Shown in pieces: positions 1 through 64,000 of a stretch of DNA of 64,000 nt. Source of the stretch: Zygnema circumcarinatum SAG 698-1b (lineage: Eukaryota; Plantae; Zygnematophyceae); assembly GCA_037447605.1 (NCBI GenBank), contig CM074817.1, positions 1,426,001-1,490,000 on the forward strand, given 5' to 3'. Under the pieces are notes generated by a model. That model was not told the DNA's origin and searched no databases. It worked only from the letters and a program-made list of their open reading frames with translations. Position 1 is the stretch's first letter; each line of letters begins with the position of its first letter. The position numbers and the translations under genes are program-made.

Positions 1-1740
1 CAAGCTGTGCTCTTAGCCACGGATGGAAGACTGTTCGCTCGTCTCACATTTGCTCCCAAGGCAAGGCACATGTGCATCCCTGCCATGGCATGGCATGGCA
101 TGGGGGGGGAGACCCGCATCCCCACATCCGCTACCATGAGCTGATTTTGTGAGTTCTCTCTCGTGAACAGCACGGAGACCAATTGGCTGAAGCTGAAGCT
201 GAGGCTGAAGCTGGGAGCGTGGTGGTCAAGGAAGACTATGTTCTGCGTTGCTGGGAAAGCATTTATCTGAAAGGAGGACCTTACCAGGGTCAAGGGCTAC
301 GCTGATTTGTGTGACAAGTTTGAGAATCATGTTGGTTTCTATGTTGAATGGAAGGTCCATGGTTGATTGGTGGGGGCAGGTTGATCCAAACTTCGTTGGC
401 ACCTTCATTTTGCCATTACGTGCGGTGGATGAAATTTGTCGTGCATTTGGGGGAGTTCCGAAAGCAGCTTCCAAAAGGGCGCAAGAGGCTGCAAGGCAGC
501 TGGATGAACAGGAGGTGACGGTTGAACTTCAGCGAGAGAGAGTTGCAATTCATCTCCTTGACGGGTGGGAATAGTGACCCTTCAAAATTGGATCCAATTG
601 GGGAACAGAGTTTTGTCAGTCGGCACTGTTGAAAAAAGGTCCTGTCTATTGTGGTTTGGACCAGTAAGTGAATGATTAACTTTGCGGGTAATTCGAGGTA
701 ATCTGAAAGGCTGACTCAGTTACTGCTCTTTGTTGACTGTTCTTTGCTCTGCTTCGTTCAACGGTGTTGTGTCAGACAGTACAACCTTGGGAAGCCAATT
801 GTTGATTGGCGACTATCCCGACCTTTCCCCCTTGATGAATAGAGAGCCCAAGGTGAGAATGGGTGGAGGACCACATGTATAGCTATCCTCCTTGAAGCTA
901 CGTCGCACAAATTAGCTTTTTTTTTGTACTTCATGTTTTCACCTTTTAATTGTGTCATGGCCTTATCTAAACGTCATCCAACACGCGCTTGAGAACCGAG
1001 TGCAGGTGACCTTGAGTTTAGACCGACAAGAGCTTATTTCACATTTACGCAAAGTGGCACTCTTTTGTGGGAAATCGAGTGACAAAAGCGCTAAGGGCGT
1101 GCATATGGCTCTTCGTTCGAGTGTGCTTTCATTGAGTGTCTCCAGCTCTCATGCAGGCGAATACCAGGTAAGCCTTCACCACTTATTAAATATAGCATTG
1201 AATTTGAACCCCGAGACTCTGAGAGTTTCTGTTCCTCATTTCCACTAGCACCTTGAGCAAACGATCACTAATCTTCCTATATCGGGTAACATCTTTACAG
1301 CAACTGAAAAAGATTCAATGGGAAAGATTGTCTTGTAGAGTTTCAAGTTCATACAACGTACTTTCTTAATCGGATGTGCAGGCATTCATGGAGGTCGAAT
1401 ATGATGGAGCGCCAATGGATATTGGCTTCAATCCCCTTCTATTGGCGGACATCCTGCAGCATGTAGATGGAGGTAAGGAAACCTCGCTAACTAAAGACTA
1501 CCTTGTAGTGGAGTATAGTCAAGTCAAGTTTATTCTAAATCACGTCACTGACGCGGTTCACTGGTGCCTGAGAGCATTTTTTTTAAGAGTATTTTTTAAT
1601 TGGGACCTAACGCAGTCTCGTCTGAAACAGACATAGTCAGTTTGGGCCTTACAAGGCATGGAGGGAGCGGCACAGCTATCATTCGCGATGATGTGGCTAC
1701 TTTTATTCTTGGGGGGCTCGTGGATCCGGCGGATCCCTGA
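1..1740 (+). CDS. dnaN: Bacterial-type DNA polymerase III beta subunit (sliding clamp, DnaN) homolog, intron-containing, 5'-truncated by the window edge
   Basis: Reconstructed exons: <1-60 (QAVLLATDGRLFARLTFAPK), ~380-564, 780-852, 1006-1167, 1382-1472, 1616-1740 (stop TGA). Exons from 380 onward total 636 nt in one frame with compatible GT-AG phases. Motifs match beta-clamp domains II-III: LATDGRLFA (E. coli VATDGHRLA), FILPLRAVDEI (VIVPRKGVIEL), GSQLLIGDYPD (TSKLVDGRFPD), EVEYDGAPMDIGFNPLLLADIL (DVTYSGAEMEIGFNVSYVLDVL). The exon 1/2 junction is uncertain, and an extra exon may start at 171. Confidence 0.85.
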
Positions 1741-2468
1741 GTGCAAGTAAGGAGGAAGGTAATTAGGAAGGTGCTCTTAGGGTACGACCATGGGTTGACT
1801 TTTGTGGGACTGAGGGGCTTTGAGGGTCTCAATCGTTGTATTTGACTTTAAGCCTGAAACTTCACGTTCTGCTCTCTTATGTGATGGTTCGATGTATGAC
1901 GTCGCCCCACATTGACCTGCAATAAACGCAGTTCTATGCCTTCTCCGTCCTACTTTGGTGTTAGAACCATCGGGAATAATTCCTTTCTCTGCAATTTTGC
2001 GACACTGTTTTTATAAAGAATCCATGGGTGGGTTTCATTAATGACAGAGTGTCTCGTTGCTTTGCAGCTTGAATGCTGCTTGTTGTCGTGGGCTTAGCTG
2101 TGCCTGCGCGTTGTTCATCTTTAAGCTTAAACGCCACGACTGCCTGCTACTGCTCTGTCCTCCCAAGAAGAAGTAGACGCATTGGTCTTAGGGGCAAGCC
2201 ACTGCATAAGCGTAACTCCTTTGTTCAGAAATCGAGCCATCTAAGCCCATCTGTACAGCGCTTGGCATTGCATTCTGCAGAGTACATGAAAAGAACACTT
2301 GCGACTCAAACATGATGGCTTTACAAACACCATAAAGACCATCAATGCTCCCAACCATGCCATTGAGAAACTCCCTTGAAAGAAAATGTGAGGAAATATC
2401 GAGAACTCCCATTAATGGACAGTACTTAAAAAGAGTATTCTTGTGTGGGGTCTAGAGTCAGGATATAA

Positions 2469-2547
2469 GGTTTTAGGTTTTAGGTTTAGGTTTAGCGCTT
2501 AGGGCTTAGGGTCAAGCTTTAGGGTTTAAAGTTTGGTTTAGTTTAGG
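2469..2547 (+). repeat. Degenerate interstitial telomere-like (TTTAGG/TTTAGGG) array
   Basis: ggttttaggttttaggtttaggtttagcgcttagggcttagggtc...tttagggttt. Confidence 0.6.
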
Positions 2548-3198
2548 CACAAAAACAGAATCTGAAATTGTAAATGAAGTAAAAAAAAAAAGAAAAAACG
2601 TGACCGCACTGAATATGATAAACATTCACGTGCCTCTCGCCTCTTTACAGTACTGCTCTTATATACTCCATGTTCCCCTCCGATACAAGGACAACGCCTT
2701 ACGGCACTTGAACCCGAAAAATGAAAACATCGGCCTGCTGTAGCCCTAAGACCTGTGCACCTCTAGGAAGGACAACGTAAGAGCGAAGGGGCCAGATGCA
2801 AAAAAAAAAAAAAAAAAAAAAAAGCTTCCGAAGATCCACCAAAGCGAATTCTACAAGCATCCCTTATCTCGTTCTCCAAATATTAGAAATTGGAACCATT
2901 CCATCAATAAATTGATGGCCATAACTGACATACGGCGATAAGACTTGATGTGACTTCCATGTGCACATCAATATCTGCTGAAATCCTAAAAAACGATTTC
3001 ATGTGTGCTTCGGACATCCCTAAACCCGCCTTCTAACAAAGTGCAAGAACAAAAATGTGCGCCAGAAGATCTTCGATCCAAATGTACACTGTCCAACTTG
3101 GCACATAGAACACGGCAGCCCGTAGGACCCCGCCAGGGAACAACAGCCACCCATCTGTTGGACCATTGAGAATTTGATCCCTTTTGGCCCCCTTCCCT

Positions 3199-5371
3199 TC
3201 AGCCTCTCCTTTTCCTCGTTGGCAAGACCTCCTCATCTGAGTCATCTGAATCGAGCCTCCTCTTACCCCCCTTTCCATTGGAAGTCGTTGCAGACTTCTT
3301 CACATCTATCTTCACGATTTGCTTCTTGACGGCAGTGCCATTCGTGGTTGAGCTTCTTCCTGTCGTTCCGCCATTCTTTGTTGGAGTAACAGGTCCGCTT
3401 TTCTTCATTCGAGATCTTTCATACACAAGTTTGGCATCATCATGGTCCAGCATCCCGTACTCCATCATCCTGAGAAATGAAAACATCAAGGTAATCAGCA
3501 CACTAGCTTCCATACGCTTTCAAATGCACTACCTCGTGTAACTCTCTTGAAGAGATTCGAGCAGCCGTTGTTCCATTATTCTACTGTTAAAGAAAGCTTT
3601 CAAACAGCTATCAGCATGTTCCAGGCAAAACATGTGATATGCACTTGTACATTGCCAAACATATAACTTCTGTGGTCAGCCTGTGGTATGTTCCATGTAC
3701 TCCTTTAGCGACTGCACTGGACTTATCCAGCCACATGGAGGAATATATGCAAGACTGCTTTCGCACATATGGAGGAGTCAGGTCTGGAGTGGGTGCCTCC
3801 TATCCCCGACAGTGACAAAATGTGCTTACCAGAATGCGGATGTAGCATTATAAAAGTAACACAAAATCACACATGCACGAGAATCCGAGATCATACTGTT
3901 TATTTGAACTTTTGTACAGGTCCGTATTTCATTCCAACAAACATACAAAAGCGCGTAGGGATGGCTTCACAAACAAATGACTTTCTTTGCAATATCTGAA
4001 GAAGCAACGCATTACCATATTTGAGCCATTTCACTGTCTGGCTTTTGCCGGTAAAGTGATTCGTAAAAAATCCGAAGGCCATCCCTCTGCATCCCTCTCC
4101 ATCCAACCGGTTACCAAATTCATCAGGTCATGACAATGGCTAAAAAAACACCAGTCTATATTAATTGCAATAGCTGGACTATGCTTTTCTACAAGAGACG
4201 GAGAGAAGGTGCACACAATGTCCATGAGATAGAACGGTTCCACTCAATCCTCTACACAGATAACAGAAGAGATCAGTATCAGTTCGCTACCCACCTCGTC
4301 TGGAGGCTGGTGCTTTTGACCTGGCAAGTCAAAAGACTTCTTCTCTCTCTCTTTCGTTACCACCTTCTTCGTCTTAATTTTTGTCGTCTCCAACTTCTCA
4401 TCTGCATCAGCTTCTGGCTATCAGCCCGCACATCCCAAGAAATACTCGCATGAATAACTTTAAAATGAAAATCATAAGCCATTCAACAATTAGGAATGCA
4501 AAAAAGACAACAAATGATGCGAGAAAATAAGCGCATTTATAACATAAAACGTGCTGAAACTGAATGATACCTGTCAGCAACCGAGATACAATAAGGGCGC
4601 AACACATTCATACATTGACAGCACATAATTCAATACGTACAAAATATATTTCGGAGCTGTGAACACAACTATCCTCAACAAACCAATGAAGAGATGGAAA
4701 TCTTATGATGCATGAAGCAACTGTGTGTATAGGTCAGCAGGTACGGTAAAGTACATCTCTCTTGACCGATGTCTTCGTATGGACAGTCCTTTCAACCTTC
4801 ACAATACGCGAGCTCTCCCCCTTTGCAGGTATCAAATCCTTCTCTTGCTTAACCTGCACACGAGAAAGTCACGAAACTGAGCTTTGTGCATCATAGTCTT
4901 GATGCGAGAATCAGGCTCTCTGAAAATTGTTCGGGCAAGAGCGAGCAGACAGATAATTTATCTGCGGAATGGCGTACAAACTGGCAATAATTTCTGTGAT
5001 TGGAATACAAAAAGGAATGGAAACGCTGTTGATTTTGGAAAACAAGCAAGCAGTATTCCGCATTGAAGCACGAAGTCAATTGGAAATCGGCACACTGCTC
5101 CTCCTGGCTCCGACAGGCAGCAAAAAGTGCACGAGCAGAGCGCGGAATGATCGCATCGGCTCTCATCATGCGCAATTTCATAACCATTTGATAAAGAAGA
5201 GAGACGCATAAAGACATCTGGATTCCTGAACAAGCGAGCGAACATCACCATTGCTGAAAGCTGCACCAGAGAAACCTTTTCACAGTTTCCCAATTATCGT
5301 CCATGATTTCATACCTTTCCTTTCCTTTCTTCTTTCACTCTGGTGCTGGTTCCATTAGCTCTATCAGCCAT
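3199..5371 (-). CDS. Conserved uncharacterised plant Lys-rich protein, multi-exon
   Basis: ATG at 5371 (MADRANGTSTRVKEERKGK|gt). Spliced core reads KEREKKSFDLPGQKHQPPDE|RDGLRIFYESLYRQKPDSEMAQIW|MMEYGMLDHDDAKLVYE. This resembles the plant family with the DLPGQKxxPPxERDxLRIFYE motif. The last exon is ORF 3199-3513, ending in an NLS-like RKRRG*. Confidence 0.75.
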
Positions 5372-5835
5372 GGCTGTGCTTCAGTGCCTCCACAACTAAA
5401 GGCTGCAAGTCAAGCCTATCATCAGATCCACCTCAACTTTGAACCGAATTAAGAAATCGTCCACTGAATGATCACAATGCTATTGATTTTTATTGATATT
5501 GCTCACAATCCCTTGCACATTTACATCTCCTGCACGTTTCTGCGCCCCTCTGAAACGCAGGTCAGTGCAGGATTTGGCAGACAGATAGGCTGCGGAGCTG
5601 CAAGGCCAAGCGCGGCCTTCCCACGGTTCCATGAGCTTTTCCATGACAGTTTGAGCCTGTCTCCGTTGAGCATCTACCAATGGCAACTCACCACGTAGAC
5701 AGAAATAGACACGTGTCAAATGGCCATTGGCAAATCCCAAAACCCTTAATCGAGGTCGACTACGGTTCGCGACAGTGAAAAACGTCGTTTGACGACGTAG
5801 TTACAGTTCCAGTTTTACAGTGGACGAAGTTGGGT

Positions 5836-5871
5836 GGTTGGTTGGTTGGTTGGTTGGTTGGTTGGTTGGTT
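5836..5871 (+). repeat. (GGTT)9 microsatellite
   Basis: Perfect tetranucleotide run. Confidence 0.9.
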
Positions 5872-6467
5872 AGTCAATACAAATTCCTTCTCTCATTGGC
5901 AAGTGGTTGTACCTTTGATGGAGTCCACACGTGAGATCATTCGATTCCTATGAAGCCAATGCTACCTGTATACCTTCTATTCGACTTTCCAACTTTTGTT
6001 AAGATCACATACAGTGAAGTGCAGTAGCAGTTTCATCGAGCAGCACATCAACCACATCGAAAGAAAGAAAGAAAGTGAAAGATCGATGAAAGTTTCCTTT
6101 CACCACATCTGATACATGAATTACCAACGAAGGAAACGATGGCAATCACGGGGCGATGTTTCAAGCATCCAACCACCTTTGCCACACAGTATATACTCTA
6201 CAGAACGTGTGTGGCCCAACATTTGGAGCCAAGCAACTACCAATGCTCCTCTCTTGATTAGATTTTGCATTCTCTAACTAACATGGCACCCTAACTTTGC
6301 TCAAACTGAAGGCCCCATATAACAACAGGAATCGAAAAGCATAATAGTCTCACAACGGGAATGCTTAGTGCCTCTAACCCTGGCTAATGGAACCATCATT
6401 GTAAGAACTAAGAGCTTTACAATAGCAGCCTATAGGATCTTGAATCCCCCTGTAATATAGCACACCA

Positions 6468-9400
6468 TTATATCGTATCGGATGCTCCCATCCGCCAAGG
6501 GGGGTAGTCCGTGGAGCTGCTTCCTTGAACAAGCTGACCGGCCCCTGGCCCATATTCTTCTTCCAGTCCGTACTCTTCTCCGAAGTACTTGTCCACGAGG
6601 TGGCTGGCCATCACCCGCAGCTCATCGTTCCCATGGAACTGCAATGATTCCATGGCGTCAATGCCATCTTCTACCTCTACTAATTTCGGACCATTAGGTA
6701 ACACTCTCAGTACCTGCAACAACCACAGAGAAGCATAGACTGTCATACAGGCATCATTCCATTTGCAAGAAAAGGTCTTTCCTGAAGTCAAATCTTGCCT
6801 TAATATGCATCAATTTGGAACCGAAGTGTAACCATTCAAACAACTGCGGCAACAAGGTGAAGAAGCATTGGATGGAGTCAATTGGGAAGTAAGAAACAAA
6901 GTCGCAAATGGGCTGCCAGCTTACCATCTCCACAAACTGGAGTCCTAAACGCGCTGCCCCCAAGTCTGGTGACCTTACAAGTGAAAGAAAGGTTGGCAAG
7001 CAACCTCCCTTAACTATTTGGTCCAACACTTGAACATTCACTTCCGGTATAGTGCTTGCCGCCGCAGAAGGAGGCAAGGGAGCAACACAAAGGTTTCCTG
7101 CCAAGCAGAACAACCAAACTATTATTAGGGATACCATGAGATCAGATTGTAGACATGAAAGAGTATGATCATGACTTTATGATGCAAACTCGTTCTTTTC
7201 ACTCACCCAATGCAAAGGCAACTTCCTTGCGCACATCGAACGCCCCCGAAGAAAAAAGTTGCAGAAGAGGAGTCATAACAGGGCTTTTAAAGACTGCCTC
7301 TTTATGTTCCCTTGAGCCTCCTGCTATGTTGGAGAGGGCCCATGCAATCTCCTGCAGAATGCCCCACCAATTAGCTGCTTGCAATTCTCTCTGCTGCAAT
7401 AGACTTTCAAATTCTCAAACGAAGAGTCAACGAGAATATCCTAGACATTTAGCATACCTTCTGCACAGTGCGATGTGGACTTTCAAGACATCGAGTAAAG
7501 GCTCCGAATGCGCCGCCTGTCAAAGAACACAACCACACAGATACTCTCTTGGCAACAACAACAAAATATTAACAATAAGATAAGATAAGATAAGTTAAGA
7601 TAAGATAAGATAAGATAAGATAAGTTGTTAAGATATTAACAATTTATGTCCTGACGAGTAATACTGCATGAGAAGCCAAACTTGAGGTCAACCCCTTCAA
7701 AGAGTCGAACAGAGAGGAGACGTAAAGCTAAGTCATGCAGACCTGGAATAGTCGAGCCGGCCGCAAGCAGGGCATCCGTTTTACTGTTATCCATAGCTGT
7801 GATATTTCCAATCGTTCGTACTACCTGCGTATGAACAGCTGACATAGAATGAAGTCCTCTGCAGTTTCCCACATGACCTCTTCTCACTTAATTAGCTCAC
7901 TTTAACCTAAGTAAACAGTATGCCTCTTCAAACAGTCCAATGTCAAATTCCTCCCAAAGTTCACAGACTTGAGCATGCAGGGCCTGAACCTTCAAAAAAA
8001 CCTGCTGGAAGTCTCATTGAAAACCAAGGAATCTAATAAAGAGAATGTTTTTATTTTCTTTAAGTAACCGTTTTATACGATCTTTTAACTCGCTTTTTGA
8101 CCTCACCGGAGTGAGTATGACGGGTTCAGAGGAAGATTCGAGTAGCCGCAAAAGTGGTACAGCAACTCCGGCAGCTAGCAGCTGTTCCGTACATGCATCT
8201 GACTTAACTGTGATATATACAAGTACCCAGGCCACTTCGGCTGCGAGCTGAAGGTTTCTGAGGGCCACACATTGAAAGGAATGAGTTGAACTTCAAAGTA
8301 GCACAGCAAAAGGTTACCAATCTCTATGTCATTTCAAGGGTTTATGGCACTAGAAAGTTCATTTCCAGAGAAAGGCTACAAGCAATAATATTCAGGATTC
8401 TAGAGTTTGTAGACTAGAATGTAGACTGCAAAATCGAGAGTTGACGACCTAGAGTCTGTAATTTTACAAGATAGGGATAAGTGACCAAAGGAAGAATGTT
8501 ACTATGTACAACTACGCTTCGTCCCCGGGCTTGCAAAATGGCAATAACTGGGCATTGTTCATTCACCATGCACAAAAAAGACAAACTCCGATGCAAAGTC
8601 AGAACTTACCCGGAGTTGAGAAATGACACAAGAGCAGCAGGTATAAAATCTGTCCTGACCAGCTCCACTGCTATCCGTGGTTCAGATGCCTGTCATACCT
8701 TAAAAAAAAGAGCAAACTCGCCTTTTAACGAATCAGAAACTATACTGAGTACGCACATTCAGAATGATTGGTCGTCAATTGTACTATGGAAACAAAAGCG
8801 ACCAGAGGAAACCAGCAGGGCTGTAGAGAGATCCGTCCCCTTTTATAAAACCCTCAAAACTCACCTTCAAAACGTTAGATAAAGCCCATGCTATAGTCTG
8901 TGCAAGTCCCTCCTTTGACCGAGTTGCTGCTGCAACGAGCAGAATTCGAGCAAGCGCAGGGAGGACGCCCTGCTTCAGCAGAACAGCGGTTGCTTCTGTT
9001 CCTTCCGCTGCAAGATTGCTGATCGCCCATGCGCAATGGTCTATGACGGTCTCAGGGCTTCTCTCTGAAGCAGCTCCAAACAGCCGCATCGCGTTCTATG
9101 AGAGAGAGTCTACATAAAGCTTACATAAAGCTTTACAACAGTAATCTCGAGAGCATCCTTGCTCGCAGCATCACCATATTCACTAGCTTTATCTCAAATG
9201 AAATGAACCAGAAATTCGTAAGTCAAAGTTTCAGACAATTTGCATAGTTCGATGTACCGAGTCAATTTAACAAACTTTCAAGCCAAACGATGGTAGTGAA
9301 CACATAGTTGCCTTAAAACAGTACCAAAGCGAAGAAGTTCAAAATCCCTACTATCCCCAACAACCGTACCAAGGACACGAGCGAATCCAAGGAGCCTGAG

Positions 9401-10943
9401 GTCTCACCCATATATAAGTACAGTTCTGCTTCACGGGATACTGGACATTTATTGACATAACGATGTTCTACATAACGACTTCACTTAGGCGGCCTGAACA
9501 CCGTTCCATGCCAAGAGGGATTCTCGGACGGCAAAGAAGCTTCCTGCAGTTAATGTTAAGTTGAAATAACGGAATAGCTTACCGCCGAGATGTGCAACAA
9601 GAAGGGCGGAGGCAGGAAGAACAGCTTCTGCTTGCTTGCTGCTCCCTCCTGCTATGTTCGATAAGCACCATGCAGCGTCCACCAGCTGCAATTCCCAAAC
9701 AACAAGGGACATCACACGATGGCCAGAGCTTTCAAAGAGGGCACAGTCACAACTGCTAAGCAGCTAAATGTGCACTTGCGGATTAGTTGATTGAGTTTCT
9801 TGCAATAAAGTCAAGAAGGAGCAGAAATGTACCTGCTCTTCTGGTGAGCCAAAACCCAGGCAAGATATTAGAAGTGGGACCACTCCGGCACGAACGGCAG
9901 CATCGACTGGAGGTTCTGTCTCCCTAGAAAGCTGCCATCGTAAAGCACGCAAGGCTGATGTCTTCACCTGGGCTGACCCTTTCGCGGGCCTGCAGCAGGG
10001 CTATAAAGCAACAAACGAGCTCGGTCAAAGCAACATTTGTTAACTACGATGTTGCAATCACAGGTGTTTAGTGCAGGATGAGGGGGGGAGGTCTTAAGCC
10101 TGCTCTATACCAAACTTCACCTAGAAAATTAGTATCAGTAATCAAGGATGGACTCCTTAGGGTAAAGAGGAAAACAGGACAGCAGGGATAGAGGATCGTG
10201 TATTCAAACAAGAACTCGCGAAACATGTCGTTCCTTTTGTCAACTATAATTGCGGCAGTGGGACTTACCCACTGGTAGCTTCTTGCAATTCCTTTACGGC
10301 AGCTTCAATCCTTGTCTCCGCTGCTTTACGCAAAGCAGCTTCGTCGTCTATGCCCAGTTGTTCCTCCTTCATTCCAACATCCTCCTCATGCGACACACGA
10401 AAGCGTTTAGCTCTTAACAGTGCATCACGCTTATCCCTCCCAATTGAAATAGCATCTTGACGTCTTCTCGCCGTTCCTTTAACGCCGAGCGCTGCAGAAA
10501 AAACATAGAACACAAGTATTGAAGAAAATGGATATCTAGGGAAGCAAATACAAGATGCATTCATTCGCTTCCGAAATGAAATTTGTACGGAAAACGAGCA
10601 CAAACTCACGCCCACCTTCATAGTTCTCAGCATAATCAATATAATTGTTTCAGAAACAACTTTCTTAAACATACAAAAGGTTCAGAGACAATGAAGGAGT
10701 AAACATTGTATTTCATGGCTGCAAGGCAAACACGAAATTGACTCGCAGTGGTTACGTGCTTCTAATCAAACAAACAAATCAAACATACGACTTTTCCCTG
10801 AAATAGGAAGCAAACTCCTCATTCCTCACTCCTTACTGAGCACAAGTCAATACAGCTAATCCAGACGCACCAGGCTGATTTCTACGGGCGCCGGCTCGGG
10901 CTTCCGTCCTCGCAGCTGCAGCAGCAGCAGCCGCCCCATCCAT
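6468..10943 (-). CDS. IMPA9: Importin subunit alpha (IMPA9-like), multi-exon
   Basis: ATG at 10943 (MDGAAAAAAART...). IBB-like segment RRRQDAISIGRDKRDALLRAKRFR. ARM repeats with WCLSNIAGG, WAISNLAAE, WALSNVLK, WVLVYIT and WALSNIAGG. C-terminal GIDAMESLQFHGNDELRVMASHLVDKYFGEEYG is typical of the IMPA9 clade. GT-AG junctions are consistent where checked. Confidence 0.88.
7576..7624 (+). repeat. (TAAGA)n pentanucleotide microsatellite in an importin intron
   Basis: About 10 copies with one variant unit. Confidence 0.9.
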
Positions 10944-11060
10944 GGCTCCCTCCGTCCCTCCCAGTCCTTCCCTCTCCCCTTAGAGCGGAGGAGCGGAAGC
11001 GGAGGGCGCTGCTCTTCCCTCCACTTTTCCGTCCAGGTCTCGTTCTCGCACGTGGACGTT

Positions 11061-11232
11061 CACGTGGCAGATCCAACGGCCATTGTCTGGACATCTGGCA
11101 AGTGGAAATCCAACGGTCAGAAGCTCATGAGTGTCCACGTCAATAATCCAACGGCTATAATGCCATGTACTTCCACGTGGTCAATCCAACGGCCATTGAT
11201 TGGACATCTGGTACAAATTTATCCAACGGCTG
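11061..11232. promoter_or_regulatory. Array of five TCCAACGG (MSA-like/MYB-type) motifs at 37-38 bp spacing with interleaved CACGT, upstream of importin-alpha
   Basis: TCCAACGG at 11072, 11109, 11147, 11185 and 11222, about 130-290 bp upstream of the ATG at 10943. Confidence 0.55.
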
Positions 11233-11297
11233 CCTTTTCGCGCTCCAAGTTTACTCAACTTCATTCAAATTTTGCTCCGTGGTTCAACTTTGCTGAT

Positions 11298-12139
11298 AAA
11301 TTTCGGAGAACTATATACCGCCCCCTTTTTTGGTTATCCCGCCATCGTTTTTTTGAAATCCGACCCTCCCATTTCGGCTATTCTGCCCCCCTCCCCCATT
11401 TTGGATATTTCGGGAGGAGATCGCCCCCCTGATTTGAATATTTCTTTCCCGCCCCTCCCGTCCTCTCCCCTCCCCTTCCCTGCCCTCCCATCCCGTCCTC
11501 TCCCCTCCCCTCCCCTGCCCTCCCCCTCCCCTCCCCCTCCCCTTCCCTGCCCTCCCCTCCCNNNNNNNNNNTCCCCTCCCCTTCCCTGCCCTCCCCTCCC
11601 GTCCTCTCCCCTCCCCTCCCCTTCCCTCCCCTGCCCTCCCCTGCCCACCCCTCCCTTCCCTTCTTCCTCTCGGTTTGCAATTTCCACACAAATGACTGAG
11701 TATAAGACTCGCGATGAGCTTGTACAAGAAAAAGACATAAGAAGAATCCTTCCTTCTTGCACTACAAGAAGGAAGGATTTCACATCAAGATCGGCAAGCA
11801 TAGCGATAGCCGCCGACTCTACCTGCAATGCTTTAGCCGGGGGACCTACGAGGACAGAGGTCTGGAAGAGAGTAGTAAGAAGAGGAATATCTCTCCTCTG
11901 CTCTCTCTCCTCTAGTCTTTCTCTCCTCTACTCTCTCTCCTCTGCTCATTCTCTCTCTCTCCTTTGCTCTCTCCTGTGCTCTCTCCTCTAGTCTCTCTCT
12001 CCTTTGCTCTCACTCCTCTACTCACTCTCTCTTCCTCTCATCTCTCTCTCTCCCCTCTTTACTCTCTCCCCTTCTCTCTCCTCTACTCATTCTCTCTCTC
12101 TCTCTCCTTTGCTCTCCCCTCTAGTCTCTCTCTCCTTTG

Positions 12140-12172
<33 letters not shown>

Positions 12173-12205
12173 CTCTGCTCATTCTCTCTCTCTCTCTCTC
12201 CTCTG

Positions 12206-12248
<43 letters not shown>

Positions 12249-12545
12249 CTCTGCTCTCTCTCCTCTAGCCTTCTCTCCTTTGCTCTCTCCTGTGCTCTCT
12301 ACTCTAGTCTCTCTCTCCTTTGCTCTCACTCCTGTGCTCACTCTCTTTCTCTCCGTTGCTCTCTCTCTCGAACGTTGCGCTGATGTGTGAGAAGGAGAAA
12401 ACGGGGGGGGGAAAATATCCAAAATGGGGGGGGGCGGGATATTTCAAAATAGGGGGCAGAATAGCCGAAATGGGACGGTCGGATTTCAAAAAAACGGTGG
12501 CGGGATAACCAAAAAAGGGGGGCGGTATATAGTTCTCCTAAATTT
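11298..12545. mobile_element. Putative non-autonomous TIR element (MITE-like) filled with CCCT/CT low-complexity DNA
   Basis: The ~110-130 bp arm at 11298-~11410 is the near-identical reverse complement of ~12410-12545 (GGAGAACTATATACCGCCCCC...GAAATCCGACC). AAATTT lies at both outer ends. No transposase is encoded, and there is an N-gap inside. Confidence 0.55.
11450..12370 (+). repeat. Pyrimidine-rich low-complexity tracts: CCCT-type 11450-11670 and CT-type 11890-12370
   Basis: Directly visible; they generate spurious Pro/Leu/Ser ORFs. Confidence 0.9.
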
Positions 12546-13183
12546 CTCGCTTCCGAACGGTTGAAGTTCAACAAGTTAAGTTTAGTTTAAAAACTTCGTT
12601 GCGGGGATGAAAAAAACACTTTTCGCCTCAGTTTCCACCTCCAGAGCTTGTTTGTAGCAGTCAAGGAAAGTCGGCCCATGAAAGCGCACCCCGAGGCCAA
12701 GCACGAGCAGCAGGCGGGCAGCCAACCCGCCGCGACGCGAAGGGAAGGGCGGGAGGGGCAGCGACCGCCCGCCGGCTGGTCGCTCGTCTGTTACAGTTCG
12801 CGTCCAGTTCGGTGGCGGTCGACCGGCGGAGCTGCTGTTCGCTGTTGGCAGTTTGTGGCAACGACTCGCAAGGAACGGAACGCCCCGGCACGGAACGGGT
12901 CTCCTCTGCCCTGAGGACAGCCCTCAGGGGCTTTCATTATTCTGGAAAGCCCGATGTCCGTCGACTTTGCTCCAGGACATGCCACGTGTTGCCTGTACGG
13001 TAGATAATGTGCCGCGGCATGTGCTCACACCAAAGCGGAAAGTTCACTTGGATCGTTTCTCACACAAGAACTGGTATCATTTGAAATTCCGGCTGGTTGC
13101 AAAAAGGACGGCAAAGGGAGCGAGACGATAGGCGGAGGAGAGGGGGGGTGGAGGGAGAGGAAATAGGNNNNNNNNNNACTCTG

Positions 13184-13223
<40 letters not shown>

Positions 13224-14074
13224 TCTGCTCTCTCTCCTCTAGCCTTCTCTCCTTTGCTCTCTCCTGTGCTCTCTACTCTAGTCTCTCTCTCCTTTGCTCT
13301 CACTCCTGTGCTCACTCTCTTTCTCTCCGTTGCTCTCTCTCTCGAACGTTGCGCTGATGTGTGAGAAGGAGAAAACGGGGGGGGGAAAATATCCAAAATG
13401 GGGGGGGGCGGGATATTTCAAAATAGGGGGCAGAATAGCCGAAATGGGACGGTCGGATTTCAAAAAAACGGTGGCGGGATAACCAAAAAAGGGGGGCGGT
13501 ATATAGTTCTCCTAAATTTCTCGCTTCCGAACGGTTGAAGTTCAACAAGTTAAGTTTAGTTTAAAAACTTCGTTGCGGGGATGAAAAAAACACTTTTCGC
13601 CTCAGTTTCCACCTCCAGAGCTTGTTTGTAGCAGTCAAGGAAAGTCGGCCCATGAAAGCGCACCCCGAGGCCAAGCACGAGCAGCAGGCGGGCAGCCAAC
13701 CCGCCGCGACGCGAAGGGAAGGGCGGGAGGGGCAGCGACCGCCCGCCGGCTGGTCGCTCGTCTGTTACAGTTCGCGTCCAGTTCGGTGGCGGTCGACCGG
13801 CGGAGCTGCTGTTCGCTGTTGGCAGTTTGTGGCAACGACTCGCAAGGAACGGAACGCCCCGGCACGGAACGGGTCTCCTCTGCCCTGAGGACAGCCCTCA
13901 GGGGCTTTCATTATTCTGGAAAGCCCGATGTCCGTCGACTTTGCTCCAGGACATGCCACGTGTTGCCTGTACGGTAGATAATGTGCCGCGGCATGTGCTC
14001 ACACCAAAGCGGAAAGTTCACTTGGATCGTTTCTCACACAAGAACTGGTATCATTTGAAATTCCGGCTGGTTGC
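12201..14074 (+). repeat. Near-identical tandem duplication of ~900 bp (copy 1 ~12201-13100, copy 2 ~13179-14074, offset 974), each followed by an N-gap
   Basis: ORF track entries recur at +974 (e.g. 12648/13622, 12304/13278). Both copies end at TTGAAATTCCGGCTGGTTGC. Possibly an assembly artefact. Confidence 0.85.
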
Positions 14075-14894
14075 CGAAAAGAACAGCAAAGGCGAATCCC
14101 CGGCGAGAAAAGAGGCTGAGGGGGAGGAGAGGGATGGGGAGGGGAGAGATGGGGGGAGAGTGGCAGTAGNNNNNNNNNNNNNNNNNNNNNNNNNNNNNNN
14201 NNNNNNNNNNNNNNNNNNNNNNNNNNNNNNNNNNNNNNNNNNNNNNNNNNNNNNNNNNNNNNNNNNNNNTACAGTATTTCGGGGTTATATCGTGCTCGAG
14301 GATAGGGTACAGGTACAGGCCTGTACCATTGGTCGGCAATGTGTTGGCACCCGTTGGCTAGCAGACCAAGCCATCTGGTTCGCCAATGGTTGGCCAGTTA
14401 ATGAAATCGAGCTAGCGCTGTGCAGTAGCTGTTGCTGTATACAACGTCAATTACAGTGCAGAACTGGTATTGTGAATAGGAGGGGATCTCAGACTTGGAA
14501 AACCGATATGGAATTGACTTTTGGAACATAAGTACTTCAAATTGCTAACTTTATTTGCTTCGTTGTTGCTAGTTTGCGAAAAGTGTGTACCATACTGAAT
14601 TTTAATTCCTTTTGCCCGTGCATTTGATGGCGTCACCGCATGCCCGTTCAGATCTATGTGGGGCCTTCAACACAATTTACAAAATTCACGCAGGTATTCT
14701 GTGAAAAAGGACAAACAATTCATTTGAATTGAGCAATTTAGAATAGAAAAACAGGTTTACAGTTCGTGACAATGTCGCTGGGAAGCAAACTAGGTAATTA
14801 TGAACTACTTTCGAGGGCTCTACGTCCAATTTTCCGGTGCTTAAATCGGTTGAAGACAGTAGGATCAAACAATTCCAACAACATAAAAGAAAGT

Positions 14895-15433
14895 AACGCA
14901 AACTTTCATTGAACTCGCGATGGCGAGGCCATCAAATTTACATGGATAAAGGCAAAATGTGGAACCACGAAGGACTGGTCACAAAGGACCGAAACACAAT
15001 AAAACGAAGCTAGGAGCGGAAAACTACGCCTAGGCACAACAACGCAGCCCTAGAAGCAGCCGCGAAGGTCACCGATGTGAGGCACGTCGCGAGGAGGGAG
15101 CGGCGGAAGTCCACCAACACGGTCACCAACAACTGCAGCACGCCGAAGTAGCGTAGAAGCGAGNNNNNNNNNNACGCTACTTCGGCGTGCTGCAGTTGTT
15201 GGTGACCGTGTTGGTGGACTTCCGCCGCTCCCTCCTCGCGACGTGCCTCACATCGGTGACCTTCGCGGCTGCTTCTAGGGCTGCGTTGTTGTGCCTAGGC
15301 GTAGTTTTCCGCTCCTAGCTTCGTTTTATTGTGTTTCGGTCCTTTGTGACCAGTCCTTCGTGGTTCCACATTTTGCCTTTATCCATGTAAATTTGATGGC
15401 CTCGCCATCGCGAGTTCAATGAAAGTTTGCGTT
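14895..15433. repeat. 260-bp inverted repeat (14895-15154 / 15174-15433) centred on a 10-N gap
   Basis: The arms read as reverse complements of each other from AACGCAAACTTTC to AGTAGCGT. Confidence 0.85.
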
Positions 15434-15816
15434 GCGTTAGAGGAAGACGAGAAGTGTAAGGCGAAGCGGCGCGAGTGGGAGGATTCAGGGAGTGTTATGG
15501 AAGCCGACACCTTTTCCTACGTGGCACATCCAACGGTTAGAAACTCATACGTGTCCACGTTAAGAATCGAACGGCTCTAATTTCATGTTTGTCCACCTGG
15601 CAGATCCAACGGCCGCTGTTCTGAAGTCTCATCGAAATGAAAAGTGAAAAAGTGAAAGCGCTGGGACGGGAGAGATGTGGAAAGCCGAAAGCGCTGCTTT
15701 TGCGAGACGCTGTGGGCCGAGACGGGAGTGAGGGAAAGAGGGAGAGAGGGAGAGAGGATAGGAGGGAAGGGGAGGGAGTGGAGTGGAGGAGGTAAGCAGA
15801 GAAAGGAGCAGGTACC

Positions 15817-18800
15817 ATGCGCTTGCTAACGCTCGCAACATGCAACCTGAACCAATGGGCCATGGACTTCCAAGGAAACCTGCTGAGGATCAAAGAGTCC
15901 ATAAGGACGGCCAAGCAGGAAGGAGCCAGCTACCGAGTGGGGCCCGAGCTTGAGATTACTGGCTATGGCTGCGAAGATCATTTTCATGAGCAGGACACCT
16001 GTCATCATGCGTAAGCAATTCTCCCAGCATTACTTTCCGTCATGTTCTCTTTGATAATTTCTTGTTCTGTGTCCACACTTTATGCACGTCTCCCCGTTCG
16101 ATAGAACTCCTGGTTTTTATTTCTTTTCAGTTTTTCGTTGACCTTTTTGAGGCTTATGACTTTGAAAGAAGCTTGCTTGATTTACCCTGCCTTCACAATA
16201 AAGCACTGTAATAGTTTGATTAGAGCCAAGAAAATTAAGGCTAAAGTTTTACTTATACCGAGAGCGTAGCTTTTCCGCATTCATCTAGCTTTGAGTCACA
16301 GTTGTTACAAGCAACGAGCAGCCAATTCTGCAATGAAAAAGCGCACGAAAGCACACACATTTTTGGAGATTACTAAATTTGAAATCCGATTTCCTTTCAG
16401 AATAGACCATTTCATTTCGGTTTATCATGAAAGAATGCAATAAGAATGGATTCTGAAAAAGAAAATAGTCAATATTTTGCTATATGCTTCAGCTGTAAGA
16501 CTGCAAGTGAAAAAGTACCATCACAATGCAAGCGGTGAACACCTTGCACAGTTGGTCGACCAAATGATGCACACATGACAGTAAACTCCAGTTTTTTTGT
16601 GATTGTCAACTCCAAGAAGTCCTAAACAGCATACTTGGGTAACACCATCGCAAAAGACATAAGAAAGCAAGTCTGCAGCTCAAATGCTCCAATAAGCCAT
16701 TGAAAAGGGGGTATGAAGGCTTCAACTTCTGACCGTCTTCAAATCTTGCACGTCACATTCTATTTATACCCGATTTCTACGACTTCGTGCTGACTTTTAT
16801 CTCGTCAGTGCAGGTGGGAATGCCTGGCTGATATATTGGCCTCGGATTTGACAGACGACATTGTATGTGATATTGGTCTGCCTGTGGAGCATAGAGGCAT
16901 AAGATACAATTGTCGAGCCTTTTGCCTTAATCGCCGCATCCTTCTCATTCGGCCAAAGATGGATTTAGCCAATGATGGCAATTACAGAGAGACACGGTGG
17001 TTTGCAGCATGGCAACGAAGTCGACAGGTGGAGGAGCGTCGCCTGCCGAAGATTATCAGCGATGTTGCAGGACAACAAACAGTTCCATTTGGAGATGCAT
17101 ATTTAGAATTCGAGGATACGTGCGTTTCTGCACCGTGGAAGGACTCTGTTACGGGTATCTAAGTGACTCAGTAGAAGGGATTTTGGCCTGGCCTTTGCAA
17201 ATTGAACAATGATCGGATAACTTTTATGTGATTCATTTGGAAAGCATCAGAAGACGAGACGTAATTTTTTATTAGTTTTGAATAGCAGGATCAGTCCGAG
17301 GTGGATGTGAGTTACGATACTTACTGAGAGCTGTTGATCCTGGCTAAAATAAGACATATCTAGTTCCTCAGTCCGTGCAAGGAGTAGAGTTGCTTACACA
17401 AAAATAAGCGAAAATTTCAAACGATTTATTCAACTATTAAGCTATACAGGGTGTATAAGTTTTCATGAGTCTAATGGCAGTACAGAATACCGTAAATGGG
17501 ATACTGCTTGTAATAGTACGGGGAAGATAGTTTTTGAGGTCTTTTGGTGTGGAAACGGGGAAGTGACTTTGGGGAAGAGCAAGAGGAGGGAGTAGGACGA
17601 GAGCGTAAGGGTAGAGAAAACGAGATTTAGACTGGAATGCTAGAAGGGTTGGATTGGTGGAAGTCAGACTGCGGCGTAATAGCAAGGGAGATCAGGAAGG
17701 GTTGGAAGGTAGCACTCCCTCACTGCATCTCTATATTTTGTCTTGCAGAAGCTTAGCAGCTGAGACTTGTGAGGAGCTCTTTACTCCAGCCTCTCCCCAC
17801 ATTAGCCTTGCTCTGAATGGAATTGAGGTCGTCAGCAATGGCAGTGGGTCTCATCATCAACTCCGCAAGCTCAATACTCGCCTGAATCTAATGAAGGAAG
17901 CGACAGTTAAAGCTGGTGGTATCTACGTGTATGCCAATCAGAAGGGCTGTGATGGTGGCCGACTTTACTATGGTAAAGACATCCGTCACTACCTTCATGT
18001 CCCAGCTGTTACCCTGATTTGCAACAACTATGTTTTGTCGTTCGATTCCACCTTGGCTCGACTTTAGAAGCAATGTGTGCACTTTTATTGAGAGGAACTC
18101 AAGAATCCGGCTCAAGCAAGCTTCTAAGACTCGTCGTCAAGATTTTTTCATGATTCGTGCACTTGTTTTGCAGTGAATAATTCATCTAAGAGGATTGTAC
18201 TCTTCTGTGTAACGAAGAAAAAAGCTTGACCAAGCTCCATGTCTGCTTTTATTTCTATCTGTAGTGAGAATATTGGGGCCTTTTTGGGTACATTTCAGAT
18301 GGCTGTGCGGCGGTCGTGGTTAACGGAGATGTTGTTGCGCAAGGTTCGCAGTTTTCGATGTCAGATGTTGAAGTTGTGACAGCGACAGTGGACCTTGATA
18401 CGGTAGGCGGCTATTTCTGAACTTCAACTTCAAATATGGATGAATGATATGTCTTTGCAAAGGTGGATCTGTGCTTCTATACCTTGTTCGCAAGCAGCAG
18501 GTAACAACTGTTCTGGTTGGTTGGAAAGCTCTTGTCTTTTTAGGGTCTTTTATGCTTCCATGACGACATGACACTATCGAGAATCACTTTTTTCTGAAGC
18601 ATCCTTTTGCATTCTGTAGGTTGCTAGTTATCGTGGAGCAAACAGCAGTATGCGAGAGCAAGCGACGAGAGAGCCGCGAATACCATCAGTTTTTGTCTCA
18701 TTCCGTCTCACATCCTCCACCGACGGGCTTAAGAAGTTCCCGTCACTCCCTGTTCAGGTAATCTAACCTTACTTTCTTAACCACCCGAAAGTGAGGAAGA

Positions 18801-21800
18801 CAACGAAACATTACTCTGCTCACTAGCATGCAGTGCTGCTCATTATCGTACCGTCGAGTTTTTCGAGTTTCAAAGTCAAACCATACTGTTTCCTGTCTAT
18901 GCTGCTCAAGGTCCTAAATAGTTCTACTACAAAGCAAAAGTCTAAGTATACTGAGAAGTCATTCAAACAGATTCGTTACCATGTTCCCGAGGAAGAGATC
19001 GCTATGGGGCCGGCCTGTTGGCTGTGGGATTATCTTCGTCGGAGTGGTGCATCCGGATTCCTATTACCGTTATCAGGGGGAGCTGACAGTTCATCTGTTG
19101 CTGCTATAGTAGGCTGCATGAGTCAGCTTGTAATAAAAGGTGCTCATCGATCTCTGCTTCCTCCAGCCTTTCGTAGTTTCCATGCATGTCACACTTTAAG
19201 CGTCCATACTTCTAAAAATTCGGGAGCATTAGTAATGCTGTTGGAAATTCTGATAGCTCGTCTAAAAACAACAGTATAGGTATGCTCATCTTTTCTCTTT
19301 CATGAGTTGTCTTCACTTGAAATCGAGGCTTTGAGCCAAATATTTACGAACATTTGAGGTTGAATTTCAGCAATTTCCGACGGCAATCAAGATGTTTTGA
19401 AGGACGCCCTTCGCATTGGTCAATATCAAGACGGCGAGCAGCCTGCAGATGCGCAGGAGTTTGCGAGCCGAATACTGCACACTGTCTATATGGGCACGGA
19501 GAACAGGTTTGTGGTGAATCTGTGTTGTGTGTTCAATGAAGTCCTAACTTGAATAATTTCACATACTGTAAGCATTCAGAATAAACCTTATTGGAGCTGG
19601 ACCTTTTTTTTCCAAAGCCTGCTACTATCTCAAGAGGACGTATAAAGTGGTTTTGAAATTTCTACCGTTCGTCATTTGCCCCCCCATGCATGTTGAGCAG
19701 CTCTGCAGAAACTCGGAAAAGGTCTGCAAATCTTGCCGGGCAAATAGGAGCATCACATCTGGACATAAGTATCGATTCTGTTGTGTCAGCTCTTATCGGA
19801 TTGTTCAAATTGGTCACTGGGAAGCGTCCCATGTATAAGGTCAGTACAGCACCTACACGCCTTTACCAAAAACTGGATGTAGATATCAGGCTTCTCTCTC
19901 CCCTCTCTCGCTCTCTCTCTCTCTCTCATTCTCCCTTGCTTTTTATCTCATCTCTTTATCCGGTTTTGGTAATTTGAATAGTGCGAATCCACAGCTCAAA
20001 CTCGTTTTAAGCCTTTCGTGTAATAACTTGCTGTTGACTCGTCAAATGTGTGCTATTCTCTGTAATTGGCAACTTCCAAGTAGACAACCTTGCCTGTATG
20101 CGTTCCTTCCTCTTTGGTCCAATTTCCCAACCTTGCTTGCAGTTTCTCCGCACTCTAGGCTCTTTTCTCATGTAGGCTTTGGGTCTGCTCCGGCTGATTT
20201 TTCTCAAGCATGTCATCTTTGGGAGAACGTTTCAGTGTGTACCAGCGGTAGCTCAGCAATCATATGCGATTTATATGCGATTTCCATTTTTGCACGTCAT
20301 TGGATGCAGGTTTCTTCTAACCTGTTCTCAAACTGCTACCATTGCAAGACAAATCAAACACTTATCTCGTATATTTGTGGGCCTATCTATCTTCTGCAGG
20401 TTGATGGAGGCACCTCTGGAGAAAACCTTGCCCTCCAAAACATTCAAGCACGTCTGCGGATGGTGATTGCTTTCCTATTTGCACAGTTGCTACCATGGGT
20501 CCGAGGAAAGGCGGGCTTCTTACTTGTTTTGGGAAGTGCGAATGTGGATGAAGGGCTGAGAGGCTACTTAACAAAGGTCTGCTCTTTTTCTGTTGCCACT
20601 TTCTTTTCCCTTTCTAGTCATTCTGCTTCACAGATTGCGCTTTTGGGTTTCCTTTCTTCTGTCAGTTTATCGCCGAGAAAGTTGTGACTGACTCAGTCTA
20701 GGGTAGGTAGTTTGAATGCTTATCACTTTCAGCTCACTAAGTTGCTGAGATTTGCTGTTGCAGTACGACTGCAGTTCAGCAGACATAAATCCAATTGGAG
20801 GCATCAGTAAACAAGATTTGAGGGCCTTCTTGAGATGGGGAGCGGTGCATCTCGGCTTCTCAGTTTTAGCTGACGTGGAGGTTGCTCCTCCAACAGCAGA
20901 GTTGGAACCAATCAGAGCCAACTATGTACAGGTATTGTTCTACTCTAGTCATTTCGTCTCCTACTGGCTTCTTATCCCCGCTTCAACTATTGTTTCCCCA
21001 TTGTCGCCATCAAGGAGTGTGTATTGTGACAGAAATGTATTGCATGAACACATCATAGTCTGCAGACGCAAAACAAAACGAAAAATGCCAAACTGTCGAG
21101 ATATCTTAAGTCACCCTAATATATAAATATCTTGTAGTTTGTAGAATGTATGGGAAACTTGAACTTGAGCTTGAGCTTTTGTCATATTTAATCTATTTCA
21201 GGTGGATGAAGTGGACATGGGAATGACATATGAGGAGCTTTCACTTTATGGCCGACTCCGCAAAATATACCACTGTGGGCCAGTCTCTATGTTCCAGGCA
21301 GGCTGCCTTTCCTTGAACATCACCCCTAGTAACAACACCTTCAGACAAGCTATTCATTCGCTTGCTCTTCTCTTGAAACAAGCTTGCTGATAGAATATGC
21401 TTTCTGCTGTAGAGACTTTGACGTACTTTTTAAAAAAACTAGTATTCTCGCGAACTGCATGTGAGAAGAATGAGCAGTAGAGCTGACTCTGTCTCTCCAA
21501 AAAGTCATCCGTTCAAAGCAACAGCGCCGATGGCTTGTCTCATCTTGTTTCATATTTCACTACTACTAACCGATTGATGCATGCTATGAGTCAGGTTGTG
21601 GTTCTGGAAACAGTTCCTTGGGTCATTCGAGTACGAGGCTCACATCTTTCAAGCTTCCCAAGTTTCAATTTTTTTTCTTTGTTGTGCAGCATTTATGTCA
21701 CAGGTGGCAAGGAAAGTACAGTCCCGCGGAAGTCGCCAAAAAGGTGAAAGACTTCTTTAGGTACTACTCCATTAATCGCCACAAGATGACGACGTTGACA

Positions 21801-22279
21801 CCATCCTACCACGCAGAGGTGGGTGCTGATTACATGCAATTTAAGGCTTACTGATAACATTGACCTTTCTTAAGGCTCGACTTGAGGGATCATTTGAGCT
21901 CCTCTTTCCCTCTCCTCTAGAATCGATATCCTTATAAGGTAGAATGTTCTCCTCTTTGCCTCTCCTCTAGTATAGAGACCCTTCCAAGAAAGAAGCCCCT
22001 CACTCGGTTTTCTTCATCACTGGCCTGCTCGTGCAGAACTATTCCCCAGAAGACAACCGCTTTGATTTGCGGCAGTTTCTGTACAACACTCGATGGCCCT
22101 GGCAGTTTCAGAAAATAGACCACATGGTGAAGGAAGCCGGTGAGAAGCTTCTGGAAGATGCTCCTGCTCCCCTCCTCTTGGCTCGGCCAATTACGACTGC
22201 TGCGGAGGTGGCAGGACTGCAAGCGGATGCCGTGGGCGTGCCTTCAGCCGCTGCTGGAAAGGCGGGGACAGGCTATTAA
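15817..22279 (+). CDS. QNS1: Glutamine-dependent NAD+ synthetase (eukaryotic type), multi-exon
   Basis: Nitrilase-like glutaminase domain: [68 protein letters not shown]. Synthetase domain: [90 protein letters not shown]. Confidence 0.96.
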
Positions 22280-23064
22280 TAGGGTTTTATGTATGGGGGG
22301 GAGTGGCATTGATCTGACGATAGGGACTTGAGAAAGAAAGCGGGTGAAAGAGAATCAAAAAATTCAAAAAATCGATCTCGTACGAAAAACCTTATTTTAG
22401 AGGGTGCTTTAAAAAATGGCGAGCTCTCTATGACCGTGGAAATAAGGTTTGGGTGGAAGCGCAGTAAGTGAGGCAATGGTGCGCGAATGTGGGGACTTTT
22501 CTTAGTGTATATAAGCAATGGCCATGTCCGTAACCTTCAACTACTTAGGGGGTTCAGACTTCAGACTTAGGAAAGTTTCACATTTTTGAAAGTTCGGGAT
22601 TGCAGTCCTCGAAAAAAATCGTAGAAAGGGAAAGTCGATACATGTCTGTGTACAGCTTTCCATTGAAGATCAGCATAAAGTAAAAGTGTTGATTTTCAAA
22701 TACGTTACACGGAAGCTAAGATTGAAATTCCCTAAATAGAGTAGTAACAGCGAATCAGAGCTAATTCCGTATTTGGGGTTTCTCGAGTTGGCCAAACGGG
22801 GTGCCAGACTTGAAAACGTTTCACGCTGATGAATTCAAAATCAATGCCCATCATGTAACTAAATTCCAAACATATTGCACACACAAAAGTAATGGCACTG
22901 AACCTTTAGGGGCCCTCATTTGAGGAACATGGCAGAAGCTCATCTGATACATAGAACTCTGTCAATAAATGGCATTTGACCTATGAATATGGGAACAGAG
23001 GCCATAAAGAATAGTTTCACGAGACAAAGAATGTATGAATGCATGTATGTGCTCTGAGCAGAAA

Positions 23065-26000
23065 TCAGGACCAAATGTCCCTGATATAGCGCTTGTCACT
23101 CGTCATGACAGCGAGGTAAGAAACCGCCAAACTCTCCGTCATGTTACCGTGCTCCGCCATGATGGACAGCAGGGTGGCATGCACGTCCTTTGCCATGTGG
23201 GCGCCATCTCTGGAAGGAGGAAACGAGACGAGAAGACGGGAGAGAGGGAGGGGGAGGGAGGGAGAAAGAGAGAGAAGAGGAGAAAGTTTTAGGGGAGGAA
23301 GGGGGAGAGAGAGAGGAGAAGAGAGAGAAAGAGAAAGAGAGAAAGAAAGAGGAGGAAAGGAAGTTTAGTCATCAGCTGACAGAAGGCTTTCTTTGGCTTG
23401 ATTTAGAACCGATGGCGTGTCCTAAGGCCTCACAGCCGTAGAAAGCAACTGACTAATCCAACTACACGAAACTATCCTTCGATAAAAGACAACTTTACAA
23501 GAGACTGGAGATTGCTTGCTTTCCATGTATCTAAGAAATGTGAAGAGGACAAAACCATTCTGAAGGAGTCTACTAATTGTGAGTGTGGTACATCAGGATC
23601 AAACAGGACGAGCCATAGATCTATTATCAACATACAACATGATCAAGTGCTTATTTTTTAACGGCCTCCAAACATGACCGGATAGCACACTCGAATGCCG
23701 GACAGAAACTTACCCGCAGACAAAGATATAGGCTTGAGGATGACGTAGTAACGAATACACCTCAGAGCCGTACTCCTTCAACTTATGCTGAACATAAACC
23801 TGCCAAGTCCAATGGTCCAAACAAAGGGAGTTCAGCTTCGTTTTCACTCTGTCATAGTTATACTGCTCCATCAGATGACTCAGCCCGGTACCATCCTGCT
23901 TGGTCGTAGCACCTTCTCGACTACCACTTTTTCCATTTGATGGCTTTGTGAGGTTAAAAGACCCTACGAGGCTAAAAACACATATGTAATTCACAAGAGG
24001 ATTGTAGGGATCATAGCTGATTCTAGAATATCGAGGGATGACTATGCAATATCCAAAACTGCACTACTCCCTTCTAAATGAAGCTACTCAGTTTCCTTCA
24101 CGAAGTCTGAAGATCTGCACTATAAAGTTCATTCAGTTCGAGCATTTCAAGAAAGAAAATTCACCTTCTCCGTCTGCGCTCGGGAAAATGCCACCACCAT
24201 TTTCGTCAGTGTCTTGTCTGCCTCGAAGGCTTCAAAATCTTCTCTGAAAAGGTAATCTTCATCCTCACGCCGGCACCCAAAAAACAGCCATGCGTCCGCA
24301 CCCTCCCTTAAACCCCCCTCTCCTCTCTCCCGCAGAAGAGCTCTCCTTTCCTGAAGAAAACCTCTAAAGGGACAGACTCCTGTTCCTGGGCCGATCATAA
24401 TCAAAGGGCTGTCTAAACTTGGAGGAGGATGAAATTCACCACCCCCCTTGTGAAAGACAGGAAGCTGGACAGGAACACTTGTTGGGACCCATTCTCTGTT
24501 GGGTCCTATCGCTAAGCATCTCTCCATCCAGTTTGTTGCCACCCCCTGAAACAGTCGGTCCTTTGGCATCTTTACCTTCACTACACTAAAAGCAACTTGT
24601 ATGTGGTTTGGGTCGACAGCTGGTGAGTTTGTGATGGAATAGAAGCGAGCCACTAGGGGTGGTAGGGTATCCAACAGATGTGCTAAATCTGGGTTGCAAG
24701 ATGGATAACTGAGAAGAAGGTCAAGCAGACCAGGTCGCTCATCCTGAATGTTGGTCTTGTAGGCATCTTTGCCCCCTCGACTAGACAAAAATAGCAACTT
24801 GGTCTTTTCCTTGTGATCTAAACAGTATTCCGCCAAAACACGGAGTAGCCCCTTTCTGGGAACAGCTGTGATATCAACATAATGCAGCAATGCTTGTCGT
24901 AATGTGCATGGCTGTTTGATATGGCTCAGAGCTTCTACTCCCCCATCCTCGTCATCTAAGGGGTGAATACGAAATCTTCGATTTTCATCCACACTTAGCC
25001 TTTGCATCAACTTGTCCACGATTTCTGTATCGTTTTGAGGAACTACCCCTATGGAGTCTCCTGGTCTAAACTTTATCCCACTTCCACTGATGTCCACTTC
25101 CAAGTCAATCACCACTCTATCAGACCAAGAAGCTGTCAGATACTTTGCCCTGCTGACAGGGGCATGGAAAGGAAGAGAAGCCGAATGGAACAACTCACTT
25201 TCCTGGTTTCCATCTGATTTCCCATTAGCCGTGTTCACATGAAATGCAGGCTGAATTTCACCTTCTACCCAATCTTGGAGTTTTACTCTACAAGGTTGCA
25301 GTGCAGGGACTCCAACGAGCTCAACTTCTTCCTCTTTCGCCCCTCCATCGGACTCTATAGTAACATTGTCAGCAATGCTTAATGGCTCGGCTGCAAGAGC
25401 TTCTTTTAAAGGCTCCCAGATGCCGGAAAACCACGCGTCTACAATATCCTCCAGTCTGCCCCAAACAGCAACCATTGTTCAATTAGCAATTCCTACCGGC
25501 TGATGCTTCTATTCTCTAGGTAATAGAACGAGTATGCTCTTCCAAATTGGAAGAAGGAGCTGAGAGAGGCGAACTCACCCGTCTACCTCATCTGCTTCAC
25601 AGCATTTATAGAAGCAGCGAGCTCCGAGCTCCGGAAGCCGCGTAGTGAAGACACGTGGCACCTGCATGAAGCGAGTGTAGTTCGAGTCTCCCAATCCTGT
25701 TCACCGCCCATACAAGGAAAAGCTTCAGCAATTATACCAATTATACAGTGAAGGACGAGAAACTAAAACTTAAAGGAGAGAGTTTAGTAGCTGACGGTCA
25801 AGAAATGTTCAATCTTATAGATAGGCCACACACCAAGGCGAAGAGCATAGGCCATATGGTCATATCTCCATTACAACTATATATACTTATATTGAACGGA
25901 CGAGAGAGAGGACTTAAAGTAGCCCTGAGAGGATGTGCAGTTCGAGTTCATGCTGAAATCACAGGATTGCATCAAAAATACTGATTCTCTGCAACCACTA

Positions 26001-28022
26001 GTTCTACGCAGCCTCTCAGGCGAGTTGAAGAGAGGGCGAATGCCCAATCCAGAGAATAACTGGCTGCTTTGTATAATCATTAAGTAAATTCAAGGAAAAC
26101 AAAGATGTTGTAAACATTCCTAGTAGCACTCGCTGCACGCCATAAACACTCCTCTATTCAGTTTTGCGGGTTCATTTAAATTAATGGACTTAATAAGAAA
26201 ATCGCACACTTTCAAGCTCTTTCGCCAAACTTGAACTAGTCCTTCTTGAATTACTTGAAGCAATGAACCAGTTTCTGAAGAGGAGGTATACTGGTTTTAA
26301 AAAATAGCTGCTCCAAGCAAATGAACGCACGCCCATGACCTTAGCAATGAATGAAAGTAATGTAGGAACTACGACTAACCTCATCGTCTCCTTCTGCCAA
26401 CTCTCCATTTTAATCTAATTTCGAGTCCCCTCTAAAAAGGCTCAATCAGTTGTCACAGCAGGGTGTTCCCTAAGGCTGAAACAAAATGGTCCACGCGCAC
26501 TCTCCCTACGACTCTCCCTTTCTCCCTCCTGCTATCTCTATGAATCTCCCTATCCAAGACTATGGAAACCTGGCTCCTAACAATGACAATCTGTTTATTT
26601 GTGATGGTTGTAACTCTTACCGCAGACTGTGTATTGCAGGCCTGAAAGCATAGTAGACGAATGAGTCCTATACCGAATAGTATTGAAGAATGTCTGACAG
26701 TTTTCAGGAGGATCACCATCACCAGTGCTGGAGACAACAAAAATAGCAACGCCAACACTCGGCAGTTTGCTCTGCACATGCAGAAGGTCAAATCATCATG
26801 CCAAACACATCATTGGCCTGCAAACAAAGAAAAGTCATGCGGCCAAAACTCTTCCCGTTTATTGTAGTACTTGTACGATGCAACACGACACCAGGTGTAA
26901 TGCCCACTTCAATTTAACAAACTGGGTTCTAAACAATCAGCAATAATCAGCAAACACCTTCACGTACTCGGGCCTGGGAAGATAATATAAGGATAATTGG
27001 GCGTATGCGATGAGAAACGTCTTGTAAGCTCGAGCAGTCTTAAGCACGAGAAAGTTGCTTACAAAGGGAAAATCGTTCATGGCGTACACTTTGGAAGGGA
27101 TCCCATGAGAGGCAGCTTCTGCGTTGATGTCCTTTGCTATTTCCATGGCGCATCCAAGTTGTGACCCATACAGTACAACTACCTCTGTAAGCGACAGACA
27201 ACCAAAAAACAGTAAGTGACTGTAAGTGACAGGGACAGTAAGTGTATGGGAGTGTGGTTTCCTTGGCGAGTGATAACACTTCAGTGTTGAGGGTAGTTTC
27301 TGTTTAGTAAAATTAGTAGTTTCTCTTTGGTGCAATAGATTTATTGCGCAATTTCTTGAATCGCTCAATTAAACTCTTCTGATTCTCTCCAAAAACTTAC
27401 TTTTTTTGTAATCAATATCACCTGAAGGGTTCCCTCTCGGCAAGCTTGAAAGCTGAGTACCTTTTGGTTGGCTCTTCTGTGCAGCCTTGGCACTCATTGC
27501 TGCTGCCATTGCTCGAGCCCCGGGGGAGACTCCCTGAGCGTCAATATATCGAGAAGGAGCGTCCTCAACAACACTCATTGAGTCGTTCCCTGCTACAGGC
27601 TTTGAGGAAGATGCTTGATTGGCTGGAGTGATAGGCGCTGCAGCTGTGAGAGCAGCTGCAGGAGGACTCAGAGCAGCAGACTGCACAAGTACTGTTTTTT
27701 CTGAATCTAAAGCTCGCACTTGCTGATCCTCTTTGTGTGCACTGAAAGATTGTTGGTGATTTGAATTGGTTTTGGTTTGGCTGTTCGGATTCTCTCCATA
27801 CAAGTAGAAGTAAACGAGCACAGGCCCTCCAATCAAAGCAGCCCTGAATAGAAAGGGAAAATAGAGGTACAAAAGGAGGCCAAGTCCTAGCAGACCCGGA
27901 CTCAGATAGGCGAGAAACAGCCTCCCCCTCAACTCAGTCGAAGGCATTTCTCTGCCTCTCAAAAGGGCGCAAGCAGGGCTCCTCCCTCCACCTACCGCCG
28001 CCAGGAAAGCACTGACACACAC
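23065..28022 (-). CDS. MTRR: Methionine synthase reductase (diflavin NADPH reductase, MTRR type); start codon uncertain
   Basis: FMN domain: [45 protein letters not shown]...ELGA...[23 protein letters not shown] domain: [41 protein letters not shown]...YIFVCG, C-terminal YIRDIWS* (stop at 23065). The flavodoxin-linker motif and DIWS ending fit MTRR better than CPR or NDOR1. Confidence 0.8.
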
Positions 28023-28175
28023 TTTATTACTGAGAGATATTGGGAGCAGAGCCAGCAGACACGGCCCAGGCCTGGAAAGACCCTAGAAAGGACCTTCCTT
28101 CATTGCTGTACTACTAGGGCACACTCCACTGCGCCGCCGCCTGCAAGTTTGCAACCTGGGCCTGCTGGTTTGCCG

Positions 28176-28265
28176 CATACGTCAGCGGGTTTCTAATGTG
28201 TACGTCAGCGGGTTTCTAAGGTGTACGTCAGCGGATTTCTGTGGCATACATCAGCGAGTTTCTCA
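28176..28265 (+). promoter_or_regulatory. Four tandem 23-bp units TACGTCAGCGGGTTTCTA (TGACGT/as-1-like core) between divergent genes
   Basis: Units at 28178, 28201, 28224 and 28247; the fourth is degenerate (TACATCAGC). Confidence 0.6.
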
Positions 28266-29058
28266 GTCACTAAACGACAAAATCAAACTACGTCATGCTG
28301 AGCGACGACACTGTACGGCCCTGCCCGCTGCGCTGGCATGGTCCAACATTCAACTTTGCTGACGTGGTTCAGCTTTGCTAACGTGATTTCACACTTGCGA
28401 ATGGTTCTCATTCAGCTGGTTGAATGAAGTTGTTTGCCTTCGTTTCGGCGGTTTGAAAACTCTCCGCCTCAGTTTCCAGCCCCTCCATTCAACCAGTTGA
28501 ACGAAGTTGCACCATGACCGCGAATCGTAAAACAAGCGTCGCCCACCTTCCTCACATGGACAATGCCACGTCAGCCCTACGCCACGTGGCGCTGTCCCAT
28601 TGGGCCCTTGTCGCTTCCGGCTAAAGCGCGCGTGTGGAAAAGCGCGTCCCGCGGGATGGGAGGACCGTCGCACGTCCGTCGTACTTCGTCGCATGGCGTC
28701 GCAGGTAATCGCAACACGCGTCAAGCAGCGCATGCCGCGTCTGCGGGGAACACGTGGCGCTCTCCGGGCCACGGTGTGGGCTCACCGCGGCCTTATCCGC
28801 GTACAGGCACCAGGCAATCCGCTCTCGCACGCGTGGTGGGAACGTGCCCAGCACGCAGCGCCAGCGGACCGCCAATCAACGCCCGCCACGTTGGCACTGT
28901 TCTCCACGTGGCATCTCCCGATTGGTCCATCCTGCGCGTAGTTATAAGGAGGCCCCCCCTCCCTGTGCCCACTTGCAAGTGCTCTTTCTCTCCCTCTCTC
29001 GCCCTCCTCCCTACCTGCCAAGCTCAAGCTCTCGGCTCTCTGCTCTCTGCCGGAAGCC

Positions 29059-30518
29059 ATGGCGGGCCTTGCGTTCCATGTGGAGAGGGTGGAGGAATTG
29101 GATACTGCGGTGCCAATGGAGACGGATGAGATATTTGAGACGGTTGAGATAGTTGAGACGATGAAGGCGGAGGATGTGCGGCCTCGGTTGAACGACCAGT
29201 TCAGCATGGGCCTTGTCGCTATACTGCTCTTGAATGTGTTGGTGTGGGCCGCGAGGGGCACGCTCTTCACGCAATGGGAGTTTGTGCAGCTGGCGATTGT
29301 GTTTGTCGTTTTGGGAGCGTTCGTCGCCAGGATGTCCAATCTGCTGTCGCTTATGCATCTGAAGGAACTTTCGATGCATTATTACAGTAAGGTAATGAAA
29401 GGATTGTTGCAAGGCGCATTCACTTGTCCGAATACGCGATAGCTCCATTTGGGAAACCAAGTAAAATGTTTATTTTGAAGCTAACGAGCTTTCCCGTTTG
29501 CTTTTGCAGAACCCTCACTTGGAGGATGCTTCGCTCAGAAGCCTTTACAGCTTAGAGAATAGCGCACGGGTGGATTATTTCACGCAGCACACAGGTTTGG
29601 TTCTGAACTCTCGACTAGAATAAATTGGCTCTTTGTCTTGAAAGGTTGAGTTGTAGGCTCAATTTCTTTCTTTTGTTTGACTTCACAATCGATCAAAATT
29701 GGCAGTGACAGGAATAGGTTCATGATGAGGGTTGGGGGTCTAGAATTACAACCAAGGTTAGGTTGAGTGCCTGCAGCTTCATTGGCTTGATGGTCGGAAT
29801 AATTGAAGGAATATAGGGGCGTTTGTGCGTGTCTATCTCTGTGCAGTTCTGCGGTCCGCTACAAAGACAGCGGAAGGAGAGTCCATCATGCGCTCGGGTG
29901 GCTACATGCTCGTGGCTTGGGTCTTTGTGTCACTGAAGGTCGATTTCTTCGACAAGTCCGCATGGGACCTTTTGCAGTTGGCACTCTCCCTTCTTCTTGT
30001 CACACTGATTGTCCTCGACATCACCAATCTGCTGATGAAGAAGAAGTTGGATCGATTGTTTGAGAAGATGTTTGACACGGTATGTGCACCTCCATACAAA
30101 GCCGCGGGATTGTTTGGATAACTTATCTCTCAAATAAAGAAATGGATCAGAAAAAACAAGTTTTGCAGCCTTTGCTTGATGTAGTTGCTTTGAGTTCGCT
30201 TTACTGCGGGAATGAATGAACTGACCGATGATGAATGAATGCTCCATGCTGTGGGCGGAGCAGGCTGTGGGGAGGCTCAAGTTTTGCGTTGATCACGCCG
30301 AGCCGTGTGTGAAGGCGGAGCAGTTGCGGGAGTGGGTTCTCGCGGGGTCTCGCAATGCAGGGTGGGAGGGGGACGAGGAGTGGGTGCGCTGGTTATGGCC
30401 GATTGTGTTCGATCGCCTTCTTTGGCACCCGCAGGTAGAGGTGTGGGAGCCCACCCTCAAGGTGCGGCATGTGTGGTTCATGTGGCGGAAGGAGGAGGCG
30501 TTTGGGCTTGTATTCTAA
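29059..30518 (+). CDS. Unknown membrane protein with ~4 predicted TM segments, 4 exons
   Basis: Exons 29059-~29391, ~29510-29594, ~29847-30079 and ~30264-30518 join with compatible phases 0, 1, 0. It has two hydrophobic hairpins, and I recognise no family. Confidence 0.65.
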
Positions 30519-30774
30519 GCCTCAAGAGGAAAAAGGGAGGAAAAAGGGAGCGGAAGGAGGAGGCGTTTGGGTTTATATTCTAAGCCTCCAGAGAGAGGGG
30601 GGAATGGAAGGCGGTGGTCTTTGCTCGTCAGATTTGTATTTGTTCCTGGCCCAACATCGGGGTTTAGTTCAGTTCGTTTTTTGTACAGCGAGAGTGGAAT
30701 AAGCGAAGAAATAAGTGAAGAAAGGGAGGCGGAGCAAGTCGTCTGCAGAAAGGGAGGCGGAGCAAGTCGTCTGC
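30485..30774 (+). repeat. Two pairs of short direct repeats at the 3' end of the membrane gene
   Basis: 39-bp unit at 30485 and 30550 (includes the stop codon); 28-bp unit AAAGGGAGGCGGAGCAAGTCGTCTGC tandem at ~30719 and ~30747. Confidence 0.8.
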
Positions 30775-31207
30775 TTGTTGAACGTTGCAGGGTCGTCAGC
30801 AACATCACGAGTGTTGCTTTTTTTTTTTTGTTTTTTTTCACATTCGTTATTCAGCTTCATTTTCTATTTCAGTTCAATTCAGATCAGGTTAAAGAAAATT
30901 TAGACTGAAGCTGAATAATAATGATTTGTGAAGAGTGATTATTTAGAGTAAGTTTTTGCTCTTCGTTGTCTAGCAAAGTTCATGGTTGTTGCGTTTTTTT
31001 TGTTCAGTCCATTGTTTAGTTTTAGTTTCAGTTTTAGTCAAGGTCAGTTGTAGTTGAGTCTCTCCCTTGTCAGTTGAGAAACTTGGCTGAAAGTCGCTTT
31101 AGCTGCAAGGCCATCGTCGTCGTCCTCATCTTTCTGTATTTTTTTTGGCGTTTTTGCGCCATTTCATGACGAGTGTCGAACAATCTGAAAATGCCTTTTC
31201 TCTCTTC

Positions 31208-32200
31208 TCGAGATACAATATCGTGTACAGTACAATATCGTTTGCGATACAGTATCGCTCGAGATACAATATCGCCTTCTATAAATTATCTTTTGCGATA
31301 CTATATCGCCACCGATACATTACAATTTCGATACAATATTTCATGCGATACAGTATTATTCGCGATATACTAGCGCTTGCGATACGACGTCGTCTGCGAT
31401 ACAATCTCAATTGAGATACAATATCGTTTGCAATACAAGACCATTTGCGATACAATATCGTCACAATAGCGTCTGCGATACAATATCGTCAAAGATAAAT
31501 TATCGTCTGAGATATAATAACTTTTGCAATACAATATCGTCTCTTATACAATTTCCTATGCGATACAATGTCGTCTTTCATACAATATCGTCTGCGCTAC
31601 AATAAGCCTTTGCGATACAATATCTTTTGCGATACAATTTCATTTTCGATACAGTCTCGTTTGAGATACAACAAGATCAGCGATGCCATATCGTTTCCGA
31701 TATGATACCGTATGAGGTTCAATATCGTATGCGATATATTAAAGTTTGCAATACAATATCGTTTACTATACGATATCGTCTGCGCTAAGATACCGTTTTG
31801 CGATACAATCTCAATTGAGATACAATATCGTCAGTGATAAAATATCGTTTGCGATGCAATGACCTCTGCAGTACAATATCGTCTGAAATATAATATCGTT
31901 TACGATACAATATCTTTGCGATACAATATTGCCTTTTATCAAATATCTTTTGCGATACTATATCGTCTCCAATACAATATGTTTTCGATACAATATTGTT
32001 TGCGATACAGTATTTTTTACGATACAATACCGTTTGCGATACGATATAGTCTGCGATACAATCTCAAATGATATAAAATATCGTCTGTGATAGAGTATCG
32101 TTTGCGATACAATAGCGTGTGCGATACAATATCGTTTGCAATACAATATTCTCTACAGTACAATATCGTCTACAATACAGTACAGTACCGTATTGTATCG
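31208..32200 (+). repeat. ~1-kb degenerate satellite of (G)CGATACAATATCG(T) units
   Basis: Dozens of variants of CGATACAATATCG. The sub-block GCGATACAATCTCAATTGAGATACAATATCG recurs near 31397 and 31800. One inverted unit (TATTGTATCG) lies at 32191. Confidence 0.88.
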
Positions 32201-32670
32201 AACCTCAAGGTGTATAGTACCGAGCTATAGCGCCACGCCACGTGACTCCTATCCGTCCCTTCCCCTGTAACCGCACCCTTGCAATCGGCAATGGATTTGG
32301 CATTGATTCCATCATCCACAAGTTTTAGGGAGGCAGCCCCGCCCTCCCCTGCGCATGTTCAGCAACAACTCGCACTCATGAGGGGGATCCCAAACAATGC
32401 GCCGCGTCGGCCCAAAGGCCAACGAAGGTCGCGCCTCTCGTCCGTACACAGGCATGGCAGTCCAACACGGCGCAGGACTCAAACATGGCCATGCACATCA
32501 TGTTGTTGTTGGCCCTCTAGAGTCAGACGCAGGCTGTGTGTGGTTTGTGTTGTTGTTCACGTTCATGTTGTTCATGTTCATGTTCATGTTGCGGTTGTTG
32601 TTCGCCGGAGGGATGGTCCCTCGGCGGACAGCCCGAGTGGGAAGCGGCGGAGCAGGAGGCGGCAGGGCGG

Positions 32671-32703
32671 GGTTTAGGGTTAGGGTTTAGTGTTTAGGGT
32701 TTA
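32671..32703 (+). repeat. Short telomere-like TTAGGG/TTTAGGG array
   Basis: ggtttagggttagggtttagtgtttagggttt. Confidence 0.6.
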
Positions 32704-33067
32704 AGCGCTGAAGGGCTCAGGGTCTGCGGCGGACTGCGGTAAAAAATATGCGCTTTCAGGTAAAAGATTCGCATCCGCACATCATCATCATCATCATCGG
32801 CCTCCTCACAGACCAAGAAAGAAGAGGGAGAGAGCGCAACAACAACAATGAAGCGTGAGAGGAGATGAAGGGGGAAGAGAGAGAGAGGGAGAGAGAGAGA
32901 GAGAGAGAGGGTGCGAGAGAAAGAGAGTGAGAGAGAGACCGTTTAAGTTCAAATTGGAAGGAAGTACAGAGAGGTGGGAACAAGGTCAACAAGAGTCTTG
33001 ACGGTTTGTAGAAATCTCTGTTGCTTTGAACAATAAACAATGAAGGAATGCATTTGCAAAAAAATAT

Positions 33068-34939
33068 TTACGGAAGCACAACGTTGTCGCACAGCATAGA
33101 ATCTCGGCAGTTCGCCGTACTCAGTCCGTACCGCATCCGTTCTATGTCGACTGTGAAAGTCGACTTGAAGGTGCCAACAAAAACGGAACTGAGGCTGCAT
33201 ATGACCTTCTCCATGGTCGCCAGAACCAGCTCCGTTCCGTTGAGGTTGGCCGCGTGCAGGGGACGCGTCCACGTGGCACCCTCTTCCAAGCGAAGCTGAA
33301 CAATGTGGACAGCTTTTTTGGAGCTTTTGTTCAACTTTTTAAAAATTGCGTCCAACTGCACAAATGAAAAAACAGGTTAAAAAAAAAAAACAAAAAAAAA
33401 ACAAGAGAGTGAGCTATGAAACGCCCCCTTTCCACACAGACCTAAAATCTGAACCCTAAAAAACTGAACCCTAAAACCTCGACCCTATCTACCCTCCCTG
33501 CAAGGCCTTTTAAAAACTGTATTGAATCATCAATCACATCTTTATTACCCTAATTCCAATCAATTTTTTTCGAATTTTTACAGTGCTTCACATTGAAATC
33601 CTCACCTCTTCAGAGCGCGCATTTGTAGCCAAAAACATGGTGCTTATATTGTACATTTTCAGCTTCTCCCATAGACAAAAGATGACCTGCTCGAGGGGAC
33701 GATAACACCCGTTCAGCGGCTCAGAACACCAACTTTTAAAATCACCTCGACGGAGATGAACCCCCATAAAGGGCTCATTCTTTAACACATTTTCAACATA
33801 GAGCCGCCCCGTTTCAAGTATCGCTCTATGCGGTTGAACGGCGAGCATGCTGCTGCATGCAGAGGACCGCTCAAAGGGAGCATCTCTTGGCCCATCCGTC
33901 ACTGTCCTTATATGATTATGATAGAAATCCCCCATATATAAGACGTTTCCCGTCACATTTTTCATGATCTCCTCCACCTCCTTCACGGTGAGAAACAAAG
34001 CATTTGGGCCAGACCAAATTTGGGGCTTCAAATTAGGTTCAAATTTTATAGTCTCCCACTGGGGATGCCTGTACGGCTCAGATGCATTCTTAATCTCACA
34101 CCCCTTCTCGCTGTAACAATAGATTTGGTCCACCACCACTGCATGCCCCAGCTTCTGCATGTACTCTGCTGATGTCATGATGACGTCATCGCCATAGCAT
34201 TGCCGGACATGGTCTATGTCGAACGTGACGTGACGGTCGAACTTTCCGTCAACTTCGGAGCGTTCGACGGTGACGATTAAAGTTCGATTGAAGAAACCCG
34301 CGAAGGTGAGGGCGTTGCGGAAACACTTGATGCGGTTGCTGACCTGCAGAAAATTATCAAAGGGAAAAAAAAAAGGTTCAACAAAAGGGCATTAAAAAGA
34401 AGGGTGTTATTATTAGGGCATCATTTGGACTGATTCGATTGAAGTTTAAGCTTGTGGTGGGTTTGATCTATTCATTCGTTTTCCCTCTGTGGAATGAAGG
34501 GGGACTGTCTAAACTTGAAGAAAATAACTGTAAGGCAAACAAATCTTTATTTTGGAAAGAGTTTTTCTCGGAATCAGTTCCATAGTCCTTAGAACGGATC
34601 GATTTTTTCTCATGTATCCCTGAGAAAAAAATGTTCACGTGTGTTCTCCGCGTTCTATGTCAGTTGGAGTGATTCTATGTTGAATTTTTTGGTGTGCAAT
34701 TGTACAGCAAATTTAGTACCACTGAGGTTCACCCTTATAGCACATAACAGCAGTTCCTTGCCTGAATCTCTTCTGTGAATGCGGTCCCTTATTAAAGTAG
34801 ATTCACTTACCCTTCCATAGGCGCAACGCATCACAAGGAACTTCCCCGCGGTTGGCTTCCACTTCCAGAAGCCCTGTTCTTTGTAGCCCTCCACTGACTT
34901 TCCGTTGTAGACACGGGAAGGGCAGGCCCTGCCTTCCAT
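33068..34939 (-). CDS. GDP-fucose protein O-fucosyltransferase family (O-FucT, POFUT2/plant OFUT36-39-like); possible further upstream exon
   Basis: Spliced reading: WKPTAGKFLVMRCAYGR|VSNRIKCFRNALTFAGFFNRTLIV...FMGVHLRRGDF...MFLATNARSEE|LDAIF...MEKVICSLSSVFVGTFKSTFTVDIERMR. These are the HLRRGDF and C-terminal ICxxxxxFxGTxxSTF hallmarks. Confidence 0.85.
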
Positions 34940-35211
34940 GAAAAAAACTCGTTTAAGTTTCAGTCAGAAAAGAACGAAACTTCTTGCGTTAATTGAAGAC
35001 AGAACTGCTCGCTCTCCCCTTTCCCTCCGTACATCCTTCCTTTACCCTCTCCCCCACCCCCAAGTGGCGGATTCAGAATTTTTGCAGTGAGGGGGCTAAG
35101 CCCGCTTTCAGCATACAATACAGAAGATAAAATTAATAGAAGTTGAAGTTTCAAAATCTGAGGGGGGAGCTCAAGCCCCCCAACTTGTATATGTAGGTCC
35201 ACTACTGCCCC

Positions 35212-35215
<4 letters not shown>

Positions 35216-35258
<43 letters not shown>

Positions 35259-35270
35259 TCTCTCTCCATC
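35216..35270 (+). repeat. (CT)n microsatellite
   Basis: Directly visible. Confidence 0.9.
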
Positions 35271-36869
35271 TCCTCTCCCCTCCGTCCGCTGTCTCACACT
35301 CAGCTAGAGCAGCGGATGACACGTGGGAGGATTGCTTACCCTCCATCAGAAGAGGACAAAAACCGCCGCCCGGCCGACGCTACCGCCTGCACATGCAGAA
35401 AATTCTGGACACAATCAAGCTCCTTCACTAAAAAATTAGAAAAGAAAAGCGAAATATTTTCACATTTAGCTTCCACACGTTTATCGAACCCCTCCCTTTG
35501 TTAAATTAATCGATGAAGGCCTTTTTAGGTTTTTAGAACACGTCTCAGATCTATAACTCACATTTTCTTCATTTGTTCTGAAAACCTCCACACTCTTTAA
35601 TCCGCCCCTTAGTAATGTATGCGATTCCACCCCTTCCAAAACCAAAAATATTAAAAATAAATCCAATACTGAATCATAAAAAGTAACTAGTCTCCTTCCT
35701 CTTCTCATGGCTTTTTTCCCTTTATTATCCCCCCCTTTTTCAACTACATCACAAAACTAAAAAGTGGGTTTTCCAGATCTGCATGTTTCAGAAGTGGGTC
35801 TTCTTCCTTTTCCCTTATTTCGCCCTCCCCCCTCTGCTCCCTCCCCCATCCCACAACCGCAGAGTCTGGCGGTTTCTAGGGCTCAAAGGATCCATGGCCT
35901 CCGGCCGGCTCCCCCCTTCGGCCCAGCCCGAGAGGCTCTCCAAAGTGGCCCTTTCAGCCCCTTTCCGTACGGACAGCCTCCGGGCCCTCTCCCTCTCCTC
36001 TCCCTCTCCGTCTCCCTCTCCCAAGTTGCAAACCGAGGCCCAAAAAGTTTGCAACTTCCAAACCGAAGTTTTTCGTCTCCATCAACTTTGCTGAATGTCA
36101 ACCGTTCGCACTTGCGATACCGTTGATAGATCGCGGGCGAGAGCCAATGAAACGTCGTTGTGACAACAAAACCAATGAGAGAACGCCACGTGTACAACAC
36201 GTGACGCCCCGCCAAGCATCGACAGCCAGAGAGCGAGGAATAGAGGAGAGGCGTGCCACGTGTCTCCGCCTGATTTGTTGGTAGTTTAATTCTTGTGTGC
36301 CTACACTATTTTCTTAACCTGGTACAAAACGTTTTTGCTGATGTCATAATATAGGCACGGTCCAAAGTCGCCGTGATTATGAGGTACAATTTTCGTAAGA
36401 AAAAAAACGAATCCGTCCCTTTTTTGGATCGACACACTCCATTTTTCGCCGGGCAGATTTTAATATCGACAAAAAATGTTTGAAAACGGAAAATGCCTTT
36501 TTTCACACCTTTTTGGAATCGATACACACCTTTTTCGGTCGGGCAAATTTCATTTTACAAAAAAAAGGTCGAAACCCTAAAGAGTGCGTCTGCCCTGCGG
36601 CCCCTGCCACAAGGTGTACTGTACTTGCATTTTCGTACATTTCTTTACAAAACTGTACGGTGGATATATCACTACCCAAAAAGAACTTGTTTTTCGAGTT
36701 GTACGGATAGACGGAAGGTTTGTCGTTCTGTGTCAGTTGGACAGCGGATACGACAAGGAAACGCGTATACGACAAAATACGGACATGCTGCTTTGGAAGT
36801 GCAGTGTCGCCAAGTGCACACCAGTCGGCCCTGTCGGCAGTACGGACCGGGGCCCGACTGCCGTTTCCC

Positions 36870-37030
36870 CTTAGGGTTCGGGTTTTTAGAGTTTTAGGGT
36901 TTTAGGGCTTTAGGGTTTGAAGGGTTCTAGGGTTCTAGGGCTTTCAATTTTACGTGTTTGAGGGTTTTAGGGATTGTGGGTTTTAGAGCTTTAGGGTTTT
37001 AGGTTTTTAGTGTTCTTAGGGTCTCTAGGG
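36870..37030 (+). repeat. Degenerate interstitial telomere-like (TTTAGGG/TTCTAGGG) array
   Basis: About 15 degenerate units, e.g. ttttagggttttagggctttagggtttgaagggttctagggttctaggg. Confidence 0.7.
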
Positions 37031-37835
37031 TTTTTTATTCGTCGTTTTCTCGCCTCTCGTACTTCCGCAAGACCCTTCCCTTGGTTTTTTTTAATACTCT
37101 CGGACTGGCTTTGATCCGTCCCTGCTCCCTCCCATCTTCCAAAATTATTCAGAAGTGAAATTTGCGGCCGCAGCTTGGTCTATATCCGGAGGAGGGAAAG
37201 CTCCGCGGGGATGTTTTTTGAGCCTCTGCCTCCCTCACACCTCACAAGAGGATGAAAACTACGACAGAAACTCAGTCACTGGAATGTAAATGCGTGTCAT
37301 ATATACTTTTTTGAATCCTCCATCAAAGAAATGCAAGAAACAAGAAACATACCATTCAGGCCATCCATATTTCACTGCTACAAGCGGCCGCTTCATACCT
37401 TATAAGCACTATTCTCACTTCCACTTCTTCTCTCTATTTTAACTCGTTAGATCTCATTCAACATTTTCCGCCTATGGATCAATGTGTAGTCCAGATGAGG
37501 AATAGCTCCACATTTATCATTTCTTCCTAAAGAAATAGTCGAAAACGTATCCTTTATAAAGGTACGAGATGGCACAGCAGCCAAAGCAGCAATTCACTTC
37601 AAAGAAAGTATCACTCCAATCGATTCCCTAGCCATCTTCCTACATTCTAAGGGCCAAAAGCTAGCAGCTTGTGGGGTATAATCGTAAGTCAGATAGGAGG
37701 AACATTCAGATAGAACCATTAAGAGACACATCACCCTTCAAAAGCTTCAACGTAAGCTCCGAAAGGGTGAGTTGAGGGGATGAACGAGAGGGAGAGAAGG
37801 GGAGGAGTAAAACTGCTTTCTGTATGACAATAACC

Positions 37836-40800
37836 CTAATACCCATGATGCGGCGGCGCCTGATTTCGCCCCACATGAGCTGGATGATGGTAATGATGCC
37901 CTTGACGCATCAACTCCTCCGCAGCACTATAGCTCACTATTCCTCTTGGATCTATATGTGGGGCCCACCCTTGAAACCCCACACCTGGCATGCCCACATT
38001 TAATGCCATACTTAGCCTGCCTACAACCGTTCCATGTGGAGGGTATCCTAAGTTAAACTCGTGCCCCATCTCCTCCTCCCCACTTCGGACAAGACCACTC
38101 CCTCCACCCCCTCCCATGTTGCCTGCTTCACTGTGATCTCTCTCCCATCCTCCCTCCACGTGGCCCCCAGGCCGTCTCCCATCGTCGTGTCCCCCCAAAC
38201 CCACATGAAACGACCCCCCTCTCTCTATCGTGCTATCAAGGCCAACACTTTGGCTCCTTTCAACGTGAGAATCGCCATCAGCATAGCCCATATGTGATCC
38301 TGCCACTAGGTTAGAGTTTAGGTTATGCCCCTCTAGTCTCTCCAGTTCAACATTGGGTGCAGCTTCCATCCGCAGCATGTTTCCACCAGCAACATCACTC
38401 GGGGAGGGCCCTTGCCCTGCAAAAAAGTTGGGAACAGGAGGACGGCAATCATCCGACACTCGTGATTCAAAGACTACCATTCCATTAATCCCAATCAGTT
38501 GACCTCCAGAAGAAGGTCTCGTTTTAGCTCGCCTCTTCGCTTCTCTTGCACCCTCCCTTTCCTTGGCTGACATGGACAACCTTTTCACCTTCTCCTTCTT
38601 CACCTTCTCATGTGCCTTTCCCCTTCCTCCAGCCCATACACCCCCACCTTCACTACCCATCTGCCTCCCTGATCTCCCTCCAACCCTATCCATGGCTCGC
38701 CTCTGGGGTCCTCCCATTCCCTGGAAATGTACATTTCTCTCTGTTTCACCTCTGTCGGCCATGGCTTCTTTATCCTCATCAAAGTTCCTAATTCCCTCGC
38801 TTGGACCCTCTCCTGCCATCCTCATTACCATTCTCCTTACGTTAAGCTGCCCCCCATTCACCACCTCCTCACCAGTTAGTGCCACCCCTCTCTCCACTCC
38901 CGCAGGCTGCCTTATTCCACTCTGCTGCTCATCCCTATCCACCCCTCTCCCGTCTCGCTCTCCCTTCACTTCTACCTCCTTTACGCCTGCGTCTGCTTCC
39001 AAATCTCCCCCCATCATTCCCAACTCATCTTGCTCCATCCACATGCCACCGGTGCTAACTGCCCCATATTTCATTCTCTTTCTTTTCCCCTCGTCCTTTC
39101 CCTCAATAGGTTCTCTCAGATTCCTCTTCGATAATGTCATTTGAGCCTCACCATCTTCAATGGGCAACACATAACTTGGCCCATAGCCCTCTCCAGTCTC
39201 ATTTATCAAGCTGCCTCCCATCACTCCCTCTCCCACCTTTCCTCTGCTTCCCTTACCTCGTCCATTACCTTTGCCTCTTCCACCAGAAAAACCTCGCACT
39301 CCACTCACACCTCGTTTTCTTGTTCCTCCTCTCGCTAAAGAAACATTGCCTTCCGCCATCACTTCATCATCAGCCAAACTGCTACTTAAGCATTCTACTC
39401 CGTCACTTTCCTCTGAATCAGACATGAGGTCAAGGGATGCAACATCCATAGCAGTCAGCTGCTTGGATGAATCTTTGCGCAAAGCAAGGACCTTTGCCAC
39501 CATTCCTTGATACTTTAAAGGTTTCTTGCCATTCATCGCAGTAGAGCCATTACGCAGTTCTGCAGCTTCTATAGTGGGGTCCTTAAGGCCAAAGTTTTTC
39601 AGTGTGGTTCGAAGCAGGAAAAGTTCTTCTTCCTTAGACTTCAAAGCTTCACGAAGTTCGTCACGGTTTCTCTGCACATCCCTGCAGAGCATAAACCAGT
39701 TGCAAGAACAGAAACACTATAAGTAGTGAACTTCACTGACTGAGGATAAATCCTGCAACTACTACCACCTGTCAGTGATAGACCCCACAAAAAGAAATGC
39801 TCCTTCATTACTTTCCCGACAGTGACTTGCCATAAACGCCCTCACATTCCCACAACAGGCACCCATCAATTTTTTGTCATAACCACTTTATCCTCCCAAC
39901 TGATGGGGCCTCACAAGCAGTGGCATACTGATTTGTAGCGAACCAACTCACAAGTGAATAAAGTCAAACGAAAATGAGGTCACTTCACCTTGCCTTCCGA
40001 CAGTCCTGAGCATGCAGCTCCATATCTACCGCGTTGCGACCAACACGCGAAAATGTTTCCCAGCTCACAAACATGACTGGCCTCTTGATCGTACTCGGAT
40101 CCGCCTAAACCATAAATCACCCAGCCCAATGCATCACACATTTGTCAAACTGATTCCTCTTGCATTTACGATATCAAGTAATCCAAATGGCATCCATAGC
40201 AAAGACCTTTCAAACTGGTTCCATGCTTCAAACCTGTAGTCTCCTGAACACCAACGACTTCTATTTCTGAGGGTAATTGAAGTAGTTAACAATGCCAATA
40301 GCTTGTTTAATAGCGGCGTCAAACATGCTTGCTTAGACCTCTGCATAGCCTTACCAACTTGCTTTTCGAATTGTTCGCATCAGGGCTGCTCCCTTCCACT
40401 GAAGGGCCTCCCTCATCCAAAGAAATCCATTCCTCTCCATCTTTGCTTTTGGGGCCCCTTCTCCTCTTCCCACAACCGTCCGGTGCCAATACCATCACTT
40501 TGGGCACTCCTTTCAGCTTCTCAACATCGCCTGAGGTGAAGGCAGTAGCTACGGTCTTCGTATTGCTAGCCAATTCTTGTTCCAAAAGGGATGTATTTTC
40601 CATCCTAGTTTCCTCCAGTCGCACTATGGCAGCTTGGCAGCTGCTGCACAGATTAGGAAGAAGCTCTCGCAAGGACACTTGATTAGACACTGATGGAACA
40701 GCAGGTTTCCTAATGGGTTGCTTTTGAGGCTTCTGTTGAATGCTTTGTGAGGAGGGAGGAACAGGCTCCTTCCATTCTGACGCATTTGCAGTTGGTGTAG

Positions 40801-42154
40801 ATGCAGGGGTGTAGAGTTGGGGAGAACCGCCAGATTGCGAATAAGGAGGGTAAGGAAATGAATTCCCTGCATTCACATGTGGGTGGGAAGGTAAAGAAGG
40901 AGGTGTGACATATGTGGGATAAGTGGCTGATCCAGGTGGGGGATTCGCTGAATACCATGGCCAATATGCTCGACCTGATGATTGTACGGCTTTGGCTTGC
41001 TCAGTAGGATTCAACTGCCCGGATGAACCCTCCAGAGCAGGACCAACTTGTCGATCAGAGTCTGAGAATTGTTCAACTGGAGGTGCAGCAGGAAAATCTT
41101 CTGCTGAGTGATGTGTACGCTGTTCGGGCAAGATACTTTGCTGTCTGCCGGATAAGTCCAGAGTTTCCTGTTGCTCATCAAGAGGTACGTGTAGCTGCAA
41201 CAGACTACGCATGGATCCTTGCTGATGAAACGTTGTGGGTTGCACCGGAAACGACTGCAGCATCTCCTGGGTATCAGACACATTGCAGGAGGAAGGCTCC
41301 GTAGTCCCAGTAGATTCCGAAGGAGGAATTACTGCGTTGTTGCTACCAATTGGAGCTTTCAGGTGCAGTCCAGCATTTACTTGTTCTGCAAGTCCAATTC
41401 TATACTCAGTCTCTGCAGCGACTTTTGGCGACCGTGCTTCCTCTTCTACGTTTCCTACGATCCTACTAGATATGGAAGAGTACACAGGCTCCTCTACACT
41501 GGGTTCCTCCCCTTGACTAGTCGAAAGTGAATAAGCTTCTTTCTGCTGCTGCAGCTCCGGCGGCTGCTGCTGTTCCTGTTGTTGCTGCATCATGCCCCAA
41601 TACACATTAGCGCCTTGCACAGCACCATCACTTTCGGCTAATTTCACGCCAACATGTGGAGTCCACATTTGCGAGTGATTCTCTCCACCTGCCCCTGATC
41701 TCTCTTGGGAGGATTCATACACTGCATTCTCGGCCTCAACACGGTCAACACGGTCTCTGCTTTCCTGCAATTCCCGTCTGCTTTCTCCACTCGCGCCTTC
41801 TAGATCACCTTCAAAATTGTCATGTCTGCAGGGCTCTCCTGCTGTCTCCTGATCCGCGCATGCAATAACGGCTGCCTGTTCTGTGGCTTGATTCTCATCA
41901 TTCTCCAACTCATCTCCCTGCTGCTCTTCGTCCTCCCTTGTCTGCAAGGAGCCGTCTCCTTCGTCCACTTTTTCCAACCTCATATTCGCCTGGTACATCT
42001 CAACAACCTCTAAGTCTTTCACCACTGAAGTTCCCTCTTTAAATTCAGGAAAGCTCTCACTATCAGAGCGTACTGGGGCTGCAAAATCGCCATCTGTGCC
42101 AACGCTGAGATCTTTCACGGCAGACACGCACTCTGCCGGTGCTTCGATCATCAT
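37836..42154 (-). CDS. Large unknown protein (~1,270 aa): acidic/Q/P-rich disordered N-half, short folded core, coiled coil, Gly/basic C-half
   Basis: Two long ORFs (611 and 618 aa) can be joined by two small exons: ...LVRLCR|GDYRFEAWNQFERSLLWMPFGLLDI|ADPSTIKRPVMFVSWETFSRVGRNAVDMELHAQDCRKAR|DVQRNRDELREALK. The junctions and start codon are inferred. Confidence 0.65.
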
Positions 42155-42573
42155 GAAAGAAATGTCTGCAATGCTTAGAAGTTATGGAGGTGCGCAGTTT
42201 CGCCAGGATCGAAACGATTGTCCTTGTTTCGCCAGCGAAACAAGGACAATCGTTGAGGCCTCTTCAAGGAAAACAATTCAGGATGTTATCCATTGATGTC
42301 GTCTAAGAATATGTAGGGAACCCGAACCTTGAATAGGGATTAACTTGACAGTGAAGGCGGCTTATAGAGAGCAGATCACTGCCTGCTTGGAAGTGCATCT
42401 CATTGCGCCCGAACCCGAGCGAGCTCTTGACTAAAAGGTCATACTCCTCCCAACCTCCTGCTTGCATTTCTATATTGCATACCACATCGTATGATGAGCT
42501 GAATCATTAAGAGCTGTGACTCGGAGCACGCAGCCGATCACGAGCGCGAGCGATGCTCTCTTAAGACACAAAC

Positions 42574-42623
42574 AAACCTAACCCTAATTCTAACCCTAAC
42601 CCTAATCCTAACCCTACCCCTAA
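42574..42623 (-). repeat. Telomere-like (CCCTAA)n array upstream of the large unknown gene
   Basis: aaacctaaccctaattctaaccctaaccctaatcctaaccctacccctaa. Confidence 0.65.
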
Positions 42624-43315
42624 TTTTCAACTTTGGGATACAGTAGCTCTGACGACAGGACAGGGCAGTACAGTACCTGGTACTGCAGGCTACTACTCAC
42701 TGACCAGCTAAACATTTTCTAACTGCCCAAAATCGCCAGATCCCACGTGTCGTGCCGTGAGTAGTTGATGAAATTTTCAGGACAGCTGCCTGAAAGAAGC
42801 GAAGTGGTACGGTAAATGGCATGACCAGATCCATCTGCACCCGTGCTCTGGCTCGCCAGAAACCCACCAGATTTCAACGTAAGGTTGCACAATACGGTCC
42901 GTACCATACGGTAGTCATGAATCACGGTGCAACCTGCCACTACGTGTATTACTGGAAAACGCTACATAGAACAACAGAACTGGTCGAATCTCAGTTTCTC
43001 ACATGGAACATGCCACACCTTTAGCCACGTGGCAGAGCTCGCTGGAAGAGCCACCCCGTCAGCATTGCCACGTGGCAGGCCCCCAGTGATCCTGAAAGCT
43101 CGCCACCGACATTCAAATGTACGGATGTGCTTGGGGCTCTTCATTCCTTGTCAGCGGCTGCGCGCGTCCGCAGCCGTCCGATCCGCTCGAGGGGGCGTTC
43201 TCAGCCGTTGGATTGGCGGTCCATTGCGGTCCTGGGGAGTCAAGATCCGTGCCGCCGACTGACTGTGGCGAGCCTCCGAGGGTCCAACACTGCACGAGCG
43301 CACTTGCAGGCGCAT

Positions 43316-43753
43316 GGAGGGAGGGAGAGAGGGAGGGAGAGAGGGAGGGAGGGAGGGAGAGGAGGGAGAGAGGGAGGGAGAGGAGGGAGAGGAGGGAGAG
43401 GAGGGGACGGAGATAGGGAGGAAAGCAGGGGAGGGAGAGAGGGAGGGAGTGAAGGAGGGGAGGGAGAAGAGGGAAGGGAGAGAAGGAGGAAAGGAGGAGG
43501 GGACGGAGAGAGGGAGGGAGAGGAGGGAGAGGAGGGGACGGAGATATGGAGGCAAGGAGGAGGGGAGGGAGATAGGGAGGGAGAGAGGGAGGGAGTGAAG
43601 GAGGAGAGGGAGAGGAGGGAAGGGAGAGAAGGTGGAAAGGAGGGGAGGGAGAGAGGGAGGGAGAGAAGGAGGGAGAGAAGGAGGGAGAGAAGGAGGAGGG
43701 GAGGGAGGAGGGAAGGAGGGAAGGAGGGAGGTAAGGAGAGGGGGGAAGGAGAG
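43316..43753 (+). repeat. ~440-bp purine (GGA/GAGG) tract immediately upstream of the lipase ATG
   Basis: Almost pure G/A with internal direct repeats (GAGGGGACGGAGA x3). Confidence 0.9.
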
Positions 43754-44782
43754 ATGGATGTGGTGGCGCTTGCAGCCATGGGCAGCGCCACGGGGGCGTG
43801 TCTGGCCTGGCAGGGGAGGAGGCTCCTGCGGGAGGGCGCGCAGGACAGCAAAGGATGGCCGCCGGCGCCACCGCAGGACCTGGATGACCTGCTCCACTAC
43901 GCCCGCCTCGTGCAGGTTGGCGCTCGCCCGTCTTTGCAGTGTATCTTCTCGCACAAGTTCAATTTTCTGTATTTATAAAATCAGCAAACGCTAGCAGTTA
44001 CAATGAGTTTTTTTTTAGGCAAAAGAAATTCCTCTACGATAAGGTAGATGATTGAGTCGATGATTTCAAGTTTACCTGAAACTTCATAGTTTTAAACAGG
44101 TTGAACAGAAATGAGAGCACCATCCTGAAGTTACAGGGACATAAATGCAAGTAAAAGGAAACAAAAAATAAAACCTACTTGCGATCGTTTAGAAGTTTAG
44201 TAAAAAGATGATAATTATCATTCAAGGACAAAAGGAGATTTTAAGAGATGGTGGCCAAAAATATCTTTGAGAAACCGAAAGAAATTGATATTTTAGAGAA
44301 TGGAAATAAGGAATTGACTCGTTCTCAAGGATGAATAGTTGGGGTAACATGGGGATAGCTCTTATGCTTTTCACTTTCTACTAAAATACAACAGATGATA
44401 TGGTCTGTCGGGGAAGGTGAAGTCAACCACGACCTTACTGAAGGTTCCCCCGACTCGAATTCAAATTTCTTCACATTCACCAGTTTGTCTCGTTCGCGTC
44501 ATTAAAGAGAAAAATTGCACAATTGCTTACTGTACTTTGCAGGGAGCGTATGAGCGTACTTTAGACAGACTCGCAGAGCGTGTTCCTTACATGGACGTGA
44601 ATGACGTTGTAGAGTTCAGTAATCATCCGGAGGGGAGTTCAGAAGAAGCGATGTGTCCACCTCACTTCATTTACTCCGATCATCGACGGCGGGAAGTGGT
44701 TGTTGGCATCCGTGGAATGCGTCTTGGCTGTCCAACAGGTGTAGCCAGGGCGTGTACCTCCCCTTTGTGCGTATGTAAGAGT

Positions 44783-44839
<57 letters not shown>

Positions 44840-47145
44840 GTTGCTCAGCGTGGAGTGTCAACCTTAAAGTATTTGCTGCAAGTGTTTTTCTAATGTTCAA
44901 AATGCAAAAGCATCATGGTCAGTGTTTTGAGTCGTGAGCATTGTTGTGGTCCTGCTTCAGTAGTCGAGTGGTTGTGTCACGAGTCTCCTTTCCTTTTTGC
45001 TATTCCTGACTTTACCGAACTTCTTCTCACGTGTTATAATGTGTACCAGTGCATTGGGGCTTTGTTTGAAGAAGAGACGCATGCTTGTCTACAGATAAGC
45101 TGTATCTCTGACCCTTGAATACGAAAAACTCAGAAAACTATTCTCATCAGTAATGCAATTTCGAACATGCAGATTATCGAACCCTTCTTTCCAATCGACG
45201 AGGAGATCAACGGTTCTTAGATGGCTTTGTTCACCGCGGCATATATGGTGCTGCTCAGTGGCTGTCTGAGCAGAAGGTTGCCTCCCTTAAGGAGCTACTT
45301 GCGGAGAATGAAGGGTATGGGCTGACAATAGTCGGCCATAGTCTCGGCGCAGGGGTAGCAGCTATGCTTGCAGTGATACTCTCTGAAAGAGGGGAGGAGT
45401 TACTCGACTTACCAAGACAGAAATTGAAATGTTTTGCATATGCACCACCAAGGATCATGTCACTCAATCTTGCTGTACGGTATTCTGATGTTATTCGAGG
45501 TATCGTTCTGCAGGTCAGACTGCAATACTGTCCCTCTCTCACCCAAAAAAAAAAAAATTAGATATAGTGATCGGCAGGGTTCCTTTTTGCTTCATCTGAC
45601 ATTTGATAACTGATGGTTGCATGAATGGCTTATAAGAACGAGGCTGAACGGCAATCTCGGAGGAATTGGTAGAGAGAAAGTGATAGATTTGACTGGAAGA
45701 CATTTTTTCTGTCAAAATTGAGCCGTCAATTCCTGATTCATGTCGTTTTAATGTCCTTTGTTGCTCCACCCTTATGTGGTTTGGATTGCATCAAGTGAAT
45801 TTCATGTCAAGCAGAGATTCATTCAACCTTAGAAAACTGATGTTGCTCTGCAATGCTAAGCTCTGCAGGACGACTTTTGGCCGCGAGTTTCAACTTCAAT
45901 GGTTGCCAAGATTTTTATCAGCTCCTTGTGCGGGTGAGGAAATGAATTGAACGAATTGTCATGGGGGAATTTTTCTTGTAGTCGGTGAACCTTATTTCTG
46001 CCTTTGGTTTTTCTTCAAGAACACTGAAATTTGTAAGCATGCAGTGTGATTGTGGGTGGTCAACAGGACGTCTCTTTATTCGGGCAATGTTGTCAATTTC
46101 GTGACATGAAGGCATAGCTGCCATCCATGTCTATTGTTCCAAGTCTTGACAGAAACCTTTTACCTGAAATTTTCAGGATTCAATTTGTGCTCTTCTTCCG
46201 GATGGTGAAAGATGTGCTCATTTCCGACAAACGGCGATTAGCCGATCTTAAGCGGCTCTACCCTCCAGGCGAGTTTTTGAGCTTTCCTTGACTATGGGTA
46301 TATGGGTTATCGTTAATTGCTGTTGTTTGCACGGTTGGTTATAAAGAAATTGCAGGAGAGATTGCATGAATCCCTGGATGCCCTCCCCTCCATGTTGTCT
46401 CTTTACTGAGCTTTGCATACAGGAGAGGAGAGGGAGTGCAGGGAGACTCTATCACATTGTTTGCCGTCAAGTTCATCGCTGCGCCATTTGCCCTTATCGA
46501 GTTGTCACAGCCAATCCCGACGGGGCACGCTTTGAGAAGGTACACATTGCTCCATTCTTAGACCTATAGTCAGTCTAATTCTGCAATCAGCTGCCATTAG
46601 TAATCAGTTCTTCGTTAAACTTTCTGTACGGTTAGAGGGAAGGGGGCTGGTGACTGTCAGCTTATGTGGTTGCAAGATTAAGAAATACCGTATACGTTAA
46701 TTTTTAGGCTTTTTACGGTTTGTTCTTGTGGATGGTGGGAATCCAATTCATGCCTAATGTCTTTAAGGAAATTACCTTGAAAGGAGCACGCAGTTTCCAA
46801 CATTTGCTCCATGGTCGTTCCTCTTTGTAGATGGTATTGAGCTTCCGTGCAACCTCAGATCATCACATTCGCAACTATGAAGCAGCTCTTGCTGAGGCAG
46901 TGGAGCATGCGGACTCCATTCAGGGCGAGGAACAAACTTCTTCCCCACAAAACTCTTTCCATGAAGATTTGGACTCCCAATCAGAAACCCTAACGACCCC
47001 GGAGCTTCAGTATGAGGGGGAACTCCAAGAGTCTCCCAACAAGGTTGTCATTCCTGAAACTCATCAAAGCTCTGCAAACAACTTTACTCACATTCGACAA
47101 CATTCTTCTTCATTCTTTGAGTATGTGTGTACACAAGAAGCATAA
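43754..47145 (+). CDS. Class 3 lipase (DAG-lipase-like alpha/beta hydrolase), multi-exon
   Basis: MDVVALAAMGSATG...; VVGIRG; GFVHRGIYGAA; nucleophile motif LTIVGHSLGAGVAA; CFAYAPP; Q|DDF; RLYPPG|RLYHIV; SDHHI. Confidence 0.9.
44784..44835 (+). repeat. (AG)n microsatellite in a lipase intron
   Basis: About 26 AG units. Confidence 0.92.
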
Positions 47146-47777
47146 TTTTGGAGAGACTGAATAGGTCGAGGGTCCTCCTCTTTTTTTCTATCATTCAGGT
47201 AACTTGCACGATCAGTTGAAACCCTTTTGTCAACGGAGGGGCTGTTCTGCACATCACTGCAGTAGAACGGAGAGGTTACAATTAGGTTTTAAGCTGCAAC
47301 CTTATTTTTTGCGTCTTAGCAGTGCACCAACAGGGTTCTGAGTCTTCTGACCAGTCCATTGATCGCCAAACAGGGAGAGTTTTGGTGGAGAAATAAAGGT
47401 TCCGGCTGACAAAAGAATTGTCAGACTGAAACTGAAAATGAAAGTAAATTTGCGGCACACGTGAGTTCCGCTCTACCGCTGATTAATTACGTTTTGTGGT
47501 GAACCAGTTCAATGCTGCCGAAACCCAGTTTTCTTAACAAAACAAAGGAAGGGACTTTGTTGAAACGATGGCGAAGGAGACATTTTTTGTCCGTAAAAAA
47601 ATTACAAATAGAGAAAACCTAACGCTTCTGTCTGTCGCTCTCTCCGTCCTAAGGACTCTGAATACTCATCAGCTAACCTTCACTGCTACTTTCACTGCAT
47701 ATGGAACGTACAAGCGATCCTCCCCTCAAGATAAATGGAAGCCCATCCTTTGGGGTTTATAATACAAACCTAGTTTC

Positions 47778-50700
47778 TCACGGGCACTCACTCTTTAGAA
47801 TACACACGTCAGCACGAGCAAGGGGTGACATCAGCAGACTCTCTCGACAGGTCTCATTCTTAACCTGCGCAACACAGAGCTCCTTGAACTTCCCTTTGGC
47901 CCTATTGGCAGCAGCCTTAGCACCCTTCCTTGCGTCCAACACAAAGCTCACTGCCCACCGCAGCATGTCTTCCAGGTCCCCCAAATCCTCTAATGTTAGC
48001 TCGATTTTTCGGGTATGAGTGAAATAGTTTTTGCACTTTTTGTCCCTCAGCATGCAAGCCCTTATGTTAGTGCCGCTGTAGAGGGTATCACGGGATTGGG
48101 GGGGTCCCTGCCGGCACTGATGCATCATGTGGGTTACTCCAGTAGCGGCGGATTTGTAAAGGTACATGGGATGGTATGTATGGTAAGGCATTAGTTCGAT
48201 GATGACTGACTCTGGTCGACCAAACGTGCCAGGATTAGTCAGTCCCGCGCCGTGAATTGAGAAGATAATGTCCGCTTCTTGGACTTCCCTGACTTGTTCA
48301 CTGAAAGAAATAGCTTCCATGAAGACCTCGTGGACCTGTAACAATGCAACATCAGCGACTTTTTTTGTATGTTTTTATGTCCGATAAAGAAGGCCTTTCT
48401 TTGAGGGCAGCTTAGACTGGATTCACGCATGTTCTTGTTCAGGATAGCAAAGCATTGCTGACATTCAGATGCACAGTACCTCGAGCGATAAGGAAGTCAT
48501 AAGCTTCTTGAGAGCAGCTGCACTTTCCGGCACAAGGCATCGGCGACCTGCGGTTTTGACAATGTTCCGACCGATCCAAAGGAGGCGAATGCCATCTTTT
48601 GAAATGTCCGGCTTGAGCTGCATTGTGTGCATAACCTTCCGAGTGAAGTCTTGGGCCATGGCGTAGTCCCCCGGATAGGAGACCGCCTGTCAAAAGCACA
48701 AAAAAACTCTTAAGCTGAAAAAGTTGCCCACTTTCTTATGCGCCTGCCAAACTTGCACACCAACTTGCAACACTGCAACTGGGAGGGGGGAGAGGGAGGG
48801 GGGAGGAGGGGAGGGGAGGAGGGGAGGGGGGAGGAGGGGAGGGGGAGGGGGAGAGGGAGGGGGAGGGGGAGGGGGAGGGGGAGGAGGGGGGAGGGGGAGG
48901 GGGAGGGGGAGAGGGAGGGGAGGGGGAGGGGGGAGGGGAGGGGGGGAGGGGAGGGGGGGAGGGGGGAGGAGGGGAGGGGGAGGGGGGAGGGGAGGGGGAG
49001 GGGGAGGGGGGAGGGGGGAGGGGGAGGAGGGAGGGGAGGGGAGGGGGAGGGGGAGGGGGAGAGGGAGGGGAGGGGAGGGAGGGGAGGGGGAGGGGGGAGG
49101 GGAGGTGGGGAGGGGGAGGGGGAGTGGGGAGGGGGGAGGGGAGGGGGGAGGGGGGAGGGGGAGGGGAGGGGGGAGGGGAGGGGGAGGGGGGAGGGGGGGG
49201 GGGAGGGGAGGGGGAGGGGGAGGGGGAGGGGGAGGGGGAGGGGGAGGGGGAGGAGGGGAGGGGGGAGGGGAGGGGGAGGGGGAGGGGAGGGGGAGGGGAG
49301 GGGGGAGGGGGAGAGGGAGGGAGGGGAGGGGAGGGGGAGGGGAGGGGAGGGGGAGGGGGAGTGGGGAGGGGGAGGGGGAGGGGAGGGGGAGGGGGAGGGG
49401 AGGGGGAGGGAGAGGGGAGGGGGAGGGGGGAGGGGGAGGGGAGGGGGAGGGGGAGGGGAGGGGGAGGGGGGAGGGGAGGGGGAGGGGTGGGGAGGGGGAG
49501 GGGGAGGGGGGAGGGAGAGGGGAGGGGGAGGGGAGGGGGAGGGGAGGGGGAGGGGAGGGGGGAGGGGGAGGGAGAGGGGAGGGGGAGGGACTTGCTCCCA
49601 TTCAGAAGGTTGGCGCACCTTCAACACGCCTGGATACACTAATCGCTCAAAGCAAATGGGCCTCTCCTCCGTGGCGTCATTATAGGCTTCCTCAAACTCT
49701 ATTCGGTCAAATGCCATGCTGTTATCCCCCATCAAGAGATGCTGCTGAGAACTCCAATATCGCGAATTCAGATCGCCGAAAAGTGGAACTGTCACCTGTT
49801 TGAGGAGGGTCCGTAGCAAGGTAATGTGAAAACCCTTCATTCCATTTTCACGCATTCTGCACATAAACAGACATTGGAGTGCCCATTGTCAGTCCGACAA
49901 CACATGGTCCTATTAGGCATCTGTGTCATTAACACTTCATTCTTCTTCGGAAAGTGAGCCGAGAAACACACCTATGGAGCATTGCAGGTGCTCGAGGCAG
50001 CAGGAAACGATGAACAGGTAGAGAGTAGCCCGGGTTGCTGCTGTTGTTGATGAGCAGAAGGTACATCACTCGCCCTGCACTGCACAGCGCACTGACCTCA
50101 TCAAATATGGAGCATTCGCCCCTTGCCTTCTGCCATCGCCCCCATGCCACTGAGGAGGGCCTTTGCTTTCGCCTTTGCTTTGAAGACGCACTCGCTAGAA
50201 GAAGAAGTAAGAAAGGAATGCAGAAGAGGGGGGAGTGAAAGACCCTTGGGAAAAGTGTCTACCGCTAGAGGAGTCAAGAGGGAAATCCCTTCGTTTGCAC
50301 TGTTTGATGAATGTGTTTTTTTCAACTACAGTGATAAAGGGAAAATAGCCTCCCATGGGACTACGCTCCATGCTAACGTTCCTTAGTAGGCAGCAGCGTA
50401 GAACTTCACGTATGCAATCAATCTTTCGTGAAAACAAGAACCTTTGAACTCAAGTTCAAAGGTTCTCAAGTTTCTAGCCTTTTCACATCCGCTTATTGCA
50501 TGTTTTCATGGTGCACTGTTTCTTGAAAATGACAACATAGGGACAATCAGAAGATGACAGGTAAAAAAACGACGACGAAATGTCACCAACACAATGACCA
50601 AAGAAATTCAAGAGTACACAATTTAAAGTTTCCCTATACCTTCGTTAAGGAATAGACTCTTCCAATTCTACAGGTTTCCGCTCTAAGCTGCTAAAACGAA

Positions 50701-51294
50701 CTGAAGAATTACAGAACATCAAATTTTGAAAAGAAACATACCCATAAAATGAGCAATGTTCGTCGTATCATCTCCTAGTAGCTGAAAATACGTCATGCCG
50801 GCCCGCCAGACCACCTTCTTCCGCGACTTCAGCCACGCTTTGCTCCTCCTCCCAATATCCCGCCTCTGATTCTCCTCCATTGTCTCCATCACCCAGCGCT
50901 TGTACCACTTCTCCTCCTTGCATTGCACCGCCTTAAGAAGCCCCCTCTGCCTGTCCTTCTCCTCCACATCCCTACACACTGTGTCTCCAATAGACACAAA
51001 GTTACTGCCAGTATAGCAAAGATAATCGCAAGTGCAGAGAGTCTGCTCGCAGCAATAAGGGTTTTCTACTAAGAAGCAGGAACAGAACGTCTCCGCTTGC
51101 CCTCCTCCTCCTCGGACTCTCCTCTCCAGCGCAGAGTGCAGTCGCTGCTCCTCGAGCTGCACTCGGCTGCGGAGCTCCCCGAGCTTCGCATCTGCCACGG
51201 CCTCCAGCGCGCGGCAGAGGAAGGGCCGGAGCAGAGGCAGGAGCAGGGCGAGCAGTCGGAGAAGAGCTCTGAGGCGGGCGGAGGCCATGGCCAT
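47778..51294 (-). CDS. Glycosyltransferase family 61 (DUF563/EOGT-like), multi-exon, signal-anchored
   Basis: N-terminal hydrophobic MAMASARLRALLRLLALLLPLL; TNIAHF; CFERLVYP|GGLLSGDYAMAQDFTRKV; LLWIGR; SFSEQVREVQEADIIFSIHGAGLTN...VIIELMPY, the GT61 signature. Confidence 0.85.
48781..49589 (+). repeat. 809-bp (GGGGA/GGGGGA)n purine tract inside GT61 intron 48687-49629
   Basis: Nearly pure G/A with only a few T; intron inferred from the phase-1 join CCA G|GC...CAG|GC GGT. Confidence 0.9.
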
Positions 51295-51354
51295 GGCGGA
51301 GGTAGAGGGAGGAGAGCAGGGGAGAGAGAGCGCCTGCAACAGTTGCTGCTGCCG

Positions 51355-51381
51355 TATCGTATCGTATCGTATCGTATCGTA
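51355..51381 (+). repeat. (TATCG)n pentanucleotide repeat upstream of the GT61 ATG
   Basis: cgtatcgtatcgtatcgtatcgtatcgta. Confidence 0.85.
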
Positions 51382-54004
51382 CTGAAAGTATCGGTATCGA
51401 TATCGTACTTTTTGAGCCGGCTGTGTGCGGGACTGTTGGGATTGCCGGCCGGCGGGCGGGGCCGACTGCCGGTCGGCGGCCGTACGAATACCGTACGGAC
51501 GGGGACGCGGCGGACCTTGAACCAGGGCTAGGTCCTGGCGTCAGCAAATGACGACGTCAACTTCCGTACGAATATCGAGTACATGACGTCACGTCGCCCG
51601 TACGACGTCCGCATGCCCCAACTGCGGAAAGTCAGCATTTGACTTATGGAAAAGCTTGGGCTCGGCCGCTGAAGGGCGGGGGCCATGGCCATGGCCATGG
51701 ATTGCTACCGGGGGGGCGGGGTTTGGCTTCCTCAGATATCTGCGTCAACTGAGAGTTCCCATGGACGGGCAAAGAGCAGCTTATGATCTCGCTTGTTACT
51801 GCAGGGCAAAGCAGGGTAAATAAGGCACAGCGCAGAGGCAGGAAGGTGGCAGGATTCGCCGGCTGACATCTATCTGCTCAAGGTGGGCTGTGACTCTGTG
51901 AGAGACACGGCGGGAGGCTGCTGCTTCAGGAATTCTCGATTCGAGTTCAACTGTTTTTAAACGCAAACGGCGGATGCTCGTGTAAGAGAGGCGGCTGGCC
52001 TGGCCCGGGCCTGGCTCAAGCCAAGTGATGCCGGCGGCGCTGCTCGTGGTTTCGCCGCAAGGCTTCGGCGAGGGTTGGGCGTACGGACGATGCAAGCGAG
52101 CCAGCAAGCAACCGAAATCACGAGCAAGCGCCAAATCACGAGCAAGCGCAACGCCACAAGCTCCAAGGGGACAGAAATATCCAGTACCGTGCAAAATGAT
52201 AATATACATTCAAATAAGACGATAGACGTACTGATTCGTTTTCCTTGCAGCAGCAGGCGCTTGATCCCCTGTGCGAGCCCGACCTCGTACGATGTCTGTA
52301 CGGACGAGGGAGGGCTGCAACTTTTTCCACGGCGCTTCATGCGAATTATCGAATGCCGTGGCGAAATGTGATTCGCAGTTGTTAATTTTCCTGGAACGTC
52401 ATTGAATAACACAAAAAAACTCTGGCATTTTCCGGAGCAGATCCGCGTTCGTAACCCAAAACGACAAAAAACCGGATATACCGACCCTAGAACAGACAGT
52501 CCCTCATTTAAAGCGGGCCCTGCGCTGAGCTGGCAGCCGTCGCATTGGCGTTGTCCTGGGTTTTTCCGCCAAAATGGGTTTCTTTTGTCACATCCGCCCA
52601 AGGGCGTCGGCCAATCAGGAGCCGCGCCCTCTGTCACCCGCGTTAAAACCCGCTGTCGCCCTCTTCGCTCCGTCGGGAAAAACCGCGGGCTATGCCTGCC
52701 AAAGGAAATTTTCCACGTGTACACAATTGTACACGTGGCACATTTCCATTGGCTGTTTTCGTGTTCGAACCATGGAGTTCGCCATCCCCTGATCTTCCCA
52801 ACCGGCAACATCATGACCCGTACATGCCGTACATTGTGTCATGACTTTTACATCATTGTCAGTCGCACCATCACCTGTCTGCTACATCATGACAGCCTCG
52901 CACGTGTGAAGGTGTCCCGTCGGGAGGTAACCCTGTAAACAAGCAGGGAGGGTGTGCTTCTGCAGGGCAGCCATGGCTGCCATGGCTGCCTGAAAGGGTG
53001 TGCCCCTCTGCACGCGCTGCTTGGGCTGCGGCGGGAAGCAGCGGCAGGACGTGCTGTGGGAAGCACCGTCGCGCCATGGAGCCTGCAGGAAGCTCCTCTG
53101 CGGGCGGCCAGCAACTCCGTGTCGCCCGCTGCGGGAAATGACCCGAGGAATCTGCTGGATCAAGTTCCGTTTTTAAGAGGTGTGCATTTTCCTGATGTGT
53201 TCACACTCTCTTGCTTTCTTTCTTCTATTTGATAGTCATTGGTCATAAGTGCGGCAGCATGGTGCAGGATGTGTAAGTCAAGCGATTGCTAGGACTGCCA
53301 ATGTCAAGAGCTCAGGAATATCAGCCCGAGAGGAGCAGTTAGGTGCCCTTTTGACGTTTTCTTGAGTACGGTGATTATTAGATTAGGATTAGATAGTTGT
53401 CTCTGACTAATGAAGCAATAACTGTAGCAACGAAAAACTATCGGTTTGAAAGGATAGTAAAAGTGAAAGTGGTAGTGAATGGAAGGTCCATTTGATTCAA
53501 TCCGAATGACTGGTTTCAAAGGACTGCCTTTCATCTGTGGAGCTTGTTCGTTCTTTATTTAAAAAGAGGACGTCTCTGATGTGCCCACCCCCCGCCTCTT
53601 TTTTTCGCTCATGCATGACAGGGTTTGCTGCCGATTCCGGGAGAACAACTCTGGCCCTGACAAACCCTACAAATGCTATTATAAATGATGATGGTAACCA
53701 CGAACGCTTTCACATATCGGTGAGACGCAGAATGGTTGCTCCAAACGCAATCTCTTCACTAAGGACAGTTTTCCATACACTAAGCATGTCGAGGCGCCGC
53801 GACAAAAAAACCGACCACTTCAACAAGCCCCTAAATTTGCTAAACTCAAAACGAACCAAGACATCCTAACCTGACCAAAACTTAAATAGGTAAATCCATC
53901 CAGAGTTCCAAAATTGATGTGCGGCAAGCGTGACCCGCCTCGTTCAAAACCTCACTCCTCCACTATAAGCACAACAGAAGAACTCGATTGCAGCATTGCT
54001 CCTT

Positions 54005-56085
54005 TCACTCCTCCTCATCCTCCAGGCCGGGGATGTACAGCAGGCTGACGTCAAAGATGACAGGGCTGCTTGGGGGGACACGTGGACGCCCAGCAGCCGC
54101 AGTCAAGCCCTTAGGAAAGGCAAGCTGTCACCAAGAAACACATTTGTCAGGCATTCCCCCTTCATCTTCTCCTCCTCTTCATCTTTCGACACTTCCTATT
54201 TCAGATCACGACCAAGCACTCGCTGCTATTCTTTCCTTTGTGGATCGCTAAAATGTATCTGAACCTTTGTGCATTATTTCATTTATCTGATTGTCTGTTT
54301 CATACAATCTTAAGCTTTAAGCCGAGATAGTCATTAGATTTTGAACGCAAACTATGGCTTTAGTATTCATCATGGAATGGGTATCTTACTTCTCCTGGAA
54401 TGAAGAGCCGTCGAGTACCGCCAACTTTCATAGAAAGGATGCCTTCATCCAGGCCCGGGATGACCTGCAAAGGAAAGAGTGGCCGAGAGAGAGAGGAGGG
54501 GGGATGTTAAGGACAGAGGGAGAGATAGATTATGTCACCAATCCTATGCCTTCACCTATCCAAGTAAAGCCCTCACTATGAGCCCGCAAAGGCACGGTAC
54601 AGAGATCTCTCGAGTCCTCATCCTTCAAAGGGAATGCATTCACGCAGTTCTTCCACAGACCTCAACCCTTTGATTTGAGAAACATGCTGCGACTTTTGTG
54701 TGAATGATGTTCTGATAGTGCAATGGCAATTATTTTGCGTCGAAGTTACTTTACTATGTCCCTTCTGCTTAACCCTCTTTCCCCTTATTCTGACTTCCTC
54801 CTTTTTCCTTTTGTTGAACTTTCCGAGAAACGGTTATACCTGGCCTGATCCGACTCGGAAAAGGTAGGGTACCCCCTTCTCCAAAGAGCTGCACACACAG
54901 ATGATGGATGCTGATAAGTTCAAACTTCTCAAGCCTGTACCCTCCCTTCATCAGAAGAAGAACCAACAGCTCGCAAGCCTTCACCTCCCAACTCTCATCA
55001 CGACAAGAAGGGGCCCAAAATAGATATAAAAAAACAATCCATAAATAAAGGAGGATACATAGGCAGTGAAATGTTGCTTACCTGTCAAAAATCTTTCCAC
55101 TTGGAACCATGGCTACATAATTGGCAGCCACCTGTTCACATCAGACACCCATCAAACAGAGGTCTTGGGGTCTTCCAGCACATCATTGCTTCAAGTGAAG
55201 GGAAAGTTCACTACTTGACATCGTTAGGATTTTCCATGTTCCGAAGGATACTTTGAATGTGTATACGTGGAAAGACTCACCTGAAAACCAACAGGAGGAG
55301 AGGGCCCTTTTCCGACGACAATGTCCTTATAGGCGAGCCCTGAAGCGGTGGTGACGGTAGGGATCTGCAAAACCTTAGGCAAACATCTTTTCAGCACTTT
55401 CTGCAATGACGGAAAACTTCCAATCTAAAACTTTACAAAGCACCTTCATGCGGTTAGTTATATCTTGACCATCCGTCACGTAGTTTGGTTAACATAGCAC
55501 TCAATACTGACGCAGGTTTGCGTTGAGAAGAAAGGCGACCTATGCGGCAAATGTCCGTACAGTATCAAGCGATGTTTCACATTCAGCGTTGCATATCTTG
55601 GCTGATGTATCGTCTTTGGGAGGGAGAGCGGCTCCATAAGCTTCCTTCTCTACACCGGTCGCTGTAACAACAGCCAATAGAGATGCGAGGGTGGTCCGGC
55701 GGCTAACTACCACCTCGCACTCATCGCTGATGCCTGAAAATAGTCAAAGGACAAGGCAAATCAATCACTGATATCTTGCATAGGCGAATCACTGTCATTC
55801 ACAGTGCAATTGGCTGATTGCTAACGGACTGGCCCAATACAAATACAAACATGTGAGAGTCTGCGTTTAAGGTGTCCCATACAAGTTTGGAGTTACAGTT
55901 CAGCTCAACATACTCCTTTCACAAGCAGAGAAGGAGGTGAGTTTCAGGAGAGTTTTGTTGGTCCCCTCACCAGCTTGACACTTGACAGAGAGCAGTGATT
56001 GGCATGGTCGCAGAGCCTTCCTTTGTCTACAAGTGAACTCTGAGGATGATGAGGCCCATTCAAACCCCAAATCTGTATTAGACAT
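54005..56085 (-). CDS. FKBP16-3: Chloroplast FKBP-type peptidyl-prolyl isomerase FKBP16-3; start codon approximate
   Basis: Spliced: TTASGLAYKDIVVGKGPSPPVGFQ|VAANYVAMVPSGKIFD|SSLEKGVPYLFRVGSGQ|VIPGLDEGILSMKVGGTRRLFIPGE|LAFPKGLTAAAGRPRVPPSSPVIFDVSLLYIPGLEDEEE*. This closely resembles Arabidopsis FKBP16-3. N-terminal exons look like a transit/lumen signal (SVKCQA; SRRTTLASLLAVV). Confidence 0.9.
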
Positions 56086-58767
56086 GTAGGCCAAAAATTC
56101 ATGCCAACAAGCACTTAACACGATCAATAAGCCTATGAAAGGAACCGAGAATTTCTCAACTAGACTTCTTAACCTCTGTCGTAACTTACAACTAATAACT
56201 TACAAAATTTTCATCATTTACTGAGTTTAATATAGGTGGCTTCGAGGACTTCGAACAAGTGATAACTTTGTAATATTGCTGAGGAGGTTGAAGCCCTATC
56301 TTGGCGATACCACCCTTCTGGCATCCAAACACTCCTCCGGAAGAAAAGCGGGAAGTTCAAGCAGAAATGTAAGGAAAAAATGGTCAAAATTCAGCAAGAA
56401 GGGAGTGCGGTTTGATCATAAAGCTGAAACCGCTCAGACTTGCGCTACATTGCCACAAGCCTCTTGCGAAACATTGTAAGAAAATGTAGACGAACTGGGC
56501 TTCCAGACTATCCGTACTTTCCCTCATTCAAAAGATAAAAATCTAACACCAACATTCCGTTCCGACTGATGCACAAAAAAAAAAAGGGGGGAGAAAAAAA
56601 AATAGAGACAACGGCACTGAACACACTGAACCCCTACTGGGCAATGCAGCTGAAAAAAACGACATATGCATATTCAATTTCACATTGTAAGATTTTGAAA
56701 ATGTACGAACAGCCACAGACATTCATTCATCGAATAATTCCCTTCCACTCCCCCTGTACATCTCCCTCCCTGCCCTCAGCCTATCTTCTTCCTCTGAAAT
56801 TCTTCCAATTCCTGCCCTCCTGCTACTTCCCAGCCCGCCTATCTGCCTCCTTCCCTCCCCCTCCCACTCTCTCCCCTCTCTCTCCTTCCTCTCCCCCACC
56901 CCCCCCCTCCCTACAGAGGAGGATTTAGGGTTTCCAACCTTCACGGAGAGGTGTCGCGGAATGCAGCGCGAGGCCGCTCCTCAGGGAGCTCTGAGCAGCG
57001 CAGCCCACGGTCGCCACGTGGCAAGCCATCCCGCGTCCACGTGGCGGAGACGACGGCCGCGAGCGAGAAGAGAGCGAGACTGAATCGATCCAGCGACGGC
57101 CGCCTCTAAAAACGCGCCCTTCACAAAATCTAAAAATTTCGCATGTGTGGGGGAATTCGGCTGGACTTTAGTTGCAATTATTATTAATTAATTGAAGAAT
57201 TGAAGAATGAATGGGTCGGCATTGATCTCGCGAAGAGGCATGAAAGGTACATTGCCATCGACAGAAGGACGGGGAACCACGTGGAGCCAACCGATCACGA
57301 AGGAAAAATAGCCATGAGCTGAACTCTGCTTCGAGGCCCAACAACAACAACAACAACAACAACGCGGCTCTTAAAGAGGTAGAAGTGGATGGCGCCGATG
57401 TGGGCCACGTGGGGCGGAGGGAGGCCCGGACGGCCATAGGACGGTCGCCAACTGCCGTGCCGCGTCCAAGGAGCGCGGTTGCGGTCAGGCGATGGACGAG
57501 AGCTTGGGCTGTCAAAATAGAAGGCGCTTGTCTGCGAGTATGGCCGGAGACGGAGGGAGGGAGGAAGGGAGGGAGGGAGGGAGAGAGGGCCGTCCAAGGC
57601 CGCGTGTGCACTTGGAAGGGGCGAAAGGAGGCAGGCAGGCAGGAAGGCATCCAGACGGGCGTTGAGGCAAGCAGGAAATCTCGAGCGGCCATGGGAACAC
57701 ACTCGTGTGCAAAGTCGCGGTGGGCTTACGGTACGCACGCCCCTTCTGGATGGTCGTACTGCGAGCAGCAAGGCCACTTGCCTTGGAAAGGCATTGTTCT
57801 CAGGATGGCGATGCCATCAGATGTACATGGACAGGAGAAGAATTTGCATTGATGTATGGACATGTGCAGTACATTATTTAGCGTGTACTGGTATCGTAAT
57901 AAATTCTAGTGAATTTGGCTTATTACCGTTGGATATGCCGCTCTCAGACACTCGCGACAGACTCACCGTTAGATAGACGCGTGCACACACCCACAAACCG
58001 TCGTACAACAAACACATTCGACCAGCTCTGGTATCTACGATTCTACGGACGACGACTGTGTGCCCAAACCAAAACCCCTTTTCACGGAGTGTCTGACTCA
58101 TGAGAGATACGGTAGATGAAGCACATTAACGAACACTTTCGGTATCCTCATCCACCACCTTCAACCCCCCCCCCACAATCCCGCATATGCTCGACCTGCA
58201 CAACGCTGATGTCCTCTCGAAGACTTGGAACTTTCGACGCCATTGCACATAACGTGTTTTGTTGGCCGAGAAGCACAAGTTGTGCTTTCTTCTTGGAGGG
58301 CAATTTCGAGCCATAATCCAGTGGAATAATTGCGACAGCTGCCTATCCTCTCGTCCTGCAGCAACATGGGCGAATCCCTTGATCCGTGCCGAGTCCTACA
58401 GCTCTTCAGTGTCCTCAAGCAGGTGACATACTAAGGAAGAATATCTCTGGCAGTCTCCCAACCCCATCCTGCCACACGTTCGCAATACCATACACCTGTG
58501 CATGCCAGAACAGGAGGCCCTGGCGCTAGGCCCTAGGCCCTACATACGTTGGCAGACCTAAAAGCATGGGTAACCAATTGCTTATGTCTCAGCCCAATCA
58601 GCAAAGGGCCACTGCCGTAACATAGTACGACCAGCAGAGGTTCCCTCCCTCAGTTCCTCCCTTTCTCCCTCCCTCAACTACTGCTACCGTGAGAGTTATG
58701 CAAGAGTTACTACTACTACTAAGCACAGGGATGCATGGAGCAGCGCCTCTACCTCTACGAGCGGCGG

Positions 58768-61700
58768 CTAGATATACACATTTCGGACATCATTTTGTCC
58801 AAAGGGCACACCACAACCCGGGCATTTCCGATGGCGAATTTCCAAGTTCCGTTGAATGCACGGGCTGCAGAAAAGATGGAAGCATTTGGTGATAACCACC
58901 TGCAGGACAGTCCTCCCAAAGCCCTCACGGAAACGTTTGAATGGATTCTGAACATGTCTAAAAGAACTGCAAAACTTTAAGGAAAAATTAACCGACCAAA
59001 GTTTCCATTCAGCCCAACGGAGTGCCCTTGAATATGAAAAAGCAACTTTTTCTTTTATTAGCGAGATCAAGCAAAAAGTTAGAAAAAGCTATTGCAAGTC
59101 AGCATCATGCATTCTCGCAATACCAAGAGCTGCAACGAAGTACAAAGACGGCATACCTCTTTAGGGCGATCATGGCAGACAGAACACTTAAGGATCGACT
59201 TATACTCAGTAATCTCCTCCTGAAGCTCTTCTATAGACGGTCCTCCCTTCTCGTGATGCCCTCCCAGGCGCGCCAACTTGATACTCTGTGCCTCCTTCTC
59301 GTCGTCGACCCTCTTGCGTTTATATCTGTAGGTGACAGAAGACGATTGCAGATCAACTCATTAGCCCTAATATGCAGAAGGATTCACCATTGGAACAATT
59401 CATGAAAGTCGAAGTTCGGCACTCCAAAAGCAAGTTTTCAAGCTGAAGCACAAAATTCGAGGTCCCAAACACCTTGCTCTGCAAGCGTTTTTGGCATTGG
59501 GTCGGTAAACACAGTAGCAGCAACGAAGACTCCCTTCCGCATATATGTTTCCAGGGCTAAGAAGTAGAACATGTGGCAGAAAAGAAGTCAGGGACAGCAA
59601 TTCCGATCGAGCTCACCTTTCCTTTTCTAACTCTAACTCTATATCCGTTAACCTCCGTCCGCGATCGTCCAATTCCTTCTGAACCGTTTCCAGAGAAACT
59701 TTAGTTAACTGAGTTTCTCTCTCTGCATCCTGCTGCTTCCGTTTTGCCTGCTCAAGAGCAGCCTGTTGTTGTCTGCTATCCTCCGCGGCCTTCCCAAGCT
59801 GCTCCAAATAGGCCTTAGCCTGCATGCCCATTATGGTCCTTAATTCAGTGAATACATTCACATTCCTACTCGAATGGAATTCGGCCCACGCAGGCTAGTG
59901 GCGCAAGCTAGTGGAGAGGGGTCCAAACCAGATATGTAAAGGAGTTATACGAAATGTATGCTTTTTGGCAAGGGCATACTTTAAAAATGAGCGCACTACA
60001 AAACAGGGCACAGACCCTCTCTTGCACATGCCTCCACTGCAAAAGGAGCGAGTATGCAGATAATCTTTTGAGTTCACAACAGTCAACACAACACTTTGTC
60101 GGAAAACAGAAACGTAGTTATCGTTCGTCCAGACCTCAGATGAAAGGCATACCTGATCTTCCAAACGCGCCATCCGATTCTTCTGCACTTCGGCAACAGC
60201 CGTCGCGTGCTGCATCCGCCCAGCAAGAGCTTCCTTCTCCGCAAGGAGCGAGGATTGCAGCTGCTTTGCTTTGACACTCTCCGACATTAGCTGCAAAAAA
60301 CTCCCACAAGACCCCTGAGCTATCTTTCCCAGAGGTGACAGAGATATTTTGAAAGCATGTTCATGAAAATACTGAATGAATGAGGGACAGATGTAAATCA
60401 CGGCAACAGTCCTTCCAGAGGTCAACTTAGGAAATTGGAACACCGCAGATAGATGCCTCCAACCAAATTTTGGAATACTATGAATGAGTTTCAATTCACT
60501 TAGCAGTACGGAACCACACGCACAAATGCTGCACAGAAATACCACCTTCGTTCTAATAGATTGAAATAATTCCACAACCAAAGCCCCAACAACGCTGAAG
60601 GAAAAAGGCCTTTCATCGGACTTCCTCAAACACTGCCTTTCCATAGCTCTTCAAATAGCGAAATGCAGGAGCGAAAGTGATCCCATCAGTCAAGACCGGC
60701 TGAACAAATCCATCTGTCCTACTACAGGAACTGCTGAACGCCTGGTATGATGCTTATGAAAGGAGGGAAGTCACAGTGTTCACAAACGCATACCTGCGTA
60801 TTATAATCATCACGCTCTGTTATTTGTTGAAGAAGGCGACGATTCTGGGCTTGCATGTCTTCGTAAGCTTGTCCTATTGTCTGCATGTTCCACATGCCAG
60901 TGGCACACTGATTTCGCTTAAGCAGCAGCAGTGATAGATTCCACTCATAGTTCTGTGTGTTGCATGAAACTGGAAGGGAGTAGAGACCTAGCTCGTTTAA
61001 TAAAAAAGTGTAAATTAACTTGCACTATAACCTTAGGTTGGCAAGCAACTTCCAATAGCTTGTGTACTTTTAATGATACCCGTTGTTCAAAACAAAGCTC
61101 AAACGCAGGCTGGATGAAATTGCTCTGATGTCTTACCTCTATCTCCGAAATGTACGCTTCACTTTCCTCATTCTTCGCTTGAAGTGTCTCCTTGAGCTCG
61201 GCAACCAACCTGCGATGTAAACCGTGCCATGAAATCAGCTACTAGCAGGACGTCTGCTTAAGATGGATACCAAACCGACGTGAAAGAAGATTCGACTCAA
61301 ACAAACCCTGATTTTCTAAGCTGCTCACTAAACCAAATAGTACATTACGTGTCAGAACACCATAAACGAATTAGACATCAACAGTCGATACTATATGGCA
61401 TGGCGGCAGGCGTCAGAATGACCACATATTAAGCTAGACAATGTTCCCATAAATACGCAATGAAATCTGACCATAAAGCTTAACTTAGTCGCGAACTCCA
61501 ACTTTCTGCTTCTTAGATAGGCGCTCAACTGCAAAAAAAAATTGCACTACATAAAGCTACCAAGGGAGCGTTGCCCAGCATTTGCAACTCTCCCACTATA
61601 ACTGTACGGCTACACTTTTAGTGCTACATCTCCATCTGAAGCACATATAAGAAAAAAATGACTTCTCCAAAGAGGACTATTATCAACAAAGCCGCAGCCA

Positions 61701-64000
61701 CAGCCACAGCGATAGCCAGAACTATTGTCACAGTCCCCAAACACCAACCTCACACACTACAACATAGATGAATGCAAACAAGGAAACAGCGGATGAATGA
61801 ATGAATTAGAGAATATAGATTAAAAGTAAATTGTCTTTGGGACTAACTGTCGAGGACATACAATGAGCGACAAACTTACCTCTCTGACTCATCCAGCCTC
61901 TGTCGCAACTGAACGATGTCTGCTTCAGCTGTTGCCAGTCTCTGCTGACAAGCCGCTTCTGCCTCATTTGCCGCTTTTACACGTAATGCTAAACTATGTT
62001 CATCAAGAGCTGACTTGAGGCGTTCTACCATAGCTAAAGCGCGACATTCTGCTTGCTTGACCTCCATAATATCTCTGCCAACACAAACGATTGATGTGGT
62101 GAGATAATTAACTATGCCTAAGAGGGTCGTCATGAGAAGATAAAACCTCCACGAAACCCTGAACGCACTCTCTCAAACAACCCAACGTAGAAATTCTTGT
62201 GTAGACAGTAGCCATGATAATGAAGTAAAGGGCCGGCCGGCTCGGCCGCAGCACTTTCCCAGCCAGACACATACTCTGCCATTTCTATGGCTTCCTTCCT
62301 TGGATGGGAATTCAAATGTCAAGCAAACACAATATGTGCAACAAGACGTGTGAATCCGATGGCTCTCTGGGTTTCTGGCTAATAAGAAGGGAAAAGGCGG
62401 AGACGGAGTGAAAGCCAAAAATTACAATAACTACCAAAACTTCTAGATTAATTATCTTGCAGCAAAGTTCCTAAAAACGAAGGGGAGGGAGAAAAGGAAA
62501 GGGGAAGCGTCAAGTCCATGCTAGACACGTTCTGAGGATGGCAGGCTGTATGCCTGTCAAACAGCATCGCTTGTTCTCGGCTCAGCCCTCACAGGCCCTC
62601 ACGCTGGTTTCCTTACACAGGCATGGGCTGGTAAGCAGACCAGCATACAGGTTAAGGAATGATTTACCTAGAATCAGATGATTCTTGCTCAAACATCTCA
62701 AGGAAAAGTTTCAGTTCCTGCTCACTCTCTCGCAAAGACTTCACCTGCCACATCAGACCAAGAAAATGGATCAGCCTCGTGCATGCAAACAGTAGTGAAA
62801 GAATCCTTATGCTGGAACAACGAATCAACAATCCATAATCAAACAGAAAACAACAACGGCTAGGGTGAGAAGCCCGCTCCAATGGCTAGAAGCGAAAACA
62901 TTACCTCTTCTTCTAAAGATTTCATTTCTGCATCCTGAGCACACCGCCTTTTCTGCAGATCCTCATATTCCCGCGCCTGAATGCCAAATGCACGACAATA
63001 GAGTTAACCCTCCACTCTTATCCAATGCGGGAAATTAACGGACCATAGAGAGGGCATAACTTAACTAGACTAAGGGAGACAGAAATCTCCAAGGCGATAA
63101 ACAGAGCACCTACTCTCAGGAGTGTTTAAACTCAAGTGGTAGGAAAAAAAACAAAGTCACATAAGCGTAAGTATGATAAGCGCTATAACTAATACGTCTC
63201 AAAGGCATACCCTGCTAAAAACTAATACCCGACAAGTGAAACGGACTCGTTAAGCATCTAAACGGCTAGGCGGGCTTGAGGTTGCCAAAGAGCAAGTACA
63301 TAGTGTTCTCATACCTTTCGCTCAAGGATTGAAGCAAGAGACTGTGCGTCTGCCCTAAGTCCATGCACTTCCTGTGCTGCCTCCTTGTACTTGCTCAGCG
63401 AGGTGGACATCATGTTCATCTCTTTATGAAGTGTGCTGACCATGACCTTCAGCTCAGCTACAGTTTCTTTCCTACCTGCATCTCGATGGGAATAGAAAAA
63501 ATGCTTTAGTCTCCTAAGCGAGTTCAACCTCTGTCTTTACTTTAGTGACAAGCATGCACAGAAGTACACACAAAAACTACAGATAAAATTATACGAGCAA
63601 GAGCCACCGTGTCCTACGACTCGGGGGGTTGAAGAATGGAGTGCTGCTACCACGTTTCCAGCTGGACTCTACTGAAATAAATGTGCAGAGACGCTGTTGG
63701 TCATGACATCTAATCCTTTCACCCTCGTTTCTTTCAAAACTGGGCTGTAGATTGAAACCAATATCAAGCACTGTAATAGAATTGAAAATACCATCAGCGC
63801 AGCCGAAAAACAGCAACTGAAGTCGGTGAGCATACAGTGGTGCAGAACTACAGCAAACAATTCCACTGAAGGTTGATGTTTTGCGGGATACCAAGAACTA
63901 TATAGACTGTTGCACAAAACTTAACATTCCCAAATTTGCATATTGAGCATTCCCTTGGCCAGTCCAGGCGTACCTGTAGCCTGATGAGCCTCTTCTAACC
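58768..64000 (-). CDS. HUB2: E3 ubiquitin ligase BRE1-like 2 (H2B monoubiquitination), 5'-truncated by the window edge
   Basis: C-terminal C3HC4 RING: LKCSVCHDRPKE|VVITKCFHLFCSPCIQRNLEIRHRKCPGCGVPFGQNDVRNVYI*. Upstream coiled-coil exons include EAYISEIE, EHSLALRVKAANEAEAACQQRLATAEA and QELKLFLEMF. Confidence 0.93.

What the first reader, a model, noticed from the sequence alone, without database searches (positions are those of the whole stretch)
1..1740. Bacterial beta sliding clamp (DnaN) homolog encoded as a spliced nuclear plant/algal gene
Seen: six exons with phase-compatible splice sites and a CTAAC branch point before the last exon. They give a protein collinear with E. coli DnaN domains II-III (ATDG, LPLRAV, GDYPD, YDGAPMDIGFN...DIL). 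It sits next to clearly plant genes. Established: eukaryotic nuclei use PCNA and 9-1-1, plant organellar DNA polymerases (Pol I-like POPs) have no well-characterised clamp, and plants keep DnaX (clamp-loader gamma/tau)-like proteins such as STICHEL. Inference: this is a domesticated bacterial clamp (horizontal or endosymbiotic transfer). It may serve an undescribed organellar replication/repair clamp system or be a partner of DnaX-like proteins. The ORF track hides it because it is split into small exons.
Basis: partly seen in the sequence, partly recalled or inferred. Interest (0 to 1): 0.9.

Follow-up and report, generated by a model that had tools for sequence, protein, structure and literature searches.

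The report
Bacterial DNA clamp gene in alga
The window starts inside a real, spliced and expressed nuclear gene of a streptophyte green alga that encodes a very divergent bacterial-type DNA sliding clamp (DnaN), the one subunit of the bacterial replicase that a 2026 survey reported as missing from all green and red algae.

Summary
Observation confirmed. Window 1-1740 (+) holds six phase-compatible exons (1-60, 380-564, 780-852, 1006-1167, 1382-1472, 1631-1740). All five junctions appear in RNA contigs of four public runs of the same organism.

The 226-aa product is collinear with DnaN domains II-III (31 bits against E. coli DnaN, pairwise E 1e-11). Its only close relative in 1.8 billion representatives is a 521-aa protein from another alga's mRNA (60% identical, dN/dS 0.11). 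That protein passes the Pfam cut-offs of all three DnaN domains and folds as a beta-clamp protomer (TM 0.93). It carries a disordered, Ser/Thr-rich 118-aa N-terminal extension.

The family is strongly derived:
- It is 21-27% identical to every bacterial clamp sampled.
- It has a 16-aa insert in domain II.
- The C-terminal M-P-x-R pocket motif is lost.
- It scores below NCBIfam's DnaN equivalog cut-off.

Its donor lineage is unresolved.

A May 2026 preprint reports nuclear Pol III alpha and tau/gamma genes in Archaeplastida but says beta is confined to cryptophytes and Paulinella. Its screening threshold would have missed this protein.

Most likely this is an organelle-targeted (probably plastid) clamp for the alga's own Pol III alpha. 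That function is inferred, not shown. This is a new member of a newly known kind.

The parts
1..60 (+). Coding exon, open at the window edge. Encodes QAVLLATDGRLFARLTFAPK, the TDG(R)L strand of clamp domain II. The gene continues upstream of the window.
   Evidence: Frame and splice phase. RNA contigs run over the window start by 238-455 nt. Aligns to residues 296-315 of ortholog P0121.
61..379 (+). Intron of the in-frame form, GC..AG type (AAG|GCAAGG ... GGGCAG|G).
   Evidence: Joint 60/380 is present in RNA contigs of X1, X2 and X7.
61..148 (+). Alternative extension of the first exon (GT donor at 149). It carries an in-frame TGA at 142-144 and also closes the frame of the next exon, so this splice form is unproductive or truncating.
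   Evidence: Joint 148/380 is present in all four runs, at assembler depth equal to or above the in-frame joint. Frames read.
380..564 (+). Coding exon: rest of domain II, including the family-specific 16-aa insert (VPKAASKRAQEAARQL).
   Evidence: 67% identical to P0121 residues 316-376. The insert is absent from all 29 bacterial and phage DnaN rows aligned.
565..779 (+). Intron (GT..AG). A minor alternative acceptor at 775/776 is seen in one run and shifts the frame.
780..852 (+). Coding exon: inter-domain connector with the GDYPD motif (E. coli G-R-F-P242-D-Y).
853..1005 (+). Intron (GT..AG).
1006..1167 (+). Coding exon: first half of domain III (DRQELISHLRK...).
1168..1381 (+). Intron (GT..AG).
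1382..1472 (+). Coding exon: domain III core (MEVEYDGAPMDIGFNPLLLADILQHVDG).
   Evidence: PF02768 E 0.008 for this exon alone. 80% identical to P0121.
1473..1630 (+). Intron (GT..AG) with CTAAC at 1607-1611. The branch A lies 20 nt before the acceptor.
1631..1740 (+). Last coding exon, with stop TGA at 1738-1740. The C-terminus reads ...ATFILGGLVDPADP and lacks the bacterial (V/L)-M-P-x-(R/K) motif.
1741..1825 (+). 3' untranslated region. The shorter RNA contigs end at 1816-1825. Longer contigs of two runs continue to at least 2400.

Best explanation
Window 1-1740 is the 3' half (domains II-III) of a nuclear, spliceosomal-intron-bearing gene of a streptophyte green alga. It encodes a highly diverged homolog of the bacterial beta sliding clamp DnaN.

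Shown:
- The gene is real, transcribed and correctly spliced.
- Selection conserves it between two algae.
- Its full-length ortholog has the complete three-domain clamp protomer fold behind a long disordered N-terminal extension.

Inferred:
- The extension is an organelle (most likely plastid) transit peptide.
- After import the protein forms a head-to-tail homodimeric ring, and a DnaX-type loader places it on organellar DNA.
- The ring tethers the alga's own nuclear-encoded, cyanobacterial-type DNA polymerase III alpha for processive copying of the plastid genome.
- The altered C-terminus and the domain II insert mean that the partner-binding pocket has co-evolved with those partners.

Origin: an ancient transfer from a bacterium, predating the split of the two algae. 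A cyanobacterial (endosymbiotic) source is the parsimonious guess, but it is not demonstrated.
For: - Exon structure and frame.
- Splice joints in four RNA runs, 100% identical.
- Spliced peptide against E. coli DnaN 203-342: 31 bits, E 1e-11 per comparison. Against Bacteroidales DnaN: 42.6 bits.
- Full HMMER scan of 1.84 billion representatives with exon 2 returns a single hit, P0121, at E 5e-18 and 67% identity.
- P0121 comes from a monocistronic mRNA with UTRs and a stop upstream of its ATG.
- 60% identity over 226 aa. dN 0.28, dS 2.5, ratio 0.11.
- P0121 Pfam scores are 34.7, 37.5 and 49.5 bits for PF00712, PF02767 and PF02768, all above the cut-offs.
- AlphaFold: residues 119-516 mostly confident, 1-118 below pLDDT 50.
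- Foldseek: the 50 best hits are all beta clamps. The best has TM by target 0.93 and rmsd 2.1 A.
- The first 40 residues of P0121 hold 14 Ser/Thr, 2 acidic and 2 basic residues.
- T172, D173, G174, P242, N320 and S346 (E. coli numbering, pocket list from memory) are kept.
- Partner context, alpha and loader: preprint 10.64898/2026.05.23.727376 reports plastid-targeted Pol III alpha and tau/gamma genes in nuclear genomes of non-chlorophyte green algae.
- Partner context, this genome: unchecked scan notes say it has a 24-exon DnaE gene with a clamp-binding-type motif, and a STICHEL-like gene.
Against: - The window lacks the N-terminus and no targeting predictor was available, so localisation is inferred from the ortholog only.
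- The C-terminal (V/L)-M-P-x-(R/K) segment lines the partner-binding pocket in bacterial clamps. Here it is replaced by L-G/A-G-L-V-D plus four residues.
- H175-R176-L177 reads R-L-F.
- P0121 scores 123.3 bits on TIGR00663, under the equivalog cut-off of 137.65, and matches only profile positions 2-341 of 367.
- In three of four runs the junction that leads to a premature stop has assembler depth equal to or higher than the productive one.
- No loader delta/delta' subunits are known in this lineage.
- Cyanobacterial ancestry is not supported by any data here. The pair sits on a 3.1 substitutions/site stem in an unresolved position, and the tree holds no chromosomal cyanobacterial clamp.
- Plant organellar polymerases (POPs) are processive without accessory factors (PMC4166229), so a clamp is not obviously needed.
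Confidence: 0.55

Rival explanations
1. The clamp is real and organellar but has been rewired. It no longer serves Pol III alpha. Instead it acts as a platform for other organellar DNA enzymes (Pol I-like POP, MutS/MutL-type repair, ligase or recombination factors), possibly in mitochondria rather than plastids.
For: - The canonical C-terminal pocket motif is lost, pocket residues are changed, and domain II has a new 16-aa helical insert.
- The score falls below the equivalog cut-off.
- The long stem branch points to a period of fast change, such as a change of partners.
- Bacterial clamps bind many partners, for example in clamp-MutL complexes among the fold hits.
Against: - Preprint 10.64898/2026.05.23.727376 and unchecked scan notes say this lineage keeps a Pol III alpha, and the notes say that gene has a clamp-binding-type motif.
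- No accessory protein of POP has been identified (PMC4166229).
- The Ser-rich, nearly uncharged start of the ortholog looks more plastid-like than mitochondrial.
Confidence: 0.22
2. The gene is a decaying or non-ring relic. It is transcribed, but much of the transcript is spliced unproductively, and the protein can no longer form a working clamp.
For: - The premature-stop splice form (donor at 148/149) is as deep as or deeper than the productive one in three of four runs.
- The C-terminal motif is lost.
- The scores against the family models are weak.
Against: - The 226-codon frame is intact.
- dN/dS is 0.11 over a divergence at which silent sites are saturated.
- The ortholog is full length and has a confident complete clamp fold.
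- The productive joint is present in three runs.
- Assembler depth is a poor measure of isoform ratios.
Confidence: 0.08
3. Origin rival, independent of function: the gene came by horizontal transfer from a non-cyanobacterial bacterium or a phage, not from the plastid ancestor. The alga's replisome would then be a chimera of a cyanobacterial alpha and a foreign beta.
For: - The best tblastn and phmmer scores go to Azospirillum (103 bits), Bacteroides (99 bits) and two unlabelled metagenome clamps (88 and 84 bits).
- Cyanobacterial plasmid-borne paralogs and a Nodularia phage clamp score only 54-63 bits.
- An FNGSFILP word is shared with Bacteroidales clamps.
- Scan notes mention Bacteroidota-like DNA scraps in this genome (unchecked).
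Against: - The score differences are small at 21-27% identity.
- The word-based searches biased which bacteria were sampled.
- The tree leaves the position open (82/73 support) and warns of long-branch attraction.
- No chromosomal cyanobacterial, cryptophyte or Paulinella clamp could be fetched, so the cyanobacterial hypothesis was never tested.
Confidence: 0.35
4. Bacterial contamination or a mis-joined contig end.
For: The gene lies at the very start of the window, and the assembly has gaps elsewhere.
Against: - Five spliceosomal introns are removed in RNA of four independent studies.
- RNA contigs continue from exon 6 into downstream window sequence up to position 2400.
- The ortholog is a eukaryotic-style mRNA.
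- No bacterial clamp is more than 28% identical.
Confidence: 0.01

Closest known systems
Nuclear-encoded, plastid-targeted DNA polymerase III beta of Pyrenomonadales cryptophytes (Teleaulax, Guillardia relatives), from preprint 10.64898/2026.05.23.727376
   Same: A bacterial DnaN clamp encoded in a eukaryotic nucleus with an N-terminal targeting extension, in a lineage that also keeps Pol III alpha.
   Different: - The cryptophyte proteins passed a PF00712 E<=1e-20 screen and nest in Cyanobacteria near Gloeomargarita.
- The algal protein scores only E 2e-8 on PF00712.
- It has lost the C-terminal motif, has a domain II insert, and its ancestry is unresolved.
- It sits in a primary-plastid green lineage, where the preprint reported beta absent.
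- No cryptophyte sequence was available here for direct comparison.
Bacterial beta sliding clamp DnaN (E. coli b3701; TIGR00663; PF00712, PF02767 and PF02768)
   Same: - Collinear three-domain protomer.
- Same fold (TM 0.93).
- Conserved T-D-G strand, G-x-(F/Y)-P-D connector and I-G-F-N strand.
   Different: - 21-27% identity.
- Below the equivalog cut-off.
- 16-aa insert in domain II, and no (V/L)-M-P-x-(R/K) C-terminus.
- 118-aa N-terminal extension in the ortholog.
- Split by spliceosomal introns.
Nuclear Pol III alpha and tau/gamma genes of Archaeplastida (same preprint; scan note s1-350927 for this genome)
   Same: The same kind of relic: a bacterial replisome subunit kept as an intron-rich nuclear gene of a streptophyte alga. 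Presumed functional partners.
   Different: A different subunit. Alpha and tau/gamma are reported as clearly cyanobacterial, while beta here is too diverged to place.
PCNA and the 9-1-1 clamp, the eukaryotic nuclear clamps
   Same: The same processivity-fold superfamily and the same ring principle.
   Different: PCNA is a trimer of two-domain protomers. The sequence and fold searches here returned only bacterial-type three-domain clamps.

Membership tests
Bacterial beta sliding clamp (DnaN), Pfam definition | Three consecutive domains, PF00712, PF02767 and PF02768, each above its gathering score | tested here: met
   Ortholog P0121 scores 34.7/24.4, 37.5/27 and 49.5/27 bits. The window holds only part of domain II and domain III. 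Its single exons are not significant alone, but the spliced peptide is 60% identical to P0121 and scores 31-43 bits against bacterial DnaN.
Bacterial beta sliding clamp (DnaN), NCBIfam equivalog TIGR00663 | Whole-protein score at or above the curated equivalog cut-off (137.65 bits) | tested here: not met
   P0121 scores 123.3 bits at E 1e-35 and matches profile positions 2-341 of 367. A Bacteroidales control scores 226 bits.
Bacterial beta sliding clamp (DnaN) | Half-ring protomer fold of three topologically alike domains | tested here: met
   The AlphaFold model of P0121 is mostly confident over residues 119-516. The 50 best PDB matches are all beta clamps; the best is 6ams_B with TM 0.93 and rmsd 2.1 A. 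The window's own protein was not modelled.
Bacterial beta sliding clamp (DnaN) | Partner-binding pocket between domains II and III, including the C-terminal (V/L)-M-P-x-(R/K) segment (residue list from memory of E. coli structures) | tested here: not met
   T172, D173, G174, P242, N320 and S346 are kept. H175-R176-L177 reads R-L-F, and the C-terminal motif is replaced in both algal proteins. The M-P core of the C-terminal motif is present in 22 of 29 bacterial and phage rows.
Bacterial beta sliding clamp (DnaN) | Head-to-tail homodimer ring that is loaded on primed DNA by a DnaX-complex loader and raises polymerase processivity | not testable with these tools
   Only monomer prediction was available, and no biochemistry.
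Plastid Pol III machinery of photosynthetic eukaryotes (preprint 10.64898/2026.05.23.727376) | Cyanobacterial ancestry of the subunit | tested here: inconclusive
   ML tree of 31 rows: the algal pair is 100/100 monophyletic, sits on a stem of 3.1 substitutions/site, and its position is unresolved. No chromosomal cyanobacterial or cryptophyte clamp could be fetched.
Plastid Pol III machinery of photosynthetic eukaryotes | N-terminal plastid transit peptide | tested here: inconclusive
   The ortholog has a 118-aa disordered extension that is Ser/Thr-rich and poor in charge over its first 40 residues, and there is an in-frame stop upstream of its ATG. No targeting predictor was available. The N-terminus of the window's gene lies outside the window.
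Plastid Pol III machinery of photosynthetic eukaryotes | Co-occurrence with Pol III alpha and a clamp loader in the same genome | not tested
   Known only from unchecked scan notes (s1-350927, s1-350986, s1-397104) and from the preprint's statement for non-chlorophyte green algae.

The most novel reading that the evidence does not exclude
This streptophyte alga is the first member of the Archaeplastida shown to keep the sliding clamp together with the polymerase (alpha) and a DnaX-type loader of the bacterial replicase. That would make a working Pol III-type replisome in a primary green plastid, with a clamp whose partner-binding pocket has been remodelled. The clamp may even be of non-cyanobacterial origin, which would make the replisome a chimera.
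Probability: 0.4. Interest if true: 0.8.

Novelty: new member of a known kind. Interest (0 to 1): 0.64.

Why it matters
Textbooks and reviews hold that plastids of plants and algae replaced the bacterial Pol III holoenzyme with single-subunit Pol I-like POP enzymes that need no accessory factor (PMC4166229).

A May 2026 preprint overturned part of this by finding nuclear Pol III alpha and tau/gamma genes in some red and green algae. It stated that no Archaeplastida lineage has all the subunits, and that beta survives only in one cryptophyte order and in Paulinella.

A transcribed, selectively conserved beta clamp in a streptophyte alga fills exactly that gap. It means a processive bacterial-type replisome in a green plastid can now be tested directly by reconstitution, localisation and knockout.

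It also shows that stringent profile thresholds hide fast-evolving organellar relics. And it offers a natural experiment in how a clamp's binding pocket co-evolves with a reduced set of partners.

Tried and rejected
- **Single exons against Pfam, NCBIfam and the PDB.** They are too short. Only exon 5 gave a weak DnaN hit, and the other hits were chance coiled-coil matches to the insert.
- **Word-indexed protein searches with P0121 and with a mixed alignment.** Only four bacterial clamps came back, probably because low-complexity N-terminal words filled the candidate list. These results say little about how widely the family is distributed.
- **Genome scan with a four-sequence alignment.** The three-sequence version used Bacteroidales-specific patterns and so returned only gut Bacteroidales. 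I reject reading this as evidence of a Bacteroidota donor.
- **Metagenome scans.** The scan with P0121 found nothing. The scan with exon 5 motifs found 14 uninterrupted bacterial clamps and no further eukaryotic copy.
- **tblastn against plasmids and phages.** There is no close donor. The phage hits are no better than the bacterial ones, so a phage origin has no support.
- **ML tree.** It is uninformative about the donor.
- **Organism of SRR8128902-08.** It could not be identified from the literature.
- **PCNA/9-1-1 kinship and contamination.** Both were considered and rejected.
- **Typing the spliced peptide into the search tools.** I avoided this. All work on the spliced peptide was done in the sandbox.
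Full report
**What is in the sequence.**
Translating the first 1.8 kb in three frames shows clamp-like peptides scattered over frames 1 and 2. With canonical splice sites they join into one open frame of 226 codons. The exons are 1-60, 380-564, 780-852, 1006-1167, 1382-1472 and 1631-1740, and the stop is TGA at 1738-1740.

The first intron of this form is GC..AG, with the strong GC-type donor AAG|GCAAGG. A CTAAC lies with its branch A 20 nt before the last acceptor. The frame is open at position 1, so the gene begins upstream of the window.

**Is it transcribed and spliced as proposed?**
One look-up found ten runs of one organism (coded organism A) that hold this stretch. I laid the contigs of four runs from four studies on positions 1-2400.
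- All laid pieces were at least 99% identical to the window.
- The joints 564/780, 852/1006, 1167/1382 and 1472/1631 are each carried by contigs in all four runs. Single contigs span exons 2 to 6.
- Contigs overrun the window start by up to 455 nt.
- In two runs contigs continue from exon 6 to position 2400. This ties the gene physically to the downstream window sequence.

At the first intron there are two forms.
- The in-frame 60/380 joint occurs in three runs.
- A 148/380 joint (GT..AG) occurs in all four runs, at equal or higher assembler depth.

The extension 61-148 has a TGA at 142-144 in the coding frame. It also closes the frame needed for exon 2. That form is therefore unproductive or truncating. 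The tool warns that contig word depth is a poor measure of abundance, so I draw no ratio from it.

**Is it a DnaN?**
Single exons are too short to decide. Only exon 5 touches PF02768 (E 0.008) and TIGR00663 (E 0.14). PDB searches with exons 2 and 4 gave only chance hits.

The spliced peptide, handled in the sandbox, gives clearer results.
- It aligns collinearly with E. coli DnaN residues 203-342 at 31 bits (per-comparison E 1e-11).
- It scores up to 42.6 bits against other bacterial clamps.

A full HMMER scan of 1.84 billion cluster representatives with exon 2 returned exactly one protein, P0121 (521 aa, E 5e-18, 67% identical over the exon). P0121 is encoded on six about 2-kb RNA contigs of runs SRR8128902-08. 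These are monocistronic, have 5' and 3' UTRs, and have an in-frame stop upstream of the ATG.

The window's peptide is 60% identical to the C-terminal 226 residues of P0121 without a gap. Over these codons dN is 0.28, dS is 2.5 (saturated) and the ratio is 0.11. This indicates purifying selection across a deep split.

P0121 itself meets the sequence and fold definitions of the family.
- It passes the Pfam gathering cut-offs of all three clamp domains.
- Its AlphaFold model is mostly confident over residues 119-516, while residues 1-118 are below pLDDT 50.
- The 50 best Foldseek matches in the PDB are all bacterial beta clamps. The best is Pseudomonas 6ams_B, with TM by target 0.93 and rmsd 2.1 A.
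- A sequence search of the PDB returns 53 sequences, all beta clamps or clamp fusions.

No PCNA-type or Rad9-type hit appeared anywhere.

**How unusual is this clamp?**
It is far from every bacterial clamp I could reach.
- It is 21-28% identical to gut Bacteroidales, Azospirillum, enterobacteria, Actinomycetota, plasmid-borne cyanobacterial paralogs, phage clamps and 12 metagenomic clamps.
- On NCBIfam's DnaN equivalog model it scores 123.3 bits, under the 137.65 cut-off, and matches only profile positions 2-341 of 367.

Two derived characters are shared by the two algal proteins and by none of the 29 bacterial or phage rows aligned. One is a 16-residue insert in domain II, modelled as a helix. 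The other is a new C-terminus.
- The C-terminal (V/L)-M-P-x-(R/K) segment is replaced by L-G/A-G-L-V-D plus four residues.
- In E. coli that segment contributes to the partner-binding pocket. This rests on my recollection of the published structures.
- Other pocket positions are kept: T172, D173, G174, P242, N320 and S346.

**Where does it come from?**
In an ML tree (LG+C20+F+G4, 31 rows) the two algal sequences are sisters (100/100). They sit on a stem of 3.1 substitutions per site, and its attachment is unresolved. The program flags long-branch attraction to the Bacteroidales group.

The sample of bacteria was dictated by word-based and motif-based searches. The cyanobacterial hypothesis was therefore not tested, and the donor remains open. 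Higher raw scores to Azospirillum and Bacteroides than to cyanobacterial plasmid paralogs are weak hints at best.

**Which organism?**
Names are coded. The neighbouring genes are intron-bearing eukaryotic genes. The large exon of a methionine-synthase-reductase-like gene has its best named hits in Klebsormidium nitens (50%) and Spirogloea muscicola (51%), ahead of chlorophytes at 38-44%. Earlier unchecked notes of this scan call the genome a streptophyte, in one note a zygnematophyte, alga. I could not name the organism of P0121.

**What is known?**
Moriyama and Sato's 2014 review of organellar replication enzymes lists neither Pol III nor a clamp for plants and algae. It notes that POP polymerases are processive without accessory proteins (PMC4166229).

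- It reports plastid-targeted Pol III alpha and tau/gamma genes in nuclear genomes of red algae and non-chlorophyte green algae.
- It states that no Archaeplastida lineage with all the subunits was found.

Its beta screen required PF00712 at E<=1e-20. P0121 reaches only 2e-8, so this family would have been missed. Three further literature searches found no report of dnaN in streptophyte algae.

Within this scan, notes on other pieces of the same genome describe a 24-exon nuclear DnaE gene, a clamp-binding-type motif in it said to 'predict a nuclear-encoded DnaN', and a STICHEL-like (DnaX-like) gene. I did not check these.

**Most likely mechanism.**
- Shown: the gene is real, spliced, expressed and conserved, and its ortholog has a complete clamp protomer fold behind a disordered Ser/Thr-rich leader.
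- Inferred: import into an organelle, most likely the plastid; dimerisation into a ring; loading by a DnaX-type complex; tethering of the alga's Pol III alpha.

The remodelled C-terminus argues that the partner interface has changed. This fits either co-evolution with a reduced partner set or a switch of partners. The abundant premature-stop splice form may reflect regulated unproductive splicing or mere noise.

**Verdict.**
The general phenomenon was published six months before this scan. The specific subunit in this lineage was reported absent there. I therefore class this as a new member of a known kind, of good but not top interest.

Noticed in passing
window 61-148 (alternative donor at 148/149) and 776 (alternative acceptor): A second splice form keeps 88 nt after exon 1. 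It carries an in-frame TGA at 142-144 and is present in all four RNA runs at assembler depth equal to or above the productive GC..AG form. A minor frame-shifting acceptor at 776 appears in one run, and low-depth contigs retain introns 1 and 5. This may be regulated unproductive splicing.
   Followed up: partly
window about 2468-2548: A degenerate array of plant-type telomere-like repeats (TTTAGG/TTTAGGG variants) lies about 730 nt downstream of the stop codon, inside the stretch covered by the long RNA contigs of two runs.
   Followed up: no
window 24147-27368 (- strand): Exons of a diflavin reductase annotated in relatives as methionine synthase reductase. The best named hits are Klebsormidium at 50% and Spirogloea at 51%. 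No protein with 100% identity is in the 5.8-billion-cluster collection, so this organism's annotation seems absent from the public protein sets.
   Followed up: partly
window 17654-20687 (+ strand): A split glutamine-dependent NAD synthetase gene, with CN_hydrolase and NAD_synthase pieces in separate exons.
   Followed up: partly
window 43100-43980 and 48690-49870: Two very GC-rich low-complexity tracts (GC 63-68%). They read as Pro/Ser/Leu-rich on one strand and Gly/Arg/Glu-rich on the other. The second continues a GT61-like gene region, so it may be an extensin-like or hydroxyproline-rich domain.
   Followed up: no
window 11562-11571, 13168-13177, 14170-14269, 15164-15173: Runs of N (assembly gaps) in a region of skewed composition, so the local assembly there is not continuous.
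   Followed up: no
L034 1413-2570 and L037 99-1328 (JGI metagenome contigs): Two closely related, uninterrupted bacterial DnaN genes of unknown taxon are the best-scoring bacterial clamps against the algal protein (88 and 84 bits, about 24% identity). They keep the normal V-V-M-P-M-K-F C-terminus.
   Followed up: partly
L041-L043 (Nostoc and Scytonema plasmids): Conjugative plasmids of Nostocales carry a conserved, longer (about 457 aa) DnaN paralog next to a DUF5895 gene. The three copies cluster on a long stem (1.6 substitutions/site) in the tree.
   Followed up: no
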